A stretch of 64,000 bases of DNA, taken from contig CAIPHT010000007.1 of the NCBI GenBank assembly GCA_903864935.1, forward strand, positions 16,293 to 80,292, given 5' to 3'. Of this stretch, positions 1 through 64,000 are shown piece by piece. Numbering within the stretch: the first letter of the stretch is position 1; each line of letters starts with the position of its first letter. This stretch comes from Candidatus Vogelbacteria bacterium (GTDB lineage: Bacteria; Patescibacteriota; Minisyncoccia; Phycocordibacterales; XYD1-FULL-46-19). The notes under the pieces were generated by a model, which saw nothing but the letters and a program-made list of their open reading frames with translations, was not told where the DNA came from and did no database searches. The translations under genes and the position numbers were made by a program.

Positions 1-323
1 CGCTTAGCAAAATCAAGATGCGTGCGGGGGACAGCTAAATAGAAATTGATTTCTTCACCAAGATTCTTGACCGCCACCTCGAAGACGAAGGGCTCATTGA
101 TTGATGAGAGAGAAGAGAAGAGTTGCTCGGACAAATTTATTTCCTTGAGCGGATCCATCTTGTCCTCACCGGCCAAACGGGGAATGCGAATCTGGAGTAT
201 TCTTAGGTTCAAACTCTTCCAATGTCTTCGTCGCTTGCGATACCAAGAGAAAAGGGCTATCCCAAGAACGCCCAAAACGGCCAAAGAAAGAAAAATGGAG
301 AGATAATAGCCGTAGTCAAACAT
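1..323 (-). CDS. hypothetical membrane-anchored protein, N-terminal part only (gene runs off the window start)
   Basis: ATG at 323..321 overlaps the stop of the upstream minus-strand gene (TAATG). Translation MFDYGYYLSIFLSLAVLGVLGIALFSWYRKRRRHW... has one N-terminal TM helix and stays open to position 1. Not in the supplied ORF track (edge-truncated). Preferred over the low-complexity plus-strand ORF 46..306. Confidence 0.4.
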   Translation of the reverse strand, partial: MFDYGYYLSIFLSLAVLGVLGIALFSWYRKRRRHWKSLNLRILQIRIPRLAGEDKMDPLKEINLSEQLFSSLSSINEPFVFEVAVKNLGEEINFYLAVPRTHLDFAK

Positions 324-739
324 TATTTTGCTTTAATAAAGCCTCTTTGCACAAGTTCATCATACATGCGATCTACCAGAGCGTCGTGAAGAACATCCAC
401 CCGATAAGGTCCACTGATTTCGGCTTCGGCCACCGCCTTAGCAATCCCGGTCTCGGGCAATTTTTGAATCAAGAGACTTATCGCTTCGGCCGTCTCACTA
501 TCAACAGTATCAAGATAACTATCATCCTTCACCATTGTTGCCTGACTCGTCTGGGTCGAGCCATTTCCCGCAACAGGGACTTGCCCCATCGGCATTTGAT
601 TAGCGCCAGTAAACATCTCGCGCAAGGCACTCCCAACTAACTCCTTCTCTTCAACGATCCCACCTTGCTGCTCAAGTTGATTCTTCTTCTCTTCGATCTT
701 CTGCTGCAATTGCGCAATTTCTAATTCAAGATTATCCAT
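323..739 (-). CDS. hypothetical protein
   Basis: 138-aa ORF with coiled-coil-like N-terminus (LELEIAQLQQKIEEKKNQLEQQ); no recognisable family. Confidence 0.5.
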   Translation of the reverse strand: MDNLELEIAQLQQKIEEKKNQLEQQGGIVEEKELVGSALREMFTGANQMPMGQVPVAGNGSTQTSQATMVKDDSYLDTVDSETAEAISLLIQKLPETGIAKAVAEAEISGPYRVDVLHDALVDRMYDELVQRGFIKAK

Positions 740-801
740 ATTATTTTAATTATTTATATCCTCAATTATAGTATGTTATAGTTTAACAGTCTATAAAAAT
801 T

Positions 802-2691
802 ATGAATTATCTCGATCAATTAAATCAACCCCAAAGAGAGGCGGTGGAATATCAAGAAGGACCATTACTGGTAATTGCTGGCGCCGGCGCCGGGAAGACT
901 CGCACCATTGCTTATCGCATTTTGCACCTTATTAAATCCGGGATTGCGCCGGATAATATCTTGGCCATTACTTTTACCAACAAAGCCGCCCGCGAGATGC
1001 GCGAGCGAGTCGAAAAGCTGCTAGAAGGGGATAAGAAGGGGACACCAATGCTAACTACATTCCACTCTTTTGGCGTTTATGTCTTACGCCACAGCGGAGC
1101 CAGGCTCGGCCTCTCGACACACTTCTCAATCTTCGACCGCGATGAGTCAGTGGCCAAGATAAAAGAAGCCATGCGCGCTATGAGTATCGACGAGAAACGA
1201 TTCGAGCCTAAGAAAGTGTTAAATGCTATCTCTAAGCAAAAAGGAGATAATATTAGCGCCAAAGAATTTGCGGGGACTCAATCAAACAATGTCTATGGCA
1301 AGATAATTAGCCAGATTTGGACCAGATATGACGAATTGCTCAAGGCCAACAAGGCTCTTGATTTCGATGATTTGCTTCTTAAAACTGTTGAGCTGTTCAA
1401 GACCAACCCCGATATTCTTGCTACTTACCAAGACCGCTTCAAATATATTCATATTGATGAGTATCAGGATACTAATGTTGTGCAATACGAGCTCACCAAC
1501 CTTTTAGCCGCCAAATATAAAAATATCTGTGTGGTGGGCGATATGGACCAATCCATCTATGGCTGGCGCGGGGCCGACTTCACCAACCTCATGCGCTTCG
1601 AGAAGGATTATAAAGGCGCCAAGATGGTGCTCTTGGAAGAGAATTATCGTTCCACCCAGACAATTCTTAGCGCCGCCAACCAAGTCATTGAGAAAAACAA
1701 GCAACGCCACGAGAAAAAACTTTTTACCAAGAATAAAGAGGGGGCGCAGATCGGACTCTACACAGGGATGGAAGAAGGGGACGAAGCCAGCTTTATGGCC
1801 CAAAAAGCGAAGGAATTAATAAGTAGTGGAGTCACTCCTAACGAGATTGCCGTTCTTTACCGCGCCAACTTCCAATCCCGCGTACTTGAAGAGGCCTGCC
1901 TACGCGCCGATGTACCTTATCAGGTGCTCGGCACCCGCTTCTTCGATCGTAAAGAAATTAAAGATATTGTGGCCTTCGTGCGCGCGGCACTAAACCCCGA
2001 AGATTGGGAGAATATGAAGCGCGTTATCAATGTTCCACCAAGGGGGATTGGCAAAACAACATTACTAAAACTGGCGGCTGGACAATTCGAAGAACTCCCC
2101 GCTGGGATGAAGCTCAAAATTTCGCAGTTTAAAAAAATCCTTAGTGAAGTCAGTGATTTTGCCATTCAAAATAAACCATCTGAACTTATAAAATTTATTT
2201 TAGACAAGACAGGTCTAGAAAAAAGTCTTAAAGAAGATGGTGAAGACGGACAAGAAAGGCTTGAGAACATTAAAGAATTGGTCAACGTCGCCACCAAATA
2301 TGATGCCCTGCCCCCCGAAGAGGCGATTGAGGCCATGATGACTGAGATAGCGCTCGCCAGCGACCAAGATGAACTTGATCAGCCTAAATCTGGTATCAAA
2401 TTAATGACCGTCCACGCCGCCAAAGGATTAGAGTTTGATTATGTTTTTATCACCGGTCTCGAACAAGACCTCTTCCCTCATGCGGGGATGGGCGACGGTA
2501 AACGCGACACCGAAGAAGAGCGCCGTCTCTTCTACGTCGCTGTCACTCGTGCTCGACACAAACTCTATTTATCTTATGCCCAGACCCGCCAAGTCTTCGG
2601 TCAGCGTCGCGTCAATATGCCCTCCGAATTCATCTTCGACATCGACGAGAACCTCATCGAGACCGAGTCCGGCCTGTGGACGATAATTTAA
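802..2691 (+). CDS. pcrA: ATP-dependent DNA helicase, UvrD/PcrA/Rep family
   Basis: Walker A GAGAGKTRT, motif Ia TFTNKAAREM, motif II DEYQDTN, C-terminal VTRARHKLYLSY; full-length SF1 helicase. Confidence 0.9.
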   Translation: MNYLDQLNQPQREAVEYQEGPLLVIAGAGAGKTRTIAYRILHLIKSGIAPDNILAITFTNKAAREMRERVEKLLEGDKKGTPMLTTFHSFGVYVLRHSGARLGLSTHFSIFDRDESVAKIKEAMRAMSIDEKRFEPKKVLNAISKQKGDNISAKEFAGTQSNNVYGKIISQIWTRYDELLKANKALDFDDLLLKTVELFKTNPDILATYQDRFKYIHIDEYQDTNVVQYELTNLLAAKYKNICVVGDMDQSIYGWRGADFTNLMRFEKDYKGAKMVLLEENYRSTQTILSAANQVIEKNKQRHEKKLFTKNKEGAQIGLYTGMEEGDEASFMAQKAKELISSGVTPNEIAVLYRANFQSRVLEEACLRADVPYQVLGTRFFDRKEIKDIVAFVRAALNPEDWENMKRVINVPPRGIGKTTLLKLAAGQFEELPAGMKLKISQFKKILSEVSDFAIQNKPSELIKFILDKTGLEKSLKEDGEDGQERLENIKELVNVATKYDALPPEEAIEAMMTEIALASDQDELDQPKSGIKLMTVHAAKGLEFDYVFITGLEQDLFPHAGMGDGKRDTEEERRLFYVAVTRARHKLYLSYAQTRQVFGQRRVNMPSEFIFDIDENLIETESGLWTII

Positions 2692-2711
2692 TTTAGGGCA
2701 TAATTGAGGAG

Positions 2712-3536
2712 ATGGAAAATGTTCGAGCAAAAAAATCTTTAGGGCAAAACTGGCTCAAGTCGGAGAGCGCAATCAAGGAGATTGTTAAAGCCGGTGAGAT
2801 TAAGCCAGGGGATTGGGTGCTCGAGATTGGCCCCGGCCGTGGGGTTCTCACCCAAGCCTTACTTCTCGCCGAAGCTCGTGTCGTCGCGGCCGAGAAGGAT
2901 GACCGGCTTATTGATTTCTTGCACGAGAAATTTGCTGAAGAAATAAAGGCAGGTAAACTCATTTTAATTCACGATGACATTCTAAATATCGATTTCTCAG
3001 TAGGGTGGAAGAGTAAGGCCGAACCCTACAAGCTCATCGCCAATATTCCTTATTACATCACCGGCCAAGTGATAAGGAAGTTCTTGAGCGAAGAAGAACT
3101 CCAACCAAGTTTAATGGTCTTAATGGTGCAAAAAGAGGTGGCGCGAAGAATTGTGGCTAGTGATAACAAAGAATCAATCTTATCAATGTCGGTCAAGGTT
3201 TATGGCGAACCAAAATATATCAAGACTGTCCCCGCTGGCGCCTTCGAACCCAAACCAAATGTTGACTCAGCGATTTTACAAATAAAAAATATCTCCCGCG
3301 ACTTCTTTTTAGCCAAAAAAGATTTACTAGAAGGTGACGGCGAAGAAATCAGCGAGGCCAACTTTTTCAAAATCTTAAAAAAAGGTTTCGCCCAAAAACG
3401 TAAGCTATTAAAGGGTAATTTGGGAGTGGGGGAGGAGACCCTGATCAATTGCAAGATCTCCCCCAACGCCCGCGCTGAAGATCTAGCTCTGGAGAACTGG
3501 CAATGTCTAACGCGAGAAATGGGCAAAATTAGCTAA
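2712..3536 (+). CDS. rsmA: 16S rRNA (adenine1518/1519-N6)-dimethyltransferase RsmA/KsgA
   Basis: N-terminal KKSLGQNWL box and SAM-binding VLEIGPGRGVLT motif; typical length (274 aa). Confidence 0.85.
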   Translation: MENVRAKKSLGQNWLKSESAIKEIVKAGEIKPGDWVLEIGPGRGVLTQALLLAEARVVAAEKDDRLIDFLHEKFAEEIKAGKLILIHDDILNIDFSVGWKSKAEPYKLIANIPYYITGQVIRKFLSEEELQPSLMVLMVQKEVARRIVASDNKESILSMSVKVYGEPKYIKTVPAGAFEPKPNVDSAILQIKNISRDFFLAKKDLLEGDGEEISEANFFKILKKGFAQKRKLLKGNLGVGEETLINCKISPNARAEDLALENWQCLTREMGKIS

Positions 3537-3538
3537 GC

Positions 3539-4465
3539 CTACGCTGACATATGGTCGGCGTTGATACGAACGTGCCAGTGAGGACCCGAGCCTCCAGTAT
3601 TGCCATAATTCTCGTCAAGATACTCATCGCCATTAGGCATCACGTAGTGAGTCCCTGAGCTATTAGTATAATGACTCGCCGAATTACTCGTGACATAAGC
3701 ATCCACCCCAGGATCTTTATTGAGATCAAAAACTGGTTTGCCCGTACCATGCTCGCCCGGAGGGGTAGGGTTGCCGGGCTGGCGCGCTCCACTGGTAATC
3801 TCCACATTGCAACCTGGGCCACAATCTTGCGATAAATCTTCGGCCCCGGCAATCGCGTTATTAGGCAATTTGCCAACTGGAGACAAGGTAGGAGAAAGAC
3901 CAGGGGCAATATGAACCCCATTAGCCTCAAGACCCGCCCGAGTTTGAGCTTCTGTTTGGCCACCATCAGCCGGGGTCTCGCTCCCAGGGCCACTAGGCTT
4001 CACAGGGGGCTGAGTGGTGTTAGCCGAGGTCTCTTGATATTCAGAGCCTTGGGTTCCGTTATTATTTTGAGAAGACGAATTACCAGATTGGGCCAAATGA
4101 GTCGCGTCTGAAGTCCCAACAATCGTGATAACCGGATGCATTCCCAAACTAACCCGATAAGGACCCACCTGAATAGCGCATTCTTGTTCTCCCTGGACAT
4201 TGCCAAGAAGCCAATTGCCGGGGAGTTCAATATTGCTGTAAGGATAGAGACGGCTTGTCAGCTTATTAAAGATAACTTTTGGTGGACCAGCGACAGCGGT
4301 ATTGATGATTAATAAATTGCCGCCAGAGGCCGTGCAAATAATGACAAATAACGAAAAGCCCCCAAAAGGCGTTTGCCCGGCCGTCGCCAGAGCCCCTCTT
4401 AAAGGGAAAAGGCAAAAAAGAGCAATTATAAGGGGGAAAATAGTTATCCGAGTAAAAAATCTCAT
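3539..4465 (-). CDS. secreted/membrane-anchored low-complexity (Gly/Ser/Thr/Pro-rich) protein
   Basis: N-terminal hydrophobic signal/anchor (IFPLIIALFCLFPL), long compositionally biased region, C-terminal GSGPHWHVRINADH; co-oriented with the downstream 4469..5230 gene. Confidence 0.5.
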   Translation of the reverse strand: MRFFTRITIFPLIIALFCLFPLRGALATAGQTPFGGFSLFVIICTASGGNLLIINTAVAGPPKVIFNKLTSRLYPYSNIELPGNWLLGNVQGEQECAIQVGPYRVSLGMHPVITIVGTSDATHLAQSGNSSSQNNNGTQGSEYQETSANTTQPPVKPSGPGSETPADGGQTEAQTRAGLEANGVHIAPGLSPTLSPVGKLPNNAIAGAEDLSQDCGPGCNVEITSGARQPGNPTPPGEHGTGKPVFDLNKDPGVDAYVTSNSASHYTNSSGTHYVMPNGDEYLDENYGNTGGSGPHWHVRINADHMSA

Positions 4466-4468
4466 ATT

Positions 4469-5230
4469 TTATCTTATTTGGTAGTTAAAAGTTAGCTCAC
4501 CACTCTTCCCGTTGGAATTAGTAACATAAACGGTAATCGGAACAGATATTGACGAGGCAACCCCTCCAGGCAAGGAGTTGATACTACTTAAAACTTCGCC
4601 ACTTAGCGGAATCGAGAAGTTGAAACTCAAACTTTGCCCGTCGGCCGAAGAGATATTATTAAAAGTCTGAAATTTAGTGATAATAGTGTTGCCCGTCTTA
4701 GTAAAACCCTCACCCCGAAGAGTTATTGTCCCCCCATTTGAGACAATTGTCGGTGAAAGAGAGTAAATTTTGGGCGTAATCTTCCTAATCGCCGGGGTCA
4801 CTCTCTGGGAGGAGACCGTCTCTTTAGTTTGAGCACTTGGTTCTGGCCAGTCAGTGGGGATAAGCGCCATCTTACTCTTTCTGGCGCTGAGCAATTTGGG
4901 ACCGAGTTGATTTATCAATTGAACAGTTTGCGGACCAATCTGGCCCGTTTCGCCCATAATTCCGTATTTTTTCTGGAATTTTATGACCGCCAGACGCGTT
5001 TTATCACCAAAGTATTCGGTCTCTTTGCCAAGTGACCCATCGCCAGACACTCCAAGCCTTGTCGCTGGGTCAAGGTTTAAGACAATTTGCGCGATCTGGA
5101 CAGCCAAACCACGCATACCCAAGAAAAGAACCGGGCTCGAGGTCGCCGCCAGAGTTTTGCCAGTTGGGAAAGCAATAATTACCCCCAAAATGGCCACCAG
5201 AAAAATTATTTTGAAAGAAATTTTAAACAT
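4469..5230 (-). CDS. secreted protein with peptidoglycan-binding (PG_binding_1-like) domain and C-terminal IPT/TIG-like beta domain
   Basis: Signal peptide MFKISFKIIFLVAILGVIIAFPTGKTLAA. Motif GMRGLAVQIAQIVLNL...GVSGDGSLGKETEYFGDKTRLAVIKFQKKYGI matches the PG-binding repeat pattern. C-terminal segment YSLSPTIVSNGGTITLRGEGF is TIG-like. Confidence 0.55.
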   Translation of the reverse strand: MFKISFKIIFLVAILGVIIAFPTGKTLAATSSPVLFLGMRGLAVQIAQIVLNLDPATRLGVSGDGSLGKETEYFGDKTRLAVIKFQKKYGIMGETGQIGPQTVQLINQLGPKLLSARKSKMALIPTDWPEPSAQTKETVSSQRVTPAIRKITPKIYSLSPTIVSNGGTITLRGEGFTKTGNTIITKFQTFNNISSADGQSLSFNFSIPLSGEVLSSINSLPGGVASSISVPITVYVTNSNGKSGELTFNYQIR

Positions 5231-5325
5231 AGAAATTGCGTAAGCTAATCATAAATTAAAATTAGCGATTTATCCACTATTTAACGTGCATAAAATGGAG
5301 ATTAAGTAGTATAATTAAGGCACTC

Positions 5326-6018
5326 TTGATTAATCTACCAAGCAAAAGAGTGATATGGCTAGTAATTGTCCTAGTGGTAATTGCCGTTAGTGTTTTGTGG
5401 TATGCCGGATATCAAGACCGCAAAGATAAAGAGGCCAAACTCGCGCAATATACCAAGGAATTTCTCGACAAACAAAAGAACATTGAAGCGGTCGCGGTTA
5501 AAGAACTACAAGGAGATGCCACCGGTAGGACTCCGATAGACAGTATCCCGCCACTTACGATATCAACCTCGACAGCCAGCTCCACCGAACAACTTCGCAT
5601 TTATAATCTCGCGGTCATTGAGGCCCTCAAGCCTCTGAGTGTTAAAAGGGCCAATGAACCCCAAGCTGTTCTTGAGGCGATAGATAAGAACGACCCTTCG
5701 CTACTACGACCGGTAGTGGAGTCAAGAATATATCATCAGACAGTAGCACAGAATCTAGCCCAGATTGTTGTTCCCAAAGAAATCCTAACCGAGCACAAGA
5801 AAATCATCAGTGATCTCAATTTTCTCGTGAGCATTCTTCGCAGTATGGAAGTGGCCACCGAGCAACCCCAGCTAGCTCTGACCAATAGCAAGGCTCTCAT
5901 CACCAATTACCCTGTTCTGATTAAGGATATCAATAACCTAACACAGCATCTTGTTGACCGCGGAGTAAAATTAGGAACCAAAGACCAAATTCAAATTTTT
6001 GTTAGTTTTGCCCAATAA
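5326..6018 (+). CDS. bitopic membrane protein (single N-terminal TM, extracytoplasmic domain); first gene of the T4SS-like operon
   Basis: TM VIWLVIVLVVIAVSVLWYAGY followed by a ~200-aa soluble domain; overlaps the next gene by 20 nt (translational coupling). Size and topology resemble VirB8/PrgL-like components (inference only). Confidence 0.45.
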   Translation: MINLPSKRVIWLVIVLVVIAVSVLWYAGYQDRKDKEAKLAQYTKEFLDKQKNIEAVAVKELQGDATGRTPIDSIPPLTISTSTASSTEQLRIYNLAVIEALKPLSVKRANEPQAVLEAIDKNDPSLLRPVVESRIYHQTVAQNLAQIVVPKEILTEHKKIISDLNFLVSILRSMEVATEQPQLALTNSKALITNYPVLIKDINNLTQHLVDRGVKLGTKDQIQIFVSFAQ

Positions 6019-8629
6019 AATGCGACACCAGTTAAAAACCATAAGAAGTTTAAAAATCCTCCTTGTTTTAGGATTAGTTCTTTTTGTTTTTAATTTTGTC
6101 AGCCCCAAGGTAGCCTTAGCCCTACCATTCCCGAATATTGATACGAGTCTTCTCCCGGGGATAAGTGATACGATACTAGACCCAACGGCACCAACTAATG
6201 GAGATAACGCCGACCCCATTGCTGAACGCCAAAAGAAAGATGAGGAACAGGCAAAACTTGAAGCGGATAGATTGAAGAAAGCTCAAGAAGAAGAGGACGT
6301 TAAGCTCTGCAAGAAAGATCAAGAATCAGTCAACACCGAAGTCGGAGCCGCCGCCTCAGGCGATGCCAGACAAGCTGACGCTTATGACCCTAAGAAACCG
6401 ATAACCGACGCCAATGGTGATGGCATCCCAGACCCGATTCCACCCGCCTGCACCAGTGCCAATGGTAATTCGCCTGCCTATACCGCCGCCTGGGAAGGCT
6501 TCACCCCGAGAGCTTTTAATGACATGGGGCACCAGACAATTGGGATGGGACATCAAATTACCGGCCATGAACCATTCGATGTGAGTGGCGATATCACCCA
6601 AGCCCAAGCGCAACAGTTATATGATGCCGATTATGCCACCGCCCGTTCGAATGCGGAACAATCGGCCACACGACACGGTGTTGATTGGCAAACCCTAAGT
6701 CCAGAACGTCAAACCGTTCTGACTGATATGAGTTTCAACATGGGGGCCTCGGGAGGTGGCGGAGTTGATGGCTTCGGTGATATGTGGGCCAACACCCGAC
6801 AAGCCCAACAAACAGGGGATCAGCGCTATTGGGATGCTGCCGGAGATGAGATTGTTGACAGTACTTATGGGCACCAATTAAAAACACGGTCTGAATACAA
6901 TGCCAATGTCATGCGCACCAGCGATAGCGCCTCAGTTGACCAGCAAGCCAACGCGACAGCATTGAGTCGCGGTCTATGTAGTGGCACAACCGCCTTCAAC
7001 TGGCAGAAACCTTTTAGCCTCTTCGCCATGCTCTTCGGTTCACAAATCGCCGAAGCCGTTGGCGGAACATTTGTCCCCGTGCAAGAGCAAGAGGGGGGCC
7101 TGATGGACAAGACTAAAGAGATCCAAACCAACACCGAACAAACCAGGAATCTCTCTATCCAAATTTGTACTCATCTTCGAGCCATCAAACGCATCCAACA
7201 AGAATTCGAGAAAAAAATGGTAGAGGATGCCAATGTTTCCCGTGTCAAAGCGACTGAGATTGCGAAGTATCAACAAGCACTTAATGGCAACAACGGGTTA
7301 CTAAAAACCGGATATGCCCTAATAGACGAGGATGGAAATGAAACAAAATTGGACCAAGGAATGCCTCTCTATATAGTAAATCAACAAGACTACATGGAAA
7401 AAGCGTCAAGAGAGGGAATCCAGGTGGCAATTGACGATATTACCCAAACACACAATATTTATAATAACCTTGTCTTGGCGAGCCTCCAATCTGAAGCTGG
7501 AGACAACGGCTTAGACTCCGGTCCAAGTATGGAGGATATTCAGAATGTCTTAGGCACCGATAACCCACAAGCGTCAACTGTTGTTGCAAAAAGCTCTTTT
7601 GATAATATTCCCATAATAACAAGCCTGCTCAAACCATTGCGTCAAACTTTTGCCTGGCTAACAGGAAGCGAGGCTTACGCTCTCGACAATAGCACAACCC
7701 AAAACAAGAGCACTGATCCTCGCCAATATTGGCCTAGCCTTATAAAGTTAGCCAAGGAGAATCCCTACACCAGTTATTTAAAGAACGTTGATTATATTAA
7801 TCAAAGTGAAAGTAAAGCCGTGCTCGCAGCAAGAGACACAGCCATACAAGGACAGGGCTTTTTACCAATTCGAACCTGTTTGCAGAAAACCTCTGATGGC
7901 AAAACCTGCTCTATCTGGGGAACATCTCAACCGGGAGCAATTGTTAAAGAAACAACAGCCGCGGCCGCTAATTCTCGTCTCACTCAGTATGAGAATGCCG
8001 ACACGGTTGGCGAGATAATCCAAGGCAACGAACCAAACATTACCGAACTCATAACCAACCTCCCAGCCGAGGGGGGCGGAGGAGCCGTGGGGCCGGGGAT
8101 GAGATCGGCAGAACAGATTTCCCAATCAATACAAACAATGTCGAGTAACCCCTCGACAAATCTCCCCGGGCAAATCATTAACATTGGTGGCGGCAATAAC
8201 TATAACGACAATGTTAACAGTGCCTTAAACGCCTCTGGTCTTGAAGGTCTATTGGGTAGCCTCTTCGGCAACAGCGATAAGCCAAACTTGTCCTCAAATA
8301 GCGAGCTCCAAGGGATAATAGATTCTCTCAAGCAAACCTTTTCCCTTATCTGGAATTTACTAAATCCGATCGTCATTGTTGGCACTAAGGCCAAAGACAA
8401 CGGCAACAAATTGCTCTACTGGTACTCACCAAACGCCAATGATTGCTCAACCACCAATGATTGGATGAGCGCCGGAGCCGAACAGGGGGTTATTAAAGCC
8501 AAGGGCGAGAGCTTAGGCGGTGTTGATAGCAGTCTCTTGGTTACCCCCACCACCACTACGAAATATAAGTTAAAATGTATGAACGGTAATGGCAACTCTG
8601 ACGAGAAAACTCTTGAAGTAAAAATATAA
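5999..8629 (+). CDS. large secreted protein with embedded GH24 (phage/T4-type) lysozyme domain
   Basis: Signal/TM at N-terminus. Segment WEGFTPRAFNDMGHQTIGMGHQITGH...LSPERQTVLTDMSFNMGASG...YWDAAGDEIVDSTYGHQLKTRSEYNANVM follows the GH24 pattern (catalytic Glu, TIGxGH, LxxxQxxALxxxxFNxG, GLxxRRxxExxLF-like). 876 aa. Confidence 0.6.
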   Translation: MLVLPNKMRHQLKTIRSLKILLVLGLVLFVFNFVSPKVALALPFPNIDTSLLPGISDTILDPTAPTNGDNADPIAERQKKDEEQAKLEADRLKKAQEEEDVKLCKKDQESVNTEVGAAASGDARQADAYDPKKPITDANGDGIPDPIPPACTSANGNSPAYTAAWEGFTPRAFNDMGHQTIGMGHQITGHEPFDVSGDITQAQAQQLYDADYATARSNAEQSATRHGVDWQTLSPERQTVLTDMSFNMGASGGGGVDGFGDMWANTRQAQQTGDQRYWDAAGDEIVDSTYGHQLKTRSEYNANVMRTSDSASVDQQANATALSRGLCSGTTAFNWQKPFSLFAMLFGSQIAEAVGGTFVPVQEQEGGLMDKTKEIQTNTEQTRNLSIQICTHLRAIKRIQQEFEKKMVEDANVSRVKATEIAKYQQALNGNNGLLKTGYALIDEDGNETKLDQGMPLYIVNQQDYMEKASREGIQVAIDDITQTHNIYNNLVLASLQSEAGDNGLDSGPSMEDIQNVLGTDNPQASTVVAKSSFDNIPIITSLLKPLRQTFAWLTGSEAYALDNSTTQNKSTDPRQYWPSLIKLAKENPYTSYLKNVDYINQSESKAVLAARDTAIQGQGFLPIRTCLQKTSDGKTCSIWGTSQPGAIVKETTAAAANSRLTQYENADTVGEIIQGNEPNITELITNLPAEGGGGAVGPGMRSAEQISQSIQTMSSNPSTNLPGQIINIGGGNNYNDNVNSALNASGLEGLLGSLFGNSDKPNLSSNSELQGIIDSLKQTFSLIWNLLNPIVIVGTKAKDNGNKLLYWYSPNANDCSTTNDWMSAGAEQGVIKAKGESLGGVDSSLLVTPTTTTKYKLKCMNGNGNSDEKTLEVKI

Positions 8630-8630
8630 A

Positions 8631-10967
8631 ATGTTCAAGCTATTAACAAATAAGAAAAAAATAATTTTAACATTCCTCGTTGGTGTTGGTATCTTAATCA
8701 CCCTCCCAGGTTTAGCTTTAGCCGTTGATGGACCAATTGCAACAGAGGGTTACTCGGTCTCGTTTTCTGCCGGGACTGATTTACCCACCATTCCCGCGGC
8801 CACAGGGATAATGGCTCCAAGACCTTCAACCGAAGCCGAACTCACCCAAAGATCCAATAACGACCAGACCCAAATCGATAATCTCCTCCAACTAAAAAAA
8901 CAGCTGTCCATTGCCAGCGAACAGAGTTTTCTTAAAAATGCCAAGACGGGGGCAGTGGTGGGAGCAGCAAACGGTTATACTTATGGCGGAGTAATAGGAA
9001 CAGGCATTGGAGCAGTCAGGGGCTTCTTTTTATACAATAGCCAGAGAAAAAACTCTATTGCTTTGCTAGACAAAAATGCCGATGCCAAAATTGGAGCTCT
9101 CAAAGATGACCAAGGCGCCTGTCTTGATAAAATAAGTGACATTACTAAAGAGGCCGCTCTTGCCGCGGGCGATCAAGTGGCTCTCCAGGCGGCACTAAAT
9201 AAAGCTGATCAAGCAAAACAAAAAATGGCTCAGTCTCGGGCCGCCTACAATAAAGCCGTCGCTCAATTCAAAACCGTCAACAGCCTCGCCTGTTCGGTTA
9301 ATAATCTGGGTAATTGCGTTCTAGAGGTTACCAGCTGGATAGGGAACATTGTTACTTATGTTTTTGCTCTTCTGTTATGGGCGTCAAGTGGTATTTTTGA
9401 TATTGTCGTCAATTTTTCTATCTTGAATATTGGCACTTGGTTTAAACTACCGTTAGTCGCTAGCGCCTGGCGATTAATGAGAGACTTTGCCAATATTTTC
9501 TTCGTCTTTGTCCTTCTTTATATTGCGATTGGCACAATTTTTGACTTAAAGGGTGTCGGCCAAGGACTTCAAAAGACGATAGTTGGCGTTATTGTTATTG
9601 CCCTCTTAGTTAATTTTAGCGGCTTCTTCGTCCGCGTAGTTGTTGATGCTTCTAATATCATCGCCTATGAATTCTATTCGGGGATAAAAAAGGGGGACTC
9701 CACCTTTTCTTTAGGGACGAACCTAGTCCAAAAAATGGATTTGGGTGCTCGTTTTATTGATCCCAGCTCGTTAGAAGATGCCAAAGCACAGGCCGGGGGG
9801 GTCTTTAATAACTCCCCAATACCAGAGGAAGGGGCTGTCGACAAGCTTAGTTTCCTTAGTATTATTGCGGGAACCTTCGGTAACATTTTAATTATCTTGG
9901 CCACTTCTTTTGTTTTACTCACTGCCGCCATTCTATTTATCATCAGGACAATTACTTTATTGTTTATCTATATTATCGCTCCTTTTGCCTTCGTCTCCAA
10001 GATTATCCCAATAAAGAGTTTCAACAAGTTTGATAAATGGTCTGACACCTTAATCAAACAATCATTCTTTGCTCCGGCTTTTCTTATCCCACTTTATCTG
10101 GTCTTCTTAATCCTTGGCCCGACTGGTATCTCTCATCTGGCCTCCACCGCCAAAGGGACAGAGGGTTGGGCCTTTATTGGACAGGACTCCCTCCTTCTAG
10201 TAATGGCTGACGTTTTCATCCTTGGCTTGATTATTGCCTGCATCTTTATCGCTCAATCTTTAAGCGCTATTGGTTTGGGCTTTGCTACCGGTGTTGCTGG
10301 CAAGGCCAATGCCTTAGGCGTTAGAAATATAGGGAGATTTGTTGGCCGACCGGTGGCAACCGTCGCTGGAAAACTAGGAGGCAATAGACTTATTACTGAG
10401 GCTAAATGGGCAGCATCAAAGACCAGGGTCACCAAAGTTTGGAATTCTGCCTCAATGAAAGAAATTAGGGAGACAAAATTCGGCAAGAAGCTAGGCCAAG
10501 CTATAAAAAATCCAATGCTCTCAGCCAATGACGCTCTTGGTTCAGCCGCTGGTTTGGCAGGGGTAAAAAGTTTCAATGTCTTAGGCAGTTCGGCCGAATC
10601 AAGAAAAGATGCCGCCAAAGCAGAAAAGGAGAAAAAAGAAGAAGACGAAAAAAGAAAGAAAGAAGACAGAGAAAAAGCACTAAAAACCGCCAGTACAGCT
10701 GAAGCCTTAACGATACTTGGTGGTATGACTGACGGCGAGATCAAAGATTTACCAGCTGATATTATTACTTTACCAGCTATTTCTCTAAATCTAGAAAATG
10801 ACCAACTTGTAGCAATCAACAAGGCCGGAAAATTAACCAAAGACCATAAGAAGGCCGTTAAACAAATAATCATGGGAATCGCACCAAAAGGAATACCTGG
10901 CACGATGGGAACACCAGAAGGACAAATCTTCATGATGACGGGAGCGGGAGCGTCCTGGCCGAGATAA
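8631..10967 (+). CDS. polytopic membrane protein, TrbL/VirB6-like T4SS channel component
   Basis: Signal peptide plus a ~200-aa periplasmic coiled-coil region, then at least 6 TM helices (residues ~230-540), then a Lys/Glu-rich cytoplasmic tail (KAEKEKKEEDEKRKKEDREK). Architecture and operon position fit TrbL/VirB6. Start 2 nt after the previous stop. Confidence 0.5.
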   Translation: MFKLLTNKKKIILTFLVGVGILITLPGLALAVDGPIATEGYSVSFSAGTDLPTIPAATGIMAPRPSTEAELTQRSNNDQTQIDNLLQLKKQLSIASEQSFLKNAKTGAVVGAANGYTYGGVIGTGIGAVRGFFLYNSQRKNSIALLDKNADAKIGALKDDQGACLDKISDITKEAALAAGDQVALQAALNKADQAKQKMAQSRAAYNKAVAQFKTVNSLACSVNNLGNCVLEVTSWIGNIVTYVFALLLWASSGIFDIVVNFSILNIGTWFKLPLVASAWRLMRDFANIFFVFVLLYIAIGTIFDLKGVGQGLQKTIVGVIVIALLVNFSGFFVRVVVDASNIIAYEFYSGIKKGDSTFSLGTNLVQKMDLGARFIDPSSLEDAKAQAGGVFNNSPIPEEGAVDKLSFLSIIAGTFGNILIILATSFVLLTAAILFIIRTITLLFIYIIAPFAFVSKIIPIKSFNKFDKWSDTLIKQSFFAPAFLIPLYLVFLILGPTGISHLASTAKGTEGWAFIGQDSLLLVMADVFILGLIIACIFIAQSLSAIGLGFATGVAGKANALGVRNIGRFVGRPVATVAGKLGGNRLITEAKWAASKTRVTKVWNSASMKEIRETKFGKKLGQAIKNPMLSANDALGSAAGLAGVKSFNVLGSSAESRKDAAKAEKEKKEEDEKRKKEDREKALKTASTAEALTILGGMTDGEIKDLPADIITLPAISLNLENDQLVAINKAGKLTKDHKKAVKQIIMGIAPKGIPGTMGTPEGQIFMMTGAGASWPR

Positions 10968-10990
10968 TTTAATAGGATATATTTAGAAAT

Positions 10991-11470
10991 ATGAAAATAG
11001 ACATAGAAAAAATGGATGAGGCTTATGCCCAATTACCAAAGAATTTACAAGACTTACTCGATAGTAAAGAAACAGCCGCAACAATTAATAATATTGGGAA
11101 GAAGTATGCTCTTCATATTGACCAATTAGGGCAGTTAGCTATCGTTGTTAGAGCCATTCTCTCGGGCTTAGTTTCAAGACAAAATTCTCTAAGCCAACTT
11201 CGTGAAGAAACCGGCCTCCCAGAGGACACTATCAATCTTATTGTCTATGACCTAAACCAACAAATTTTTTCTAAGATTCGCGAGGAGTTAGAAAAAGAGA
11301 CACTCCCAACACAAAACACGTCGTCCAAACAAATTTTCGAAGAAAAGATGAGCGGCGTGGCCAATGTCCCCAAACAAGAAGTTGAAGTTAAGACGCAAAC
11401 GGGGGATAATGATACTAAGGACGCGACAGTGAAGCCTCCGCGCGATCCATATCGCGAGCCAATTAATTAA
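10991..11470 (+). CDS. hypothetical soluble protein within the T4SS-like operon
   Basis: 159-aa ORF, no TM; its stop overlaps the start of the next gene (ATG at 11470). Confidence 0.5.
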   Translation: MKIDIEKMDEAYAQLPKNLQDLLDSKETAATINNIGKKYALHIDQLGQLAIVVRAILSGLVSRQNSLSQLREETGLPEDTINLIVYDLNQQIFSKIREELEKETLPTQNTSSKQIFEEKMSGVANVPKQEVEVKTQTGDNDTKDATVKPPRDPYREPIN

Positions 11471-11910
11471 TGCAATTCCAATTGCCACAATTTATTGAGG
11501 TCGAGGATACCATTTTTGGACCTCTCACCTTCAAGCAATTCCTCTACCTGGCCGGTGGCGCCGGTTTGGCCTTTATTTGTTATGTTTATCTGCCTATCTA
11601 CTTGGCAATCTTTCCCATTATTGGAGTTATTGCCTTATCAACCCTACTCGCTTTTTATAAATACAATGGACGAAACTTTGTTTATATTGTTGAGTCGGCC
11701 ACCAAATTCTTCTTCTCCAGCAAACTCTATTTATGGAAGCAGACTCTGGCAGGAGAAAGTAAAAGAACGGTAGTGGTGAAGGAAGAGAAGAGCGCGCCGG
11801 AGGGTATTAATCTCCCTCGCTTATCAGCCAGCAAATTAAAAGATCTCACTTGGAGCCTTGACGTCCAAAACAGTCCCGAAGCTGAGCAACAAAATAATTA
11901 TGGCACTTAA
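11470..11910 (+). CDS. PrgI/VirB3-like small membrane protein
   Basis: N-terminal motif EDTIFGPLTFKQFLYLAGGAGLAFICYV followed by two TM helices; matches the PrgI-family (VirB3 analogue) hallmark of an F/L-rich RQF[LI]YL box preceding the TM hairpin. Confidence 0.5.
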   Translation: MQFQLPQFIEVEDTIFGPLTFKQFLYLAGGAGLAFICYVYLPIYLAIFPIIGVIALSTLLAFYKYNGRNFVYIVESATKFFFSSKLYLWKQTLAGESKRTVVVKEEKSAPEGINLPRLSASKLKDLTWSLDVQNSPEAEQQNNYGT

Positions 11911-12577
11911 AGATTTTATCCCCAACAATAAATCCACCCAAGACTTCGTTCCAATCAAGGAGATTAAGAACGGAGTGGTGATTCTTAAGGATGGCTCTTT
12001 GCGAGCCGTGGTCATGGTCTCCTCGCTCAACTTTGGTCTCAAGTCAGACGACGAGAAAGTGGCAATCATCAGCGCCTTCCAAAACTTCCTTAACTCTATT
12101 GATTTCACTATTCAGATTTCCATTCAATCGAGACGCCTCAATATTGAGCCCTATCTCCAAACTCTAAGAGATCGCATGGCCGAGCAAACAAATGAGTTGC
12201 TCAAGGTCCAAATTAGAGAATACATAGAGTTTATTAGGTTCTATACTGATCATCAGAACGTCATGACCAAAACTTTCTTTGTCGTCGTTTCTTACGAACC
12301 AGCTTTAATTGCTGGGGGAGAGAGAGGTTTCCTCTCCAAGATTTTTAACAGCCAGAAAGCGAATTCCAAGAGCGCCATCATTAACGAATTCGACCAGAAT
12401 GTCGCGCAGCTAAATCAACGAACTAACGTTATCAAGAGCGGCCTAAGCCGGATGGGCTTAGTTAGCGCCGTGCTAGGAACCGAAGAGCTAATTGAGCTTT
12501 ATTTCAAATTATTCAATCCCGGGGAGAACGATGCCCCAGCCAGTAGCAATAATGGCTCAACCGCCGAAGCCAAATAA
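11900..12577 (+). CDS. VirB4/TrbE-family N-terminal domain protein (separate ORF)
   Basis: Motif VPIKEIKNGVVILKDGSLRAVVMVSSLNFGLKSDDEKVAIISAFQNFLNSIDFTIQISIQ matches the conserved N-terminal domain of Gram-positive-type VirB4 (PrgJ/TcpF-like). Alternative upstream ATG at 11858. Ends 5 nt before the ATPase ORF, in a different frame. Confidence 0.5.
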   Translation: MALKDFIPNNKSTQDFVPIKEIKNGVVILKDGSLRAVVMVSSLNFGLKSDDEKVAIISAFQNFLNSIDFTIQISIQSRRLNIEPYLQTLRDRMAEQTNELLKVQIREYIEFIRFYTDHQNVMTKTFFVVVSYEPALIAGGERGFLSKIFNSQKANSKSAIINEFDQNVAQLNQRTNVIKSGLSRMGLVSAVLGTEELIELYFKLFNPGENDAPASSNNGSTAEAK

Positions 12578-12582
12578 GTTAT

Positions 12583-14412
12583 ATGAATATCCCTTTTCTA
12601 AACCAAAAAAATAAGAACGAGGAGCTGATTCCCATCCTCCCGCAAGACATTTACCAAGTTGGAGTCCTAGAGCTTCAAGACATTATTGCTCCCTCGGCCC
12701 TACGCGTGACACCCAAGAATCTTAATTTGGGCGAGAAGATTGCACGTACTCTCTTTGTCATTTCTTATCCTCGCTTCTTGAGCGAAGAGTGGTTCTCACC
12801 CATTATCAACCTAGATAGTGTCTTCGACATTTCAATCTTTGTCCACCCGCTCGACACAACAACAACTCTCCGCGCCCTGCAAAAGAAGATTGCCGAGGTT
12901 GAGAGCCAAATTATGGTCCGCGAACAGAAGGGGATGGTCCGTGACCCAATGCTTGATACCGCCCAAGCTGATATCGAGAGCCTGCGCGATCAATTAATGC
13001 AGGCCACCGAGAAAATGTTCAGTGTCGGCCTCTATCTCACCCTCTACGGTGAGAGTGAAGAAGAATTAGATCATACCGAGGGGCAAATTAAATCCGTTCT
13101 CGATGCCAAGCTAATTTATCTTAAGACCGCCCTCTTCCAGCAAGAAGAAGGGTTCAAGAGTGTGGCCCCCTTCGCTACCGACTACCTCGAGGTCAATAAT
13201 CGACTTAATTCCACACCCCTTTCTAGTATCTTCCCCTTTGTCTCCTTTGACTTAACTTCTAATAAGGGAATTCTCTATGGGCGTAATATGCATAATTCTT
13301 CTCTTGTCATTTTCGACCGTTTCTCGCTAGAGAACTACAACTCGGTCATTTTTGCCAAATCGGGTTCGGGGAAATCTTTTGCCACTAAACTGGAGATTCT
13401 TCGTAGTCTCATGTTTGATATTGATGTTCTAGTTATTGACCCAGAAAGGGAGTACGAATTCTTGGCCGAAGCTGTCGGTGGACGATATTTCAACATTTCT
13501 CTCGCCTCTGAGCACCACATTAACCCCTTCGACCTGCCTTTTGCCCGCGAAGATGAGTCACCGGCCGACGTTCTTCGGTCTAACATCATCAATCTGGTCG
13601 GTCTCTTCCGTATTATGTTGGGCGGTCTTAGCCCTGAAGAAGACTCAATCCTCGACAATGCCATCTCCGAGACCTATGCGCTTAAAGATATCACGCCGGA
13701 TTCCGATTTTACTAACAAACCGGCGCCCCTCTTGTCAGATCTCGAATTAGTCTTGGCCGGCATGGAGGGGGGAGATTCGCTGGCCCAGAGATTACTTAAG
13801 TATACTCAAGGCACCTGGGCGGGCTTTCTCAACAAACCAACCAACGTTGATATCAACAAGAAATTCGTCGTTTTCTCTATCCGCGACATGGAGGACGAAC
13901 TTAAGCCAGTGGCCATGTATATCGTCATGCACCACATTTGGAACGCGATTAGACGCAATCTCAAGCGCCGCCTCCTGGTTGTCGACGAGGCTTGGGTTAT
14001 GATGAAGGATGACGATACCGCCTCTTTCCTCTTCTCCTTGGTGAAGAGAGGCCGTAAGTATTATCTGGGCGTCGCCACTATTACTCAAGACGTGGGAGAC
14101 TTCATTCGTTCACAATACGGTCTGCCCATCATCACCAACTCGTCTATTCAAATTCTCTTGAAACAGTCACCAGCCTCTATTGATGAGGTTCAGAAGACCT
14201 TTAATCTTACCGATGAAGAGAAATACTTCCTCTTGGAGTCACCGGTCGGGAATGGAATTTTTATTGCTGGTCTGAAGAGGGTAGAGATCAGGATTGAAGC
14301 CTCTTATACCGAGGAACAAATTGTTACCTCTGATCCTTCACAAATTCTCGCCATTAAGAAAGCCAAGTTAGATTTCGATACCGCCAAACAAACTGAGCAA
14401 ACCAATGCCTAA
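12583..14412 (+). CDS. virB4: VirB4/TrbE/TraC-family conjugative-type ATPase (C-terminal ATPase part)
   Basis: Walker A AKSGSGKS, Walker B LLVVDEAWVMM, ATITQDVGDF motif (VirB4 family); 609 aa. Confidence 0.85.
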   Translation: MNIPFLNQKNKNEELIPILPQDIYQVGVLELQDIIAPSALRVTPKNLNLGEKIARTLFVISYPRFLSEEWFSPIINLDSVFDISIFVHPLDTTTTLRALQKKIAEVESQIMVREQKGMVRDPMLDTAQADIESLRDQLMQATEKMFSVGLYLTLYGESEEELDHTEGQIKSVLDAKLIYLKTALFQQEEGFKSVAPFATDYLEVNNRLNSTPLSSIFPFVSFDLTSNKGILYGRNMHNSSLVIFDRFSLENYNSVIFAKSGSGKSFATKLEILRSLMFDIDVLVIDPEREYEFLAEAVGGRYFNISLASEHHINPFDLPFAREDESPADVLRSNIINLVGLFRIMLGGLSPEEDSILDNAISETYALKDITPDSDFTNKPAPLLSDLELVLAGMEGGDSLAQRLLKYTQGTWAGFLNKPTNVDINKKFVVFSIRDMEDELKPVAMYIVMHHIWNAIRRNLKRRLLVVDEAWVMMKDDDTASFLFSLVKRGRKYYLGVATITQDVGDFIRSQYGLPIITNSSIQILLKQSPASIDEVQKTFNLTDEEKYFLLESPVGNGIFIAGLKRVEIRIEASYTEEQIVTSDPSQILAIKKAKLDFDTAKQTEQTNA

Positions 14413-14803
14413 TGCTAAGATGAGGATAAGCCCGATTGTCGCCTCTTTTATGATTGGACTGGCCTTGGTTTATGATACCCTTAAATTTTTGTTGAGTTTC
14501 ATTTTGATGGGGTGGGTCGTCGCTATTTGGTCGTTCCTAACCTTCTGGTTCTGGTTTACTTACTTAGGAGTCAGTTTTATGAAGCCAGGCAAGATGAGAG
14601 GGGCGAAGATTGCGTCGCTTAGCGTCCCGGCAATAATTGGAATCTTACCCTTCATCTCCGCACTACCAGGCGAAACTCTGGGGGTAACAACGACAATAGG
14701 CATTGCTAGCGCCGAAGATCTGACCAAGGGGATTACTCCAGAGGTAGCCCAAGCTCTTGGCTCAGGATTAAAACAATTTAAGGGGGGAGGGATTGGCCAT
14801 TAA
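14405..14803 (+). CDS. small polytopic membrane protein (possible VirB2/VirB3-like)
   Basis: Three hydrophobic helices; overlaps the previous gene by 8 nt and the next gene by 11 nt. Confidence 0.45.
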   Translation: MPNAKMRISPIVASFMIGLALVYDTLKFLLSFILMGWVVAIWSFLTFWFWFTYLGVSFMKPGKMRGAKIASLSVPAIIGILPFISALPGETLGVTTTIGIASAEDLTKGITPEVAQALGSGLKQFKGGGIGH

Positions 14804-15848
14804 CTATTTAAGTATTATAATTAAAGAGAAAATGACTAAAAACTTTTTTTTAACTTTAATTCTAGCATTATTATTTATACCGACGACAATTCTGGCCGTC
14901 ACCGAGACAGGGGTTGGTAGTAATGTCTTGGCCACCATCACCCCCACTAACCCTCGGCCGGGGGATATCGTTAATATTTCCTTAAGCGGGTATGGCTTCG
15001 ATACGAATCAGAGTTATTTTAAATGGATGAGAGATGGTAAGGACGTTTTGTCTGGCAATGGACAGAGTCAATACTCCTTCCAACTTGGGCGCCTAGGGGT
15101 CGCCACAAAAATTGATGTGACAATTTTCTCGGACACCAGAGCTCTAGCGACAAAATCATTCTATTTTGAACCCGCCGACATTGATTTTGTTTGGCAAGCG
15201 GACACCTTTGTCCCGCCTTTTTACAAAGGAAAAGAGCGAGCCAGTGCCGGAGCGAATATTAAAATACTCGCCACCCCTTATCTTATTAATAATTTAGGTC
15301 AAGCAGAGAATAAATCTAACCTTAATTACTCTTGGTCACAAGATGGTAAGCCGCTCAACGATCGTTCAGGGCTGGGCAAATCAAACATAACTATTGCCAC
15401 TGGGCCAGACAAGAATCAGATTAAAATTGATTTAGCTGTTAGCACAATTGATAAAAGCCGTTCAACTAACAAATCTTTAATTATAAATTTAGATAAGCCA
15501 GAACTGGCTTTCTATGAGATTAAGCCTCTCGCGGGAACTAATTTTTTAAAACAAGTTATCGGGAGCTATGACCTCTATGATGATGAGGCAAGTTTCTTGG
15601 CTATCCCTTATTTCTGGCCCCGCAATCAAATAAATAACATCAATTATCTTTGGGCAATTAACGGCCTCCAGGCTTCTCCACAAAAAGATCCTTGGTCGCT
15701 AACCGTCCGCGAACCAAGCGGGGGAGCGGGGCAAAACGAGATAAATCTTCAGGTTAGTGATGCCCAAAATAGCTTAGGCCCTGTCAGCAACCACTTTAAT
15801 ATTAAATTTGGTAATAATTTGTTAAAATTCAATAATGCAAACCAATAA
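14793..15848 (+). CDS. secreted protein (signal peptide), T4SS-like operon
   Basis: Signal peptide MTKNFFLTLILALLFIPTTILAV; 351 aa, beta-rich composition. Confidence 0.5.
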   Translation: MAINYLSIIIKEKMTKNFFLTLILALLFIPTTILAVTETGVGSNVLATITPTNPRPGDIVNISLSGYGFDTNQSYFKWMRDGKDVLSGNGQSQYSFQLGRLGVATKIDVTIFSDTRALATKSFYFEPADIDFVWQADTFVPPFYKGKERASAGANIKILATPYLINNLGQAENKSNLNYSWSQDGKPLNDRSGLGKSNITIATGPDKNQIKIDLAVSTIDKSRSTNKSLIINLDKPELAFYEIKPLAGTNFLKQVIGSYDLYDDEASFLAIPYFWPRNQINNINYLWAINGLQASPQKDPWSLTVREPSGGAGQNEINLQVSDAQNSLGPVSNHFNIKFGNNLLKFNNANQ

Positions 15849-16218
15849 CTCAAACCTACTGGCCGCCACCGCTGGGTACACCCTGCTCGAACCCTCAGTG
15901 GTTCAACCTGACCCATCCAAGGCTTCAGGTACTCCAATCAGTCTTAGTCTCTACCTTAAGGGGGCCTATGTCACAATGTTTATTGTTGTCATTATTGGGG
16001 CGATTTTGGTTATGGTTTATTATGGTATTGGTTATATGATGTCGGATGTCGCGAGTTTCAAAGGAACAGCCAAAAGCCGTCTGACAAAAGTCTTTATTGG
16101 TATCGGTATCGCCATCCTCTCCTTTATCTTGCTCAACCAGATTAACCCGGACTTGGCTGGTAATCTAGGCAAAAATAGCAACAATATCATCCTCAACGGT
16201 CTTAACTCTTTATTTTAA
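15835..16218 (+). CDS. pilin-like small membrane protein (TrbC/VirB2-like topology)
   Basis: Long N-terminal leader followed by two hydrophobic helices (FIVVIIGAILVMVYYGIGYMM and VFIGIGIAILSFILL) separated by a short polar loop, ~120 aa; matches VirB2-type pilin architecture (inference). Confidence 0.4.
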   Translation: MQTNNSNLLAATAGYTLLEPSVVQPDPSKASGTPISLSLYLKGAYVTMFIVVIIGAILVMVYYGIGYMMSDVASFKGTAKSRLTKVFIGIGIAILSFILLNQINPDLAGNLGKNSNNIILNGLNSLF

Positions 16219-16221
16219 AAA

Positions 16222-17433
16222 ATGAAAAAAGCGCTAACTATAATTCTCCTAGTCCTTATCGCTGGTTCTTTAGGCACTCTTGGTTTTTTTATTTATAAGC
16301 AAAGTCAATCTACTACAAGAACTGTCACCAATACCCCAGTCTCGGAAGAGTCACCCTTCCCAATGGGGAGTAGTACTAACCCCGTTACCACCAACTATAA
16401 CTCCGGCAATAGTTCAACTAATTATCCTGAGGCTAATCAGCCCCTCGGCGTTCCTAACCAACCAGCCTTAAGCCAAATGAGTTTGGCGGGTATAACAGTT
16501 CTTTCAATTAACAAAAATCTCCAAACTTTTTTTACGGATAAAGAAACAGGTAATATATATTCTCTCGACGGCCAAAATAATCCCACGAGACTTAGTCTCG
16601 TGACCCTCCCCGGAGTTGAGGAATCTTATCTTGGTTATAGAAACAACAGTTTAGGTATTATCTTGCGACAAATCAAAGGGTTAAATATTGTAAATGAAAT
16701 CGGCCAAATTAAACTAGACAGCTCAGCCCCGACAACATTAAACCCCCACCTTTGGGATATCTCTCTCAGTTCTCTTGCCCTCTCTCCCAACAGCCAAAAA
16801 ATTTCTTTCTTAACCGAGATAACGGATAAAACCATACTTTATACGACAGATTGGTCCCTCCAAAAACCTAAGAAACTCTGGAGCTCACCACTCTCCAGTT
16901 GGAATATTTCATGGCCCAAAGATAGTTTAATTGTCATTACCTCTAAACCCTCTTATGATTACCCCGGTGTGGCTTATTTCCTAGATGCCCAAACCGGCAA
17001 AGAAACGAAGATATTAAACAACATTAATGGGCTAAATCTGTCTGTTTCGCCCAATGGAGACAAACTTATCTATACCAAGAGTTTACTTAGTGGCTTTAGC
17101 TTGTACTCTTATGATACAAAAGTAGAGGAAAGTCGTCTTCTCGATTTCAACACTCTTCCCGATAAATGTGTTTGGTCTGACAATGATACTTTATATTGTG
17201 CAGTACCAAAAAATATCCCAACTGGGCACTACCCCGATAATTGGTATCAAGGCAAAATTAGTTTCTCTGACAATGTTTGGAAAATTGATTTAAAACAAAA
17301 GACAACTACCATCGTCAGCACCCTAAAGGGGGATTATGATTTGTATAACCTAGTCATAAACAAACAAACAGGCTGGCTCTATGCCCTTAATCGAGGAGAT
17401 AATAAGCTCCAAGCCTTTAGTTTGAAGCCTTAG
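16222..17433 (+). CDS. secreted beta-propeller-like protein (TolB/PD40-like repeats)
   Basis: Signal peptide plus Ser/Thr/Asn-rich linker; C-terminal repeats such as LSVSPNGDKLIYTKS; last gene of the operon. 3' end overlaps yidC convergently by 17 nt. Confidence 0.5.
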   Translation: MKKALTIILLVLIAGSLGTLGFFIYKQSQSTTRTVTNTPVSEESPFPMGSSTNPVTTNYNSGNSSTNYPEANQPLGVPNQPALSQMSLAGITVLSINKNLQTFFTDKETGNIYSLDGQNNPTRLSLVTLPGVEESYLGYRNNSLGIILRQIKGLNIVNEIGQIKLDSSAPTTLNPHLWDISLSSLALSPNSQKISFLTEITDKTILYTTDWSLQKPKKLWSSPLSSWNISWPKDSLIVITSKPSYDYPGVAYFLDAQTGKETKILNNINGLNLSVSPNGDKLIYTKSLLSGFSLYSYDTKVEESRLLDFNTLPDKCVWSDNDTLYCAVPKNIPTGHYPDNWYQGKISFSDNVWKIDLKQKTTTIVSTLKGDYDLYNLVINKQTGWLYALNRGDNKLQAFSLKP

Positions 17434-18178
17434 GGGCCCTTAGGACCGCGTCCTGGTCCTTAATCTTCTTAATAACCACCACCTCATAGATGGCGGAGAA
17501 AACGTTACTGGTGACCCAATAAAGGGAGATGGCCGCGGGTAAAGTAAAGGCGATAACCGCCGTCATCACCGGCATAGCATAACGCATTTGGAAATCCATA
17601 CTCTTGGCTAAATCCTGGCCAAAAGAGACCTCTTTTTTGTCTGAAGACTTATTTTTTTCTCGCTTGGGTAGAGAAAGTGTAACCTGGAGATATTGAGTTA
17701 CCCCAGTTAAAAAGGCGAGAGCATAATTATGACTAACCGTTAATTTAACAAAACCCAAGAAAATTGTGTTGATATGATTGGGGATAGTAATAAAAGAGTA
17801 AACAAGGTTGATGTCAATAGTAAAACTCTGGCGAAAGACATAAAAAAGGGAAATAATAATAGGAATTTGGATAAGCAAAACCAAAAAGCTGCTAAAGGGG
17901 TTAATCTTCTCTTTTTTATATAATTCCATCGTCAGGCGAGACTGTTCGGGTAAATTATCTTTGTTTTGCTCTTTTATCGCCTTCAATTCACCCTCGACAG
18001 CCTTCATTTTTATTTGAGTCATTACCGAGGTCTTATAGAGAGGGAAAATGACAATTTTAACTAGAATAGTAAGAAGAATAATGGCCAAACCAAGATCTGC
18101 CCCAGGGAGAATCGCCGTGAGCCAAACCAGAAGATTGTAGAGGGGGATAAAAACAATTATTTTGAAAAAATTAATCAT
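17417..18178 (-). CDS. yidC: membrane protein insertase YidC (short form)
   Basis: Motifs ILLTILVKIVIFPL and MQIKMKAVEGELKAIKEQ, five TM segments, conserved position downstream of rnpA. Confidence 0.85.
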   Translation of the reverse strand: MINFFKIIVFIPLYNLLVWLTAILPGADLGLAIILLTILVKIVIFPLYKTSVMTQIKMKAVEGELKAIKEQNKDNLPEQSRLTMELYKKEKINPFSSFLVLLIQIPIIISLFYVFRQSFTIDINLVYSFITIPNHINTIFLGFVKLTVSHNYALAFLTGVTQYLQVTLSLPKREKNKSSDKKEVSFGQDLAKSMDFQMRYAMPVMTAVIAFTLPAAISLYWVTSNVFSAIYEVVVIKKIKDQDAVLRAPKASN

Positions 18179-18195
18179 ATTTTGCTATTCTAACA

Positions 18196-18552
18196 CTATT
18201 TTAAAATTTTAGCTGTTCTAATTAAAGCCAAGACCTCTTCCTCAAACTGTTTGAATTCAAGTCTAGAAAGATCCTCTTTTACTTGGATGATAATATCTGA
18301 ATTATTTACCACTTCGGGCCAGATTTTTTCTAAAATAGCGTGGAGACGCCTCTTGATCAAATGGCGACGGGCCGAGAGGGGAACAACCTTATTCCCAATA
18401 ACCACCGCCACCCTCGGACTTTGGCCATAATTCTCCTCTGTGGATAACCTGTTATGAACTCGAATATTAAGACTAGGGGACGAGAAAACCCTGTTTTGTT
18501 TCAAAACAAGGGGTAAAAGCTCTTTATTTATACGGTATTTAACCGGAAGCAT
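18196..18552 (-). CDS. rnpA: ribonuclease P protein component
   Basis: RNR-like basic motif ARRHLIKRRL; 118 aa; immediately downstream of rpmH. Confidence 0.8.
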   Translation of the reverse strand: MLPVKYRINKELLPLVLKQNRVFSSPSLNIRVHNRLSTEENYGQSPRVAVVIGNKVVPLSARRHLIKRRLHAILEKIWPEVVNNSDIIIQVKEDLSRLEFKQFEEEVLALIRTAKILK

Positions 18553-18555
18553 TAA

Positions 18556-18690
18556 TTAGACAGCCAATTTATGGCGACCTTTGAGACGGCGTCGGGCCAA
18601 AACCTTAGCCCCGGTTGGGGACTTAGTTCGAGCCAAAAAACCATGGGTAGTGGCTCGTTTCTTCTTTTTAGGATTATACGTAAAAGACAT
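18556..18690 (-). CDS. rpmH: 50S ribosomal protein L34
   Basis: Not in the ORF track (44 aa). Minus-strand translation is [44 protein letters not shown], the canonical L34 sequence. Sits 3 nt upstream of rnpA. Confidence 0.85.
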
Positions 18691-18820
18691 GGGGATAGTA
18701 TACCAGAAAAAAAGCTTTTAGCAATATCCACAAGTAATCCACCACATATAAACAGAATAGGTAAGATTGCTAGTTTTTCCACAAGGCCTATAATTGAAGC
18801 AAGTAAGATAATTATTTTAT
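18691..18820. promoter_or_regulatory. dnaA upstream region with DnaA-box-like 9-mers
   Basis: aTATCCACA at 18725..18733 and TTTTCCACA at ~18776..18784 (consensus TTATCCACA); divergent rpmH/dnaA promoter region. Confidence 0.4.
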
Positions 18821-20197
18821 ATGGAAGGAATTTTAGACAACAAGAAACTCTGGGAAAATGCCCTTAATGAGATCGAGTTGTCTATCTCTAAAGCTAACTT
18901 CGGCACCTGGTTTAAAAACACCCACATTATTAAATGTGATGACGGAATTATTCAATTAGCTGTTCCCAATGCTTTTGTTCGTGACTGGTTAGCTAATAAG
19001 TATCACAAGTTCATCTTGAAAGCTCTCCGCGATATGGAAGATGGGGTAAGATCTATCGAATACGTAATTAGCCGCCCCGACGACCAATCATCTAGTAATA
19101 AGGCTAAGATTGGTGTCAACAAAGACAACCTTCTTAGTAATGACCTTGGTTTAAAGGATCTCTATATTAACAAAGAGAGTAATCTTAATCCTAAATATGA
19201 TTTTAGCACCTTCATTGTTGGATCCTTTAATGATGTGGCCTATGCCGCTGGTCAAGCGGTAATTAAGAATCCAGGGACTGTTCATAATCCACTCTTTATT
19301 TATGGTGGAACAGGTTTGGGTAAGACCCACCTTCTCCAAGCAATTGGCAACCAGATTAAAAAGAATAATCCTAATAAATCAGTTTATTATATTAGTTCGG
19401 AGAACTTCATTGTGGAACTTATTAGTAATATTCAGAACAATAAAGGTAATAGCTTTAAGGAAAAGTTCCGCAAATATGACCTTCTTATTATTGATGATGT
19501 CCAATTTTTCTCTAACAAAGAGCATTCTCAAGAAGAACTCTTCCATTTATTCAATCATTATTACGATAACAATAAACAAATTATCTTTTCTTCAGATAAA
19601 CCCCCTAAATTTATTCCTAACCTTGAGGAGAGACTGCGTTCACGCTTCGAAGGGGGGATTATTATTGATATTTCCAAGCCTGATTATGAATCACGCTTAG
19701 CTATCCTAAGAAATAAGAATAAAACCTTAGAAATAAAGATTCCTGATGAGGTTCTCGAGTATCTTGCTTCTGTTATTCAAGACAGTATTAGAGAACTAGA
19801 GGGTTCTCTTAACTCTATTATTCTCCAATCTCAGGCTAAAAATAAAGAGATTACCTTACAAGAAGTGAAGGGGATTATTAAGAATAATATCAAACCTCAG
19901 AAAACTATTTCTATTAAAGACGTTATGCATGTTGTGGCTGATTACTATAATATTGAAGAGGCAATTCTCTATGAGAAAACTCGTCGTAAAGAGGTGGTTA
20001 AACCACGACAAATTATTATGTATATATTAAGAGAAGACTTTAATACTTCTTACCCTTATATTGGCCAAAAATTAGGTGGGAGAGACCACACAACAGTTAT
20101 TCACGCTTACGAAAAAATAAAAGAAGAAGTAAAAAATAATTCAGCCCTTGTCCAAGAGTTAGAACAAATTAGATCACTTCTTTACGCTAATAATTAA
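18821..20197 (+). CDS. dnaA: chromosomal replication initiator protein DnaA
   Basis: AAA+ Walker A GGTGLGKTHLLQAIGN, sensor motifs, C-terminal DNA-binding domain (TVIHAYEKI); 458 aa. Confidence 0.95.
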   Translation: MEGILDNKKLWENALNEIELSISKANFGTWFKNTHIIKCDDGIIQLAVPNAFVRDWLANKYHKFILKALRDMEDGVRSIEYVISRPDDQSSSNKAKIGVNKDNLLSNDLGLKDLYINKESNLNPKYDFSTFIVGSFNDVAYAAGQAVIKNPGTVHNPLFIYGGTGLGKTHLLQAIGNQIKKNNPNKSVYYISSENFIVELISNIQNNKGNSFKEKFRKYDLLIIDDVQFFSNKEHSQEELFHLFNHYYDNNKQIIFSSDKPPKFIPNLEERLRSRFEGGIIIDISKPDYESRLAILRNKNKTLEIKIPDEVLEYLASVIQDSIRELEGSLNSIILQSQAKNKEITLQEVKGIIKNNIKPQKTISIKDVMHVVADYYNIEEAILYEKTRRKEVVKPRQIIMYILREDFNTSYPYIGQKLGGRDHTTVIHAYEKIKEEVKNNSALVQELEQIRSLLYANN

Positions 20198-20432
20198 ATT
20201 TCTGTTAATAACCTGTGGAGAAGATTGTTAATAAAAAGATATTAAAAACAGGATAAGTTATAGAAAAATAAAAATATTATTTTAGAAGTAAAATTAATCT
20301 TAAGTAATCAACAGTTGAATAAAATTTATTATCTCAAATATGTTGCCAAATAAAGATATTCTGAGTTCTCCACATATCCCCAACTATAACAATAATAAGT
20401 TTCTTTTTAATTAAAAATAATTTATAAATACT
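20198..20432. other. candidate oriC (dnaA-dnaN intergenic, AT-rich with inverted DnaA-box-like pair)
   Basis: Very AT-rich 235-bp spacer. TGTGGAGAA at 20214..20222 and its reverse complement TTCTCCACA at 20366..20374 flank an AT-rich stretch. Confidence 0.45.
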
Positions 20433-21536
20433 ATGAAGCTAGAATGTCTAAAAGATAAATTTAAAGATGCTATTATCTTAGCCGAGAAGATAAGTGGGCG
20501 TAACTTAACCTTACCAATTCTAAGTACTATCCTGCTTGAGACTAAGAATAAGAATTTAATAATCAGAGCGACAAACTTAGAAGTGGGGATAGAAATAGAG
20601 ATTCCGGCCAAGATTGAAACTAGTGGTTTAGTGGCGGTTAATGCGAGTATTCTCTTGAATTATCTTAATAATCTTACTAAAGAAGAAAAAATAACCCTTG
20701 AGCTAGATAATAATAATCTTAAATTAAGTACTGAATCAACCCAAACGATTATTAAGAGTCTGGCGCCTGAAGATTTTCCTATTATTCCTAAAATTGCTCA
20801 GGAAGGTGGTTTTGAGATTAAGGCAGTTGATTTTGTCTCAGGCTTACAAGCTGTCTCTTTTGCAAGTGCAGTATCTGATATAAAACCAGAGATATCTAGC
20901 GTTTATCTTCATAATGAGAATCAAGATTTGATTTTTGTTGCCACCGACTCCTTTAGATTAGCCGAGAAAACAATAAATAATATCCCTAATTTAAGTAATC
21001 TTAATATTATTATTCCCTTTAAGAACGTGAACGAATTGATTAGAGTTCTAACTAGTTTGGGGACGAACCAAGTTGTTGTTAGTTATAATAAGAATCAATT
21101 AGCTATCCAGACAGACAATCTCTATCTTACTTTAAGGGTAATTGATGGTAATTATCCCGATTATAAACAAATCATCCCAACCAAATTTAATACTGAATTA
21201 AATATCAAAAAAGAAGATTTTGTTGGGTTACTTAAACTCTCAACAATTTTCTCTGATCGCTTTAATCAAATTGATATAACCTTTAAACCAGATTCTAATA
21301 CACTAGAAGTTTTATCTCATAACCAAGAAGTAGGGGAGAATAAATCGTCTTTAGTAATTAAAATTAAGGGCGAACCATTAATTATTAGCTTTAATGCTAA
21401 GTATTTACTAGATTGCCTTAGTTCCTTTAGTGATAATGTAATTAATCTACGTTTTACTGAGACAAGTCGACCTCTAATGATAGAGGGGACAACGGATAAC
21501 TCTTTCCATTATCTTGTGATGCCGATCAATAAGTAA
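20433..21536 (+). CDS. dnaN: DNA polymerase III subunit beta (sliding clamp)
   Basis: Three-domain clamp of 367 aa; N-terminus MKLECLKDKFKDAI...LTLPILSTILLE; conserved position after dnaA. Confidence 0.9.
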   Translation: MKLECLKDKFKDAIILAEKISGRNLTLPILSTILLETKNKNLIIRATNLEVGIEIEIPAKIETSGLVAVNASILLNYLNNLTKEEKITLELDNNNLKLSTESTQTIIKSLAPEDFPIIPKIAQEGGFEIKAVDFVSGLQAVSFASAVSDIKPEISSVYLHNENQDLIFVATDSFRLAEKTINNIPNLSNLNIIIPFKNVNELIRVLTSLGTNQVVVSYNKNQLAIQTDNLYLTLRVIDGNYPDYKQIIPTKFNTELNIKKEDFVGLLKLSTIFSDRFNQIDITFKPDSNTLEVLSHNQEVGENKSSLVIKIKGEPLIISFNAKYLLDCLSSFSDNVINLRFTETSRPLMIEGTTDNSFHYLVMPINK

Positions 21537-21537
21537 G

Positions 21538-21789
21538 ATGGATAACTTCAAAGATCTCCTTAAACTTTATAGTCAAAAATTAAATAGTACTCAATTAATT
21601 ATTGACGAAATTCTAGCTGTTATAAATAAAGAAACCGGTCTAAATCTTAATAAAACAAATTTAGTAACCAGAGATGGTATTGCTTATCTTAAAGTTAAAC
21701 CAAAACAAAAATTAGAGATTATCCTACATAAAGACAGGATAATCTCTAATTTTAAAGAAGAAAAAATTCTAATTACTGACCTAAAGTAA
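21538..21789 (+). CDS. small protein, possibly DUF721/DciA-like
   Basis: 83 aa directly after dnaN; segment TRDGIAYLKVKPKQKLEIILHKDRII loosely follows the DUF721 pattern. Weak. Confidence 0.3.
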   Translation: MDNFKDLLKLYSQKLNSTQLIIDEILAVINKETGLNLNKTNLVTRDGIAYLKVKPKQKLEIILHKDRIISNFKEEKILITDLK

Positions 21790-24226
21790 AAATGACTGTT
21801 TTGGTACTACTATTACCAGCTTGGTCATAAATAACAGCTTTTAGTTCATGTTTTCCTTTAGAAATAAGTGATTCTCCTGGGTTGAAAGCAAGAGAAAAAG
21901 GAGAATTTTTGGTTGATGTTAATTTATTATTATCAATAAAATAATCAACTTGAGATAAATTTAGATTACTAGGGAGAAGAAGAGAAATGTTAATATCACT
22001 TTGAAGTGAAAAATTACTTCCCTCTGTGGGGGAAAGAATATCAACCTGGTTGAGAAGTCTCACTTGATCTGGGTTAGGGGCACTCATAATCGTTTCTCCT
22101 CCTAAGCGTTGTGCTTTGGTCTTGAGCCATTGTTGAATAGGATATTCCCAAAGATTAAATTGCGGATCACCCGCTGGGTTACTTGGCCGTGGTCCCAAAG
22201 GATTATTTTTATCAAGCCAGTAGAGGATAGAATGAACATTATTATTAAGGACTTCTTGTCCGTTGATAATACTTGTCTCTCCACCTTGCCAATAACCACG
22301 AAGGACAGGCTTCAGACCGGCATAATTGACCACAGGGGGGATGAATTTCTCGTCTGGGGTGATAGCTAGCGCCTCCTTCATGACAGAGCTCCAGAGAGGT
22401 GTTAGGAGGTAACCAGCCACCTTCTTCTCCATTGGGGTGTTGTCACTGTTACCAGCCCAGGCCCCAACCACAACATTGGGGGTATAACCAATAACCCAAG
22501 CGTCCTTGTAGTCGTTTGTTGTCCCCGTTTTAACAGCCACCTGACGATTACCAAACCAGAGGTTAGAGTGGACACCATAAGCAGGAGCACGCGCGTTGTC
22601 ATCAGCCAAAATATCCGTTATTAATCTAGCGGTATTAACAGGAAGAACAACCTCATTCTTATCCTGATACTCTTCTATTTTGTCGCCATTTGGCCCAAGA
22701 ACACTAAGAACACCAACGGTGGCATGTTTAACTCCATCAGTGGCAAAGGTGCCATAAGCACCAGTCATATCGAGGAGAGAGACTTCACCACCACCCAAAA
22801 CGAGGGTTAAACCATATTGATTTTTATCACCAAGATTAGTAATTCCCATTTTTTTGGCTAAATCCAAAGCATCATTAATCCCAACGAGGTAAAGTAATTT
22901 AACCGCTGGGATATTGCGTGATTGGCCAAGAGCCTGTCTTAAGGTTAAGGGTCCGGGGAATTTTAAGTCATAATCATTAGGGGAGTAACATTTTGCTCCA
23001 GCGGTGAGCGGTTTGCTGGTAGGACTACAATTAGTATTAAATTCAGTTTTGAGGTCAAAAAGAACGGTCTGGTCAGTATAGCCTTTATTGAAGGCAGCGG
23101 CATAAACAAAGGGTTTGAAGGAAGAACCTGGTTGGCGATAAGCCGTGGCCACATTGAAATTACCACTAATTGCTTGGTTGAAGTAGTCACGCGAGCCGGT
23201 AAAAGCAAGAATTTGCCCTGTTTTCGGATCAATAATAACAATACTATTATTCTTAGCATTAAACTTGGTCTCGTTCTCGGTACCATATTTCTTAGCTAAT
23301 TCCTCAACTTTTTGTTGTAGATCCCAATTGATAGTGGAGATAACTTTGAAATCGTTATTCTCAATATTATCTAAGCCATAACGCTCAGCTAATTGATCCT
23401 TAAGCCAGAGAACAAAGTGAGGAGCCTTGATTCCCTGATTGATCTTCTCGTAGAAGGCGACTCGCTCTTGTTTAGCTTTATTATAATCAGTTTGAGAAAT
23501 GAGCTTGAGATCTAACATACGACTTAAGACCAAATTCTTTCTTTGTTCTAGTTTGGCTTTATTTGCCCCATAAGGAGAGTAATAATTAGGGGCTTGGGGC
23601 ATCGAGGCTAAATAAGCAGCCTCCGCGAGAGTAATCTGGGTAATATCTTTATGGAAATAGGCTTTAGCGGCCTCTTGAACCCCATAAATATTACCCCCAT
23701 AAGGAGATTGATTAAGATAAACATTCAAGATCTCGTCCTTCGTCATATTATTCTCCAGTTTAATTGAGAGAATAACTTCTTTAATCTTGCGAGTAATCGT
23801 CTTATCGCGTGTTAGAAGAGAATTTTTTACTACTTGCTGGGTGATTGTAGAGCCACCTTGTTGGGCCCCGCCAGAGACGAGGTCAACCAATAAGGCTCGG
23901 GCGATTGAGGTTGGTTGAATTCCTTTGTGTTGATAGAAACCAGCATCTTCGATTGCGATTGTGGCGTTCTTCATAATTTGGGGGATGGTCTGGAAAACGA
24001 CCGGAGTACGACGAACCCCTTTAACATCATAGAGCAAAATTTGACCAGTCCGGTCATAAATTTTCATTGACCGCTCAGCAATTTGTTTGGTGAAGAAGGT
24101 CTCGAAATCAGGCACCGGGAGAGTGATAGCCCAAATGGTAGTAAAACTACTCAAAAGGAGAAAAGCCGTGATAACAAAGAGGATTAAACTATAAATTTTA
24201 CTAAGATTATTTTTATGTTTAGACAT
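21773..24226 (-). CDS. mrcA: class A penicillin-binding protein (PBP1A; transglycosylase plus transpeptidase)
   Basis: N-terminal TM; GT51 motifs (EDAGFYQHKG, GGSTITQQ); transpeptidase SxxK (SSFKPF), SxN, KTGTT; C-terminal extra beta domain. Confidence 0.9.
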   Translation of the reverse strand: MSKHKNNLSKIYSLILFVITAFLLLSSFTTIWAITLPVPDFETFFTKQIAERSMKIYDRTGQILLYDVKGVRRTPVVFQTIPQIMKNATIAIEDAGFYQHKGIQPTSIARALLVDLVSGGAQQGGSTITQQVVKNSLLTRDKTITRKIKEVILSIKLENNMTKDEILNVYLNQSPYGGNIYGVQEAAKAYFHKDITQITLAEAAYLASMPQAPNYYSPYGANKAKLEQRKNLVLSRMLDLKLISQTDYNKAKQERVAFYEKINQGIKAPHFVLWLKDQLAERYGLDNIENNDFKVISTINWDLQQKVEELAKKYGTENETKFNAKNNSIVIIDPKTGQILAFTGSRDYFNQAISGNFNVATAYRQPGSSFKPFVYAAAFNKGYTDQTVLFDLKTEFNTNCSPTSKPLTAGAKCYSPNDYDLKFPGPLTLRQALGQSRNIPAVKLLYLVGINDALDLAKKMGITNLGDKNQYGLTLVLGGGEVSLLDMTGAYGTFATDGVKHATVGVLSVLGPNGDKIEEYQDKNEVVLPVNTARLITDILADDNARAPAYGVHSNLWFGNRQVAVKTGTTNDYKDAWVIGYTPNVVVGAWAGNSDNTPMEKKVAGYLLTPLWSSVMKEALAITPDEKFIPPVVNYAGLKPVLRGYWQGGETSIINGQEVLNNNVHSILYWLDKNNPLGPRPSNPAGDPQFNLWEYPIQQWLKTKAQRLGGETIMSAPNPDQVRLLNQVDILSPTEGSNFSLQSDINISLLLPSNLNLSQVDYFIDNNKLTSTKNSPFSLAFNPGESLISKGKHELKAVIYDQAGNSSTKTVIFTLGQ

Positions 24227-24278
24227 TTTTCTATCCTAGCACATTTTGCGTAAAAAGATAAGTGTGGTGTTATTAATA

Positions 24279-24318
24279 AAAAGACCAGGCTGACTTTATT
24301 TAGTCAGCCTGGTCTTTT
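24279..24318. terminator. bidirectional rho-independent terminator
   Basis: Perfect 15-bp stem AAAGACCAGGCTGAC/GTCAGCCTGGTCTTT with an 8-nt loop, flanked by A-run and T-run. Confidence 0.6.
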
Positions 24319-24345
24319 TATTGTGAGACGATTTTAAAATTCTTC

Positions 24346-24492
24346 GTCAAAATCTTCCCCCCCCCCTTCTTCTTCGTCAGCAACCATATCTGGATCGTCC
24401 AAAAGGGGATCATCTAAGTCGATATCTTCAGCAATTGGGGGGGTGACAGTATCATCGTCACTACCCATAATTATTTGATCATCGTCAGGCAT
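24346..24492 (-). CDS. tiny highly acidic ORF containing an 11-nt poly-G (poly-C on plus strand) tract
   Basis: Minus-strand translation MPDDDQIIMGSDDDTVTPPIAEDIDLDDPLLDDPDMVADEEEGGGGRF. With a 10-nt homopolymer the tail would read ...EEEGGGEDFDEEF. Below the ORF-track size cut-off. Coding status uncertain. Confidence 0.25.
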
Positions 24493-24591
24493 TTTTTTAA
24501 AAAATTATTTTTATAATAAAAACTAAACTATTACTTTTTAACATATCGGTATTTTTTTGCAACTTTTTACCTGCTAGTTTGGGGATAACAT

Positions 24592-25071
24592 TTATTTGGG
24601 TGGATGATAGATGGCTAAGTGGGTAAGAGCAATAGCGATCGCGTCATACTCGTCATCATATTTTACTTCCTTAGAAATTTTGATTAAACGAGGCACCATC
24701 TCGGCCACCTGTTTTTTGTTGGCATTACCATAACCAGTAACCGTGAGTTTTATCTCTGGCGGGGTATATTCGAAGAGGGGGATATGATGCTTGGCCGACA
24801 GATATGATATCACCCCCCGTGCTTCAGCTACAGCCATAGCCGTCTTTTGATTGACGGTAAAATAGAGCTTCTCGGTGGCCACGGTATCGGGCTTATACTC
24901 TTTTATTAATTTTTCTAACTCACTTCCCACTGACAAAAGCCTCTCGCCAAGACAGTCTTTATTAGAAGAAAGAAAACAAGCAGAAAAAACCAACTCCTCT
25001 TTGCCGTTATCTTTTTTTATAAGAGCGACTCCGAGACGATCATAACCAGGGTCAATGCCTAGAACTAACAT
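24592..25071 (-). CDS. ruvC: crossover junction endodeoxyribonuclease RuvC
   Basis: MLVLGIDPGYDRLGVALI; RNase H-fold resolvase motifs; 159 aa. Confidence 0.9.
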   Translation of the reverse strand: MLVLGIDPGYDRLGVALIKKDNGKEELVFSACFLSSNKDCLGERLLSVGSELEKLIKEYKPDTVATEKLYFTVNQKTAMAVAEARGVISYLSAKHHIPLFEYTPPEIKLTVTGYGNANKKQVAEMVPRLIKISKEVKYDDEYDAIAIALTHLAIYHPPK

Positions 25072-25100
25072 TTTATTTTTTTATTTAGAATAATTAGAAA

Positions 25101-25640
25101 TTAGGTCAATTCGGCATTACTAAAGACATTCTTGATATCTTCGTGTTCTTCAATTTCTTCAATTAGGCCAGAGAGTTTTTCTTGATCGGCTTCTGAGAGG
25201 GGAATCATCGCTTGAGGAACGAAATTCCCTTCCTCATCTTTGGTAAAAGCCCAAGCGGTGGAACCTTGGGTACCGAGGCTCCCGCCGTGTTCGGAAAGAA
25301 TATGTTTAATCTCTGGTGTTGTTCTGTTTTTATTGTCTGTCACTCCGGTAATAAGTAGAGCCACTCCGGCTGGACCATAAGCCTCATAGGTGACCTCTTC
25401 GAAGTTCTCAGCGCCGCCGCCAAAGCCTTTTTGCACAGCGCGTTCAATATTATCAAGAGGCATATTGGCGTCTTTGGCACGAATAATCGCTGCTTTGAGA
25501 CTTGGAGCCTCTTTATTACCACCAGCGCGCTTAGCCTCCATGGTAATCATTCGCACGAGCATTGAGAATAACTTACTGCGCTTAGCATCTGTTACCCCTT
25601 TCTTGTTCTTAATCTGTGACCATTTATTATGTCCACTCAT
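25101..25640 (-). CDS. yebC: YebC/PmpR-family DNA-binding regulator
   Basis: MSGHNKWSQIKNKKGVTDAKRSKLF N-terminus (start moved to this Met; the ORF track begins 18 codons upstream). Confidence 0.85.
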   Translation of the reverse strand: MSGHNKWSQIKNKKGVTDAKRSKLFSMLVRMITMEAKRAGGNKEAPSLKAAIIRAKDANMPLDNIERAVQKGFGGGAENFEEVTYEAYGPAGVALLITGVTDNKNRTTPEIKHILSEHGGSLGTQGSTAWAFTKDEEGNFVPQAMIPLSEADQEKLSGLIEEIEEHEDIKNVFSNAELT

Positions 25641-25713
25641 ATAGTTTGTAGTATAGCGTATTTGATATAGAGGTAAAGAGCGAAAATTTTGCAAAACATG
25701 TTAAAATAAAAAC

Positions 25714-26322
25714 ATGAGATATGCTTTTATTGATGTTCAGAATACTATGGGGACAGTTAATCAACTCTTAAATTTCTCTATTGACTGGGGAAAACTTATC
25801 AGGCACCTAAAAAATGAGAAATGGGATTGCGCAAAAGTTTTTTATTACAAAGGCCGAAGAAAAGGCGAAGAAGAAGATAAAAGAATCCAAGACCTAGAGA
25901 ATTTGGGCTATATCGTTCGCAGTAAACTTACCCATATCCACCCAGATAAAACATTCACCCAAAAAGGTTTTTGCCAAAAATGTGGGGCAGAGACAGAGTC
26001 AAAATATATTATTAAGGGAGACCATAAATCAAATTGTGATGTTGAATTGACGGTAGATGCTTTAAAAATTGCGTATGCCAATAATTCGGAAAAAGAATTT
26101 TTGATTTTTACTGGTGATGGCGACTTCCGTTTCTTAATTGAAGCCCTTATTGAAAAGGGGATAAAAGTTATAATTATCTCTAATACTAAAAAGAATAGTA
26201 ACGGCGACAAGAGGTTCAGCACTAGATTAAGAGATTTAATCAAACAAGAAGAAAATAAGGGTAAATCAGGCCTAGTTGATTTTATTGATATTAATGACTG
26301 GAAACAGAGTATAAAAATATAA
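25714..26322 (+). CDS. NYN/LabA-like (PIN-like) nuclease-domain protein with inserted zinc-ribbon
   Basis: FIDVQN N-terminus, CDVELTVDAL, FTGDGDFRFLIEALIEKGIKV (NYN signature); inserted CQKCG...C ribbon. Paralog of 39728..40255. Confidence 0.65.
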   Translation: MRYAFIDVQNTMGTVNQLLNFSIDWGKLIRHLKNEKWDCAKVFYYKGRRKGEEEDKRIQDLENLGYIVRSKLTHIHPDKTFTQKGFCQKCGAETESKYIIKGDHKSNCDVELTVDALKIAYANNSEKEFLIFTGDGDFRFLIEALIEKGIKVIIISNTKKNSNGDKRFSTRLRDLIKQEENKGKSGLVDFIDINDWKQSIKI

Positions 26323-26325
26323 AAA

Positions 26326-26352
26326 CAAACCGCCCTCAAGCGTGGCGGTTTG
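26326..26352. terminator. hairpin terminator (better U-tract on minus strand)
   Basis: AAACCGCC-CTCAAGCGT-GGCGGTTT; on the minus strand it is followed by TTTGTTTTTATATTTTT. Confidence 0.5.
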
Positions 26353-26544
26353 CGAATGATGTAATAATAATAGCAAGGTGCTGGCAAAAGTCAAGTAGTA
26401 GATATAAAAAGAAAAGGGTACCTAAGGCACTAACACCTTTCGGGCCCCCTCTTCGTCTTAATATGCTGAGTATCCTAACAAAAGCAGGTCACTAGATTCA
26501 AGTCTTCTAACCAAAATGAAAATCCTTGTAGTGGAAAATCTTAT

Positions 26545-27087
26545 CTAGGTCGTTTCCTCAATAATTTCTCCTGTTTCCGGCACTCTTTCTCCAACCTTAA
26601 CCTTCTTTATTGACACGCCTTCTTTGGGGTAATATTTTTTCCACTGGCCCAAGGCTTCTTCCTTAGAGAGCTCTATCCCGTCGGCGACACCGCTTATTGT
26701 CTCCGTGTCTATGGCCATAAGTTCGCTTCCTTCTTTTATGTTGGCTGTGATGATTATATTATGTTCCCCCTCTTCATCCGTTTCCATTATGCTCATAAAT
26801 ACCTTAGTCTTATCCTCATTTGTCTCTATATTAACACTGCGTTCTACTCTTGCTTCATAAATGGGTTGTCTTTTTTCTTCGCCGGTTTCTTCGTTGTAGC
26901 CTTGGCCATGAACACCGTATTTTTTCCTCAGTTTGTCCAGCTCCTCATTACTTTTTTCTGCACTTTGTTTGTCTCTTTCTTTAAGATAATCCGTCATTGC
27001 ATGACCTTCTTTTAGAATCTCCAAAGGGGATTTGGCCCCCGGGGTCGACTTTTGTTGTTCTGGGACACCAAAATTTTCCATTGACAT
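26545..27087 (-). CDS. hypothetical acidic protein
   Basis: 180-aa Glu/Lys-rich ORF; no family recognised. Confidence 0.5.
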   Translation of the reverse strand: MSMENFGVPEQQKSTPGAKSPLEILKEGHAMTDYLKERDKQSAEKSNEELDKLRKKYGVHGQGYNEETGEEKRQPIYEARVERSVNIETNEDKTKVFMSIMETDEEGEHNIIITANIKEGSELMAIDTETISGVADGIELSKEEALGQWKKYYPKEGVSIKKVKVGERVPETGEIIEETT

Positions 27088-27197
27088 ATTATAAAATAGT
27101 TATTTTGATAAAAACTAGCGACATTGTCATTTTACCATAATCTCTGTTTTTGCTAAACTGTGGTCAGATATTATAAAGTCTAATTTAACACAAATTT

Positions 27198-27623
27198 ATG
27201 TCTAATTTTGAATTTATCCCAGATCCAAGTAAAAATGAGCCCAAGGGTGAGACTCATGTCGAATTCCCTAAATGGGATAAAAATACGGGCTTTGATCCGG
27301 ACTTAAGTAAAAATGAGTCTACCCCAAATAATAAAGAGGATAAGCCTTTAGAAACGGGGAATTTTCAAGTTAAGAAGAAGGAGGAAGAGGCTAGGGGTGC
27401 ATTGTTGGGGGTTTATGGTGATATCGCTGGCGATCTTAATAAAACCCTAGAGGAGCAAGCTAAAGACAATGATGATTTTATTAAAAGAGAGTTAAAAAGA
27501 CTGGGGAAAGATCCCGCTGAATTTGAAAGAAGAGCGGCTAAATTGGCTTGGCAAAACAAAACACTTGGTCAAAAAGCCTCTAGTATTTTCAAGGGTCTGG
27601 GGAAGAAGCTTTCTGGTAAATAA
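27198..27623 (+). CDS. hypothetical protein
   Basis: 141-aa charged ORF; 5 nt upstream of the next gene. Confidence 0.5.
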   Translation: MSNFEFIPDPSKNEPKGETHVEFPKWDKNTGFDPDLSKNESTPNNKEDKPLETGNFQVKKKEEEARGALLGVYGDIAGDLNKTLEEQAKDNDDFIKRELKRLGKDPAEFERRAAKLAWQNKTLGQKASSIFKGLGKKLSGK

Positions 27624-27628
27624 TTTAC

Positions 27629-28828
27629 ATGGAAGGTTTACCAGGGGAAAATATTAGCAATAACGAGGGTTTAGAAAGAGCTGAAAAGTTGGCCCGAAAG
27701 CTTATTGGCTTAATGACAGCTAAGATTGGGATTAATATTCCTGAAGAAAATTGGCCTGAAATAAAAATTTCCCCAGAAGGTTACAATACTTCTGCGTATG
27801 ACAAGAAAGACAATGTTATTTATCTAAACGAGTCACGCTTAGGTAGTGGCATCACTTACGGCGAAGAAATAGGGCATTTCATCAGATGCTATTTTGAGAG
27901 AGAAAATGGAGAGGCCGATATTTTTTGGGGTAATCCCAAGGTTGCGGTTGATGAATTTTATGGCCGTTTGGGTGAAAATATTGCCCGAGAAGTTTCCATG
28001 GGCACAGAGTTAGAAGTGCTCTTTGGCGAAGAGGACGAACGCAAACATTTTAAAGATGAAAAACTTGAAGAGGAAATAAAAAATGACATTAACAAGACAA
28101 AACCACTTTTAGATAAACTCGAAGAAGTGGCAAGAGCTAATCGTGAGGGTAAAATTAAAATAGCTGACAATATTAAATCATTTTTTGCTAAGCTTAAAGA
28201 TGCCGAATTGCTGTGCCAAGAAGCGAAACAACAAAAAATGTCTCCGGCTGAGTTGGGAAAAGAAGTTCTTAGTCTTGTCACCGAAGGCAGTGGAGGAAGA
28301 GAAGAATTAGCCGTTTTGGCCAAGTCCTTAATTAAAGATGGTGGTTATCCCGATTGGGCCCAGGGTCTGTTTGATGTTCTTACTGCGGCCGAAAAAAATC
28401 TCGCCGCCTTTAAAAGCAAGATTGAAGAAATGGGGTCATCTAAAGATGATAGTTTATACACTTTCCTCGAGAGTGATATTTGGTTTATAAAATCAAGCTG
28501 TAAAATGGCTATGATGAAATTATCAAACTTGGACCAGAGACTTGGTGGTATTGAGATGATAAATAACGCTCAGGTTAGCCTCCACCACACCATTGGGTAT
28601 GCTGCCGCTGAGAAATATATGCAGAAAGATCCTGATTGGCTTAGCAAGATACCCGTAATTTTTAAATATAAAAACAGGGAGGCGTTGGAAGAATTTATTG
28701 AAAATGATGATTTTCAGGATTGGCTACAGAGCAACGAATCAATGACCGTGTTAAAGGAAATGATTGAACAGTTAAAAAGAATTAGTGACTTGTCTATTTT
28801 CCCTTCAGAAGAATACGATTTAGACTAA
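27629..28828 (+). CDS. hypothetical protein
   Basis: 399-aa ORF, helical and charged; no recognisable family. Confidence 0.5.
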
Positions 28829-29808
28829 GAGGAGGAAGGGTAATCAAAACCCATATGTTCGTAAGCGCGCTGAGTGGCAACGCGACCACGGGAGGTGCGT
28901 TCGATGAAGCCGAGTTGGATGAGGTAGGGCTCGTAGACATCCTCGATGGTGGCGTCTTCTTCGGAAATAGCGGTGGCAATGGTGCCGACACCAACGGGTC
29001 CACCATTAAATTTGGAGATAATAATATCTAAGATCTGGCGATCGGGATCAGTGAGTCCCATCTCATCTATTCCCTGTAAAGCCAAAGCCTCTTTTACTGT
29101 TTTAAGGTCAAGAGATTTTTTGGTAATTTGCGCATAATCTCGACAGCGTTTGAGGAGATGGTTGGCGATACGCGGGGTGAAACGAGAACGACGAGCGACT
29201 TCGATAGCGCCCGCCTCATCAATTTCTATACCCAAAATTCCTGCCGAGCGTTTAATTATTTCGGTAATTTCTTCTTCGGTATAAAATTCGAGACGATAAG
29301 TCCCGCCCGAGAAACGAGAGCGAAGAGGGGAGGAGAGTAGGGCGACACGAGTGGTGGCCGCAAGGAGAGTGAAGGGTGGTAAGTCAATCTGGATGACTCT
29401 CGCCCCTGGCCCTTTGCCAATAACAATATTAAGCATCCCAGACTCCATGGCGGGGTAGAGGACTTCCTCAATCATTTTATTGAGCCGATGGACTTCATCT
29501 ATAAAGAGAATATCTCCAGGCGAGAGGTTGGTAAGGATAGAGGCGAGGTCACCCACCTTCTCAATAGCGGGGCCGGAGGTAATCTTAATTTGAGCGCTCA
29601 TTTCCTTAGCAATCAGGTGAGCAAGAGTGGTCTTACCGAGACCGGGAGGGCCATAAAATAGGAGGTGCTCAGGCGGATGATTGCGCTCTTTAGCGGCTTG
29701 GAGGAGGATTTTTAGGTTATCTTTGATATTCTTTTGCCCTACATACTCCTCCCAGAGAGCGGGACGCAAGGAGCGATCTAAAAAGGTGTCATTTTCGATA
29801 CTTGACAT
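28825..29808 (-). CDS. ruvB: Holliday junction branch-migration helicase RuvB
   Basis: AAA+ Walker [19 protein letters not shown], Walker [12 protein letters not shown]-terminal winged-helix; 327 aa. Confidence 0.95.
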
Positions 29809-29851
29809 ATAATTCTTGATGTGCTAACATTAAGCTCAGGTAATCAAGTAG

Positions 29852-29997
29852 ACAAATCTCTAAACAATCTAGATCAATTTATTGATCTAACGGATTTATT
29901 TGAGAGGACGTTTCGGTTCCCACCCTAGCAGTGGATCAGACGGAAACTATCCTGGATTATTTATTTAACTTTAGTTGCATAACGAAAGCGATTGTTT
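29852..29997. mobile_element. MITE-like element flanked by perfect 18-bp terminal inverted repeats
   Basis: ACAAATCTCTAAACAATC at 29852..29869 and its exact reverse complement GATTGTTTAGAGATTTGT at 29980..29997. Internal perfect palindrome TAGATCAATTTATTGATCTA at 29870..29889. Located between ruvB and pilB. Confidence 0.4.
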
Positions 29998-30038
29998 AGA
30001 GATTTGTACACTCGATTATCAAAGAGCCGGGAACTGGG

Positions 30039-31736
30039 CTAAATTATCTCCTCGTACAGATCTATCACACGGCCCATTTCTTCTATCGTTGTTTCTCCTT
30101 TAATAACCTTCAGGACTCCATCTTGGCGCATGTCCAAGATTTTTTGCGGTATGGCGGCAATCTTAATTTCTTTTTCATTTGGATTGGTAATGGCGGCGGC
30201 TGCTACGGCGTCATCCATATAAATGGCTTCGAAGATGCCCTGACGGCCCTTGAAGCCAGTATTGTGGCACTCGTCACAACCAACACTTTTATAAACCTTA
30301 GTCCAAGTAGCGGGGACAAGCCCAGGGCGCTTTTTCTTAATGCTCTCTAAGACCTTATCAATTAACTCTTTCTCCCAAGGCTCAGGTTCTCGCTCTTGTT
30401 TGCAGACGGGGCAGAGCTTGCGCAAGAGACGCTGGGCAATAGATAGAGTAAGGGCGGAGGTAATAATCTTGGGATTAAGATTAAGATCAATCAAGCGGGG
30501 GATAGCGCCTTGGGCGTTATTGGTGTGCAAGGTTGAGAAGACTAAGTGCCCTGTTAACGATGATTGCACAGCAATCTTAGCGGTCTCGGGATCGCGAATT
30601 TCTCCCACCATGATAATATCCGGGTCTTGACGCAAGGCGCTTCGGAGACCAGAGAGGAAAGTGTAACCTTGCTTCCTATTGACCTGAGTCTGGTTGATGC
30701 CCTCGAGGTGATATTCAATTGGGTCTTCAATCGTGATGATTTTGCTCTCGGTGGAGTTAATCTCGCGCAAGAAGGAGTAGAGGGTCGTGGTTTTACCAGA
30801 GCCGGTTGGACCAGTAAGTAAGACAAGGCCGTTCGGCTTGTGAATTTCTTTATTAAAGACCTCAAACAATTCTTTCTCGATGCCCAATTTCTCGAAGGTG
30901 ACATTGATCGACTCCGGATTCAAGATACGCATAACGACCGATTCGCCATAGGCGGTGGGGATGACCGAAGAACGAATTTCAATCTCAGTATTCTTAAGTA
31001 TAATACTGAAGCGACCATCTTGAGAGGCGAGTTTAACATTCAACTTCATACCTGAGACAAGCTTGAGACGAGAGATAATCTGATTATAGATTTTGCTCGG
31101 GAAAACAGCCACATCTTCAAGTACGCCATCGAGGCGATAACGGAGACGAATATTGTCTTGCTCTGGTTCAATATGAATATCAGAGGCATCAGTCACGAGT
31201 CCGCCAGCCATAATAATTTCTAAGATAATAGAGATACCGCCCTGCTTCTCGGCGAGGTTGCTCTCTTTCTCGATCTCGACTCGGATATCCTTAAGAGTTT
31301 TGAAGCGGGTGGTATAATCCGCGATACTCTCACTGGAGATTTCGATTAGACCAGCATGAGACCTCTCAGATTTGGAGATTTCTTCATATTTGGCCCAGGC
31401 GCTCTCGAGGCCACTTAGAGAAGTGACATATAGAGTTATTTCAAAATTCTTGTTTTTTAATTCCTCAATGATACCCAAGGTCTCTGGTTTGTTGGGAGAG
31501 TCAACGGCGACATTTATTTTTTTGCCTGAGACAGAGAAAGCGACAATACTACCGGCGCGAGCGTCGGCTTCGGTCACCAGACGAAGAGCATCGGTATTAA
31601 CAAGAGTGCGAGTGAGATCAATGTAGGGGAGCTTGTATTTATCCGCCATCACTTGAGCCAGCTCTTCAGCCTCTCTGGTTCGCAAATCAGAAATTTGCTC
31701 ATCAGTAACTCCTTGTTTAAGTGGATCGTTGCTCAT
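30039..31736 (-). CDS. pilB: type IV pilus assembly / type II secretion ATPase (PilB/GspE family)
   Basis: N-terminal GspII_E_N region, Walker A LLTGPTGSGKTTTLYSFL, Asp/His boxes, tetracysteine CPVC...CDEC zinc motif; 565 aa. Confidence 0.9.
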   Translation of the reverse strand: MSNDPLKQGVTDEQISDLRTREAEELAQVMADKYKLPYIDLTRTLVNTDALRLVTEADARAGSIVAFSVSGKKINVAVDSPNKPETLGIIEELKNKNFEITLYVTSLSGLESAWAKYEEISKSERSHAGLIEISSESIADYTTRFKTLKDIRVEIEKESNLAEKQGGISIILEIIMAGGLVTDASDIHIEPEQDNIRLRYRLDGVLEDVAVFPSKIYNQIISRLKLVSGMKLNVKLASQDGRFSIILKNTEIEIRSSVIPTAYGESVVMRILNPESINVTFEKLGIEKELFEVFNKEIHKPNGLVLLTGPTGSGKTTTLYSFLREINSTESKIITIEDPIEYHLEGINQTQVNRKQGYTFLSGLRSALRQDPDIIMVGEIRDPETAKIAVQSSLTGHLVFSTLHTNNAQGAIPRLIDLNLNPKIITSALTLSIAQRLLRKLCPVCKQEREPEPWEKELIDKVLESIKKKRPGLVPATWTKVYKSVGCDECHNTGFKGRQGIFEAIYMDDAVAAAAITNPNEKEIKIAAIPQKILDMRQDGVLKVIKGETTIEEMGRVIDLYEEII

Positions 31737-31812
31737 TTTTATAATTTTACCGCGTTACTACTTACATTACTAGCACCCATTAAACTTAACGCAAAGTGGA
31801 TAAGTACCATTC

Positions 31813-31963
31813 GGCTTAGTAGTTTTGAAAACCACACAAAAATCTCCGGCGAAGATTTTTGCTCGCGTTCCGCGTTGCCGTTTTGCCTTCGCACTGCTGT
31901 GCATAAGGAAGGCAAAATCCCTGCCGGCAACAGCTTCACGAGGCTTTTCAAAATTACTAAGCC
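31813..31963. other. GC-rich structured non-coding element upstream of pilB
   Basis: 19-nt inverted repeat (1 mismatch) GGCTTAGTAGTTTTGAAAA / TTTTCAAAATTACTAAGCC enclosing a terminator-like hairpin (AAAAATCTCCGGCGAAGATTTTT) and nested 7+7-bp stems (GTTGCCGTTTTGCC ... GGCAAAATCCCTGCCGGCAAC). Confidence 0.4.
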
Positions 31964-32017
31964 TCATTTGTTGTCCGGAGAGGCTTTTTAAACGAAACAA
32001 CCTTCGTTCATTTGTGC

Positions 32018-32046
32018 TTGACAGATATGTTAGACTATGCTATACT
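32018..32046 (+). promoter_or_regulatory. near-consensus sigma70 promoter (TTGACA-N17-TATACT)
   Basis: TTGACA at 32018..32023, TATACT at 32041..32046, 17-nt spacer; followed by RBS AAAGGA 8 nt before the ATG at 32120. Confidence 0.55.
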
Positions 32047-32119
32047 ATAGGTAGAAATGCAGTATTGAGTTGGGAATAACTGGCGAGCTTAAAGGCCGCC
32101 TTAATGAAAGGATTTCCCC

Positions 32120-32779
32120 ATGAAGAACCTTGTTATAGTCGTTGTTTTTGTTGTCATGTTGGCGTCGGTTGCTTTTGCCCAGTCTGGGCAGAGCGTGACC
32201 TTTCACCAGCCCAACGGCGGGACGTCCACCTGGACCCCGCCGGCGGCGCAGATGGTCAAGACCCCGTGCTACGGCACGGTGCCGAGAGCCAACGGACCGG
32301 TCGTCCGTCAGCTTCAGTCGCAGTGGCCTTCTCAGGTCTCCGCCCCGATGCCGCCGGTTGTGGGTGGGACAACATCGGCTGATCCGAGCGGTGTAGCCTC
32401 CCTTCGGGGTGGCATAGTTGCCGCGCGCCCTGTTCCTTCGGGTAACCCCGAGGTCGACAGAGACAACAACCAGACGGACCTCCAATGGGGTCAGTTGGCG
32501 GCTGAGCGTGAGCGCAGCAACCAGCAGGCTGATCTGGAGAGAGTCCAGATCGAAAGGCAATACGACATCCAACGCCGTGAAGAGTCTCGCCAGACGGTTC
32601 AGACTTTGGCCAATGTCATCCAGAATTGGCAGGATGGACAGGCTCGGCGCGAAGACTCGAAGGCCTCGCGGCGAATTGAGGCAAACTGGCAGGCTCAGAA
32701 CGCCGCTCAGCAAGCGGCAGACCGCGCGAGCCAGTTGGCCCAAACGGCCATGTCAGCGGCCGCCGCGGCCAGGCACTAA
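32120..32779 (+). CDS. secreted Gln/Arg-rich protein encoded in a GC-rich island
   Basis: Signal peptide MKNLVIVVVFVVMLASVAFA-QS. GC-rich coding region that produces long shadow ORFs in other frames. Own promoter and terminator. Confidence 0.55.
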   Translation: MKNLVIVVVFVVMLASVAFAQSGQSVTFHQPNGGTSTWTPPAAQMVKTPCYGTVPRANGPVVRQLQSQWPSQVSAPMPPVVGGTTSADPSGVASLRGGIVAARPVPSGNPEVDRDNNQTDLQWGQLAAERERSNQQADLERVQIERQYDIQRREESRQTVQTLANVIQNWQDGQARREDSKASRRIEANWQAQNAAQQAADRASQLAQTAMSAAAAARH

Positions 32780-32795
32780 GTTTAGTAAAGGGTCC

Positions 32796-32840
32796 GAGCC
32801 CCTGGGAGAGAGTCACTCTCCCAGGGGCTTTTTCTTTTGT
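32796..32840 (+). terminator. rho-independent terminator
   Basis: GCCCCTGGGAGAG-AGTCACT-CTCTCCCAGGGGC followed by TTTTTCTTTTG. Confidence 0.65.
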
Positions 32841-32878
32841 CCTCATTTTGTTACGCTTATCGTTGTAGAATAAATAAT

Positions 32879-33367
32879 ATGAAAGAGACAAAAATTATTT
32901 CTAAATCACTCGAAGATACTTATAATGTTGCCAAGCTTTTTCTTTCTAACCTAAAACCTAAAAGTTTACCCCGTGGCGGAGCTTTACGGGGCTCCCAAGC
33001 TGCTGTTGTTTTACTCGAAGGGGACTTAGGAGGAGGTAAGACCACGTTTACTCAAGCCTTGGCCCGCGAACTTGGGGTGAAGAATTATCTTACGAGTCCG
33101 ACCTTTGTTTTAATGAAAAGCTACAAGATTTCTCCCGAAGTCACTGAGAGGCTTCGCCTCTCAGTTAAGAATCTTATTCATATTGATGCTTATCGCTTAA
33201 ATTCTGGCGCTGATTTGTTGAATCTTGGCTGGGCTGAGCTCGTCGCTAATCCCGCCCACTTAATTGTGTTAGAATGGCCAGAGAAGGTGGCCGACCTCTT
33301 CGACGGTTTGGAGCACAAAATCAAGTTCAAATTTATTGATGAACAAAAAAGAGAAATAATTTTATAA
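32879..33367 (+). CDS. tsaE: tRNA threonylcarbamoyladenosine biosynthesis protein TsaE
   Basis: P-loop LEGDLGGGKTTFTQALAREL, SPTFVLMKSY, HIDAYRL; start set at MKETKI (ATG 32879). Confidence 0.8.
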   Translation: MKETKIISKSLEDTYNVAKLFLSNLKPKSLPRGGALRGSQAAVVLLEGDLGGGKTTFTQALARELGVKNYLTSPTFVLMKSYKISPEVTERLRLSVKNLIHIDAYRLNSGADLLNLGWAELVANPAHLIVLEWPEKVADLFDGLEHKIKFKFIDEQKREIIL

Positions 33368-33789
33368 TGATGGAAGACAATATTTTTGATTTTTCTAAAT
33401 TTAAGAGAGAGAAGGAAGAAAAGAAGTCTGAGGTAATAAAAGCTGAAGGTAAGAAATCAGAACCAGATAATCTGGCCGGCTTTATGGGTATGATGGCAGA
33501 TATGATTGGGCAAGTGTCTGATGCCGGTGGTGCAGATAAATCGGTTAGTGATGCCCTCTCAGCTTTTCAATTAGAATTTTCGCCCAATGGTGTGATTATT
33601 AATAAGGTTAGGTACTCTGTGAATCCTCAATCAACAGCTTATCGGGAAGCCTATGAGAGAGCTGACCAGTTGTCGCTTGAAGAAATTCGCGGACAAATAG
33701 AATCCGCGAACGAGATGCCAATTAAGGCTCATCCGACTTGGTATGTTGTCCTTATTGATAACCTGATGAATCGCTCAAAGCCGAAATAA
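33367..33789 (+). CDS. hypothetical protein
   Basis: 140-aa ORF overlapping the tsaE stop (TAATG); no family recognised. Confidence 0.5.
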   Translation: MMEDNIFDFSKFKREKEEKKSEVIKAEGKKSEPDNLAGFMGMMADMIGQVSDAGGADKSVSDALSAFQLEFSPNGVIINKVRYSVNPQSTAYREAYERADQLSLEEIRGQIESANEMPIKAHPTWYVVLIDNLMNRSKPK

Positions 33790-33857
33790 CTTTATAAAAT
33801 AAGGCCTAATAGAGGTCTCACTTCCATAAGCCGTAGCCACGTTAAATAATCAAGACC

Positions 33858-33887
33858 TTGACGAGTAGGGCTATTTAGGGGTATATC
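33858..33887 (+). promoter_or_regulatory. sigma70-like promoter of GC-rich cassette (TTGACG-N18-TATATC)
   Basis: TTGACGAGTAGGGCTATTTAGGGGTATATC; near-identical in sequence to the promoter at 38851..38880. Confidence 0.5.
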
Positions 33888-33972
33888 TGAAGCAGATAAT
33901 CATTGTCATTTTACTCGGTGTCTCTGGGTGAAATGTTGAAATATCGGCGAACAGAAATAAGGAAAACTGACC

Positions 33973-34614
33973 ATGGATTACATGCTCAGCAAAGCGCTCC
34001 GCGAATTCAATTCCGGACCGCTTCATCAACTTCTAGTGAATCTTGGTGGGGAAGAGGGCGCAATGTGGGAAGCAGAGCTCAAAAAGTTCAATCGCAAGGA
34101 AACCTGCTGGCCCAAGACGAACCCCTACCTGCGCAAGCTCGCGGACGGCACGCTTCCGGCGACCGACGGCCAGCGAACGATGGTCAGGGCGAAGGACATG
34201 TTTCCCGGCTACTTCGGGAAAGATTACGCTAACTGGGGAACGGATGTCCCTGGCAAAGCGACGCCGGAAATGCCATTCCAAGTGTATGAGCTGGTCATGG
34301 ACGGTAAATTCGCGCAGATCTTCGGCGGATTCGCCCGTCCACTCGGCGAGTTGTGCTGGGAACAAGACAAGATCCTCGCGTTTGTGGAGGGTCACCCCGA
34401 ACGGCTCCACCCGCAGGGCTACGGGACCTTCTTCTTGTTCAAGGTTAAGTTCAAGGAGAACACCGAGAACAAGCGAGAGGAGTTCTTCGTTGCCAACGTC
34501 TACCGGGACGGTGGCCAGCTCAAGGCGCACGTGTTCCGGTTCTCGTTCGACAGCGTCTGGCCTGCCGGGTATCGCTATCGCTTCGTGGTCCCGCAACTGG
34601 CCTCAGCCGTTTAG
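33973..34614 (+). CDS. GC-rich cassette protein, paralog family member 1
   Basis: RBS AAGGAAAA. Shares VNxLGGEE N-terminal motif and C-terminal FFVANVYRDGGQLKAHVFRFSFDSVWPAGYRY motif with 39012..39605, 56425..56793, 59273..59920 and 53722..53901. Confidence 0.6.
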   Translation: MDYMLSKALREFNSGPLHQLLVNLGGEEGAMWEAELKKFNRKETCWPKTNPYLRKLADGTLPATDGQRTMVRAKDMFPGYFGKDYANWGTDVPGKATPEMPFQVYELVMDGKFAQIFGGFARPLGELCWEQDKILAFVEGHPERLHPQGYGTFFLFKVKFKENTENKREEFFVANVYRDGGQLKAHVFRFSFDSVWPAGYRYRFVVPQLASAV

Positions 34615-34708
34615 TCTCTGTTTCCCCTTTGTCGCTTTGATCCTCAATCCCTTGGACCCTTTCGGGGGCCCAGGGGATTTTTGCTATAAATGAGTTATAC
34701 TTAAGGCA

Positions 34709-37210
34709 ATGGCCAAAAAGAATTATAAAACCAAAATCGTCCTCATTGACGCCCATGCTATCTTGCATCGGGCTTATCATGCTTTGCCGGATTTCTCTTC
34801 GAGTAAGGGTGAGCCGACGGGCGGGCTCTACGGCTTGGCCTCGATGATGCTTCGGATTATTGCTGACCTTAAGCCAGATTATATTTTTGCTTGTTATGAC
34901 CGCGCTGAGCCAACCTTCCGTAAGCAAGTTTATGATGAATATAAGGCGGGGCGCGCTAAGGCTGAGCCAGAGTTGGTGGCGCAGATTATTCGTTCGCGCG
35001 ATATCTTCACCGCGCTTCATATACCAATCTACGATCTGGCCGGTTTTGAGGCGGATGATATTATTGGGACGATAGTTGAGAAATTGTCAAAAGGAGTTCG
35101 AGGAGAGACCTCGGGCTCACTCGAGGACTCACCTCGAACGCGACAGGCCTCCTCGGCTCAGATAATAATTGCCTCGGGTGATATGGACACCCTCCAGCTG
35201 GTTGATGACGATAGGGTTGTTGTCTTCACACTTAAGAAAGGTCTCAATGATACTGTCGTCTATGATGAGAAGATGGTGCGCGAGCGTTATGGCTTCGAAC
35301 CCAAATTCCTGATTGATTATAAAGGTTTAAGAGGTGACCCGTCTGATAATATTATTGGTGTGGAGGGTATCGGAGAGAAAACGGCGACAACTTTGATTCA
35401 AGAGTTTGGCACAATTGAAGATATTTATAAACAGATTAAAAAGGATGAGCAGGTTTTGCTTGATCGAGGTGTTAAAGCTCGAATTCTGGAGATTTTAAAG
35501 AATAGCGAAGAAGAGGCGATTTTTTCTAAAACCTTGGCAACGATCAGGCGTGATGCTGGTATTGATTTTAAATTACCTAAGGAGACTTGGGCCGAGACTT
35601 TTGAGACGACCAAGGCCGAGGGCTTATTCAATGATTTGGAGTTTAGGACTTTGATTGGGAGGTTGAAGAAACTTGAGATCGGGCCTCGCCCCACGGGCGA
35701 AGTTGGACTTCAGGGCTCATCGAAGTCCAACTTCTCACGACCGGGCTCGGCCGAGGGAGGTGAGCCGGCTGTGGGAAGTCCGACTTCAAGTGAGCCCGAA
35801 GTCGTACTTCACTCACCGGCTGAGGAACTTGAAATTAAACAACTTGCCATCGCCCTCTGGCTTATCAATTCAGACACTACCAACCCCAAGCTTGAAGATA
35901 TTTTCGAATACACCCGAACCGAAGACTTGGCCAAGGCCAAAGAAAAATTGTTGGCTGACTTAGAGAAGCTTGGCCTAACTAAAATTTACCAAGAAGTGGA
36001 ACTGCCTCTCATCCCAATACTTGAAGAGGCTCAGGCACGGGGGATTAAGGTGGATAAGAAATTATTGGCAGATTTGTCTGTTGATTATCATGCCAAGCTC
36101 AAAGATTTGGAGAAAAAGATTTATGAGCTGGCTGGCTCTGAATTCAACATTAATTCGCCCAAGCAACTAGGAGAGATTCTTTTTACCAAGCTTAATTTGT
36201 CGGTGAAGGGTCTTAAGAAGACAGCGGGAGGCAGTCAATCTACTCGCGAATCGGAGATTGCCAAGCTGAAGGATGTCCACCCAATTATCAACGAGATTCT
36301 GGCCTATCGCGAATTGCAGAAGTTGCTCTCAACTTATATTGATAATCTCCCTAAGCTCTTAGACGAGGACGATATTTTGCACCCGACCCTCAACCAGACG
36401 GGTACCACGACCGGGCGTATGTCCTCAACTAACCCTAACGTGCAGAATATCCCGACGCGGGGTGAGCAAGGGGCAGCGATTAGGACAGCCTTCGTCGCGC
36501 GCGAGGGGTATGAATTAATGGCTTTTGACTATTCTCAGATTGAGCTGCGAGTTTTGGCTGCCCTCTCACAAGATCCAGAATTAATTAAGATTTTTAACGA
36601 AGGTAAGGACATCCACACTTCGGTTGCGTCACGCGTTTTTGGAGTTATTGAGGGAGATGTGACTAAAGAGATGAGGCGACGGGCAAAGGTGATTAATTTT
36701 GGCATTATCTATGGGATGGGGGTTAATGCGCTTAAGGCCAATCTTGGGACAACTCGTGATGAAGCCCAAGAATTCATGGATAATTATTTTGCCTCTTTCC
36801 CCACTATCAAGAAATACTTCGAATTGGTGATTGAGGGAGCCAGAGACAGGGGATACACCGAGACTCTCTTTGGTCGTCGTCGTTATTTGCCGGCTCTTCA
36901 CTCTCAATTGCCTCAAATTAAGGCCAGCGCTGAGCGTATGGCGATGAATGCCCCACTTCAGGGGACGGCAGCCGATATTATTAAGCTGGCCATGATTCGG
37001 GCTGATAAAGATATCAAGGAGGCTGGTTTGTCAGACAAAGCCTTCTTGTTGCTCCAGATCCACGATGAACTTATTTTTGAAGTAAAAGAGGGACTTAGTG
37101 CTAAAGTTATGCCTTTAATTAAGAAATCCATGGAGGAGGTGATTAAGATGAATGTTCCCCTAGAGGTCTCATCGGCTCGTGGTCCTCGCTGGGGGGAACT
37201 TGAGAAATAA
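34709..37210 (+). CDS. polA: DNA polymerase I (5'-3' exonuclease plus polymerase; degenerate 3'-5' exo region)
   Basis: FEN domain (IVLIDAHAILHRAYHALPD), motif A DYSQIELR, motif B RRRAKVINFGIIYGMG, motif C LLQIHDELIFE. 833 aa. Low-complexity GC-rich linker regions carry palindromic insertions. Confidence 0.95.
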   Translation: MAKKNYKTKIVLIDAHAILHRAYHALPDFSSSKGEPTGGLYGLASMMLRIIADLKPDYIFACYDRAEPTFRKQVYDEYKAGRAKAEPELVAQIIRSRDIFTALHIPIYDLAGFEADDIIGTIVEKLSKGVRGETSGSLEDSPRTRQASSAQIIIASGDMDTLQLVDDDRVVVFTLKKGLNDTVVYDEKMVRERYGFEPKFLIDYKGLRGDPSDNIIGVEGIGEKTATTLIQEFGTIEDIYKQIKKDEQVLLDRGVKARILEILKNSEEEAIFSKTLATIRRDAGIDFKLPKETWAETFETTKAEGLFNDLEFRTLIGRLKKLEIGPRPTGEVGLQGSSKSNFSRPGSAEGGEPAVGSPTSSEPEVVLHSPAEELEIKQLAIALWLINSDTTNPKLEDIFEYTRTEDLAKAKEKLLADLEKLGLTKIYQEVELPLIPILEEAQARGIKVDKKLLADLSVDYHAKLKDLEKKIYELAGSEFNINSPKQLGEILFTKLNLSVKGLKKTAGGSQSTRESEIAKLKDVHPIINEILAYRELQKLLSTYIDNLPKLLDEDDILHPTLNQTGTTTGRMSSTNPNVQNIPTRGEQGAAIRTAFVAREGYELMAFDYSQIELRVLAALSQDPELIKIFNEGKDIHTSVASRVFGVIEGDVTKEMRRRAKVINFGIIYGMGVNALKANLGTTRDEAQEFMDNYFASFPTIKKYFELVIEGARDRGYTETLFGRRRYLPALHSQLPQIKASAERMAMNAPLQGTAADIIKLAMIRADKDIKEAGLSDKAFLLLQIHDELIFEVKEGLSAKVMPLIKKSMEEVIKMNVPLEVSSARGPRWGELEK

Positions 37211-37348
37211 GGCTTAAAAACTAGACCACTTTATCCCCAAAGGGGGAATCTTGATTTTTTTGCTCCAAAGCCCTATTATTAGGGAGCAATAAGATTTGCA
37301 AACCAAAAAATAAAGGTCGGTTATTAACCTTTTATTGAATTTTTTCAA

Positions 37349-37555
37349 ATGAAGAATTATATCATTGTTGCTGTTATCATCATCCTCATCATTGTTGGTG
37401 TTGTTTGGTTCAAGGCTAAGAGCCCAGCCCCTGTTGGTGAGACCACTGTCACTACCGAACCAGCTACTACTACTGACACCACTGTTGTCCCTGCCGCTGA
37501 AGTTCCAGCTGCTGAGACCCCAGCTGCCAGTACTACTGCCCCAGCTGCTCAATAA
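37349..37555 (+). CDS. small membrane-anchored protein with Thr/Ala/Pro-rich tail
   Basis: TM IIVAVIIILIIVGVVWF then TTVTTEPATTTDTTVVPAAEVPAAETPAASTTAPAAQ; followed by a strong terminator. Preferred over the antisense ORF 37214..37552. Confidence 0.45.
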   Translation: MKNYIIVAVIIILIIVGVVWFKAKSPAPVGETTVTTEPATTTDTTVVPAAEVPAAETPAASTTAPAAQ

Positions 37556-37572
37556 TCTTAAAAAGATTTAGA

Positions 37573-37607
37573 AAAACAACCCCGCTTAGCGGGGTTGTTT
37601 TCGTTTA
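37573..37607 (+). terminator. rho-independent terminator
   Basis: AACAACCCCGC-TTA-GCGGGGTTGTT followed by TTCGTTT. Confidence 0.6.
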
Positions 37608-37632
37608 CTTAAAAGTTTATAATTTTAGTTAT

Positions 37633-38154
37633 ATGGATTTAACTCTTATTGGTTACTCAAGCTTGTTTATTAGTTTATTAGCAGCCGTTTTTTTGGGTGC
37701 GGTCTTGGGGATTGAGAGAAATTTGGCCGGCAAGATGGCTGGTATGCGCACCTACTCCCTAGTTAGTCTTGGCTCAGCTCTCTTTGTTATCATCTCACGT
37801 TCGGTGATTGCCGAGTCGGGCCCATTAACGGCCGGGATTGACCCGCTTCGTATGGCTTCGCAAATTATTGTGGGCATCGGCTTCATTGGAGCCGGACTTG
37901 TTGTTTTGCGAGGTTCAAGATTAACCGGTATTACAACCGCGGCTGGAGTTTGGGTTTCGGCGGGGGTTGGTATGGCCTGTGGCTTCGGTCTCTATGCCCT
38001 AGCTCTGTTTACCACGGGGCTTACGCTCTTCATCTTTACCATTCTTTGGATTATTGAGCGTGATTATGTTCGCCGAATGTTAATTAAGGGAGAAATTCCT
38101 ACGCCGACTCAAGAAGAAGGTGACGAAGAAGATAATGGCGATAACGAAGAATAA
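37633..38154 (+). CDS. mgtC: MgtC/SapB-family membrane protein
   Basis: GAVLGIERNLAGKMAGMRTYSLVSLGSALFVII signature and 4-5 TM helices. Confidence 0.8.
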   Translation: MDLTLIGYSSLFISLLAAVFLGAVLGIERNLAGKMAGMRTYSLVSLGSALFVIISRSVIAESGPLTAGIDPLRMASQIIVGIGFIGAGLVVLRGSRLTGITTAAGVWVSAGVGMACGFGLYALALFTTGLTLFIFTILWIIERDYVRRMLIKGEIPTPTQEEGDEEDNGDNEE

Positions 38155-38764
38155 CCTTAGCGAGCGAGATGTAGCTCTTAAGAAAATCAGAGACGAAGTC
38201 TTAACCCTAGAAGACTCGCCTCTGTTTTTGTATCGGACAGAGAATAATTATTTGCCGGTGATCGGCGAAGGGAGTCACATTGCGAAGATTATGTTGGTGG
38301 GGGAGGCCCCAGGGAGGAATGAGGCGAAGTCGGGCAAACCTTTTTGTGGTTCGGCGGGAAAGATCTTAGACTCTCTCTTGGCCGAAGCCGGATTAAAAAG
38401 AGAAGAAATTTATATTACGAATATTGTCAAAGACCGACCACAAAAGAATAGAGATCCCTTGCCAGAGGAGATAGAAATGTATGGCCCATTTTTAGACCGG
38501 CAAATTGATATCATTCAGCCGAGAGTTTTAGTTGGCCTCGGGCGTTATTCATCCAAGTATCTCCTAGGGAAATTTGGTTTGGCCGAAGCAACACTCCCAA
38601 TTAGTGAACTCCACGGGAGGGCTTTTGAGGCAGTCGCTCCTTATGGTAAAGTGACCATAGTCCCTCTCTACCACCCCGCCGCCGCGATTTATAACCAACG
38701 CCTGATTGAGACTCTCAAAAAAGATTTTAAGATTTTGCCCTCCCTCCTCCCGCCAGACCTCTAG
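38120..38764 (+). CDS. udg: uracil-DNA glycosylase, family 4
   Basis: GEGSHIAKIMLVGEAPGRNEAKSGKPFCGSAGKILD (family-4 motif A) and C-terminal HPAAAIYN motif B; overlaps the mgtC 3' end. Alternative start at 38135. Confidence 0.85.
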   Translation: MTKKIMAITKNNLSERDVALKKIRDEVLTLEDSPLFLYRTENNYLPVIGEGSHIAKIMLVGEAPGRNEAKSGKPFCGSAGKILDSLLAEAGLKREEIYITNIVKDRPQKNRDPLPEEIEMYGPFLDRQIDIIQPRVLVGLGRYSSKYLLGKFGLAEATLPISELHGRAFEAVAPYGKVTIVPLYHPAAAIYNQRLIETLKKDFKILPSLLPPDL

Positions 38765-38850
38765 TGCTGTGCCCCTCGAAGCTTTAGCGAAGTGGGGAGC
38801 CCGAGGTCTGGCGGGTCTTAAATTGTCTTAAAACAAGGCTTTTCTTACTA

Positions 38851-38880
38851 TTGACAAGTAGGGCAATTTGGGTGTATAAT
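38851..38880 (+). promoter_or_regulatory. consensus sigma70 promoter of GC-rich cassette (TTGACA-N18-TATAAT)
   Basis: TTGACAAGTAGGGCAATTTGGGTGTATAAT; homologous to the promoters at 33858 and 59081. Confidence 0.55.
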
Positions 38881-39011
38881 GTAAGTAGAAGTTTGAAATA
38901 GAAATAGCGTTTTTTGTGAGGCAAACCGTGTTTGTCTTGCTGTCTTGTTTGGCCTCTTGCCTATCAGGTGAGAGGAACCCCCGACTATCAGTCGGGAGAA
39001 AGGCTACGGCC

Positions 39012-39605
39012 ATGTCAAAGTATGGACACAGAACAGGAGACTGGTGTGAGGCGATTGTGAACAAGCTTGGAGGAGAAGAAGCGGCTGACGCTTTCCTTCG
39101 GGACGAGTTGGTCATCTCCAAACGGCCCGCCGATGCCATCCTCGAGTTCGTCGGCACGGCCAACATCGCCGCCACGACAACGAAGTTCGTCGCCAAGGAA
39201 AAGTTCAAGCTGAAGAAGGATGGGGGCATCTGCTCCTATATCGGCGACAACTTCAAGGACTGGTTCGGCGGCAAAGAGGAGGATCCGCTTGCCGAAACCA
39301 CGCTCCGCTATGCCAAACTCCGCAAGTCGTCCGTCGACACCCCGATTGTCGCCGAGCTTGGCGGTGAAGCAAAGGCCGAGACCACGTTGACGGAAGTCTT
39401 TGGTCTTATGTCCAAACAGGCCAAGGCCGAGACTGGCGTTCTCCTCACCAATGGCTGGGCGAACATCTTCTATGTTCGCGATCAGAATGGTGTGTTGCGC
39501 GCGGTCTTCGTCCACTGGGACGACGGCGGCTGGAGCGTGCACGCGGGCGAGCTCGGCTACCCGGATACGTGGCTCGATGGCTACCAGGTGTTCTCTCGCA
39601 ATTAG
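39012..39605 (+). CDS. GC-rich cassette protein, paralog family member 2
   Basis: RBS GGGAGAAAGG 9 nt upstream; MSKYGHRTGDWCEAIVNKLGGEEAAD...IFYVRDQNGVLRAVFVHWDDGGWSVHAGELGY. Start set at the internal Met of track ORF 38916..39605. Confidence 0.6.
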   Translation: MSKYGHRTGDWCEAIVNKLGGEEAADAFLRDELVISKRPADAILEFVGTANIAATTTKFVAKEKFKLKKDGGICSYIGDNFKDWFGGKEEDPLAETTLRYAKLRKSSVDTPIVAELGGEAKAETTLTEVFGLMSKQAKAETGVLLTNGWANIFYVRDQNGVLRAVFVHWDDGGWSVHAGELGYPDTWLDGYQVFSRN

Positions 39606-39675
39606 CGCTTAGGGTCTTGGAAACTTCGGGTTTCTGACCCTTAGATCCTTTTGACCCTTTGGCCCTGTTCCCTTA

Positions 39676-39715
39676 ACCCCCGGACGCATTTCGTCCGGGG
39701 GTTTCGCTTTTTGGG
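39676..39715 (+). terminator. rho-independent terminator
   Basis: ACCCCCGGACG-CATTT-CGTCCGGGGGT followed by TTCGCTTTTTGGG. Confidence 0.6.
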
Positions 39716-39727
39716 AATTGTTATAGA

Positions 39728-40255
39728 ATGAGGGGGATGAATCTAGCCTTTATTGACGGGCAAAATTTGTATTTCAACACGGCCAAAAAAGAAATTGAGC
39801 CGTGGGTGGTGGATTTGGCCCGTTTTCGAATTTATTTGGAGAAAAAATATCAAGTCAAAGAGGCTTATTATTTTTTGGGTTATGAACAAGAAGAGAATAA
39901 AGATTTGTATGAAGAAATTAGAAAAGCTGGATTTGTTTTAAAATTTCGCAGTCATAATTTAGCAATGGAGGGTAAGAAAAAGGGTAATGTCGATTCGGAC
40001 ATTATCTTTCACATTATGAAAAAGTTATACAAAAAGGAGGATTTCGATAAGATTGTCTTAGTTTCTGGTGACGGGGACTATAAATTACTGGTTGATTTTC
40101 TGATTGAGGAGGGGAAATTTGAGAGAATTTTGTTCCCGGACAAGAGATTTAGATCGTCTTTGTATCAAGAATTGGGTTCAGAATATTTTGATTATCTAGA
40201 AAGCAAGAGTATTAAAGAAAAAATTCAGTATAAACGAAAAGGGCTCCTTAGGTAG
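39728..40255 (+). CDS. NYN/LabA-like nuclease-domain protein (paralog 2)
   Basis: FIDGQN N-terminus, DSDIIFHIM, LVSGDGDYKLLVDFLIEEG; paralog of 25714..26322. Confidence 0.65.
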   Translation: MRGMNLAFIDGQNLYFNTAKKEIEPWVVDLARFRIYLEKKYQVKEAYYFLGYEQEENKDLYEEIRKAGFVLKFRSHNLAMEGKKKGNVDSDIIFHIMKKLYKKEDFDKIVLVSGDGDYKLLVDFLIEEGKFERILFPDKRFRSSLYQELGSEYFDYLESKSIKEKIQYKRKGLLR

Positions 40256-40339
40256 TTAGCCGTTCGGATCCCTTTTCTTCTGAATACTTAAATAATAGCA
40301 AAATAGACAGAAAAAGTCAACCAAGTATAATGCAATAAT

Positions 40340-41101
40340 ATGTCCACTAAACTCAAAATTTATTCTTGGAATGTGAATGGCATACGCGCGGCGGTGAAGA
40401 ACGGTTTTGTGGAGTGGTTGAAGGAGGAGAAGCCAGATATTGTGGGTCTCCAAGAAATTAAAATTAATGACGTAGCCCGAGCCAAAGAGGAATTCGATTT
40501 TGCCGGTTACAATGAGTATTGGCATCATGCCAAGCGCCCGGGCTATTCAGGGACAGCTGTTCTCTCAAAGATTGAACCCATTTCTGTTAGTCGTGGTGAT
40601 TGGGATGACGAAGGGCGGGTGATAACCCTTGAGTTTGAGAAGTTCTATTTTGTTAATTGTTATTTTCCTAACTCGCAACACGAGTTAGCTCGGCTTGATT
40701 TCAAAGAAGAATTTAATAAGAAGTGGCTGGCTTATATTAAGAAGTTAGAGGAGAAGAAACCGGTCGTCACTTGTGGCGACTTCAATGTGGCCCATCAAGA
40801 GATAGACTTGGCTCGACCTAAGGATAATGTTGGCAACCCTGGCTTTACCAATGAAGAGCGAGCATGGGCCGATAAATTCCTCCAACATGGCCTCATTGAT
40901 ACCTATCGCTTGATAAATGGCGACAAAGTGCAGTATTCTTGGTGGAGTTATCGGATGGCGGCCCGTGCGCGGAATATTGGTTGGCGTATTGATTATTTTC
41001 TCGTGAGCGAGAAATTAAAGAAAAATATTAAGGATGCTTTTATTCATGATACCCAGATGGGCTCCGACCATTGCCCGGTCGGAATTGTTCTTGAGATTTA
41101 A
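40340..41101 (+). CDS. xth: exodeoxyribonuclease III (AP endonuclease)
   Basis: IYSWNVNGIRA, LQEIK, GDFNVAH, and C-terminal SDHCPV motifs. Confidence 0.95.
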   Translation: MSTKLKIYSWNVNGIRAAVKNGFVEWLKEEKPDIVGLQEIKINDVARAKEEFDFAGYNEYWHHAKRPGYSGTAVLSKIEPISVSRGDWDDEGRVITLEFEKFYFVNCYFPNSQHELARLDFKEEFNKKWLAYIKKLEEKKPVVTCGDFNVAHQEIDLARPKDNVGNPGFTNEERAWADKFLQHGLIDTYRLINGDKVQYSWWSYRMAARARNIGWRIDYFLVSEKLKKNIKDAFIHDTQMGSDHCPVGIVLEI

Positions 41102-41102
41102 C

Positions 41103-41135
41103 TTTACTACTTACTACTTATTACTTACTACTACC
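41103..41135. repeat. heptanucleotide tandem repeat (TTACTAC)n, about 4.5 units
   Basis: TTTACTACTTACTACTTATTACTTACTACTAC between xth and holA. Confidence 0.6.
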
Positions 41136-41139
41136 CAAA

Positions 41140-41955
41140 ATGATCTACCTTTTTTATGGCAATGATGAGATAAGAAGTCGCGATAAGTATAACGCGGTGA
41201 TTAATTTGCTTTTGGCGAAGAGTCCTGAGGCGAGCCTCTTCCGTCTCACTAAAGAAACCTTCAAAGAAGATGATGTGAGCGAATTAACCCGCGGGCAAGG
41301 CCTCTTCTATAATAAATTTATTGTGGCTTGTGATAATCTTTTGAGTCCGGTTAAAAAAGTGAAGGAAGGTAAGGACGAGAAAGACCCCTCGACTGCGCTC
41401 GGGGCAGGGGATGGCGATAATTCTTTTGTGGAAAGTGAGGAGAAGAGTGATAAAACAGATTGGATTAAATTAGCGGCGAAGTCGGAGAATGTTTTTATTT
41501 TTCTTGAGAATAATTTGCCGGCGAAGACTTTAGAAAAGCTGGAGAAATTGGCGGCTAAGACCCAAAACTTCGAGAAGAGTGGGGGAGCCCTCCGACTTTA
41601 TGGTGGAGCTCCTGGCTTCAACATTTTCTCAATCACCGACGCCTTCACGGCCAAGAATAAGAATCGCGCTTGGGCCCTCTATCAAGAGGCGATGATGCAT
41701 GGCATTTCATCTGAAGAAATATTATGGAAGTTGATTTGGGCGACAAATAACTTAATGTTGGTGAAGAATACTAAAGATGCGAGCAAGCTCAAGATGAAGC
41801 CCTTCCCTTTGGCCAAAGCTAAGTCGGCCGCCAAGACTTTCTCTAATGATGAACTTAAAAAACTCTCGGGGAGCTTCGTTGATCTCTATCACGAGAACTA
41901 CCTTGGGACTGACGAGTTTGAGTTTGGGTTAGAGAGGATAATCTTAAGTATTTGA
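41140..41955 (+). CDS. holA: DNA polymerase III delta subunit (HolA-like)
   Basis: MIYLFYGNDE N-terminus typical of delta; 271 aa, helical C-terminal domain. Confidence 0.55.
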   Translation: MIYLFYGNDEIRSRDKYNAVINLLLAKSPEASLFRLTKETFKEDDVSELTRGQGLFYNKFIVACDNLLSPVKKVKEGKDEKDPSTALGAGDGDNSFVESEEKSDKTDWIKLAAKSENVFIFLENNLPAKTLEKLEKLAAKTQNFEKSGGALRLYGGAPGFNIFSITDAFTAKNKNRAWALYQEAMMHGISSEEILWKLIWATNNLMLVKNTKDASKLKMKPFPLAKAKSAAKTFSNDELKKLSGSFVDLYHENYLGTDEFEFGLERIILSI

Positions 41956-41990
41956 AATTAGCCAGAATTTTGCTATTATCTTCTTGTTAT

Positions 41991-42063
41991 CCGCTCATAG
42001 CTCAGCTGGTAGAGCAGCTCCCTTTTAAGGAGACGGTCGCAGGTTCGATTCCTGCTGAGCGGA
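41991..42063 (+). tRNA. tRNA-Lys (anticodon TTT)
   Basis: Cloverleaf: acceptor CCGCTCA/TGAGCGG, D-arm GCTCAGCTGGTAGAGC, anticodon loop CTTTTAA, T-arm GCAGGTTCGATTCCTGC. Close to canonical bacterial tRNA-Lys(UUU). Confidence 0.85.
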
Positions 42064-42070
42064 CAAAATA

Positions 42071-42097
42071 AAGAACCGCGTAGGCGGTTTTTATTTT
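42071..42097 (+). terminator. rho-independent terminator after tRNA-Lys
   Basis: AACCGC-GTAG-GCGGTT followed by TTTATTTT. Confidence 0.6.
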
Positions 42098-42279
42098 GTC
42101 CGCGAAAGCAAGCAAACTGCTTTGCTTGCGAGCAGGAATCGAACAGCGGAGCGATGTTTCTTCACCAGAAGAAACTAGCGAGCTGGTGCCCAGACAAGAC
42201 CGAGCGACGGCGAGGGCTTAGTCGCGGGAGATTCCTTTGTGGCTAGAAAAAAAGTTAATGGACTGGTATTGTAACTCTA

Positions 42280-42753
42280 ATGAAAAAAGAAGCTATAATT
42301 ATCCTCCCCGACATTCGGAGTTCTCTAAATGTTGGCTCAATCTTTCGCACCGCTGATGCCTGTGGGGTGAGCAAAATATACCTTGCTGGCTATACTCCGG
42401 CGCCTGTCGATCAATTCGGACGAGCTGATAAACAGATTGCGAAGACGGCTCTCGGGGCCGAGAAGAACATCCCTTGGGAGAAGGCCGAAGGTATTGATAA
42501 ACTTATCACTAAATTAAAAAAAGAGGGATTTTATATTGTTGCCATCGAGCAAGCTGAGAATTCGGTTGATTATAAAAAAGTTAAGGCCAAGGCTAAAACT
42601 GCTTTTCTCTTTGGCAACGAAGTTGAGGGTATCTCCAAAACTATTCTGAAAAAGTGCGATGTGACTGCCGAGATCCCGATGGCGGGGGACAAGGAATCCC
42701 TTAATGTCTCCGTCTCCGCCGGCGTGGCTTTATTTCGGATTTTGAATGTATAA
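42280..42753 (+). CDS. SpoU/TrmH-family RNA 2'-O-methyltransferase
   Basis: Motif 1 RSSLNVGSIFRTADA, motif 2 LFGNEVEGIS, motif 3 IPMAGDKESLNVSVSAGVALF (SPOUT knot). Confidence 0.85.
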   Translation: MKKEAIIILPDIRSSLNVGSIFRTADACGVSKIYLAGYTPAPVDQFGRADKQIAKTALGAEKNIPWEKAEGIDKLITKLKKEGFYIVAIEQAENSVDYKKVKAKAKTAFLFGNEVEGISKTILKKCDVTAEIPMAGDKESLNVSVSAGVALFRILNV

Positions 42754-42969
42754 AAAAGGGCCATCACTGAGTCGGTGCCCTTTTTCGCTCGCCACTACTT
42801 GGGCTCTCCGATTCGCGAGGTTTACTCTTTCCTCGTTCTCACCATTGGACTGGCTGTGATGGCCGTTTGAACAGCTTAACATAATACTTAGTTAAGTAAA
42901 CATCTCTTGACATTTAATTTAGCTGTAATACAATGTATTACAGCATTATTAATATAATAAAATAATAAT

Positions 42970-43185
42970 ATGCGTAGCATTGTAAATATTTCATTACCTC
43001 CTAGTTTGCTTAAGGAGGTCAACAAAGAGGTCAAAGATGGCGGGTTTGCTTCTAAGAGTGAATTTTTCCGTCAGCTTTTGCGATCTTGGCGCGAGGCCAA
43101 ACTCTTTTTAGAGTTAGAAAAAAGTCACAAAGAAGTCCTGGCTGGCAAGGCTAAGGTGCTAAAGTCTCTTAAAGATCTTCGTTAA
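42970..43185 (+). CDS. ribbon-helix-helix (CopG/ParD-like) antitoxin
   Basis: SLPPSLLKEVNKEVKDGGFASKSEFFRQLLRSW is RHH-like; 71 aa, 4 nt upstream of the toxin gene. Confidence 0.65.
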   Translation: MRSIVNISLPPSLLKEVNKEVKDGGFASKSEFFRQLLRSWREAKLFLELEKSHKEVLAGKAKVLKSLKDLR

Positions 43186-43189
43186 AAAC

Positions 43190-43447
43190 ATGAAACTTTT
43201 TTACACTAGCAAATTTGCTCGGGAGTATAAAAAGTTGAATACAGAAATCCAGGATCTGGTGGATGGGAAAATAGAGATATTCAGGGAATCCTCGTTTTCT
43301 TCCAAGCTAAGAACACACAAGCTTCACGGTTCGCTGGCTAATTATTATGCTTTTTCTGTTACCTCAAAAATAAGGATTATTTTTCGTTATGGTGAAAAAG
43401 GGGAGGCTTATCTTCATTCCGTTGGTGATCACGGAATTTATGAATAA
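43190..43447 (+). CDS. RelE/ParE-family type II toxin
   Basis: 85 aa; KLHGSLANYYAFSVTSKIRIIFRYGEKGEAYLHSVGDH matches the RelE/ParE C-terminal core. Confidence 0.7.
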   Translation: MKLFYTSKFAREYKKLNTEIQDLVDGKIEIFRESSFSSKLRTHKLHGSLANYYAFSVTSKIRIIFRYGEKGEAYLHSVGDHGIYE

Positions 43448-43613
43448 ATAAAAAAGGCCATCGCTTGGTTGCCTTTTTTGGACTTGAAGTCCTCAGGGTC
43501 TCCTGTCAACTCAAGTAGAATACTACACTCTTGAGGCACAGGTCAGTGCAGCCGACCCCACAATAGGGGGTTGCGATGGCAAATTCAATTTAGCATATAT
43601 TTTAATTTTAAAC

Positions 43614-43646
43614 AAAAAAGCCCTGCCGTTGGAAATACGGCAGGGT
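43614..43646. terminator. bidirectional terminator (serves mutM on minus strand)
   Basis: AAAAAAG-CCCTGCCG-TTGGAAATA-CGGCAGGG; T-run on the minus strand. Confidence 0.55.
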
Positions 43647-43767
43647 GGACAGAGCCATACGCTAGTCGGGGTCCGTCTGGTGCTTCAGTTTGACCTCCAC
43701 CACAGACTAGATTTTCCCGAGCCTGCAACGCATAACCCAAATCCAATTATATTTCTAGCAGATTACC

Positions 43768-44673
43768 TTACTTTTGGCAACTGGCACAAAAGTGAGTACC
43801 CCTGCCGGCGTGGCGGATCTTTTGGATCGGGCGACCACAGACCTTGCAAGGCTCGCCTTCGCGACCATAGACATTAAGATGGGGGACGAAGCCGCCCCTG
43901 GTGCCATCGCTCCGGCGGTAATTGCGAGAGGAAGTGCCTTTCTTTTGGATTGAGAGCTTGAGAACTTTAATAATATTGTCTCGCAAATTTTTTATCTCCG
44001 CTGGCTTGAGGGTTGAAACTTTTCTCGTTGGGAGAAATTTAGACAAGAAGCAGGCTTCATCGGCATAGATATTCCCAATCCCAGCAATCAGGGTTTGATC
44101 AAGAAGTATTTGTTTGATTGTTCTATTTTTATATTTCTTAAATATCTCAGCAAGAAGGCTGGGAGTGAAGATGGGGGAGAGCGGTTCGGGGCCGATATTC
44201 TCGACGAGTTTGCCTATTTGCTTATCATCCGCTAGTCTTACCCAACCAAATTTGCGCAGGTCATTGAAGTAGAGTTTAGACTTATCAGTGAATTCAAAAA
44301 TGAGGCGAGTGTATTTGGAGGGTTGCTTCTCGAGCATTTGGTCATCGGGATGTCCTCCAAGGACCGCTTGCCCGAGGACAGTCCTTGAACTGCCCCTAAG
44401 GACTGTCCTCGGGCAAGCTGGAACAAAAATTAATTGCCCTGTCATCTTGAGATGCACCGCGAGCGCCAAGTCACCCTCAAAATCAATAAAAAGCATTTTG
44501 GCCCTGCGCCTTACTTCTTTTATTTTTTTCCCTTTTATTTGTTTGAGAAATTCGTTGGGTGAGAAAGGACCCACCGTTTTAGCCCAAAGAACCTGAGTGT
44601 CTTTAATCTCCAGACCAATCAGGACTTTATTTAGTTCGCGTTTTAGAGTCTCAACTTCTGGTAGTTCGGGCAT
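43768..44673 (-). CDS. mutM: formamidopyrimidine-DNA glycosylase (Fpg/MutM)
   Basis: MPELPEVE catalytic N-terminus, H2TH, C-terminal zinc finger CKVCGRPIQ...CASCQ. Contains an in-frame palindromic insertion (RTVL repeat). Confidence 0.9.
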   Translation of the reverse strand: MPELPEVETLKRELNKVLIGLEIKDTQVLWAKTVGPFSPNEFLKQIKGKKIKEVRRRAKMLFIDFEGDLALAVHLKMTGQLIFVPACPRTVLRGSSRTVLGQAVLGGHPDDQMLEKQPSKYTRLIFEFTDKSKLYFNDLRKFGWVRLADDKQIGKLVENIGPEPLSPIFTPSLLAEIFKKYKNRTIKQILLDQTLIAGIGNIYADEACFLSKFLPTRKVSTLKPAEIKNLRDNIIKVLKLSIQKKGTSSRNYRRSDGTRGGFVPHLNVYGREGEPCKVCGRPIQKIRHAGRGTHFCASCQK

Positions 44674-44686
44674 AAAACCCAATATA

Positions 44687-46021
44687 CTATGAATTTAGAA
44701 TTTTCTGCAATTCTTCTTTAACGACGATGCGATCATCCCAAGGGGAAGTAATTCCATTGACGGTGATGGATTGCTCAGCGCCTTTGCCAGTGATTATCAC
44801 CACGTCACCTGAGCGGGCGAGGGAGAGGCACTTATTGATGCCGGCGCGGCGGTCTTCGATTACAAATAAATTTTCATTTCTGGTTTTGCCATTAACTTCG
44901 GCCACTTTGGCAATATCCTCGGCAATCTCGGTCGGGCTGTCATCATAAGGGTCAACATTACTTACCACTACATAGTCGGCCCGTTTGCCCACAATCTCGC
45001 CCATTAGGGCGCGCTTAGCTTTGTCGCGACCACCACCCTCGGCTCCTAAGTTCACAATAATCCGCCGGCTGGCGGAACCCGTGTCATTTTCTCGAATCAT
45101 CTCAGCTGTCTCCATTGCTCGCGTCATGCTCTCTTTCTCGTGGGCATAGTCCACAATTACGGTGAAGTCTTGCCCTAAGTTTATCTTTTCCATTCGGCCG
45201 GGGATTAAGCTTAATTTGGCTAAGCCATTTTTAATTTGATCATTCGAGAGCCCGGCTTCTTGGCCAACAATAATGGCTGGTAAAGCGTTGTAGATATTAA
45301 AAGCGCCAACGATATTAATTTTGTATTTCTCATTATTAACTTCGAATTCTACCCCTTCTTCGTTGCCGGAGATATTGGTGGCGATAAAAGCAGCATCTGT
45401 TTCTAAGCCGTATGTAATTTTTTTATCGGCGGGGAAGCTTAAGAAGAAATCTTTGTTTGGGTCGTCATTATTAATAACCGAAAGTGATTTAATCTCACGA
45501 TTTCCTATTATTTTTTTGTGGTTTTTAAGGGTAGCAAAGAGTTCACCTTTTTTACCCTTATATTCCTCGAAGCTGTTGTTGTGAGAGGCGAGATGTTCTG
45601 GCGTGAGGTTGGTAAATATAACCCAATCATAATTAATGCCAATGTGGCGGAATTGTTTGATACCCTCTGAGGTGGTCTCGACAATACAATATTTACATCC
45701 AGCATCGAGCATTTGCTTGAAGAACTTTTGCAGGACGAAGCGCCCAGGCATGGTCATGTGGTATTTGTTTAGAATCTCTTTGTCTCCAATTCTTATGTTT
45801 GCTGTCCCTGTCAGCCCAGTTTTTAGGCCGTTCTCATTAAGAACTGACCAGAGGAAATTGCCGGCGGAGGTCTTGCCCTTGGTGCCTGTTATCCCAATAA
45901 CAATCATCTTGTTTGTGGGATGACCATAATAAAAGGCGGCTAAGTGGGAGAGGGCCCAGTGGTAACGAAGGAAAAGTTTTTCTGGTAAGAACCTTTTAAT
46001 TATTCTTTTTAATTTCTTCAT
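44687..46021 (-). CDS. Mur-ligase-family protein (P-loop near N-terminus; MurT/FPGS/CapB-like order rather than MurC-F)
   Basis: IGITGTKGKTS P-loop at residue ~43, Mur ligase middle and C domains, VIVDYAHE; adjacent to FemAB. Confidence 0.6.
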   Translation of the reverse strand: MKKLKRIIKRFLPEKLFLRYHWALSHLAAFYYGHPTNKMIVIGITGTKGKTSAGNFLWSVLNENGLKTGLTGTANIRIGDKEILNKYHMTMPGRFVLQKFFKQMLDAGCKYCIVETTSEGIKQFRHIGINYDWVIFTNLTPEHLASHNNSFEEYKGKKGELFATLKNHKKIIGNREIKSLSVINNDDPNKDFFLSFPADKKITYGLETDAAFIATNISGNEEGVEFEVNNEKYKINIVGAFNIYNALPAIIVGQEAGLSNDQIKNGLAKLSLIPGRMEKINLGQDFTVIVDYAHEKESMTRAMETAEMIRENDTGSASRRIIVNLGAEGGGRDKAKRALMGEIVGKRADYVVVSNVDPYDDSPTEIAEDIAKVAEVNGKTRNENLFVIEDRRAGINKCLSLARSGDVVIITGKGAEQSITVNGITSPWDDRIVVKEELQKILNS

Positions 46022-46033
46022 TTTGTTTTTTAG

Positions 46034-47029
46034 TTATTTTTTGAATTTACGCCTTAGGTTATAAATCAGATACCAGAAAGGTTGCCCGACGAGATCAAAG
46101 AGGGGAGAGTAACTGAGCATCTCGCCGCCAAATCTTTTTTTATAAATCGAGAGACCACTCCACTGGTGTCCACTTTTCCCGGCCGAATTCTCGATGGCGC
46201 CAAAATTATACCAAGAAAGGCCACGTCTCTTGGCCTCGCAAATGGCTTCCCAGTGGAGGAGTTGAGTTGGCATTTTTTCTCGCCCGATATTAGAAGAGGC
46301 GCCAAAGGGGTAATAGGCGGTATCCCCAAAGAAGAGTATGAGATGCATCGCCAAGATCTGATTCTGGTACCTTGCGATAAAAAGATTAAGTTGATCTGTT
46401 TCTTTGGCCGAGTTCCAAATTATCTCATAATAGCTCTTGGGGTGAAGTCTAAACTCGTTACGGGTGGCCGTGTCACTCATTAATTGGTAAAAATCGTTGA
46501 AGTATTTGGCCATATCTTTTCCCTCGACTTTCTCGACAGTCACTTCTTTGCGCTTAGCGAGATTAATGCCATAGCGTGTTTTCTCATGCATGGTTTTGAG
46601 TAATTCATCCTCACTCTTGTTGAGATTAAGACGCCAGTCATTGGGGGATTGGACGAATGATGATTTATAAGAAACTTCAGGGGCGGTCTTAAAATATTTT
46701 TGCCAGAGCTTGGTTGAAGCATCTTCTTTGGGCCATGGCTCGAAACGCAGGAAGACGGAGTCCGTTTCGGCCAAAAGTTTTTTGTTGACGGTCTTGAATT
46801 CTTCAACCAGCTTCTCTGTTAATCGCCCGATAATGATTGGACCATGGGGAATATACCAATAGCTTTTGCCAAGGAGGAGGGGATAGCAAATACTTTGCCA
46901 AGCCAATTGGTTTTCTCCATCAGAGAGAGAAAAAATTTTAACCTTTCGGCCAGCTGCTTCTTGCCACTCGCGATAGATAGCACTTTGGGTAAAGTGGGGG
47001 GATGCTTCTTTTTCTTTATTTTCCATCAT
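46034..47029 (-). CDS. FemAB-family peptidoglycan aminoacyltransferase
   Basis: 331 aa; GNAT-like tandem FemAB fold signatures (WYIPHGPII, C-terminal YKKRFGG); overlaps the ruvA stop. Confidence 0.6.
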   Translation of the reverse strand: MMENKEKEASPHFTQSAIYREWQEAAGRKVKIFSLSDGENQLAWQSICYPLLLGKSYWYIPHGPIIIGRLTEKLVEEFKTVNKKLLAETDSVFLRFEPWPKEDASTKLWQKYFKTAPEVSYKSSFVQSPNDWRLNLNKSEDELLKTMHEKTRYGINLAKRKEVTVEKVEGKDMAKYFNDFYQLMSDTATRNEFRLHPKSYYEIIWNSAKETDQLNLFIARYQNQILAMHLILFFGDTAYYPFGASSNIGREKMPTQLLHWEAICEAKRRGLSWYNFGAIENSAGKSGHQWSGLSIYKKRFGGEMLSYSPLFDLVGQPFWYLIYNLRRKFKK

Positions 47030-47601
47030 CTTTTATTGCCAAGTTGTTTTAGAACTTCTTTAACTTGTTCGCTGGTATCGGTAATGTCGGCCGGTATTTT
47101 TCTTAAGGCTTCGCGAGCCTCTTTGTTAGAATAGCCAAGAGATTCGAGGGCAAGTATCGTCTCAGCTTCTTGGTCAAGATTTCCTCCTTCGCTCTCAATA
47201 ACGCCAATTTTGTCACGAAGCTCGAGAACTATTTTCTCAGCAATCTTGCGCCCTATCCCTGAGACCTGAGTTAAGTAAGAGGTGTTGCCTGACGAGATTG
47301 CTCTCTTTAAAGTGTCAGGAGGCGCGAGGGAGAGGATAGAGAGCGCTCCCCGTGGGCCAACACCAGAGATACTAATAAGGAGCTCAAAGAAGTCGAGCTC
47401 GTTCTTGGTAAGGAAGCCGTATAGATCAAGAACATCTTCTCTCACAACGAGATGGGTCCAGAAGTTGAGGGGGGTTTGGCCAATTTGGACCTTGCTCAGG
47501 GTGTCTGCTGAGACAAAAAGCTTGTACCCGACGCCGTTGACCTCGAGGATGAGGGACCGGCTGTCGCTATAAGCTATTTTGCCAGTAAGTTGACCAATCA
47601 T
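47026..47601 (-). CDS. ruvA: Holliday junction DNA helicase RuvA
   Basis: MIGQLTGKIAY...VNGVGYKLFVS OB-fold, HhH motifs (ISGVGPRGAL, VSGIGRKIAEKI); start set at MIGQL. Confidence 0.9.
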   Translation of the reverse strand: MIGQLTGKIAYSDSRSLILEVNGVGYKLFVSADTLSKVQIGQTPLNFWTHLVVREDVLDLYGFLTKNELDFFELLISISGVGPRGALSILSLAPPDTLKRAISSGNTSYLTQVSGIGRKIAEKIVLELRDKIGVIESEGGNLDQEAETILALESLGYSNKEAREALRKIPADITDTSEQVKEVLKQLGNKR

Positions 47602-47668
47602 AGCTTCATAATACACCAGCGAGGCATACCCTTGCAATTAAGCGCAAAATCTTGTATTCTTTCCCTGT

Positions 47669-47932
47669 ATGCCAATAATCAAATCAGCAAAAAAGGCTTT
47701 ACGCGGCAGTCAGCGTAAGAAAGTTTATAACGATCGTCGCAACAAAGCTATGAAGGCGGCGGTTAAAGATGTGAAGAAATTAGTTGTAGCTAAGGAGCCT
47801 AAGCAGGCCCTCGCCGAACTAAAGACCGCCTACAAGGCGATCGACAAGGCCGCCAAGCGTGGAATTATCAAAAAAAATACCGCTGCTCGCAAAAAGTCCC
47901 GTCTCGCCAAACTTATCAAAAAATCAGTCTAG
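47669..47932 (+). CDS. rpsT: 30S ribosomal protein S20
   Basis: MPIIKSAKKALRGSQRKKVYNDRRNKAMKAAVK; 87 aa. Confidence 0.9.
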   Translation: MPIIKSAKKALRGSQRKKVYNDRRNKAMKAAVKDVKKLVVAKEPKQALAELKTAYKAIDKAAKRGIIKKNTAARKKSRLAKLIKKSV

Positions 47933-47944
47933 TCTCTAATAATC

Positions 47945-47973
47945 AAAAAACCGCCCCAAGGGGCGGTTTTTTG
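47945..47973 (+). terminator. rho-independent terminator after rpsT
   Basis: AAAAAACCGCCCC-AA-GGGGCGGTTTTTT. Confidence 0.7.
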
Positions 47974-47992
47974 ATTAGCGGAATTTTGTTTT

Positions 47993-48067
47993 TGGTGCTC
48001 CCGGCAGGAATCGAACCTACATCACATCCTCCGCAAGGATGCATTCTATCCGTTGAACTACGGGAGC
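47993..48067 (-). tRNA. tRNA-Arg (anticodon GCG), CCA encoded
   Basis: Minus-strand sequence GCTCCCGTAGTTCAACGGATAGAATGCATCCTTGCGGAGGATGTGATGTAGGTTCGATTCCTGCCGGGAGCACCA; anticodon loop TTGCGGA. Confidence 0.85.
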
Positions 48068-48094
48068 ATTGATTGATACGTTAACACAAAACTA

Positions 48095-48565
48095 TTAAAA
48101 ACCCAAGGACTCGAAGATCACTTCGGTAAAAGTCTCCACATGCTTTTCTTCTTCACCATAATTAAGCATTAACTGGCGAACTTCCTCAGGATTTTGCCCG
48201 ATAATTGGGATATGAATATTGGGGACGAAGAGGCGACGGTAGTGGAGGATAAGGCGAGCTGGTTTGTCGCCCGACGCTTCTTCAACCCAGAAAGAAGCAA
48301 TCTTCTCATAAGTAAAAAGTTCTTTGTTTAGTTGGACTCCTTGCTTGGTTATCTTCACCCATAATTTGGGATCAACCGGGCGTTTCTCATGATGGTAGAG
48401 AGAGAAAGCGCCTAGACCGATAATTAAAGCGAGAAGGATATTCCCAAAGAAAAGAGAAATAATCGCTGAGAAAACAGCAATCGCGCCAAGTGCCCAAAAC
48501 CAATCCTCACTTCGCTCAATTGGTTCACTGCTATATGATTCCCACTCCAAAATTGGATCGTTCAT
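48095..48565 (-). CDS. hypothetical membrane protein (2 TM)
   Basis: WFWALGAIAVFSAIISLFFGNILLALIIGLGAFSLY then a ~100-aa soluble domain. Confidence 0.5.
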   Translation of the reverse strand: MNDPILEWESYSSEPIERSEDWFWALGAIAVFSAIISLFFGNILLALIIGLGAFSLYHHEKRPVDPKLWVKITKQGVQLNKELFTYEKIASFWVEEASGDKPARLILHYRRLFVPNIHIPIIGQNPEEVRQLMLNYGEEEKHVETFTEVIFESLGF

Positions 48566-48657
48566 TTGCTCTAATTATAACAGTTTTTCCTTTTTTAAAG
48601 TAGAGTGGAAAAGTTTTATTTTCCTTTAAATTCTGCTAGTATTCTTAGTGTTTACTG

Positions 48658-48746
48658 GGAGGGGTGCTTGAGAGGCTGAAAAGGTCGGTCTTGAAAACCG
48701 AAATACCCGAAAGGGTATCGTGGGTTCGAATCCCACCCCCTCCGCC
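48658..48746 (+). tRNA. tRNA-Ser (anticodon TGA), type II with long variable arm
   Basis: GGAGGGG...TCGGTCTTGAAAACCGA...ACCCGAAAGGGT...GTGGGTTCGAATCCCAC CCCCTCC G; near-identical in layout to bacterial tRNA-Ser(UGA). Confidence 0.8.
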
Positions 48747-48793
48747 TTCGGTTCGCCGAAGCGAACCTACGGCGTGACGAAGTCCGCCAGAAG

Positions 48794-49189
48794 ATGAGCG
48801 ACAGCGGGAATAAAATAATTATGTCCAACGAATCACCTAAAGATCAAATTGCTAATTCTGTCGACAGCGAAGCTGAGGCCTCTTGGAATGGGCAAAAAAT
48901 GCGCATACTCTCGCTTAGGAAGGAGGTCATTGATGAAGTAAAAAGAAAAATTGTTTTCGAACCATCCCAACATCTAAGCGATTTGGTTAGTGAAGTTAGG
49001 GATCGTCTTCTTAAGAAAACTGGTTTAGATGAAGACGAGTTAAGAAAGTTTGCGGCCTTTAATTTTATTTCTGGTAGCACGATTGATTATGTTAGCGTCC
49101 CCAATTTTGATTTGCCTGGGAATTTAATTACGGGGACCTTCATATCTGTTTTTGGTCGTGAGTTACGTAATCTGGAGGCCTTAACTTAA
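48794..49189 (+). CDS. hypothetical protein
   Basis: 131-aa ORF; stop 2 nt before yqgF. Alternative start at 48821. Confidence 0.45.
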   Translation: MSDSGNKIIMSNESPKDQIANSVDSEAEASWNGQKMRILSLRKEVIDEVKRKIVFEPSQHLSDLVSEVRDRLLKKTGLDEDELRKFAAFNFISGSTIDYVSVPNFDLPGNLITGTFISVFGRELRNLEALT

Positions 49190-49191
49190 TT

Positions 49192-49590
49192 ATGCGTTAT
49201 CTAGGAATTGACTATGGTAATAGAAAAGTGGGCCTCGCCATCTCCGATGAAGCGGGGAGCTTTGCTTTTCCTTATCAAGTAATTGAGAACAGGGGATTGG
49301 ATAACTTAATCGCTCAGATTGAGAAAATTTGTGACAACGAAGGCGTCGGGAGCATAGTCTTGGGTGAATCAATAGACCTGTCAGGCCTTGCCAATGACAT
49401 CCAAAAGGACATCTCAAACTTTAAAGAAAAATTAGAAAAAGAAACGGGGCGCGAGGTCATCTTAGAAAAAGAATTCTTCACCACTCAAGAAGCCAGACGA
49501 ATTATTGACGAGGATCAAGTTGATAGACAAACCGATGCTCGGGCCGCCGCGCTCATTCTTAAGTCATATCTGGATAAAAATTCTAGATAG
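49192..49590 (+). CDS. yqgF: YqgF/RuvX-family putative pre-16S rRNA nuclease / Holliday junction resolvase-like
   Basis: MRYLGIDYGNRKVGLAISDE, RNase H-like fold; 132 aa. Confidence 0.9.
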   Translation: MRYLGIDYGNRKVGLAISDEAGSFAFPYQVIENRGLDNLIAQIEKICDNEGVGSIVLGESIDLSGLANDIQKDISNFKEKLEKETGREVILEKEFFTTQEARRIIDEDQVDRQTDARAAALILKSYLDKNSR

Positions 49591-49619
49591 TTTTCTTACT
49601 TTAGATTATAATTAGAGAG

Positions 49620-50693
49620 ATGGATAAGGATTTGCTTCTTAAATTTTTTCCGGTGCCAGACTTTTTACTTCGGCCGGCGGTTGGTTTCGATATCTCTGAT
49701 CAATCCATAAAATTTATGGAGTTAATTAGAGTTGGTGATAAGTTTAAAATTGGCCGTTTTGGTGAAGTGGAGATACCGCTCGGTCTTATCGAAGGCGGGG
49801 TGCTTAAGGATGCTGAAGCTTTTCTCAAAATTCTTATTGACCTTAAACATAAGTGGCATTTTTCTAACGTTTTTATTTCTCTGCCGGATGATCATACTTA
49901 TACTATTAATCTCAAGTTGCCGTTATTAAAGCCCGAGGAAGTTTATGGGAGCATTGAATTGCAAATTGAAGAATATGTCTCTTTGCCGGCCCCTGAAGTT
50001 GTCTTCGACTTTGAACTTATCCACCAAGATAAAGAGGGTGACAAATTAGATGTTGGAGTCACCGCTTCTCCGCGCAAGATGATTGAGAGTTATCAAGATG
50101 TTTTTTCTCGGGCGGGACTTAATCTCTTGGCTGTTGAGACGCAAGGAGTGGCCTTAGCCAGAACTTTTGCTGGGGCAGGTAAAAGTAATAATGTTGCCAT
50201 TGTTGATCTTGGGAAGAATCATACGGCAATCTTTTGGGTCAAACGGGGGGTGGTGATACACGCTTCGGCGGCCATTGTGGGTGGAGCGACAATTACTCGT
50301 AATTTGCAAAAAGCTCTTGGCCTAGAATTTGCCGAAGCCGAGAAAATTAAGATGACTCAAGGCCTTCTTCGTTCGGGGGAGAATCAACCCGCTTTTGAAG
50401 CGATGGTTCCCGTCGTCTCGGCTATTCGTGACGAGATTGAACGTTTGACTTCCTTCTGGTTGGGTCAAATTGAAGAAGCGGAGCCTAAACTAGACCAAAT
50501 TATTTTGACTGGCGGACAGTCTTCCTTGCCGGGGTTTGCCGAATATCTGGGCAATCACTTGTCTTGCCCCGTAACAATTGGCAATCCTTGGGAAAAAGTT
50601 TTTCCCGCCAATACGACAGTCAAAGAATTGGTTTATAATGAAGCTCTCCGTTATGGGACAGCAATTGGCTTAGCTCTGCGAAACTTTAGATAA
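49620..50693 (+). CDS. pilM: type IV pilus assembly protein PilM
   Basis: Actin-like ATPase fold (GFDISDQSIKFMEL, VVDLGKNHTAIF, ILTGGQSSLPG); followed by pilN- and pilO-like genes. Confidence 0.8.
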   Translation: MDKDLLLKFFPVPDFLLRPAVGFDISDQSIKFMELIRVGDKFKIGRFGEVEIPLGLIEGGVLKDAEAFLKILIDLKHKWHFSNVFISLPDDHTYTINLKLPLLKPEEVYGSIELQIEEYVSLPAPEVVFDFELIHQDKEGDKLDVGVTASPRKMIESYQDVFSRAGLNLLAVETQGVALARTFAGAGKSNNVAIVDLGKNHTAIFWVKRGVVIHASAAIVGGATITRNLQKALGLEFAEAEKIKMTQGLLRSGENQPAFEAMVPVVSAIRDEIERLTSFWLGQIEEAEPKLDQIILTGGQSSLPGFAEYLGNHLSCPVTIGNPWEKVFPANTTVKELVYNEALRYGTAIGLALRNFR

Positions 50694-50702
50694 GAATTAA
50701 AA

Positions 50703-51245
50703 ATGGCAAATCTTTTAACCAACGAAGCAAAAAAGAAGTTAGTTCGCGAAAGAAAAATTCGAGAGCTGGTTTTGTCACTCGGACTCTTGGCTGTACTCCT
50801 GCTAATTGCCGTGGTTCTTAATGTTTCTCTTTGGTTGAGCTTTAGAATTCAGAAGGACATCCCAATAGCAAAAGGACTCGCGACTTCGAGTCCCTCGAGT
50901 GCTCCCGTCAATTCAATTAAGGAGACAGTACAAATCAAAGAGAAGTTATCTCTATTATCTAAATGGTGGCCAAACAATACTTGGTCTTCAGTTGTTGCAA
51001 AAGTTGAGAAGATAAGACCAGCAACTGTTAAAATCAGTCAGATTACCGGTTTATTAAGCGAGAAGGATAATACCATAAGTCTTGCTATCTCCGGTCAGGC
51101 TCTTGGTCGTCAGGAATTGGTGAAGTTTGTTGATGATTTAAAAAAAGAAAAAGCCTTTAGTAAGGTCGATCTGCCGATTGATTATTTGCTTAGTACGGCC
51201 AAAGGGCAATTTACTATAAATTTAGAAATAAAAAACAATGATTAA
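50703..51245 (+). CDS. pilN: PilN-like pilus assembly protein
   Basis: Bitopic; TM LVLSLGLLAVLLLIAVVLNVSLWL; position after pilM. Confidence 0.5.
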   Translation: MANLLTNEAKKKLVRERKIRELVLSLGLLAVLLLIAVVLNVSLWLSFRIQKDIPIAKGLATSSPSSAPVNSIKETVQIKEKLSLLSKWWPNNTWSSVVAKVEKIRPATVKISQITGLLSEKDNTISLAISGQALGRQELVKFVDDLKKEKAFSKVDLPIDYLLSTAKGQFTINLEIKNND

Positions 51246-51729
51246 GTCACCTTCAAGCAAATGGGTAATTGCTCTTGGATTAATTGTTTTGTTGGCAATT
51301 GGTGTGTGGGGTGTCTTGTTTTTATTTATTCAGCAGGATAAAAAGATTGTGATCGAAATAAACCAAAAGAGCGAACAGTCTGGCGGAGGGGAGGGTGTTG
51401 TCGGTCTTCGTCTAAATCAGGAAAAAATAACTAAAATAAAAAATTACTTTATCTCGGGCGAGTCCACTGTTAAATTGTTGGAAGAGCTTGAGCAACTTGG
51501 ACGCAAAACGAATGTTAATCTCACGATTGGTCAGGCGGGAGAGGCGGAGACAGAACTAAAATTAAATCTCTCAACCGAGGGAACATTTTCTGGGACGATG
51601 AAATTCCTTCAGGGTTTGGAGAACTTGCCTTATGCGACAAGGATTGACCGTTTAGAGTTAAAGAAGAGTGAGAAAATGTGGCAAAGCGTTTTTATCCTTA
51701 GAGTTTTAAAAGATAATACCAGTATTTAA
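51238..51729 (+). CDS. pilO: PilO-like pilus assembly protein
   Basis: Bitopic, 163 aa; overlaps the pilN stop by 8 nt. Confidence 0.45.
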   Translation: MIKSPSSKWVIALGLIVLLAIGVWGVLFLFIQQDKKIVIEINQKSEQSGGGEGVVGLRLNQEKITKIKNYFISGESTVKLLEELEQLGRKTNVNLTIGQAGEAETELKLNLSTEGTFSGTMKFLQGLENLPYATRIDRLELKKSEKMWQSVFILRVLKDNTSI

Positions 51730-51731
51730 AA

Positions 51732-52022
51732 ATGTTTGATAAATTTAAAAAAATTAATTTGTCTGACCCAACCGTCTTCTGGCGTTTGGCGATGATGGCC
51801 TCTGGCTTTGGCTTAATTTTAATCTTTGTTGGGCAAACCGTCTTCATGTTCATTGTGAGCGAGACAGGTCCCAGCCAAACAGTGACCCTGTCTTCAGTTG
51901 ATACTGGTGCTGGTCTTGATGCCAAGAGGATAGAGACTTTGCTAAAAGAATTAGAAGCTCGTCCCCTAAGAGCAGAGAGTGCCCTCGCCACCACCACCCT
52001 CTTTGTTGACCCGAGCCTATAA
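51732..52022 (+). CDS. small membrane protein (possible pilus-operon accessory)
   Basis: 96 aa, one TM (LAMMASGFGLILIFVGQTVFMFIV); 2 nt after the pilO stop. Confidence 0.4.
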   Translation: MFDKFKKINLSDPTVFWRLAMMASGFGLILIFVGQTVFMFIVSETGPSQTVTLSSVDTGAGLDAKRIETLLKELEARPLRAESALATTTLFVDPSL

Positions 52023-52053
52023 TTATTGCTATATTTTAAGAGCCTTAAGTTTT

Positions 52054-52125
52054 GCCCCTGTAGTTAAATGGATATAACAGCGGACTTCTAAGCCGTTATT
52101 CGAGGTTCGATTCCTCGCGGGGGCA
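52054..52125 (+). tRNA. tRNA-Arg (anticodon TCT), slightly non-canonical anticodon stem
   Basis: Acceptor GCCCCTG/CGGGGGC (one G-T), D-arm GTTAAATGGATATAAC, anticodon loop CTTCTAA with a 4-bp stem plus A-G closing, T-arm CGAGGTTCGATTCCTCG. Confidence 0.65.
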
Positions 52126-52144
52126 CAGTTGCTTTAAAATTAAT

Positions 52145-52217
52145 GGGTGGTTAGCTCAGTTGGTAGAGCGTCCGGTTTACATCCGGCAGGTCACAGGTTC
52201 GAGTCCTGTACCACCCA
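52145..52217 (+). tRNA. tRNA-Val (anticodon TAC)
   Basis: GGGTGGTTAGCTCAGTTGGTAGAGCG TCCGG TTTACAT CCGGC AGGTC ACAGGTTCGAGTCCTGT ACCACCC A. Confidence 0.8.
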
Positions 52218-52222
52218 CATAA

Positions 52223-52963
52223 ATGTTAGACACCCAAATCATCTATGAAGATAAGGACCTCTTGGTTATTAATAAACCGAGTGGTTTGTCGGTGCATGGG
52301 GACGGATTTAATCTGGAGACAAAGACGCTGGTTGATTGGTTGATGGGTAAGTATCCAGAGATTGAAAGTGTAGGAGAGAGTATGTTTACTCAGAAGGGGG
52401 AGGAGATTAAGAAGCCTGGGATTATCCATCGGTTAGATAAGGAGACTAGTGGGGTTATGATTATTGCTAAGACTCAAGAGGCTTTCTTGTGTTTCAAAAA
52501 ACAATTTCAAGATCATGAGGTGAAGAAGATTTATCGAGCTATTCTCTCTGGCCATGTTAACTTGCCGGTGGGGGAGGAGAAGATTCTCGATTGGCCCATT
52601 GGTCGTAGCAAGAATGACCCAAGAATTAGGGTGGCCCGTCTCCATGGGAAGGGCAAATTGCGCGAAGCGGTTACTATCTTCCGTCTCCTTGAAAATATTT
52701 GTTCTAGTTACGCTTATATTGAGGCCGAACCTAAGAGTGGTCGCACTCATCAACTTCGAGCCCACTTTAAGGCCTACAACCATCCGATTATTGGTGATCA
52801 TTTATACAATCAAGAGGATGATGGTGGGGGAGCCATTGGTCGCACCGCACTCCATGCTTACTCCTTGTCTCTTAAGGGACTCTCGGGCGAGAGCGTGACC
52901 TTCGTGGCCCCTTTGCCGACTGATTTTGTGTCAGCGCTTGAAAAACTTAAGTCTTCATGTTAA
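52223..52963 (+). CDS. RluA-family pseudouridine synthase
   Basis: [16 protein letters not shown] catalytic Asp motif, [13 protein letters not shown]-terminal RTHQLRAH. Confidence 0.9.
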
Positions 52964-52976
52964 ACTGCTTCGCGTT

Positions 52977-53456
52977 ATGGCAAAGGCAACAGAATTCCTA
53001 ATTTCCCCAGTAGATATGGTTAAGCGCCAGAAGTTGGCCTTGAAGCCCGGCTTTACTGTTAAGGTTTGGCAGAAGGTTCCTGATAAGGGTGGCAAGTTCC
53101 GCTTGCAGGCTTATGAGGGTCTTATTATCGCGACCAAACATGGTAATGAGGCTGGTGCCACTTTCACTGTTCGTCGTGTCGCCTCCGGTGTTGGGATGGA
53201 AAAGATTTTCCCTCTCTATTCTCCAATGATTGATAAGATTGAAATTCTACGAGAAGTTAAGGTTCGTCGTTCTAAATTGTATTATATCCGTGAGAAGGCC
53301 GCTCGTGAGATTCGTCGCCGTATGCGTAAGATTGTTACTGGCAAGCGCGAGCCCGATGAATTGGTTGAGCAGGTAACTGCCGGTGTTGTGCTTGAACCGG
53401 TTGCTGAAGAGGAGATGATTGAAGCACCAGTAACTGAAGCCGAAACCAAAGAATAA
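52977..53456 (+). CDS. rplS: 50S ribosomal protein L19 with acidic C-terminal extension
   Basis: [11 protein letters not shown]...[11 protein letters not shown]...[22 protein letters not shown]...[10 protein letters not shown]; start set at MAKATEF. Confidence 0.9.
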
Positions 53457-53463
53457 TTAAACA

Positions 53464-53491
53464 AAAAACTCGCCAATTGGCGAGTTTTTTG
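53464..53491 (+). terminator. rho-independent terminator after rplS
   Basis: AAAAAACTCGCC-AATT-GGCGAGTTTTTT. Confidence 0.7.
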
Positions 53492-53515
53492 TTATAGTCA
53501 GAGTGTTCAAAATTT

Positions 53516-53599
53516 GCCCAGGTGGTGAAATTGGTATACACGCTACCTTGAGGTGGTAGAGCCAGCAATGGTGTGGAGGTTCGAGTCCTCTCCTGGGCA
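53516..53599 (+). tRNA. tRNA-Leu (anticodon GAG), type II
   Basis: GCCCAGGTGGTGAAATTGGTATACACGCTACCTTGAGGTGGTAG...GGAGGTTCGAGTCCTCTCCTGGGCA; very close to canonical bacterial tRNA-Leu(GAG). Confidence 0.8.
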
Positions 53600-53657
53600 C
53601 AAAAAGTCGGCCAACGCCGATTTTTTTTGTGCCCGCGGAAGAGTCCTCCTTTTTTGC

Positions 53658-53685
53658 TTGACAATTTAGACCAGTATGGTATACT
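53658..53685 (+). promoter_or_regulatory. sigma70-like promoter (TTGACA-N16-TGgTATACT)
   Basis: TTGACA at 53658..53663; extended -10 TGGTATACT ending at 53685. Confidence 0.5.
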
Positions 53686-53721
53686 TAGATGCAGGGTGTT
53701 CTAACCAAAGGAGGTGTTGCC

Positions 53722-53901
53722 GTGGAGACATCGTTTTACCTTTATGGGGAGTCTGGTCGTTATCTGGGGACAGTTGTTCTGTCTGTGGAAACGACAAGCG
53801 CAACCGATTTCTGGAAGGCCCTTTTGGAGAAGGATCGGGCCTTGTATGAAGAGACCGCAACCTTCGCCCCCGTTTCTGGCTTCACAGCACACGCTGTCTA
53901 G
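53722..53901 (+). CDS. small GC-rich protein, minimal member of the cassette paralog family (GTG start)
   Basis: RBS AAGGAGG 7 nt before GTG; VETSFYLYGESGRYLGTVVLSVETTSATDFW matches the family C-terminal motif. In frame with track ORF 53689..53901. Confidence 0.4.
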   Translation: METSFYLYGESGRYLGTVVLSVETTSATDFWKALLEKDRALYEETATFAPVSGFTAHAV

Positions 53902-53977
53902 CCAAGCCAGATCGAATGGCGCCATGCCCTGTGGGTGGCGCCTTTGTCTTTTCCCTTTTTTTATGTTAAAAATAGAT

Positions 53978-54505
53978 ATGCTTTATACAGGCAAAGGGGA
54001 TAATGGTAAAACAAATCTCTTTCATTGTGACCAGCGTTTGTCCAAGAGTTCGCTCGTGGCTGAAGCGCTTGGTTCACTTGACGAGATCAATTCCTTTCTT
54101 GGTTGGTGTAAGGTTAAGACTTCAGGCAAAGTTCTGTCTCAACTTTCTTCGACTCAAGACAACCTCTTTTCTGTTCAGGCCGAAGTGGCCGGAGCTGATA
54201 AATTTGTCACTGCGAGCGACGTAGAAGAATTAGAGACCTGGATCGCTGAGATTGAGAAAGATCTACCCGAAATCAAGTCCTTCATTGTCTCTGGTGGTAC
54301 AGAATTAGCAGCGATGTTTGATTTTGCTCGGACTATTGCTCGTCGTACTGAGCGTAAGGTTGTCGCTGTTTCCGAAGCAGGAGATGTTGCCCTTAATCCT
54401 GAGACTCTTGCTTATCTCAATCGTCTATCATCATTTCTCTATGCCTTGGCTCGCCAGGCGAACAACGAAGCGGGGATAGAGGAGGAGAAGCCCAAATACA
54501 ATTAA
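53978..54505 (+). CDS. PduO-type ATP:cob(I)alamin adenosyltransferase family protein
   Basis: MLYTGKGDNGKTNLFHCDQRLSKSSLVAEALGSLDEINSFLGW; start set at the internal Met of track ORF 53714..54505 (upstream part overlaps the GC-rich cassette and is likely non-coding). Confidence 0.8.
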   Translation: MLYTGKGDNGKTNLFHCDQRLSKSSLVAEALGSLDEINSFLGWCKVKTSGKVLSQLSSTQDNLFSVQAEVAGADKFVTASDVEELETWIAEIEKDLPEIKSFIVSGGTELAAMFDFARTIARRTERKVVAVSEAGDVALNPETLAYLNRLSSFLYALARQANNEAGIEEEKPKYN

Positions 54506-54561
54506 ACTTGTCCACAGGGAATAGTGTTTACCTGTGGTTATTTTTATATTAAAATTAGTTA

Positions 54562-55074
54562 ATGCTGTTAATCTCTTGCAAAAATTGTGGCAAGATTTTT
54601 AAAAAGAAGCCTTCTCAAGTTGAACGTTCAAAAGAACATTTTTGCTCTGCTTTTTGTCAACATGAAGCAAAAAAGTCAGGTGGAATGAAAGAATGCTTTA
54701 TCTGCGGTGAAAAAATTTATCGACAAAGCAAGTTTTTGAAGCAATCTCAAAGTGGTAAATTTTTTTGTAGCAAAAAGTGTAGTCTAAAATGGCAAAATAC
54801 AGAATTTATTGGAGAAAAACATCCAAATTGGATTAGTGGTGAATATTCCTATCGGGCAATTCTAAAAAAAACAGGGGTCGCTCAGAGGTGCTGTCTGTGT
54901 GACAAAGATGACAAGAGGATTCTCGCTGTTCACCATTTGGATAAAAATCGTCAGAATAATAAAAAAGCTAATCTCGTCTGGCTCTGCCATAATTGTCATC
55001 ATTTGGTGCATCATTATGATGTGGATAAAGAATTTTTGGCTAAAATAAAACAAAATGGTAATAAGACTTTGTAA
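54562..55074 (+). CDS. HNH endonuclease with two N-terminal CxxC zinc-ribbons (paralog 1)
   Basis: CKNCG...CSAFC and CFICG...CSKKC ribbons; HNH core AVHHLDKNRQNNKKANLVWLCHNCHHLVHH. Confidence 0.7.
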   Translation: MLLISCKNCGKIFKKKPSQVERSKEHFCSAFCQHEAKKSGGMKECFICGEKIYRQSKFLKQSQSGKFFCSKKCSLKWQNTEFIGEKHPNWISGEYSYRAILKKTGVAQRCCLCDKDDKRILAVHHLDKNRQNNKKANLVWLCHNCHHLVHHYDVDKEFLAKIKQNGNKTL

Positions 55075-55546
55075 AATTTGCGGGGAATCTTTTAAAACAA
55101 AACCCTCTTTTGTTGAGAAGGGGCAGGGGATATATTGCTCGAATACTTGTCATTATCGAGACAAGAAGGGTGAAAAAATTAAATGTTTTGTCTGTGGCCA
55201 GGAAACATACCGGCCTATTTCTCGACTTGGTAATTCTAAAAGTGGAAAATATTTCTGTGGCAAGTCTTGTCAAACTAAATGGCGGAATAAGGAATTTAGC
55301 GGAGAAAAGAGTTTGATGTGGAAAAATGGTCAATCAACATATAGACGGGTAATAATAAAGAGCTCTGTTAAAAAGGAGTGTCAGTTGTGCCAAGAAAATG
55401 ATCAGAGAGTCTTGGCTGTCCACCATATCGATAAAAATCGAAAAAATTACAAAGTTGAAAATCTGGCTTGGCTGTGCCATAATTGCCATTACTTGGTGCA
55501 TCACCATGATTCGGAGATGCAAAAGTTTATGGAGGCATTGGTGTAG
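55055..55546 (+). CDS. HNH endonuclease with two N-terminal CxxC zinc-ribbons (paralog 2)
   Basis: Same architecture (CKICG...CSNTC; CFVCG...CGKSC; AVHHIDKNRKNYKVENLAWLCHNCHYLVHH); overlaps paralog 1 by 20 nt. Confidence 0.7.
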   Translation: MVIRLCKICGESFKTKPSFVEKGQGIYCSNTCHYRDKKGEKIKCFVCGQETYRPISRLGNSKSGKYFCGKSCQTKWRNKEFSGEKSLMWKNGQSTYRRVIIKSSVKKECQLCQENDQRVLAVHHIDKNRKNYKVENLAWLCHNCHYLVHHHDSEMQKFMEALV

Positions 55547-55678
55547 TAGTAGCACAACGACCTGTGGAGTCGTCAGCAAGGGTGCGACCCCCTTATGCCT
55601 CCCATCACAGATTTTCTCAATCAGCCTTTATTTTAAGGCGTCTTTTGGTTTTTGTGGACAAGGATTGTTTTTGCTGAG

Positions 55679-56344
55679 ATGGCTAGATATAATATCGGTA
55701 TGGATTTTGAGGAATTAGATGTCAAACAAGTTGAGGTAGAATTAACCGATCTAATTAAAAAGTTAAAGATTGGTGATAAAATTTCGGTCGCTTGGATTAA
55801 AGATTTTACCTACAATTTTGACGCACCGGACAATCAAATTGCTCAAAAATACTTTGGTGCGCTTTTTGATTTATTGCCCAAAAACATTAGTGAGAAAGAT
55901 TTTGAAACGGCGGTTAGGGTTTTTAATAATGCCTGGAATGCTTTTCCTCAAAAGATAATGGGTGGAATTTCGCCTCAAGAAAAAATGCTCGGAGCTAATT
56001 CCTTAGAAGAACATTTTGCTGTCGCAAAAAAAGACCTTGATAAATATTTAGATTGGGCAGGAAAAGAAGTTCTTCCTAATTACAAAAAGAGTTTGGAAAA
56101 TTTAAAATTGGACAAAATAAAAAAAAGAAATGCCGTTGGCGTAGCCGAAGTTTTATTTCAAATTTGTGGTCAGCTCGGGATGCTCGATTTTCGACGTTTG
56201 CCGCCAGATTTTATTAAAGATTTCCCTGAAATTTTTAAGAAGGAGGTGGTCGGTCCAAAAATTTCTCAGGAGAAAGTGGCGGAATATTTAGGTAATTTTC
56301 TAGCATTTTTAGACTTATTTTATGGTATCAAAGCTGTTGACTAA
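55679..56344 (+). CDS. hypothetical protein
   Basis: ORF in frame with track entry 55652..56344, start set at MARYNIG; no family recognised. Confidence 0.45.
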   Translation: MARYNIGMDFEELDVKQVEVELTDLIKKLKIGDKISVAWIKDFTYNFDAPDNQIAQKYFGALFDLLPKNISEKDFETAVRVFNNAWNAFPQKIMGGISPQEKMLGANSLEEHFAVAKKDLDKYLDWAGKEVLPNYKKSLENLKLDKIKKRNAVGVAEVLFQICGQLGMLDFRRLPPDFIKDFPEIFKKEVVGPKISQEKVAEYLGNFLAFLDLFYGIKAVD

Positions 56345-56424
56345 GATAATCCGTCCACCTCTTGTCTTTCTCTTTTGTAAATAGTAGTATCGATTTGGAT
56401 AAACAAACAAGAAAGGAGGTGCCC

Positions 56425-56793
56425 ATGGCATCGCTTAAGGAATTGGTAGACCTTTTCAACAATGGCGCTCTTGGCAAAATGCTGGCCGAGAGGTTCCATG
56501 GAGAGCGGGGTCACGTGTACCCCCGCCAAGACTCGGAGTTTGTGATTGGCTTCGCTTCGGAGGAAGCGACGCCATCAGGTGAGGCGATTGGGATAGCTGT
56601 GACCGAGTTTTACCAAGGTCTTGGTTATGTGGTCAAAGTGCTCAGGTATAATGATCCAGACGTCTTCGTCGCCAATGTTTATTGTCCGAAGGAGAATTTT
56701 GGAGTTATCCTGGTGAATATTACGACGAAGTACCCCATCTCCCTTGGTGGACCACACGACCATCTTCGGGTGATGACCAATGCCACAATCTGA
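56425..56793 (+). CDS. GC-rich cassette protein, paralog family member (short form)
   Basis: RBS AAAGGAGG 7 nt upstream; MASLKELVDLFNNGALGKMLAERF...DVFVANVYCPKENFGVILVNITTKYPISLGG. Start set at the internal Met of track ORF 56362..56793. Confidence 0.5.
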   Translation: MASLKELVDLFNNGALGKMLAERFHGERGHVYPRQDSEFVIGFASEEATPSGEAIGIAVTEFYQGLGYVVKVLRYNDPDVFVANVYCPKENFGVILVNITTKYPISLGGPHDHLRVMTNATI

Positions 56794-56858
56794 TCCCCAC
56801 GCCTTTCTTGCGCGGCTTCTCTGTAATCAGGGGGGCCGTTTTGTTTTTAATCTTTTTC

Positions 56859-57009
56859 TTATAACACCTTCTGGCCTCTAATTACTCGGATTAGAATTAC
56901 TACAAGGGCAACAACAAGAAGCAGGTGGATGAAGCCACCTAAGGTATAAGAGGTGACGAGACCCAAGAGCCAAAGCAAGATTAGAACAGCAGCAATTATT
57001 TCTAACATA
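56859..57009 (-). CDS. lmo0937-family small membrane protein (49 aa)
   Basis: Not in the ORF track. Translation MLEIIAAVLILLWLLGLVTSYTLGGFIHLLLVVALVVILIRVIRGQKVL; LLWLLG...GG.IHLLLV.A signature. Confidence 0.6.
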
Positions 57010-57054
57010 AAATTTATTTTTAAATTAAGCTATTAATTTTAAAGCCTGGGCGCT

Positions 57055-57219
57055 CAGTCATCTAAATGGCCTACCTCCACTTTCCCCCCGAACAATTGGA
57101 CAAGGATGGCGATAACCGCGATTATTAAGAGAAGGTGGATGAGCCCACCTAGGGTATAGGCAGTGGCTAGGCCAAGGAGCCAAATAATAATAAAAACAAT
57201 GGCGAGTGCGTACAACATA
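57055..57219 (-). CDS. lmo0937-family small membrane protein (54 aa), tandem paralog
   Basis: Not in the ORF track. Translation MLYALAIVFIIIWLLGLATAYTLGGLIHLLLIIAVIAILVQLFGGKVEVGHLDD. Confidence 0.6.
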
Positions 57220-57342
57220 TCTTTGTATTTAAAATTAGGCGACTAATTTAAACCTTTCTATAAACTAAAAGACGGCAAAACCTTTGATTATTACAAATCC
57301 TCCCTCGCTACCCTAAAGTTTTAAAAGGTATATTATTAGAAT

Positions 57343-57789
57343 ATGAAGAAAACAATAGGGTTAATTACGATTTTGGTAATTTTAGCTTTGGCACTAATTT
57401 ACTTATTTGTAATTAGGCAGAGTGTCCAAAGGCCAAAAGTAGTCTGCAATTATCAATATCAAGAGGCTCAATATTTCCTCGCCTCAACCACCAATTTTTT
57501 ACTTATTGATCAGGGGACAGCGCCTGACCCCAGAGTTATTATTGTCTATGACCTAAATAAGTGTGCAAAAGTTTATGAAGGGCAATACTCCAAACCTTTC
57601 GCGCTTGCCGGTGAGACAGCTACTTATTGGGACCCGATTAATGACGAAGTTAGCGATGAGAATTGTCCCAAGAACAAGGATTATCTAAAAGAGGGGTTAG
57701 GAGTTGGCCTTGAATCTCATATTGCCCTTAATCTCTCTAATTTAACAAAAAAGAGTTTGGGCGAGGTTCGCTGTTCCCCTCGGCAATAA
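57343..57789 (+). CDS. secreted hypothetical protein
   Basis: Signal peptide/anchor MKKTIGLITILVILALALIYLFVI; 148 aa with 4 Cys. Confidence 0.5.
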   Translation: MKKTIGLITILVILALALIYLFVIRQSVQRPKVVCNYQYQEAQYFLASTTNFLLIDQGTAPDPRVIIVYDLNKCAKVYEGQYSKPFALAGETATYWDPINDEVSDENCPKNKDYLKEGLGVGLESHIALNLSNLTKKSLGEVRCSPRQ

Positions 57790-57838
57790 AGTCGTGCTAG
57801 GATATAGACATATTATTAATTTATAAAATATAAGGCTT

Positions 57839-58597
57839 ATGGGTATTATTGTTGTGGTCATTATTATTGTTCTCTTCTTTTTGGCGACCTCTTTGCGCGT
57901 GGTTAAGGAGTATGATCGAGGCGTTATCTTTTTTCTCGGTAAGTGTACCGGTGTTCGTGGGCCAGGGCTTATTATCCTTATTCCGATTCTAGAACAAATG
58001 ACCAAGGTCACCTTGCGTACCATTACGATGAATATTCCATCGCAGAAGATTATTACTAAAGATAATGTCTCTATTGATATTGCCGCCGTCGCTTACTATC
58101 ACATTGTTGATGCTGAGAAGTCGGTTGTGGCGATTGAGGATGTTTATGACGCGGTGAATCAGATTAGTCAGACAACAGTAAGAAATGTCGTTGGTCGCTT
58201 TTCTCTTGACCAACTTCTTTCTCAGACCAGTGATATCAATGTTCAGATTAAGGATGTTATTGATTCTCACACTGAACCATGGGGTGCTCAAGTGACGGCG
58301 GTAGAGATTAAGGATATTCAACTTCCTGAGAACATGCAACGGGCGATGGCTAAAGAGGCTGAGGCTGAGCGTGAGCGACGAGCTAAGATTGTGGCCGCTG
58401 AAGGAGAATTTCAGGCTGCTGTTAAACTTGGTGAAGCCGCTGATATTATTGCTTCTCACCCGGTCGCCCTTCAATTGCGAACACTCCAGACCATGGCCGA
58501 GATTAGCGTGGAGAAGAATTCAACCATAATTTTCCCTGCTCAATTTATGACGACTGTCTCCGAGGCAATTAAGATGATTAAGGGGGACAATGCTTAG
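57839..58597 (+). CDS. SPFH/band-7 (stomatin-like) protein
   Basis: N-terminal TM, RVVKEYDRGVIFFLGK, SPFH core, C-terminal AKEAEAERERRAKI coiled coil. Confidence 0.9.
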   Translation: MGIIVVVIIIVLFFLATSLRVVKEYDRGVIFFLGKCTGVRGPGLIILIPILEQMTKVTLRTITMNIPSQKIITKDNVSIDIAAVAYYHIVDAEKSVVAIEDVYDAVNQISQTTVRNVVGRFSLDQLLSQTSDINVQIKDVIDSHTEPWGAQVTAVEIKDIQLPENMQRAMAKEAEAERERRAKIVAAEGEFQAAVKLGEAADIIASHPVALQLRTLQTMAEISVEKNSTIIFPAQFMTTVSEAIKMIKGDNA

Positions 58598-58630
58598 CTA
58601 GTTATAAAAAATTAAGTATATAATTATTAC

Positions 58631-59017
58631 ATGACAATAAATTATCTAGGTATCATTTTGGGGACAGCTCTTAATATTGTTCTGGCTCGAATTTGGTACG
58701 GGGTCTTCTTTAAGGATCTTTGGCGGTCTCTTACCAATCGCACGGCCACCGAGAAGCCGGATAGGTTGCAGATGGTTGTCGCCCTTATTTTTGGCTTAAT
58801 GATGTCTCTTGGGGTTAATCTTTTGGTTGGACTCTTTGCTATTGATACTCTTGCTTGGGGTTTGTTTATTGGTCTTGTTCTTGGCGTCCTCATTGTTGCC
58901 CCGATTATCTTGGGGGAGTGGATTTGGGATAAGAAAAATTTTGAACTCGCGGCCATAAACGCCGGTTTCTATCTGGTTTATCTCGTCTTAGCTTTCTTTA
59001 TCTTCGTTTTGGTTTAA
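58631..59017 (+). CDS. small polytopic membrane protein (DUF1761-like)
   Basis: 128 aa, four hydrophobic helices, WYGVFFKDLW motif; frequently paired with SPFH genes (inference). Confidence 0.5.
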   Translation: MTINYLGIILGTALNIVLARIWYGVFFKDLWRSLTNRTATEKPDRLQMVVALIFGLMMSLGVNLLVGLFAIDTLAWGLFIGLVLGVLIVAPIILGEWIWDKKNFELAAINAGFYLVYLVLAFFIFVLV

Positions 59018-59080
59018 TTTCTAAATTTTCCAAGGCCCCCGCGACAAGGGCGGAACATCCTTTGGGGTATCACATAGGTC

Positions 59081-59109
59081 TTGACAATACGCAATAAAGG
59101 GTGTATAAT
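59081..59109 (+). promoter_or_regulatory. consensus sigma70 promoter (TTGACA-N17-TATAAT) of GC-rich cassette
   Basis: TTGACAATACGCAATAAAGGGTGTATAAT; shares the GCAAT...GGGTGTATAAT core with the promoter at 38851. Confidence 0.55.
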
Positions 59110-59272
59110 TAAAAAAGATAAGTAATAAGAAGTGCTGGTTCTTTTAAAAACTGGTTGCGCCTAGCCAGCGTAATTGTTGCCCTCGTTCGGGGGATTACGG
59201 CTCTCTGTTCCATGTGGCGCAGAGGAAAGTAAAACTGGCCAAACGGCCACATTCCCCTGAAAGGAGGAAAAG

Positions 59273-59920
59273 ATGAGGCAGGTGAAATTCAAGGCGACAT
59301 GGGATCACAAACCGTTCGCCGAAATTGACGGATGGCCAGCTTGGCCAACATCGGAAGGGGTTCAGCCCATGGTCGGTGAGACATGGGAGGTGGACGTTGC
59401 TGGTGTTAAGAGCGGGATGGACAAGTGGATAAGACTTGTCCGTAAGGTAGAGGCAGAACCCGTTGCTGGGCCTGCTACTATCGTTGTCGTGAGGGACAGC
59501 AATGATATGTTGTACTCACCGACGAATTGGAAAGTCCTGATCGATGGCCAGCCATTACGGAAAGATGCGCCAGTTGTTGATGCTGTGAGGAGCATTAAGT
59601 TCGCTCTTCCGAGCAACGATCGGGCGAAGGAGTATGCGAACTCCCTGTTTCAGCTGGAGGAAGGAAGGATTTACGTTTTGATCTTTGAGACGTACAACTC
59701 GAGGAATACCCCTCGCATTGTAAGTGAAGGGGGACTGATTCGGGTGTTCGCCTATGGCGATGGTCACGGAATGTCGTGGGCGGCGTTGTTCAAGGTAAGC
59801 GAACCATCCTGGACCGTCGACTGGAATACGCCGAGCGGCAAGTACCGGATCGTTGGGTCCGGAGAGAAGTACGTTCATAAGGACGAGGAACGAAGGGTTG
59901 AAGAAGCCCCTATCGCATAA
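59273..59920 (+). CDS. GC-rich cassette protein, paralog family member
   Basis: RBS AAAGGAGG; ...GGLIRVFAYGDGHGMSWAALFKVSEPSWTVDWNTPSGKYRI C-terminal family motif; ~165-nt structured 5' leader; followed by a terminator hairpin (CCCACCAT...ATGGTGGG plus T-run). Confidence 0.55.
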   Translation: MRQVKFKATWDHKPFAEIDGWPAWPTSEGVQPMVGETWEVDVAGVKSGMDKWIRLVRKVEAEPVAGPATIVVVRDSNDMLYSPTNWKVLIDGQPLRKDAPVVDAVRSIKFALPSNDRAKEYANSLFQLEEGRIYVLIFETYNSRNTPRIVSEGGLIRVFAYGDGHGMSWAALFKVSEPSWTVDWNTPSGKYRIVGSGEKYVHKDEERRVEEAPIA

Positions 59921-60035
59921 AAACTTCATTGCCCACCATTCGAACACAGGGAAACCTCCCGTCGTGAGATGGTGGGTTTTCTTTTTAAAAAATTAAGTAG
60001 AACCTTTTTCTTATTTAAGCTATTATAGTTCTACT

Positions 60036-60641
60036 ATGTTTAATATTGTCGCTTTGGTAAAAACTTTTGGCTACTTGGGAATTTTTGGGGTTGTCTTTGC
60101 CGAGTCGGGATTATTTTTTGGTTTCTTCTTGCCGGGGGATTCGCTGGTTTTTACGGCGGGATTTTTAGCTTCGCAAAATTATCTTAATATTTACATTCTT
60201 CTTGTTGGCTTACTCATCTCAGCGGTAGTGGGGGATAATGTGGGTTATTGGTTTGGGGCGAAGGTGGGGCCAATGATTTTCAAAAAAGAGGATTCCCGTT
60301 TTTTCAAAAAACATTATGTTGAAGAAGCTCACAAATTTTTTGAGAAGTATGGGGGCAAGAGTTTGATCTTGGCGCGCTTCGTTCCCGTTGTGCGCACCTT
60401 TATCCCGATTGTGGCCGGGGTGGCAAAAATGGAATACAAAAAGTTTTTTCTCTTTAATGTTGTTGGCGGTTTGCTCTGGGCGGTGGGTCTATGTTTGGCC
60501 GGCTTTTATCTCGGGCGAGTGATCCCCGATGCTGATACTTACATTATCCCTATTATCCTTCTGATTATTGTCGTTTCTGTTTTGCCTGGCTTGGGTCACT
60601 TCGGCGGAACTTATGTCTCTCGGAAAATTAGGAAGAAGTAA
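60036..60641 (+). CDS. dedA: DedA-family membrane protein
   Basis: GIFGVVFAESGLFFGFFLPGDSLVFTAGFLA and FVPVVRTFIPIVAG motifs. Confidence 0.85.
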   Translation: MFNIVALVKTFGYLGIFGVVFAESGLFFGFFLPGDSLVFTAGFLASQNYLNIYILLVGLLISAVVGDNVGYWFGAKVGPMIFKKEDSRFFKKHYVEEAHKFFEKYGGKSLILARFVPVVRTFIPIVAGVAKMEYKKFFLFNVVGGLLWAVGLCLAGFYLGRVIPDADTYIIPIILLIIVVSVLPGLGHFGGTYVSRKIRKK

Positions 60642-60654
60642 GGTTTAAAGTTAT

Positions 60655-61350
60655 TTAATTAATTCTGTAAATAACATCCTTGCGTTCGACAATCACTGGC
60701 CACTTATTGAGTTTGGCATAACGATAGAGCTTCTCGTTAGGATTAAAGCAAATTGGCTTCTCAACAGCTTCGAGCATGGGAATGTCGGCGCTGGTATCGC
60801 CAACCGCGATCGAACCTTCAAGGGTTAGATTTTCTTTCTCGACAACGCGATGAATGATATTGGCCTTGTTGGCAATTAAGTGTTCATCAACAATGGCTCC
60901 GGTAAATTTGTCGCCCGGGCCAAGTTCGTAGAAGCGACCATAAATTTTATCAAAGCCGAGTTCTTGGCAAAAAATGTCGAGGATACCCTTGGGTGAGCCG
61001 GAGATGGCAATAAGATAATAACCACGTTTCTTAAGATTGCGAACAAGTTCGCGCGTATAGACATAAGTACGATTCTTTTTCTCGCTCATTAACTTTTTGA
61101 CCACTCCGATAAAATCGCCATAAGAGATCCCTTTAATATTCTTGTTAAAGACAGTAATTATATCTTCAATATATTTGCCATACTCGTCTTCGCGATTGAG
61201 CCACTTCTCGAAAGAGGCACGATACTCGACCCGAGCTTCGGGCGGGAAGAGGCCTTCATCAATAAGAGCTTCGGTCAGCTCAATCAACAAGCTTGAACGG
61301 AAGATGGTCCCGTCAATATCAAAAGCGGCAAATTTTTTAGGCTTCTCCAT
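60655..61350 (-). CDS. HAD-IB family hydrolase (phosphoserine-phosphatase-like)
   Basis: FAAFDIDGTIF (motif I), GSPKGILD and GDTSADIPML (motifs III/IV); start set at MEKPKK (track ORF begins 49 codons upstream, inside the divergent promoter region). Confidence 0.75.
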   Translation of the reverse strand: MEKPKKFAAFDIDGTIFRSSLLIELTEALIDEGLFPPEARVEYRASFEKWLNREDEYGKYIEDIITVFNKNIKGISYGDFIGVVKKLMSEKKNRTYVYTRELVRNLKKRGYYLIAISGSPKGILDIFCQELGFDKIYGRFYELGPGDKFTGAIVDEHLIANKANIIHRVVEKENLTLEGSIAVGDTSADIPMLEAVEKPICFNPNEKLYRYAKLNKWPVIVERKDVIYRIN

Positions 61351-61389
61351 AATCTTTAAATAATACCACAAATTTGCTACAATCAAGGG

Positions 61390-61845
61390 ATGAGAGAAAA
61401 AGCCGAAATCCTTGTTCAAAAGTATATTATAACGGCCGTTTACCTCTTTGTTTGGGCCGGGACTCTCGGCAGTCTTTATTTTAGCGAGGTCAAACATCTG
61501 CCACCTTGTTCCCTTTGCCTTATCCAGCGCGGATTGATGTATCCACTTATCCTTATTATGGGGATCGGGTTGTGGAAGAAGGATCGCTGGTTGCCTTATT
61601 ATGTCTTACCCTTCTCCATCTTAGGCCTAATTGTCTCGGGTTATCACAATTTGCTGGTTTGGCATTTAGCCCCCGCTGATCTCATTGTTTGCTCTATCCA
61701 GCTACCTTGCACCATTCAAGAATTTGCCCTTTTGGGCTTCGTCACCATCCCCTTAATGTCCTTCTTTGCTTTTGCCTTTATAACGGCGGGGATAATTACT
61801 TATGCAAAATTAACCCTTAAAATTAAGGGTCCTGGGCGGGGTTGA
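61390..61845 (+). CDS. dsbB: disulfide bond formation protein B (DsbB/BdbC-like)
   Basis: Four TM helices, PCSLCLIQR (CxxC in first loop) and CSIQLPC second Cys pair. Confidence 0.75.
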   Translation: MREKAEILVQKYIITAVYLFVWAGTLGSLYFSEVKHLPPCSLCLIQRGLMYPLILIMGIGLWKKDRWLPYYVLPFSILGLIVSGYHNLLVWHLAPADLIVCSIQLPCTIQEFALLGFVTIPLMSFFAFAFITAGIITYAKLTLKIKGPGRG

Positions 61846-61881
61846 CTTTTTAGGCGAGAAGGGGTATCATTAAGAGTAATA

Positions 61882-61903
61882 AGCCCGCGGGGGCTTTTTT
61901 TAA
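61882..61903 (+). terminator. rho-independent terminator
   Basis: AAGCCC-GCGG-GGGCTT followed by TTTTTT. Confidence 0.6.
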
Positions 61904-61947
61904 AAACTGACAATTTTAGCAATTTTATTAGCTTAATAAAAAATACT

Positions 61948-62133
61948 ATGTCTAGACTCCTCAATTACTTCAAAGATACTCGTAGCGAGATGAAGCACGT
62001 GAGCTGGCCCACCCAGAGCCAGACCATTAACTTCACAATCATGGTTCTCGCCATTTCGATTTTTACCGGCTTACTTCTTGGCTTGTTTGATGTTATCTTC
62101 CAACTTGGTCTAAAAAGTTTTATTCTAAAATAA
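61948..62133 (+). CDS. secE: preprotein translocase subunit SecE
   Basis: 61 aa, SRLLNYFKDTRSEMKHVSWPT then one TM; precedes nusG. Confidence 0.85.
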   Translation: MSRLLNYFKDTRSEMKHVSWPTQSQTINFTIMVLAISIFTGLLLGLFDVIFQLGLKSFILK

Positions 62134-62141
62134 AAATAATT

Positions 62142-62687
62142 ATGGCAAAACAAGAACTAGAACAAGGGCGTAATTGGTACGCCATCCACACCTACTCAGG
62201 CTACGAGAATGCGGTCGCCCGTAATCTTAAACAGCGTATTGAGTCTCTTGGTATGGAGAACAAAATTTTTAACGTGATTGTCCCCACTGAGAAAAAGGTT
62301 AAGGTGAAGGGAGGGAAGCGTGTGACCGAAGATGAGAAGATTTACCCAGGTTATGTCTTAGTAGATATGACGGTGACCGATGACTCTTGGTATGTTGTCC
62401 GTAATACCCCGCGAGTGACTGGCTTTATCGGCTCGGGTGTCGTCCCTGTTCCTCTTGAGAAGAAGGAGGTGGATGAACTCTTCAGTCGTATGAGTGACGA
62501 TAGTGTGAAGCATAATATTGACTTGGTGAAGGGTGAGTTGGTAACCATTGTCGATGGCCCATTTAAGGAGTTTGAAGGTAAGGTTAGTGAGACAGATGAA
62601 GTTCGTGGTAAGGTTAAGGTCTTGGTCTCCATGTTTGGTCGCGAGACCCCGGTCGAACTCGATTTCTTGCAAGTTAAGAAGATTTAA
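62142..62687 (+). CDS. nusG: transcription termination/antitermination factor NusG
   Basis: NGN domain WYAIHTYSGYENAV, KOW motif GELVTIVDGPFKEFEGKV. Confidence 0.95.
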   Translation: MAKQELEQGRNWYAIHTYSGYENAVARNLKQRIESLGMENKIFNVIVPTEKKVKVKGGKRVTEDEKIYPGYVLVDMTVTDDSWYVVRNTPRVTGFIGSGVVPVPLEKKEVDELFSRMSDDSVKHNIDLVKGELVTIVDGPFKEFEGKVSETDEVRGKVKVLVSMFGRETPVELDFLQVKKI

Positions 62688-62710
62688 GGTAAATTAGCTA
62701 AGCAACTATT

Positions 62711-63136
62711 ATGGCAACACAAAAAGTAACAAAAAAGATTAAATTACAGATTCCGGCTGGTAAAGCTACCCCAGCTCCTCCAGTTGGTACCGCTTTGGGT
62801 CCTGCTGGCGTGAACATTGGTGATTTCGTTCAGAAGTTCAATGCGGCCACCGCTGAGATGGCTGGCAACATTATTCCGGTTGAATTATCTGTCTACGCCG
62901 ACCGCAGTTTCGACTTTATTCTTAAGACCCCACCAGCCGCCAATCTCTTGATGAAGGCTGCCGGTATTGAGAAAGGTTCTGGTAAGAACTTGGTCAGTAA
63001 GTCTGGCAAAGTCACTAAGGCTCAGGTTCGTGAGATTGCTGAACGCAAGATGCCTGACCTCAACACTACCGATATTGAACAAGCCGTTCGCATGATCGAA
63101 GGCACTGCCCGCTCGATGGGAATGGAAATCAAGTAA
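62711..63136 (+). CDS. rplK: 50S ribosomal protein L11
   Basis: [37 protein letters not shown]; 141 aa. Confidence 0.95.
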
Positions 63137-63155
63137 TTAAGTTTAAATTTAAAAA

Positions 63156-63195
63156 CAAAGACCTTGAACAGCTTATCTGTCAAGGTTTTTGTTTT
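63156..63195 (+). terminator. rho-independent terminator after rplK
   Basis: ACCTTGA-ACAGCTTATCTG-TCAAGGT followed by TTTTGTTTTG. Confidence 0.7.
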
Positions 63196-63219
63196 GCTTT
63201 AATTTGTTAAAATAGAGAT

Positions 63220-63792
63220 ATGAGATTAGCTGTTGTTGGTCCGCAGAATACGGGCAAGTCCACCTTTATTCAGGATTTTGTAAAAACTTTTCCTGATTAT
63301 ATTACGCCGGCCGAGACTTATCGGGACGTTATTAAACGTAAAAAATTAGACATAAATCAGAAGGGGAGCGAAGAGACACAGAAGGCCATCCGTGATTTTC
63401 TCTACAACCAGATTTGTCATAACCAGGAAAGGAATGTTCTCTTCGACCGTTGTGTGATTGATAATTATGTTTACTCGCTGGCCCTTTATGAGAAAAAACA
63501 GGCGAGTCTCGAATTTCTAAATGAGACTTTTGACATGGCCGTTAAGCATCTAGAGTTCCTTGATGGCATCATCTTCATTCCATCGGCCGTCTCGGTAAAA
63601 TTGGTCAACGACGATCTACGAGATATTGAGACAAAATATATTGATAAGATTAACCGTTTCTTTATTAAGACACTATTCCTTCTTCATAAAGACCGACCGA
63701 TTGAAGTCTTCGTTATCTCGGGGGATAGGAAGGAGAGATTAAAACTAGCTCGAGACATCTTCCACTTTATCAATTATCGTCTAAGACTGTAA
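63220..63792 (+). CDS. P-loop NTPase (AAA_28/NadR-kinase-like small ATPase)
   Basis: Walker A VVGPQNTGKSTF at N-terminus; Walker B-like VLFDRCVIDN; 190 aa. Confidence 0.5.
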   Translation: MRLAVVGPQNTGKSTFIQDFVKTFPDYITPAETYRDVIKRKKLDINQKGSEETQKAIRDFLYNQICHNQERNVLFDRCVIDNYVYSLALYEKKQASLEFLNETFDMAVKHLEFLDGIIFIPSAVSVKLVNDDLRDIETKYIDKINRFFIKTLFLLHKDRPIEVFVISGDRKERLKLARDIFHFINYRLRL

Positions 63793-63797
63793 AAATA

Positions 63798-64000
63798 ATG
63801 AAAGACAAACAAATCGAAAATTTAATTAAGGCCGAAGAGAAGCGCCAAAAGAGTGTGGTTAATCTTACCGCTTCAGAGAACTATGTGTCCAAAGATGTTC
63901 TCATGGCCTTAGGCTCAATCCTGACGAATAAATACGCTGAGGGCTATTCAGTTCAGCGCTATTATTATGGTACTGATATTAGCGACCAGATCGAAAATCT
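63798..64000 (+). CDS. glyA: serine hydroxymethyltransferase, N-terminal part (runs off window end)
   Basis: NLIKAEEKRQKSVVNLTASENYVSKDVLMALGSILTNKYAEGYSVQRYYYGTD matches the SHMT N-terminus. Confidence 0.9.
   Translation, partial: MKDKQIENLIKAEEKRQKSVVNLTASENYVSKDVLMALGSILTNKYAEGYSVQRYYYGTDISDQIEN

Follow-up and report, generated by a model that had tools for sequence, protein, structure and literature searches.

Two GC-rich gene cassettes in a Patescibacteria (CPR)-like chromosome segment probably carry detached target genes of a Patescibacteria-specific DGR clade

The 64-kb stretch of DNA analysed here (hereafter, the window) is a Patescibacteria (CPR)-like chromosome segment with an overall GC content of ~0.44. 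Two genes in it, gene A (33973–34614, + strand, 213 aa) and gene B (39012–39605, + strand, 197 aa), each lying in its own GC-rich cassette, are very probably target (variable-protein) genes of a Patescibacteria-specific clade of diversity-generating retroelements (DGRs). The "unknown function" of the original prediction can thus be replaced by an assignment as DGR variable proteins, and two "hypothetical" GC-rich genes become recognisable parts of a targeted-hypermutation system. The DGR system itself is already known; the newer sides of the present case are the detached arrangement of the targets, the offset in their GC3, the conserved promoter and a CTT[A/T/G]G tract downstream of the variable regions (VRs).

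In a full system of this type, the VR would comprise the last ~40 codons of the target gene and place ~10–12 hypervariable residues on a lectin fold. A template repeat (TR) ~440–490 nt downstream of the VR would be transcribed, and a pair of bAvd and reverse transcriptase (RT) would make a cDNA from it, with misincorporation opposite the adenines of the template, which belong mostly to AAY codons. The cDNA would then replace the VR, the direction being given by the difference between the IMH end of the VR (...CGCAA...) and the TR end (...CGAAAC...), together with the downstream elements. We infer that the VR sequences in the window were written by this mechanism.

Composition and coding capacity of the cassettes

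Windowed GC values reach 0.57–0.60 at ~34000–34700 and 0.57–0.61 at ~39000–39700, compared with ~0.44 elsewhere, and each of these islands contains one gene. A GC-rich segment on an AT-richer background, as originally described, is therefore borne out by windowed GC and also by GC3, which is 0.75 in genes A and B, the top two values among 68 ORFs (mean 0.45, sd 0.09). The anomaly sits at synonymous sites, and the excess is kept in the non-variable body of the two genes (0.72–0.73). Long shadow ORFs had been predicted as well, and overlapping ORFs of 187–216 aa are indeed present in other frames of gene A, because its GC is high. For gene B, a GTG at 38916 was considered as the start codon and rejected, since the family alignment and the RBS favour the ATG at 39012.

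Several long ORFs overlapping in different frames would also be expected if the GC-rich segments were structured non-coding RNAs or elements and the ORFs were artefacts of composition. However, the Rfam matches in the window are limited to 7 tRNAs, all outside the cassettes, so that no known rRNA or ncRNA accounts for the GC content. In addition, each of the two ORFs is preceded by an RBS, the AF2 models of both proteins have pLDDT values of 88–93, and the protein-family matches reach E 1e-110, with conservation running along the frame. The probability left to a non-coding origin of the ORFs is negligible.

Homology and predicted fold of the proteins

Proteins A and B do not match significantly in BLASTP (E 0.1), and profile comparison was therefore needed. 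When the alignments of family A (~27 members) and family B (>578 members) were compared by hhalign, they matched over 190 columns with a probability of 98.6% and E 1.3e-15. By this profile evidence, gene B is a genuine, though very remote, paralog of gene A, as had been proposed. The members with a named source are, in both families, all from Patescibacteria, e.g. Paceibacterota, Nomura-, Taylor- and Vogelbacteria. As to the protein motifs said to be common to A and B, VNxLGGEE does lie within an N-terminal helical module present in both, and the C-terminal motifs are real, but the original alignment of the latter was shifted by a few residues.

Many family-B members share the N-terminus of gene A (MD.MLSKALREF..GPLNQL.VNLGG..G). 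The N-terminal helical module (MD.MLSKALREFNSGPL.QLLVNLGG; residues 1–50 of gene A) is also 64–81% identical in P0025–P0027, proteins that show no relationship in the rest of their sequence, and has been exchanged between families A and B. Judging from these alignments, the module appears to behave as a portable unit joined to varied C-terminal domains, perhaps serving in docking or export.

No match to either protein was found in Pfam or NCBIfam, and a PDB sequence search with the family A and B profiles gave no match. By eye, neither a signal peptide nor a transmembrane segment is evident. The models of both proteins are CLec-like, with TvpA, a solved DGR target, among the structural matches. 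Protein A is thus predicted to consist of an N-terminal three-helix module and a divergent C-type-lectin-fold body, and the models suggest that A and B both carry a divergent C-type-lectin fold. Their role may be ligand or cell-surface binding, by analogy of the fold and of DGR targets in general.

At least five paralogs had been reported for the window and the family had been called expanding. Only two related genes, A and B, hold up, and an expansion is not supported. The ORFs at 56425 and 59273, and a further one examined at 32120, all with raised GC3 values (0.57–0.70), were rejected as paralogs (hhalign probability <5%, with neither the promoter nor the 3' tract described below) and, when tested, also as DGR targets. 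The remaining candidate, 53722, is an artefactual 5' extension of the gene for a cobalamin adenosyltransferase, which adjoins a tRNA.

DGR loci in related genomes

The link between the two families and DGRs comes from relatives. At locus L008, a family-A homolog (P0006) is followed by a TR and then by an RVT_1 gene. A repeat of the C-terminal 120 nt of P0006 is located 436 nt further on, and all mismatches within the best 40-nt windows fall at adenines of this downstream copy. A scan of GTDB genomes with the L008 RT gave 201 relatives, from which 80 loci were kept, and in several of these, family-A as well as family-B genes are located directly upstream of the RT. The TR lies 434–488 nt after the VR in relatives with a family A or B target. 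A VR/TR pair in the same layout was found in 54 of 81 RT-clade loci, and most of the others have the RT at a contig edge. Between TR and RT there is a bAvd-like gene (PF22296) on the strand opposite to both (e.g. L008 7091–7497, L020 and L054), the RT being of the RVT_1 type. Locus L054 has a single TR and two targets. Closed Patescibacteria genomes, e.g. OZ246412.1, also carry this RT clade. The closest RT in ENA belongs to L094, the sequence of which ends at the Avd gene, so that the TR is missing.

Several further features of the related loci are worth noting: 1) In 53 of 75 loci, the 120 nt preceding the RT contain a run of 8–16 G, which in L054 falls in the 5' end of avd and is read as a Pro run. 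This homopolymer could phase-vary DGR activity, or could mark an assembly-sensitive site. 2) A conserved leader precedes the TR in L008, L011, L013, L020 and L054, where ~230 nt separate the target terminator from the TR. It contains, among others, the blocks GGTAGTAGGTGAATATGCGG, CGGTTACGGCTT, GGGTACGCCTT and CATGATTTGGCTGGTGGTG, has no Rfam match, and is probably a structured 5' part of the DGR RNA; an Rfam search of two full DGR loci found tRNAs only. 3) In L092 (JGI 3300013137 contig Ga0172375_10000681), a family-B gene is located 5.3 kb downstream of the RVT_1 gene, the neighbouring TR-like sequence is of another, non-matching type, and a RHH/YafQ-like toxin-antitoxin pair follows the RT.

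Variable regions and adenine-specific mismatches

The VR of gene A (34483–34599, + strand), ending in the IMH-like sequence CGCTTCGTGGTCCCGCAACTG (34579–34599), aligns to the VR/TR pairs of L008, L013, L047 and L079, and that of gene B (39489–39602, + strand), ending in the IMH-like sequence CAGGTGTTCTCTCGCAAT (39585–39602), aligns to those of L038, L011, L054, L025, L020 and L090. Within these pairs of the relatives, 11–21 mismatches are at TR adenines and 2–3 elsewhere. The same preference is seen when the VRs of the window are compared with foreign TRs (p values from 2.6e-7 to 1.6e-2). VR-A differs from the L008 TR at 16 of 30 TR adenines, compared with 6 of 86 other positions (p = 2.6e-7), and VR-B differs from the L011 TR at 16 of 29 adenines, compared with 13 of 87 other positions (p = 4e-5).

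At the protein level, the last ~40 residues in the alignments of both families alternate between invariant and variable positions (Y/H/D/G/N/S/C/F/R/L), and in P0103, which belongs to family B, Asn occupies almost every variable position. As read from these alignments, the alternating C-terminal pattern, with the all-Asn-like P0103, is a DGR variable-region signature. The TRs translate to RFFVANVNRNDDGQLKANVNRLSNDNVWNAKNRNRFVVPKL (family A) and NAGVLRAVNVNWNDDGWNVNANSVENPNRWNDGNQVFSRN (family B), and the high-entropy columns correspond exactly to their Asn (AAY) codons and, in family A, to one Lys codon as well; in family B, all 10 columns with at least 2.6 bits are TR Asn codons. At these positions the VRs of the window have non-Asn residues, encoded mostly by NNC codons. 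With every variable codon relaxed, VR-A takes the form GGCCARCTCAAGGCGNNCGTGNNCCGGTTCTCGNNCNNCNNCGTCTGGNNTGCCNNGNNTCGCNNTCGCTTCGTGGTCCCG, and the analogous pattern for VR-B ends in CAGGTGTTCTCTCGAAAC. The window VRs end in ...GTGGTCCCGCAAC (A) and ...GTGTTCTCTCGCAAT (B), whereas the TRs of relatives end in ...CCCGAAAC and ...CTCGAAAC. The window ends are therefore of the VR type (...CGCAA...) and not of the TR type (...CGAAAC), and they are identical to the ends found in active relatives.

Hypervariable C-termini could also arise in surface proteins under ordinary diversifying selection, with no retroelement involved, and the lack of a TR in the window might be cited for this. However, the variable columns match the AAY codons of the TRs one-to-one, the substitutions in the DNA are adenine-specific, and an RT and a bAvd are physically linked to families A and B. 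Diversifying selection of the ordinary kind is thus a very improbable source of the pattern, and writing by a DGR is the explanation we retain.

Origin of the GC richness

The original prediction took the cassettes for a horizontally acquired, expanding gene family from a GC-rich donor, possibly an actinobacterial host or its phage. Consistent with this, GC3 is 0.75 in the two genes compared with 0.45 for the genome, and the positions of the genes vary among genomes, always between housekeeping genes. Against it, all named homologs are from Patescibacteria, no match was found in 50,697 phage records (INPHARED), 2.9 million IMG/VR contigs yielded only 2 weak matches (34% identity), and there are two paralogs only.

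The composition of the related loci argues in the same direction. In 53 of 55 related targets, GC is higher in the target gene than in the rest of its own locus. Mean GC falls from 0.52 in the targets to 0.41 in the remainder of the locus and 0.35 in the adjacent RT, which makes the RT of the same cassette AT-rich. Among 50 related loci, GC3 of the non-VR body of the target is higher than that of the other long ORFs in the same locus, the median difference being 0.16 (Wilcoxon p = 1e-7), while that of the adjacent RT is slightly below the other long ORFs. The target excess tracks the GC3 of the host (r = 0.54), and the sign of the offset is reversed in L077, the sole very GC-rich host. The GC3 excess is thus a clade-wide trait of DGR target genes, whose offset follows the host instead of reflecting one constant foreign composition. 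A donor among actinobacteria or phages is largely refuted by the Patescibacteria-only named homologs, the phage and viral searches and the host-tracking GC3, and we consider acquisition from a GC-rich source very improbable. In CPR genomes, an island of unusual composition is not necessarily foreign DNA. Avoidance of adenine was also considered as the cause of the GC richness of these target genes and rejected, since in the non-VR body A (0.25) and T (0.19) are both reduced.

Promoters and 5' regions

The repeated unit was predicted to comprise promoter, gene and 3' elements, and this is supported for A and B. Cassette A begins with a putative promoter (33858–33887, + strand) composed of TTGACG, an 18-nt spacer and TATATC, and cassette B with one (38851–38880, + strand) composed of TTGACA, an 18-nt spacer and TATAAT. 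The latter matches the consensus at 12 of 12 positions and is the best consensus match within 31.5–41 kb. The strong expression originally suggested for the cassettes is a prediction from such consensus promoters. The near-identity of these two 30-mers pointed out originally amounts to 24 of 30 positions, and the sequence of cassette A is otherwise unique in the window. Homology upstream of the two genes begins precisely at the -35 box. A degenerate 28-mer promoter motif has only these two sites in the window, with 0 expected from shuffles. The promoter of gene A is followed by a 5' UTR (33888–33972, + strand) with a Shine-Dalgarno region, AAGGAAAACTGACC, before the ATG; this RBS region and the first codons are conserved in L007, L008 and L092.

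The two spacers are identical at 15 of 18 positions (binomial P ~4e-6). The spacer sequence AGTAGGGCAATTTGGGTG is limited to the regions upstream of A and B and of the family-A genes of L007 and L008, and the promoter of cassette B is identical at 29 of 30 positions to that of the L007 family-A gene. The promoters of other related targets are consensus-like yet different from the A/B promoter. Since the spacer is conserved even though the A and B coding regions have diverged to ~18% identity, either selection, e.g. on a regulator site, or promoter exchange within the lineage is suggested.

The CTT[A/T/G]G tract and hairpins of the 3' flanks

The two cassettes also have common 3' flanks, as was predicted: after the VR, both have CTT[A/T/G]G units as well as a hairpin with a T-run behind it. 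In cassette A the tract (34627–34655, + strand) has motifs at 34627, 34635 and 34651, and the hairpin with its T-run (34646–34679, + strand) is terminator-like, with a 10+4 bp stem and a sequence conserved in L008. In cassette B the tract (39608–39661, + strand) has motifs at 39608, 39616, 39640 and 39657, includes an imperfect hairpin at 39608–39644, and is followed by a predicted intrinsic terminator (39675–39703, + strand) with a 12-bp stem and a T-run. Folding of the 95-nt flank of A gave a z value of -1.2 with one conserved hairpin, and that of the 128-nt flank of B a z value of -5.8 with two hairpins. Both the A and B hairpins look like intrinsic terminators. An inverted repeat or hairpin downstream of the IMH has been described in only about one third of DGRs (PMC5758913).

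By themselves, the three motifs of cassette A are not significant within the window, and the case for the tract therefore rests on the ensemble. After the VRs of 55 related targets there are 3.05 CTT[A/T/G]G motifs per 100 nt, compared with 0.32 in 17,552 background windows, i.e. a ~10-fold enrichment. The spacing peaks at 7–8 and 15–16 nt, with a unit of approximately TGRYMCTTDG. The enrichment is limited to 0–100 nt after the VR and is absent after TRs, and the tract is also present after the VRs of targets that have no similarity to A or B, as well as of ~630-aa targets. It may be a target-site marker, and it offers, like the GC3 excess of the targets, a testable lead on how variable proteins are marked and expressed in these minimal cells. 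Guide pairing through a DGR RNA spacer carrying the complement of the tract (C[A/T/C]AAG) was considered and rejected, as this complement is not enriched. No description of the tract was found in PMC8144416 or PMC5758913; Paul et al. 2017 (CPR DGRs) lies outside that scope.

Detached state of genes A and B

No TR for VR-A or VR-B was found on either strand of the 64-kb window in searches by identity and by adenine-restricted mismatches, and tblastn with the L008 RT and the L020 bAvd gave only chance matches in the window. This makes genes A and B detached targets, placed by the window at least 25–34 kb from any TR or RT, should one exist. Such detached homologs are frequent: the L003, L007 and P0012 loci have no RT within ~6 kb, and in L003 and L007 there is no TR either. 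The NusG-L11-AAA_28 region at 61842–63998 of the window shares 80% DNA identity with L008 477–2650, and in L008 a complete DGR (family-A target, TR and RT) is located ~3.6–6 kb further downstream of it. If the synteny with L008 extended that far, a DGR could be located a short distance past the 3' end of the window.

Whether genes A and B are still active targets is a separate matter from their assignment. They may be frozen relics, with a cognate TR and RT lost or never present, that now serve as fixed-specificity binders expressed from their own promoters. This proposal is nested in the DGR-target explanation and differs from it in present-day activity only. It would fit the lack of TR, RT and Avd in the 64 kb, the frequency of isolated homologs (L003, L007 and the P0012 locus, as well as L092 with its non-matching TR) and the report that CPR DGRs are mostly single, with an adjacent target (PMC5758913). 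Further rewriting of A and B would need separate cognate TRs and an RT elsewhere in the genome, and the need for two different TRs, together with the frequency of isolated copies, argues that many such genes are frozen. Also, there are no VR variants of A or B on record, the members of the 90% clusters differing only in the called start, and the assemblies ERZ18660404 and ERR4194645 contain identical copies. On the other hand, both ORFs are intact, their IMH-like ends are the same as those of active relatives, the 3' tract and hairpins are kept and the promoter spacer is apparently constrained; moreover, the absence of TR and RT covers only the 64-kb window, and metagenome surveys are blind to remote targets, a limitation acknowledged by their authors (PMC8144416). 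The intact ORFs, the IMH-like ends and the downstream elements argue that A and B are still competent. We regard the frozen state as plausible, although the odds are somewhat against it, and put rewriting of A and B in trans at a little short of an even chance. If detached targets are still rewritten, surveys that require a VR beside an RT undercount the diversified proteins of CPR bacteria.

A broader proposal, which we consider rather unlikely as a whole, is that the DGR targets of Patescibacteria are portable, self-contained cassettes that lie scattered among housekeeping genes, their VRs being renewed in trans by a distant TR/bAvd/RT set. The parts of such a cassette would be a lineage-conserved promoter, a GC3-enriched body, the VR with its IMH, the ~8-nt CTT[A/T/G]G repeats and a hairpin. 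Under this proposal, the CTT[A/T/G]G tract, found after VRs and not TRs and tracking the RT clade and not the target family, would be a target-site recognition element replacing the cruciform of Bordetella and Legionella.

Comparison with known systems

According to Roux et al. 2021 (PMC8144416), clade 2 of the DGRs occurs only in Patescibacteria, and no domains can be recognised in its targets. The IMH, the inverted repeat that follows it and the CPR VR classes with unknown folds have been described in PMC5758913. The targets of these systems (clade 2, PMC8144416; the CPR set, UVR1–6, Wu et al. 2018, PMC5758913) are the closest to A and B, being from the same phylum and, in relatives, associated with the same RT clade. 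Like A and B, they are small proteins that lack any recognisable Pfam domain; the VR forms the extreme C-terminus, the mismatches are adenine-specific, and the ends of VR and TR are IMH/IMH*-like. They differ in that A and B stand alone, with no TR or RT within the 64-kb window.

The prototype C-type-lectin-fold DGR proteins, TvpA of Treponema denticola and Mtd of the Bordetella phage BPP-1, share no sequence similarity with A and B. The A/B domain is much smaller, and at A and B there is neither a lipoprotein signal nor a phage tail context. In BPP-1 and Legionella, a GC-rich inverted repeat alone is found downstream of the VR, whereas A and B have a CTT[A/T/G]G tract and a terminator hairpin.

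As in the "lineage 4" remote targets, which are >100 kb from the RT (PMC5758913), housekeeping genes separate A and B from any TR/RT. However, that survey reported remote targets only outside the CPR set, and for A and B trans-targeting is a candidate mechanism with no cognate TR in the window. Integron cassettes are likewise short single-gene units found at varied positions between housekeeping genes. The identification of A and B as integron gene cassettes was rejected, since there is no attC-like site, integrase or array and the unit has its own promoter; the likeness is one of analogy only.

Other features of the window

A third GC-rich unit, 32018–32830, contains a consensus-like promoter (32018–32046), an ORF (32120–32779) and a terminator with a 15-bp stem (32796–32830). 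The ORF (219 aa, GC 0.62, GC3 0.70) is matched by no Pfam or NCBIfam family and bears no relationship to A and B; by eye, its product has a hydrophobic, signal-like N-terminal segment and a Q/R/A-rich C-terminal half. No family could be assigned to the ORFs at 56425–56793 (GC3 0.57) and 59273–59920 (GC3 0.60).

Composition also departs from the average at 19500–22000, an AT-rich stretch with GC 0.26–0.34 compared with ~0.44 elsewhere. A run of ten C is present at 24357–24366, apparently within a coding region, with no Avd or RT similarity nearby. Finally, two tandem paralogous ORFs (170 and 163 aa) are located at 54562–55546. Their products are Cys/His-rich, end in HH..LCH.CH..VHH and appear by eye to be HNH/zinc-finger-like, and the two ORFs share a 130-nt repeat with 72% identity (54896–55025 and 55386–55515).

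Follow-up and report, generated by a model that had tools for sequence, protein, structure and literature searches.

In-frame palindromic insertions in polA and mutM and their dispersed, probably RPE-like repeat family in Paceibacteria (CPR)

Four GC-rich hairpins lie within the coding sequences of polA and mutM in a 64-kb stretch of DNA from a MAG (the window, meaning the whole stretch analysed). The nearest relatives of the window by name are Candidatus Paceibacterota or Patescibacteria MAGs. Are these hairpins insertions, and if so, what kind of element are they and how do they spread? A sequence-only reading had claimed three GC-rich palindromes in polA, one with perfect 13-bp arms at 35699..35734, all three translated in frame, and a similar element in mutM. 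Each of these claims held, with the palindromes at the positions given and in frame in both genes, and the peptides exactly as quoted.

Hairpins within polA and mutM

The host genes and their hairpins are as follows.

34709..37210, + strand: polA, host gene, 833 aa (ORF and translation)
35093..35146, + strand: inserted block of polA site 1, 54 nt, 18 codons, GVRGETSGSLEDSPRTRQ, missing from the closest orthologs
35096..35139, unstranded: polA hairpin 1 (site 1), arms 35096-35113 and 35122-35139, folding z = -4.0
35678..35809, + strand: PolA interdomain linker, residues 324-367, pLDDT 27-46, predicted disordered
35694..35739, unstranded: polA hairpin 2 (site 2, class B), GAAGTTGGACTTC-AGGGCTCATC-GAAGTCCAACTTC, z = -5.5
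35741..35768, unstranded: GC-rich spacer between polA hairpins 2 and 3, containing GGGCTC and GTGAGCC motifs
35770..35815, unstranded: polA hairpin 3 (site 3, class B, canonical), GAAGTCCGACTTC-AAGTGAGCCC-GAAGTCGTACTTC, z = -2.4
43768..44682, - strand: mutM (fpg), host gene, Pfam Fapy_DNA_glyco, H2TH and zf-FPG
44366..44418, unstranded: mutM hairpin, arms 44366-44386 and 44398-44418, 21 nt and perfect, loop 11, z = -10.4

Hairpin significance was determined by DNA folding z-scores against shuffles. At site 1, the 18-nt arms had a complementarity of 89% and enclosed an 8-nt loop. They hold the mini-palindromes CGAGGAGAGACCTCG and CGAGGACTCACCTCG, and the loop region is GGGCTCACT(C). The site-2 arms (35694-35711 and 35722-35739) contain a perfect 13-nt core (35699-35711 and 35722-35734), and the site-3 arms (35770-35787 and 35798-35815) a 12/13 core (35775-35787 and 35798-35810), both with a loop of 10 nt. 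The C/A stem mismatch of hairpin 3 is the commonest form in class B copies elsewhere, and its identical 36-mer is present in other genes. In mutM, the inserted block covers 18 codons (44371-44424), and the arms, AAGGACTGTCCTC, hold mini-palindromes too. A model that had not been trained on the mutM copy (R1) scored this hairpin at 24.4 bits (E = 3e-5), and mutM-type arms, CCCGAGGACAGTCCTT, form hairpins again in the related loci L135 and L147.

Two properties had been overlooked by the sequence-only reading: every arm of 13-16 nt forms a mini-palindrome of its own (GAAGTnnnACTTC, CGAGGnnnnnCCTCG), and all three polA copies have the 10-nt loop GGGCTCAYYY in common, site 3 in the opposite orientation. 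The motif GAAGTYSRACTTC occurred four times, versus 0.26 expected, and none of 100 shuffles reached this number. The site-1 and mutM hairpins are related to sites 2 and 3 in a diverged or mosaic form and are not copies of them. The spacer between hairpins 2 and 3 is possibly a decayed element, but its fold was not significant (z = -0.6; 47 of 200 shuffles equally good). Within the 64-kb window, the family was limited to polA and mutM, with four copies, three of which share a gene, and no intergenic copy. Such sparse copies may be old inherited residents and not a sign of current activity.

All polA and mutM inserts preserve the reading frame. PolA has a short linker joining its 5'-nuclease domain to the polymerase domain, and no 3'-5' exonuclease domain (precomputed Pfam matches PF02739, PF01367 and PF00476, no others). 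Its catalytic motifs DYSQIELR, RRRAKVINFGIIYG and QIHDE were all intact in the ortholog alignment. In the predicted structure, the hairpins are positioned at one domain boundary and in one loop, and the AlphaFold pLDDT fell below 50 precisely over the insert-encoded peptides (PolA residues 130-147 and 324-367). The interdomain linker is nearly all hairpin-element sequence, and it aligned as a highly variable patchwork among orthologs.

Smaller in-frame hairpins were observed in tsaE (32837..33367, TsaE by Pfam).

32969..32991, unstranded: weak tsaE in-frame insert (LPRGGAL), CCCCGTGG..TTTACGGGG, fold alone not significant, z = -1.6
33141..33167, unstranded: small tsaE hairpin, in frame, CACTGAGAGGC-TTC-GCCTCTCAGT, z = -5.0

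The second of these belongs to a different sequence family from the polA and mutM elements; it is found in L084 and L085, and not in L081 or L002. The hairpin type of the weaker insert is also nested in a class B loop of L085 polA.

Filled and empty alleles in orthologs

Comparison with orthologs showed that the polA and mutM palindromes are real insertions. An alignment with orthologs lacking the inserts had been proposed as a check, and it held: PolA of L081 and L002 (82-83% identical) is cleanly without the 54-nt site-1 block and keeps the residues K-E-K there, and MutM of L081 is cleanly without the 54 nt inserted in the window mutM. Ortholog identity for these clean presence/absence pairs was 80-83%. 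A 36-nt version of the site-1 block is present in L001 (codon alignment). Relatives with as little as about 58% identity share this K-E-K in their empty site-1 alleles; filled alleles have lost it. Because empty alleles keep this broadly conserved K-E-K, the filled state is derived. Filling of the site was patchy on the PolA tree. Further filled/empty pairs were found for ComEC, UvrC, NifS, LeuRS and EF-related genes.

The empty alleles of mutM and polA site 1 contain neither arm, so that neither was copied from adjoining host sequence. Outer stems derived from the target were ruled out as well, as they are missing from empty alleles and lie inside the inserted block. No direct target-site duplication was seen in the filled/empty comparisons of polA, mutM and other genes, with noisy alignments for distant pairs.

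These alleles bear on the reading that the inserts are ancestral low-complexity linkers of PolA, palindromic by accident and deleted in some lineages. In its favour, the nuclease-polymerase linker is variable in all relatives. Against it stand the distribution of K-E-K among empty and filled alleles, since excision from filled site-1 alleles, which have lost K-E-K, cannot regenerate the empty state, and the presence of the same sequences in unrelated genes. The ancestral-linker reading is contradicted for site 1 and mutM, and is otherwise all but excluded.

A dispersed family and its relation to known repeats

Metagenomes were scanned with one core 20-mer as the query, and 123 copies were recovered from 112 loci, at no more than three per 10 kb and several per contig. 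A repeat search for the arm motifs, as suggested by the sequence-only reading, thus found them dispersed in unrelated genes of related metagenomic genomes, yet within the window only in polA and mutM. The palindromic elements measure roughly 36-56 bp, with a core of 36-46 bp, and the inserted blocks 21-75 nt. Copies sorted into discrete arm classes (A, B and C). Counting copies inside versus outside coding sequences, as had also been suggested, placed 26 of the 39 class B copies and all 10 class C copies inside ORFs of at least 150 codons, and class A mainly in intergenic regions. The arms of class C are imperfect, and the same mismatches recur in copies from different genes, from which it follows that this class was copied as a unit. 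Arms of GAAGTYSRACTTC with the same loop occurred in about 50 copies in unrelated genes of these genomes.

Copies in ORFs fell into 22 host protein clusters. About three of these were short-stem chance matches, and at least 15 were recognisable housekeeping genes; hosts include Dus, MiaA, ComEC, RNase R, enolase, LeuRS, UvrC, RNase HII, HolB and kinases. The recurring encoded peptides include VRSPTSSEPEVVLRT and VRSTTSGSLEVGLLT. Two benign reading frames accounted for 32 of 39 copies, and the two stop-containing frames for none, the latter being guaranteed by the selection of copies. Those outside long ORFs were intergenic, and no gene-breaking copy was found. The family is thus dispersed, with frames preserved and inserts at predicted-disordered segments.

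Could each palindrome be a separate local product of replication template switching or quasi-palindrome correction, without mobility and without a family? Stepwise palindrome growth is suggested by arms that are mini-palindromes, by mutM of L084, which has one mini-palindrome only where the window and L085 have the full two-arm hairpin, and by outer stems that vary among copies. Against this, identical cores of 36-46 nt, conserved stem mismatches included, were found in about 20 unrelated genes of many genomes, and both arms are new versus the empty allele in mutM and at polA site 1. Local origin is contradicted as the sole explanation and is very unlikely; a later lengthening of the outer stems might nonetheless be due to it.

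An artefact of assembly or sequencing is all but excluded. The window comes from a MAG, and chimeric reads can create palindromes, but the same inserts were recovered in independent NCBI, ENA, JGI and Logan assemblies (one protein cluster n = 6; one contig in several samples).

A further possibility is that the hairpins are selected functional structures, such as mRNA hairpins pausing the ribosome where domains meet, elements for stability or termination, or palindromes bound by a protein. Several observations agree with this: the polA copies occupy a domain boundary and a protein loop; the hairpin loop is conserved; and pairing is kept despite sequence turnover (87.8% of stem positions versus 63% in shuffles), with outer stem pairs that vary among copies yet remain paired. 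Intergenic class A and class B copies are often terminator-like, at gene ends with A/T runs. On the other side, both orientations were found in genes at about equal frequency (23 versus 16), and orthologous copies were inverted in place, which means that an RNA loop is not conserved. Very close relatives, whose proteins are otherwise conserved, had the copies only patchily, and copies within coding sequences are without the T-run that a terminator needs. An Rfam scan of the window and 15 element-rich loci found tRNAs and a tmRNA only, and no matching family. We consider the functional reading unlikely. A role of class A as a 5'-UTR/RBS element, an idea taken from an adjoining polypyrimidine tract, was rejected, since 33 of 53 copies had no downstream ORF start.

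DNA-uptake-sequence-like motifs, as in Neisseria, would form inverted pairs enriched in genome-maintenance genes. The hosts polA and mutM in the window, and UvrC, RNase HII, HolB and ComEC elsewhere, fit this reading, and CPR bacteria depend on DNA uptake. A DUS/USS is a single short motif at very high density, whereas merely four copies were present in the 64 kb of the window, none of them intergenic, the arms differ among copies of one genome, and hosts also comprise enolase, LeuRS, MiaA, Dus and kinases. This leaves the uptake reading with almost no room. In viral contigs, a looser core pattern gave 18 matches with stems of just 5-7 bp, which is chance level; the family is not phage-borne. 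A generic hairpin census (stem of at least 10, loop 7-13) was non-discriminating, as unrelated DNA already contains about 13 such hairpins in every 100 kb.

RPEs are about 100-150 bp long, form ten defined families, are restricted to Rickettsia and have no known transposase (PMC10969869). The CPR elements are like them in being dispersed palindromic repeats, in frame in unrelated housekeeping genes, encoding a recurring peptide at fold-compatible positions, and without a known transposase. They differ in their smaller size (core 36-46 bp), in a simple stem-loop with a 10-nt loop, and in nested mini-palindromes, in-place inversion and loop-nested insertions. The resemblance to RPEs noticed by the sequence-only reading held in function only. 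Membership of an RPE family failed on size and host lineage (similarity to RPE consensus sequences was not tested).

REP/BIME sequences share the size range (20-40 bp), the many-copy, GC-rich imperfect palindromes, a stem mismatch conserved in many copies and, for one class, an intergenic location often at gene ends. REPs are extragenic by definition, whereas two of the three CPR classes lie mostly within genes. The 5' GTAG or CGTC tetranucleotide that REPs carry as a conserved tag is not present in the flank consensus of the CPR elements. REPs are mobilised by RAYT (TnpA-REP) Y1 transposases; for the CPR elements, none was found in the window and loci searched.

MITEs with in-frame fusions (ERIC, Correia, Nezha, QMITE) and terminator-like repeats (SPRITE) are non-autonomous, short and sometimes genic or terminators (PMC10969869). 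A MITE has a non-palindromic body flanked by terminal inverted repeats, with direct duplications of the target site, whereas the CPR element is one entire hairpin with no visible duplication. The polA and mutM copies, internal and without a T-run, do not qualify as intrinsic terminators, in contrast to some intergenic copies of classes A and B. In contrast to TIGR arrays, the CPR elements are solitary hairpins. Like the CPR elements, organellar hairpins, such as yeast mitochondrial GC clusters and Allomyces double-hairpin elements, are very short and GC-rich, lie in AT-richer reduced genomes, sometimes within coding sequence, and have loops that flip through inverted arms. Repetitive hairpin-forming elements are known from sponge mitochondria (PMC2800124). 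Chloroplast DNA has minute hairpin-associated inversions. The organellar elements differ in their hosts, organelles versus free bacterial genomes, and their sequences are unrelated. In a literature search, no account of palindromic repeats or MITEs from CPR/Patescibacteria came up.

Spread and turnover of the elements

The elements are likely a REP-sized, RPE-like selfish family of palindromic repeats, spread across the genomes of one Paceibacteria (CPR) lineage and surviving only in permissive loops and linkers; their mobility, translation and neutrality or selfishness are inferred. Copies would land genome-wide. In genes, those surviving selection would have a multiple-of-three length, no stop in the used frame, and a position in a surface loop or interdomain linker. 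They would be transcribed and, as we infer, translated into short disordered peptides rich in Gly, Ser, Thr, Pro and Glu, and the host enzyme would stay functional.

A mobilising enzyme was not identified. Pfam searches of 10 neighbouring ORFs in the window found no transposase and no RAYT. In 2.2 Mb of loci, tblastn with an IS608 TnpA query found one IS200-family tnpA; a negative from this query is weak. The gene is in L179, with a class A copy 1.2 kb away, and its end hairpins are unrelated to the elements. Its Y1 transposase scored 109 bits with NF033573 and 20 bits with the RAYT model, versus a cut-off of 80 (loci only, no whole genomes). No link of this gene to the elements was found, as it is an ordinary IS200 that fails the RAYT model.

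Orthologs revealed a turnover of resident copies. In-place inversion was found in Dus, MiaA, a sugar kinase and polA site 2, where the ortholog of hairpin 2 in L001 is inverted. Swapped loops were also seen, as were hairpins nested within a loop (four independent cases). One polA codon position held at least five different element types among lineages (relatives down to 53% identity), for which random insertion and selection are a poor account. Under the preferred reading of an RPE-like family, resident copies would go on evolving in the DNA as inverted repeats, by in-place inversion and by exchange or replacement of loops and arms. Their loops would take in further small hairpins, and a colonised site would remain occupied while its content changes.

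A bolder reading is that spread and self-renewal need no dedicated transposase and proceed by DNA-hairpin chemistry, with fold-back (hairpin-primed) synthesis and hairpin-loop cleavage and repair, the single-stranded loop of a resident being the preferred landing site for the next element. We regard this as improbable. It would explain the nested mini-palindromes, the differing outer stems, the four loop-nested insertions and the at least five element types at one polA position, and it could perhaps be favoured where PolA is without a proofreading domain. If true, the mechanism would amount to a self-perpetuating 'hairpin landing pad', constantly remodelling the surface loops of essential CPR proteins.

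For the likely RPE-like family, the significance lies in the following. In-frame palindromic colonisation of essential genes has hitherto been regarded as an oddity almost peculiar to Rickettsia. A much smaller, REP-sized counterpart in CPR would mean that protein-loop evolution took this route independently in another reduced-genome lineage. The family would explain why CPR housekeeping proteins vary in length and contain 'low-complexity inserts', and the inserts bear on annotation, alignment, trimming of phylogenomic markers and structure prediction. Close relatives differ in whether an insert is present, in its orientation and in its loop type, so that the inserts offer strain-level markers. 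The family would also be a tractable case for the movement of hairpin DNA without an evident transposase.

Hairpin insertions in polA and mutM

The window has a G+C content of 43%, and the nearest relatives of its PolA are named Candidatus Paceibacterota or Patescibacteria MAGs. Based on these names, we assign it to a CPR bacterium. The sequence-only reading had reported three in-frame palindromes in polA and a similar element in mutM; all were confirmed at their positions, and all lie in frame. The host genes and hairpins are listed below, with z-scores for single-strand DNA folding against shuffles.

34709..37210: polA, 833 aa, with Pfam 5'-nuclease and polymerase domains only
35096-35139: polA site 1, loop on the + strand, z = -4.0
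35694-35739: polA site 2, loop on the + strand, z = -5.5
35770-35815: polA site 3, loop on the - strand, z = -2.4
43768..44682 (-): mutM
44366-44418: mutM hairpin, perfect 21-nt arms, z = -10.4

Every arm was a small palindrome by itself (GAAGTnnnACTTC, CGAGGnnnnnCCTCG or AAGGACnGTCCTC), and the loop GGGCTCAYYY was common to all three polA hairpins. The arm motif occurred 4 times, versus 0.26 expected. A covariance model trained on 48 copies found only the three polA copies and the mutM copy in the window.

Alignment with orthologs, as the same reading had proposed for polA and mutM, revealed empty alleles. Six syntenic relatives were compared (metagenome loci L081, L002, L001, L083, L084 and L085). 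When indels were scanned one ortholog at a time against L081 and L002 (protein identity 70-97%), hairpins explained the larger window-specific in-frame indels: 54 nt at polA site 1, one at polA site 2, 54 nt in mutM with two new arms, and two short indels in tsaE. By codon alignment, neither L081 nor L002 has site 1, and L001 has a 36-nt version of it. Across 33 aligned PolA sequences, empty site-1 alleles shared K-E-K down to ~58% identity and filled alleles had lost it, so the filled state is derived. Filled alleles were scattered over the PolA tree, and filled/empty pairs were also found in ComEC, UvrC, NifS and LeuRS. The outer stems were part of the inserted block, not target-derived, and no direct target-site duplication was visible in the filled/empty comparisons. 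The polA and mutM hairpins are insertions.

Most of the 120 listed PolA homologs have ~780-790 aa, making the window protein ~45 residues longer. Its AlphaFold model had a mean pLDDT of 81, with values <50 only at residues 1-4, 78-83, 130-147 and 324-367. Residues 130-147, a loop leading from helix 115-131 to strand 150-155, and 324-367, the nuclease-polymerase interdomain linker, are exactly the hairpin-encoded peptides. Throughout the clade, PolA lacks the 3'-5' exonuclease domain, and the junction between its 5'-nuclease and polymerase domains spans ~45-60 residues.

Other features were noted in the window. A small palindrome, TCCGCCAGCCGGCGGA (45056-45085), coincides with a 4-codon insert (SASR) in a Mur ligase gene relative to L081. 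Four perfect 17-21 bp, AT-flanked intergenic hairpins (24275-24322, 21708-21753, 47940-47977, 53460-53493) have no sequence kinship with the polA/mutM family and resemble ordinary intrinsic terminators, in part bidirectional. Three GC-rich ORFs (32120-32779, 33973-34614, 38916-39605; local G+C 0.5-0.7 versus 0.43 for the window) had no Pfam match and were overlapped by long antisense ORFs. L081 lacks the ones between tsaE and polA; there, tsaE directly abuts polA. The cargo of the tsaE-polA gap differs from relative to relative, e.g. a PemK toxin in L085, and the gap looks like a variable island.

A dispersed family with discrete arm classes

The search for related arms elsewhere was run as a metagenome scan with ACYTYAAGTGAGCCCRARGT, the site-3 loop plus inner stem, leaving the arms free. 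It returned 123 matches in 112 loci, confirming dispersal, with up to three copies per 10 kb at some loci and several contigs matched repeatedly. The free arms sorted into discrete classes, which differed in location relative to coding sequence.

Arm classes among the scan matches
Class A: arms CCCGCCAGACCTY; 65 copies; mostly intergenic
Class B: arms GAAGTCSKACTTC, as in polA sites 2 and 3; 39 copies; 26 in ORFs >=150 codons
Class C: arms GTGAGAAATGCGACTTC..GAAGTCGTTTTTCGCAC; 10 copies; all in long ORFs

Class C arms are imperfect, and their mismatches are conserved among copies in different genes, which argues that this class was copied as a unit. Hairpins with mutM-type arms recurred in L135 and L147, and in L085 a related hairpin occupied the insertion site in mutM. 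Since polA site 1 of the window joins mutM-like arms to a class B loop, the hairpin superfamily is mosaic. The covariance model also detected members in more distant relatives, among them polA site 1 of L007 (PolA 53% identical).

At that position in L007, the self-palindromic GGTCGGACCTC occurs three times as direct copies (10359-10397). In L084, the mutM insertion site (gene at 18102-18974) holds a single mini-palindrome, CCAAGGGTAGTCCTTGG, which could be an element that has lost one half or a forerunner of the two-arm hairpin. Class A elements have the layout CCCGCCAGACCTY-AAGTGAGCCC-RAGGTSTGGCGGG, e.g. L131 5635-5682, L147 914-961 and L002 6717-6752 (within L104-L215), with a polypyrimidine tract of 12-18 nt always on one constant side. 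Some resemble bidirectional terminators, with an A-run on one side and a T-run on the other, and the L002 copy lies in a divergent promoter region.

Inversion, nesting and host genes

Stem pairing reached 87.8%, versus 63% in shuffles; the outermost pairs varied from copy to copy, with pairing retained. Elements had opposite orientations at orthologous sites in Dus (L127 vs L108), MiaA (L116 vs L176 and L169), a sugar kinase (L190 vs L135) and polA site 2 (window vs L001). In the Dus, MiaA and kinase orthologs, in-place inversion turns the peptide TSSEPEV into TSGSLEV. For the asymmetric class C, the whole element has demonstrably been inverted. The same arms also carried a second type of loop, CGCGTAGCC (L083 16016-16058 and 11023-11065), and its peptides, ...TSRSQV... 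and ...ASGYARNDF..., recurred in relatives' PolA linkers. Four times independently, the 10-nt loop of a resident element had received another small hairpin; those in coding hosts measured 21 or 33 nt and kept the frame.

Hairpins nested in loops
L085 10930-11008: polA
L081 10987-11065: polA
L002 3636-3711: class A copy
L187: RNase R, VRNATSSEPARPAGGPEVVFRT

Copies inside ORFs numbered 44, drawn from classes B and C and from matches without a class; they fell into 22 host protein clusters, ~3 of which were chance short-stem matches in unrelated organisms. By eye, we take the other hosts to include Dus, MiaA, ComEC (two copies), RNase R, PolA, enolase, LeuRS, UvrC (three inserts), RNase HII, NifS, HemK, HolB, an AlkD-like protein, a PfkB kinase and a 2-hydroxyacid dehydrogenase. 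After removal of duplicates, 23 intragenic copies were sense and 16 antisense. A stop codon interrupts two of the six reading frames of the element consensus; counting was limited to copies in open frames, so these frames could not be counted. Among open-frame copies, 32/39 gave VRSPTSSEPEVVLRT or VRSTTSGSLEVGLLT. Class B copies outside long ORFs were intergenic, frequently where two genes converge, and none interrupted a gene out of frame. This pattern of frame, orientation and location is consistent with translation, itself inferred, together with purifying selection. It disfavours two alternatives: a strand-specific function at the RNA level, and splicing-out of the hairpins.

Mode of spread and relation to known repeats

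No transposase was found among the ORFs neighbouring the elements in the window. An IS200-family gene in L179 was rejected as mobiliser, being unrelated to the elements: it is an ordinary IS200/IS605-family Y1 transposase gene (1642-2073) with its own flanking hairpins, adjoining a HicA/HicB-like pair, and a class A element lies 1.2 kb away. Many class B copies share a conserved stem mismatch. It might permit strand discrimination by a single-strand-specific enzyme, a hint rather than evidence.

One polA codon position was independently occupied by at least five element types, and RNase R and mutM each carried different element classes at the same site. Random insertion is a poor explanation for such repeated occupation. 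Together with the nested insertions, same-site occupation suggests that resident hairpin loops may serve as landing pads, which is our inference.

The proposed likeness to Rickettsia palindromic elements (RPE) held in part: the elements are functional equivalents of RPE and fail membership on size and host. They are REP-sized, but differ from REP in location and tag, and from MITEs in architecture. The literature searched, which excluded subscription journals, contained no account of these elements from CPR bacteria; they seem undescribed there, although absence from the literature is no proof. The best-supported reading is a selfish, non-autonomous family of palindromic repeats, which we consider likely, with mobility and selfishness inferred; selection would leave only copies at permissive, frame-preserving positions.

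Follow-up and report, generated by a model that had tools for sequence, protein, structure and literature searches.

Rickettsia palindromic elements (RPEs), like other intragenic MITEs, are in-frame palindromes of conserved genes that are translated, tolerated where the protein is permissive, and patchily distributed (PMC2229807, PMC10969869). RPEs are 105-150 bp long, are scattered by the dozen over unrelated genes and spacers, and encode a conserved peptide in each family. The REP/REPIN sequences are built of two inverted hairpin units with a short spacer, together forming a larger hairpin (PMC3116915, PMC3337134). REPINs are extragenic, have a conserved GTAG at the base of the hairpin, are found in tens to hundreds of copies, and are accompanied by a RAYT (Y1 transposase) gene. 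In yeast mitochondria, the var1 gene contains optional in-frame, GC-rich palindromic clusters within an AT-richer genome, and these spread by gene conversion to empty alleles. PARCELs are coding repeats with DNA dyad symmetry, a punctate distribution and suspected horizontal spread (PMC2996958). Finally, template switching, the source of quasi-palindrome hairpins, copies neighbouring sequence as its reverse complement and makes stems that pair perfectly; it also extends stems, inverts loops and produces compensatory changes of several bases at once (PMC8794818, PMC7202029, PMC13100816). Descriptions of it concern RNA genes, promoters and reporter hotspots, not the upkeep of a family of in-frame coding palindromes.

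The palindrome described here lies in the fpg gene of a 64-kb stretch of DNA, hereafter the window, from an uncultured Parcubacteria-type bacterium. Like an RPE, it is a long stem-loop in a conserved gene, in frame and free of stop codons. The family to which we assign it differs from the RPEs in that its core is only 36-37 bp, its members are found in fpg and polA only, its peptide and frame are not conserved, and its arms are perfectly paired. In contrast to REPINs, these palindromes are intragenic, are low-copy in the sample, have arms without GTAG, and were found with no RAYT gene among the ORFs scanned. With the var1 clusters they share short length, GC-richness, optional presence between strains and an in-frame position in a coding gene, although the domain of life and the sequences are different. 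PARCELs, by contrast, repeat a 25-residue unit in tandem, keep a conserved amphipathic motif and belong to surface proteins whose function is unknown; they are not single inserts in housekeeping enzymes. The hallmarks of template switching, that is, reverse-complement copying, compensatory changes, stem extension and loop inversion, are all visible here. Our verdict is that the family represents a new, small form of the in-frame palindromic repeats and resembles the RPEs in its effect. The explanation that we favour, with somewhat better than even confidence, is as follows: the palindrome is a DNA-level repeat sitting in frame in a permissive Fpg loop, one of a clade-specific family whose pairing is kept by template switching and whose alleles are recombined. 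If so, the “selfish palindromes in proteins” known in Rickettsia reach the streamlined Candidate Phyla Radiation (CPR) genomes, at a much smaller size.

The fpg palindrome and its host gene

The initial annotation had reported a perfect 16-mer inverted repeat, CCCGAGGACAGTCCTT, an 11-nt spacer and AAGGACTGTCCTCGGG, which was found in place; the true arms are longer. They extend from 44366-44386 (GCTTGCCCGAGGACAGTCCTT) and from 44398-44418 (AAGGACTGTCCTCGGGCAAGC), are 21 nt each and 100% complementary, and flank an 11-nt spacer (44387-44397), for a whole palindrome of 53 bases (44366..44418). No other perfect inverted repeat of the window with a loop of 3-20 nt has arms as long. In 100 dinucleotide-preserving shuffles of the window, the longest arm averaged 10.1 nt and never exceeded 13, versus the 21 observed. 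Folded as single-stranded DNA, the palindrome reaches -30.9 kcal/mol (z = -10.0 against 200 shuffles). The element was said to be GC-rich, and its G+C content is indeed 63%, versus about 44% in its surroundings.

The palindrome is layered. The 37-nt family core (44374..44410) consists of a 13-nt arm, GAGGACAGTCCTT, the 11-nt loop and a second 13-nt arm, AAGGACTGTCCTC, and scores 48.3 bits with the covariance model R1 described below. Each core arm is itself nearly self-complementary, AGGAC-N-GTCCT. Outside the core, the outer 8 nt of the coding-strand 5′ arm, GCTTGCCC (44411..44418, minus strand; codons A-C-P), are the reverse complement of 44366-44373, where the coding-strand 3′ arm now ends in what are native Fpg codons, GGGCAAGC (G-Q-A, minus strand). 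The 12-mer GGGCAAGCGGTC, which codes for G-Q-A-V, is also present in the insert-free ortholog L089. Thus part of one arm reverse-complements a pre-existing native neighbour, which points to replication template switching that keeps or extends pairing. Just downstream of the insert, the V-L-G-G-H codons form a small native inverted repeat, GTCCT-TGG-AGGAC (44352..44364, minus strand), with a predicted 5-bp hairpin; both arm half-sites are common to it and to the insert.

The palindrome is enclosed by an ORF on the minus strand, 43768-44682, whose real start is the ATG at 44673, giving MPELPEVE and a formamidopyrimidine-DNA glycosylase (Fpg/MutM) of 301 aa (43768..44673). Three Fpg domains, PF01149, PF06831 and PF06827, are above the Pfam cut-offs, and solved MutM structures match the protein at E = 1e-57, in agreement with the placement of the repeat within the Fpg coding region. 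The hallmarks of the enzyme, Pro-Glu right after Met (PELPEVE), the H2TH domain and a C-terminal CxxC...CxxC zinc finger, are present, and the hallmark residues are invariant among the 35 orthologs compared. The host gene is an otherwise canonical Fpg/MutM.

The translation ...VPACPRTVLRGSSRTVLGQAVLGGHP..., with its doubled RTVL peptide, was checked and is correct. RTVL is read twice because each arm holds its own small palindrome AGGAC-N-GTCCT, the copies being 24 nt (8 codons) apart. The insert had been thought foreign to canonical Fpg, and the alignment bears this out, with 36 residues (87-122) in the place of 8 (84-91) in Bacillus MutM. Orthologs align cleanly on either side (GQLI[FY] ... 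GGHP) and differ only there. In the AlphaFold2 model, pLDDT falls below 50 at residues 89-100, between strands 79-84 and 104-107, so that the insert is modelled as a low-confidence loop joining two β-strands. Fpg probably tolerates the element as a disordered surface loop of about 13-18 residues.

Alleles at the orthologous fpg site

Paceibacteria-type CPR relatives have, at the same fpg codon position, palindromes with other arms, loops, lengths and even frames, and these are always paired. The stems comprise 21 of 21 pairs in the window, 26/26 in L087, 13/13 in both L002 and L004, 12/13 in L200, 17 pairs in L083, 16 in L084, 15 in L090, and 16 over arms of 18 nt in L081. L002 and L004 were taken from a genome-contig scan in which the Fpg loci among the matches listed were all distant, with at most 57% identity; the scan also provided a negative background. 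A palindrome at this one codon position persists in orthologs down to about 52% identity. In other close relatives, e.g., L082, the site is empty, and relative to some of these the window’s palindrome is an insertion; a short form, YK[DN]IAGGHP, occurs in some close relatives. The finding that orthologs share the segment had been named as a result that would speak against an inserted element. It holds in part: many orthologs do carry a palindrome at the site, which makes it an old, polymorphic and evolving feature rather than a recent private insertion.

Because this site holds homologous palindromes in assemblies that were made independently (JGI, Logan, ENA and NCBI), an assembly or sequencing artefact is effectively excluded. 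Palindromes can come from chimeric artefacts, but here the insert keeps the frame and lies in the interior of a long contig, and the exact protein is found on four contigs in NCBI and ENA.

The same alignments bear on the proposal that selection acted on the protein, the duplicated RTVL lengthening the Fpg β-hairpin and the palindrome being incidental. The insert is basic, in a DNA-binding enzyme, and the site takes inserts in many lineages. Between orthologs, however, peptide, length and reading frame vary while pairing stays: the arm AAGGAC-N-GTCCTT reads RTVL in the window but KDSP in L200, at the same site, and in L004, at a second site. Selection on any peptide would not produce 21/21 complementary bases, and the insert is modelled at low confidence and is missing from many relatives. 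We find adaptation of the protein very improbable. Base pairing is the only conserved feature, with neither peptide nor reading frame retained; the different peptides read from one arm, together with loops in both orientations, indicate a DNA unit and not a peptide unit. We regard the element as neutral or selfish; it behaves like selfish or mutational DNA that is tolerated, and not like a designed protein part. Odd duplicated peptides in CPR enzymes can then be DNA-level byproducts, which would call for caution on the part of annotators and structure predictors.

Between the window and L087, three adjacent positions are changed and all are compensated; relative to L081, the window has GCTTGC added on one arm and the complementary GCAAGC on the other. 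These multi-base compensatory changes and symmetric insertions on both arms are as expected of template switching. Conserved Gly-Gly codons, GGGGG, supply the pairing partner of the outer stem CCCCC in L081, L083 and L084. Ortholog loops vary in sequence and in length, from 10 to 15 nt. The window, L081 and L087 share one and the same 11-nt loop, although their Fpg proteins are only 63-81% identical. Such identity needs either recombination, which is demonstrated for L087, or a constraint on the loop.

The evidence for recombination is the following. The fpg genes of L087 and L089 are about 97-98% identical over 249 nt upstream of a patch of about 120 nt and are similarly close just downstream, whereas the patch itself, which holds the palindrome, differs throughout. 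It follows from this mosaic that alleles move by recombination. In a tree built with the insert masked, sister sequences differ in state, with the short allele in six places. In its backbone, the window’s gene is nearest to L082, whose site is empty (81-93% within the first 300 columns of the alignment), but its element matches those of L081 and L087. Homologous recombination would thus shuffle filled, empty and variant alleles among lineages; it is seen in one pair and we infer it more widely. On this reading, the fpg site would be a handy marker of recombination among uncultured lineages.

The family in fpg and polA

The palindrome belongs to a small clade-specific family of 36-37 bp, in which two arms of 13 nt enclose a loop of 10-11 nt. 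In Paceibacteria-type CPR bacteria, members of the family lie at five or more sites within fpg and polA and can have either orientation. Model R1 was trained on ten members, with the polA element at 35100-35135 kept out. R1 scores this left-out element at 33.3 bits, with nothing comparable elsewhere in the window, which agrees with the earlier suggestion that the fpg and polA palindromes belong together. Other untrained members are picked up at 24-38 bits, and family members as a whole (24-50 bits) are separated from generic hairpins (about 20 bits). In alignment A4 the pairing is maintained: 96.9% of the cells pair and 10/13 pairs are changed on both sides; this was reached in 0/500 shuffles, and slid registers gave at most 53%.

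Three polA elements accompany the fpg palindrome in the window. The first, GTTCGAGGAGAGACCTCG-ggctcact-CGAGGACTCACCTCGAAC, spans 35096..35139 with 16/18 positions paired; it is present in the window and in L085 and absent from six other orthologs. The second, GAAGTTGGACTTC-agggctcatc-GAAGTCCAACTTC (35697..35736), lies in the linker between the 5′-nuclease and polymerase domains. The third, GAAGTCCGACTTC-aagtgagccc-GAAGTCGTACTTC (35775..35810), has its loop in the orientation opposite to that of the second. A likeness of the fpg spacer to that of the polA element at 35699..35734 had been noticed; it is real but modest (AGGGGCAGTTC versus AGGGCTCATC, coding strands). Further likenesses link the sites, as follows. 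The L081 fpg arm, AAGGACAGTCCTT, is the arm of the second fpg element of L004, 12 codons further along; the arm AAGGTCGAACCTT is identical in L004 fpg and L085 polA; and related loop motifs, AAGTGAGCCC, AAGTGTGCCC, AGAACCTGCC and GAACTGCCCCT, recur across sites, in both orientations relative to the coding strand.

The initial annotation had further placed the fpg palindrome in a mobile element family. Terminal inverted repeats with an asymmetric centre, occurrence in both orientations at several sites, and patchy presence and absence are what would be seen if a transposase gene at another place in the genome mobilised a classical non-autonomous transposon (MITE, RPE-like or REPIN-like) in trans; the two inverted self-complementary arms recall REP doublets (PMC3116915), and RPEs likewise sit in frame inside conserved genes (PMC2229807, PMC10969869). 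Mobility in the transposon sense is nevertheless unsupported. All R1 members are in fpg or polA and none is intergenic, in a search that covered about 260 kb exhaustively and 1.4 Mb with default filters; the DNA scanned is essentially one syntenic neighbourhood. The window holds four copies, all in polA or fpg, and the roughly 260 kb of clade DNA scanned unfiltered yielded no others. Within the window, the arm, its core and the arm motif AGGACNGTCCT occur only at the two arms themselves, no more often than expected by chance. Across all fetched loci, the loop 11-mer was found only in the fpg genes of L081 and L087, plus one chance match. The 19-mer CCTTAGGGGCAGTTCAAGG, comprising loop and inner stem, has a single match in JGI metagenomes, the fpg ortholog on the L087 contig, which argues against a dispersed high-copy element with that loop. 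No target-site duplications or TA ends are present at the fpg element, whose flanks are inverted and not direct. A Pfam scan of 28 ORFs of the window, together with the gene tables of the syntenic loci, revealed no RAYT (Y1) or other transposase. In size, too, a core of 36-37 bp, or 53 bp for the full palindrome, is far below the 100-150 bp or so of known MITEs. We consider a transposon improbable. If the favoured explanation is true, the family is a natural example of short perfect hairpins arising, persisting and growing in essential coding genes without a transposase.

A site-specific recombinase target (loxP/FRT-like, with 13-bp inverted repeats and a spacer) was considered and rejected, since the spacer varies from 10 to 15 nt and there is no recombinase nearby. 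A diversity-generating retroelement lies beside polA in L085, and no link between it and the palindromes was found. In viral contigs, the pattern AAGG-N5-CCTT ... AAGG-N5-CCTT occurs at roughly chance counts, with no family member; a few phages have direct repeats of 13-bp palindromes, which are unrelated to the family.

Could the pairing be under selection? That a palindrome stays at one codon position even in orthologs of about 52% identity might likewise reflect selection for structure. The structure would be a functional nucleic acid common to fpg and polA, be it an mRNA hairpin, a DNA cruciform, or arms that are sites for a dimeric protein, with possible roles in regulation, processing, or as a recombination or DNA-uptake signal biased to genome-maintenance genes. 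Consistent with this are the fpg position kept over deep divergence with compensatory changes, the loop that three lineages share unchanged, with flanks only about 70% identical, and the dyad symmetry of the arms, which survives a change of type at the orthologous polA site (GAAGT..ACTTC versus AAGGT..ACCTT). Moreover, all the copies found belong to repair or replication genes, the element lies within recombination tracts, and uptake sequences in Neisseria and Pasteurellaceae are biased to genome-maintenance genes (PMC2397512, PMC2346458). However, close relatives do without the element, L082 having an empty site and six lineages the short allele. With respect to transcription and to replication direction, the loops are found either way round, making a loop-specific RNA function unlikely, and they differ between orthologs in sequence and length (10-15 nt). 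Uptake signals consist of one short motif present hundreds to thousands of times per genome, a density far above four copies per 64 kb, and the arms here vary between copies. No Rfam family matches; Rfam 15 returned only sub-threshold, generic miRNA-precursor hairpin models, at about 29 bits versus cut-offs of 60-100. Selection for a functional structure is thus an unlikely explanation, and, if the favoured one is correct, compensatory stem changes need not indicate functional RNA.

Origin and maintenance of the palindromes

The proposed mechanism is that template switching between the arms, or quasi-palindrome correction, keeps the pairing perfect and extends the stem into native flanking codons. 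Whatever is changed or inserted in one arm would be copied to its partner by a single switch event. We infer both these steps and the spreading of the palindromes from the sequences compared. Template switching alone does not predict the uniform 13 + 10/11 + 13 plan or the self-complementary arms, and it does not account for an architecture common to separate sites. The first arrival of the family at its different sites could be by transposition in trans, ectopic template switching or gene conversion.

A second difficulty is that the members are in two DNA-repair/replication genes only, which neither random insertion nor random origin would predict, although the DNA sampled is essentially a single syntenic neighbourhood. 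The 36-37-bp palindromes could be self-maintaining, homing-like elements adapted to conserved positions of genome-maintenance genes, or their paired, dyad-symmetric 13-bp arms could be sites for a recombination or uptake factor. In the homing-like version, template switching would repair and extend the arms, and recombination tracts centred on the element would convert empty alleles and so carry it from lineage to lineage. Both versions would account for the confinement to repair genes, for the mosaic patch of L087 and L089, and for the long-term persistence at one codon position; we hold this idea to be rather unlikely.

It may also be asked whether the palindromes have a common source at all. 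Each could have originated de novo by template switching from nearby sequence, in which case seed sequences and the requirement for an open frame would have made them converge. Parts of the stems do copy native flanks, the native V-L-G-G-H codons, GTCCTTGGAGGAC, already hold both arm half-sites, and the fpg insert of L085 looks as if the flanking ATTGCAGGCGG had been copied twice, once inverted and once direct. In addition, unrelated small in-frame palindromes in tsaE and at another polA site suggest a general mutational tendency in these genomes. Nonetheless, one 13-nt arm is identical, and the 13 + 10/11 + 13 plan is repeated, across sites, genes and genomes, which argues for a shared source; separate template switches would yield arbitrary lengths. 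The related loop motifs at different sites and the separation of members from generic hairpins by the covariance model also count against independent origins, which we judge to be an unlikely account of the family. The tsaE palindrome, in frame and polymorphic (ACTGAGAGGC-ttc-GCCTCTCAGT; 33141..33167), is a related phenomenon of a different type.

The palindrome in fpg

The 16-bp inverted repeat with an 11-nt spacer that the initial annotation placed in mutM (fpg) is present there and is longer than first described, with fully complementary 21-nt arms at 44366–44386 and 44398–44418, again 11 nt apart. Among perfect inverted repeats with a 3–20-nt loop, the longest in each of 100 dinucleotide-preserving shuffles of the window averaged 10.1 nt, with a maximum of 13 nt. 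Folded as single-stranded DNA, the segment is predicted to reach −30.9 kcal/mol (z = −10), and the G+C content of the element is 63% versus about 44% in the region. The duplicated RTVL peptide is likewise real; it appears twice because AGGAC-N-GTCCT sits in each arm and the copies are 24 nt apart.

The palindrome lies inside a minus-strand ORF, 43768–44682, in which the genuine start codon, for the Met of MPELPEVE, is at 44673. The encoded protein is Fpg, with all three Fpg Pfam domains and matches to solved MutM structures at E = 1e-57; the closest proteins among the matches listed are from uncultured Parcubacteria/Paceibacteria-type CPR bacteria. The segment had been called unexpected in a canonical Fpg, and the HMMER alignment is indeed interrupted exactly at the insert, where query residues 87–122 (36 residues) face residues 84–91 (8 residues) of Bacillus MutM. 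AlphaFold2, given the ortholog alignment, assigns pLDDT below 50 to residues 89–100, between strands 79–84 and 104–107, as would be expected of a tolerated surface loop; the prediction lends no support to a designed structure. Two shadow ORFs also run through the palindrome (44288–44596, plus strand; 44238–44426, minus strand); three of the six frames are open across it, so mis-annotation by gene callers is possible.

Alleles at the same site in relatives

Across 35 aligned Fpg orthologs, GQLI[FY] and GGHP are invariant flanks to a hypervariable interval. The short form YK[DN]IAGGHP is present in six sequences, a plain loop five residues longer (FxPKxGxxIxGGHP) in others, and inserts of 6–30 residues in many, several of them like that of the window (PRTVLRGSSRAVLGG, RTVLLGDLSRTVLGG and PRTTLRGSSRVVLGG). 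The DNA of 11 close fpg orthologs was compared. At the same codon position, the relatives' loci hold CCCCCAAGGACAGTCCTT-aggggcagttc-AAGGGCTGTCCTCGGGGG in L081; a perfect palindrome with 26-nt arms in L087, whose 11-nt loop is identical to the window's; the same arm type with loops of 14–15 nt in L083, L084 and L090; AAGGACTCGCCTC-gagaggccgttca-GAGGCAAGTCCTT in L200; and an empty site, lacking the palindrome, in L082. The more distant L002 and L004 (52–54% identity) have AAGGTTCGACCTT-aaaacccgcc-AAGGTCGAACCTT in the same loop, and 12 codons downstream of it L004 carries a second one, AAGGACTGTTCTT-ggcaggttct-AAGGACAGTCCTT. The palindrome is therefore an old, polymorphic feature of the site. An event private to the window genome was rejected, as orthologs share the palindrome at the same place; an artefact of assembly has virtually no probability left.

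The arm AAGGAC-N-GTCCTT is read as RTVL in the window and as KDSP in L200 and L004, and pairing is kept though changes in loop length shift the reading frame of one arm. Judged from these sequences, the palindrome appears to be a unit at the level of DNA, and adaptation of the encoded peptide is effectively excluded.

Loop alleles also move among lineages: in the first 300 alignment columns the window backbone has its nearest counterpart in empty-site L082 (81–93% nucleotide identity) and is just 46–79% identical to those of L081 and L087, yet it is these two whose elements match the window's. On a neighbour-joining tree made with the insert masked, insert states are scattered, the short allele occurring in six places and RTVL-type elements in at least five, with sisters mostly unlike in state. 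Over their first 249 nt, L087 fpg and L089 fpg show just 5 differences; the two are unalignable for about 120 nt covering the palindrome and the following ~15 codons, and are close again beyond this patch.

Related elements in polA

A hairpin scan found three GC-rich in-frame palindromes in the window's polA, at 35096–35139, 35697–35736 and 35775–35810. At the position of the second, L081 has AAGGTCCGACCTT-gggcacactt-AAGGACGGACCTT and L085 has AAGGTTCGACCTT-gggctcactt-AAGGTCAAACCTT. All follow one plan, a 10–11-nt loop between 13-nt arms; the arms, nearly self-complementary, are of the type AAGG-N5-CCTT or GAAGT-N3-ACTTC, and related sequences make up the loops (AAGTGAGCCC, AAGTGTGCCC, AGAACCTGCC and GAACTGCCCCT). 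The arm of the L081 fpg element is identical to that of the second L004 fpg element, and one arm is identical in L004 fpg and L085 polA. In a ten-member alignment, 96.9% of cells are paired and both-sided changes occur at 10 of the 13 pairs, values reached by none of 500 shuffles; no slid register exceeds 53% pairing. The covariance model built from this alignment, for which ordinary terminator hairpins score about 20 bits, places the fpg palindrome in one family with those of polA, scoring the untrained polA element at 35100–35135 at 33.3 bits; other untrained members score 38.0 (L083), 31.6 (L090), 34.4 and 22.9 (L085 polA orthologs) and 24.5 bits (L200). Separate de novo origin at every site is improbable in view of the common architecture and the identical arms. 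In L082 polA, the ortholog of the window's third element (16662–16730) has a 33-nt extra segment within the loop, which suggests a nested insertion or expansion inside the element.

The kinship proposed in the initial annotation stands, while the mobility it attached to the family is unsupported: the DNA scanned yielded no dispersed copies, target-site duplication or transposase. The arm has no further copy in the 64-kb window. With filters off, the model found no members outside fpg and polA in about 260 kb (the window, eight close loci and six more distant Paceibacteria-type loci), nor, with default filters, in 1.41 Mb of Patescibacteria and other loci. In the JGI metagenome collection, the 19-mer of loop and inner stem has a single occurrence, on L087 itself, and the viral contigs searched contained no member. 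The element flanks are inverted, not direct, so a target-site duplication is absent, and no transposase turned up in a Pfam scan of 28 window ORFs or among the genes tabulated for the syntenic loci. A classical MITE served by a transposase encoded elsewhere in the genome is accordingly a distant prospect, given that the DNA scanned shows neither dispersed copies nor target duplications. As the sampled DNA is roughly one syntenic region, confinement of the family to fpg and polA is suggestive rather than proven.

Persistence at the fpg site and confinement to repair genes speak for a selected structure or binding site, a reading made unlikely by alleles that are empty, loops that vary and elements in both orientations. 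We lean, somewhat, towards a small family of 36–37-bp palindromic DNA repeats that permissive loops tolerate in frame, that template switching preserves and lengthens, and that recombination reshuffles. Such repeats resemble Rickettsia palindromic elements in effect, being in-frame, translated and tolerated (PMC2229807, PMC10969869), but differ from them in size, in copy number within the DNA scanned and in the lack of a conserved peptide. In architecture they are like REP doublets (PMC3116915), although they are intragenic and without a RAYT in the DNA examined. The literature search found no description of such palindromic elements in CPR bacteria.

Proposed template switching, and the surrounding DNA

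When replication switches template at a quasi-palindrome, a single event can make the stem perfect, lengthen it, invert the loop or bring in compensatory changes of several bases (PMC8794818, PMC7202029, PMC13100816), and hairpin evolution of this kind fits the elements (PMC8794818). Compared with L081, both window arms are longer, by GCTTGC in the 5′ arm of the coding strand and by its complement GCAAGC in the 3′ arm. GGGCAAGCGGTC codes G-Q-A-V in the window and in insert-free L089; the 3′ copy is therefore native, and the 5′ copy is the native flank reverse-complemented. The outer stem CCCCC of L081, L083 and L084 is paired with the conserved Gly-Gly codons. The window and L087 palindromes differ by three adjacent compensated changes per arm, another multi-base event. 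Native-flank copies and compensated multi-base changes are published signatures of template switching, which, rather than structural selection, would keep the arms perfect and would also explain loops in both orientations.

Other in-frame polymorphic palindromes, of non-family type, occur at another polA site in L081 and L085 and in the GGPARNAMHSVAGG insert of L085 fpg; many other indels among the compared genomes are non-palindromic. The L085 fpg (10001–10888) and protein P0024 share a different recurrent insert, GGPARNA[MT]HSVAGG, directly before GGHP, and its DNA resembles an inverted, then a direct, copy of flanking ATTGCAGGCGG, a textbook template-switch pattern. In tsaE (32837–33367), an in-frame palindrome at 33141–33167, ACTGAGAGGC-ttc-GCCTCTCAGT, encodes TERLRLS; it is common to the window and L084, decayed in L081 and missing from L082. 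A second, window-specific tsaE insert, LPRGGALRGSQ, lies near 32966–33000. The spacer beside tsaE in L087 (14135–14196) and L089 (9906–9967) holds an identical AT-rich near-perfect palindrome (24-bp arms, 19% G+C), unrelated in sequence to the fpg/polA family. L085 alone has, between polA and tsaE, a reverse transcriptase gene (RVT_1) adjoining a bAvd gene (17485–18876), likely a diversity-generating retroelement.

The neighbours of fpg form a repair/replication cluster (polA, uracil-DNA glycosylase, an exonuclease III-like gene, holA, ruvA, ruvB and ruvC). Between a SpoU methylase gene and fpg, a ribbon-helix-helix (CopG-type) gene is followed by a weak YafQ-like toxin gene (42970–43447; 23.8 bits against a Pfam cut-off of 30), a probable type II toxin-antitoxin pair missing in most syntenic relatives. 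A window-specific 42-nt insert at 41098–41139 consists of TACTACTTAC-like short tandem repeats, is absent from L082 and L085, and lies across the exonuclease III-like gene's 3′ end and the spacer before holA. At 41991–42103, a tRNA gene (68.9 bits) is directly followed by a hairpin with a 15-bp stem (42059–42103), kept in L082. The replication origin is probably inside the window near dnaA (18821–20197) and dnaN (20433–21536), which adjoin a stretch of 29% G+C at 20–22 kb; cumulative GC skew reaches its lowest point in their vicinity, and the skew turns near 16–20 kb. An identical contig's gene table lists 5326–17433 as a conjugation or type IV secretion-like block, with PrgI, TraC-like and VirB4/TraG-type ATPase domains and a lysozyme-domain protein.
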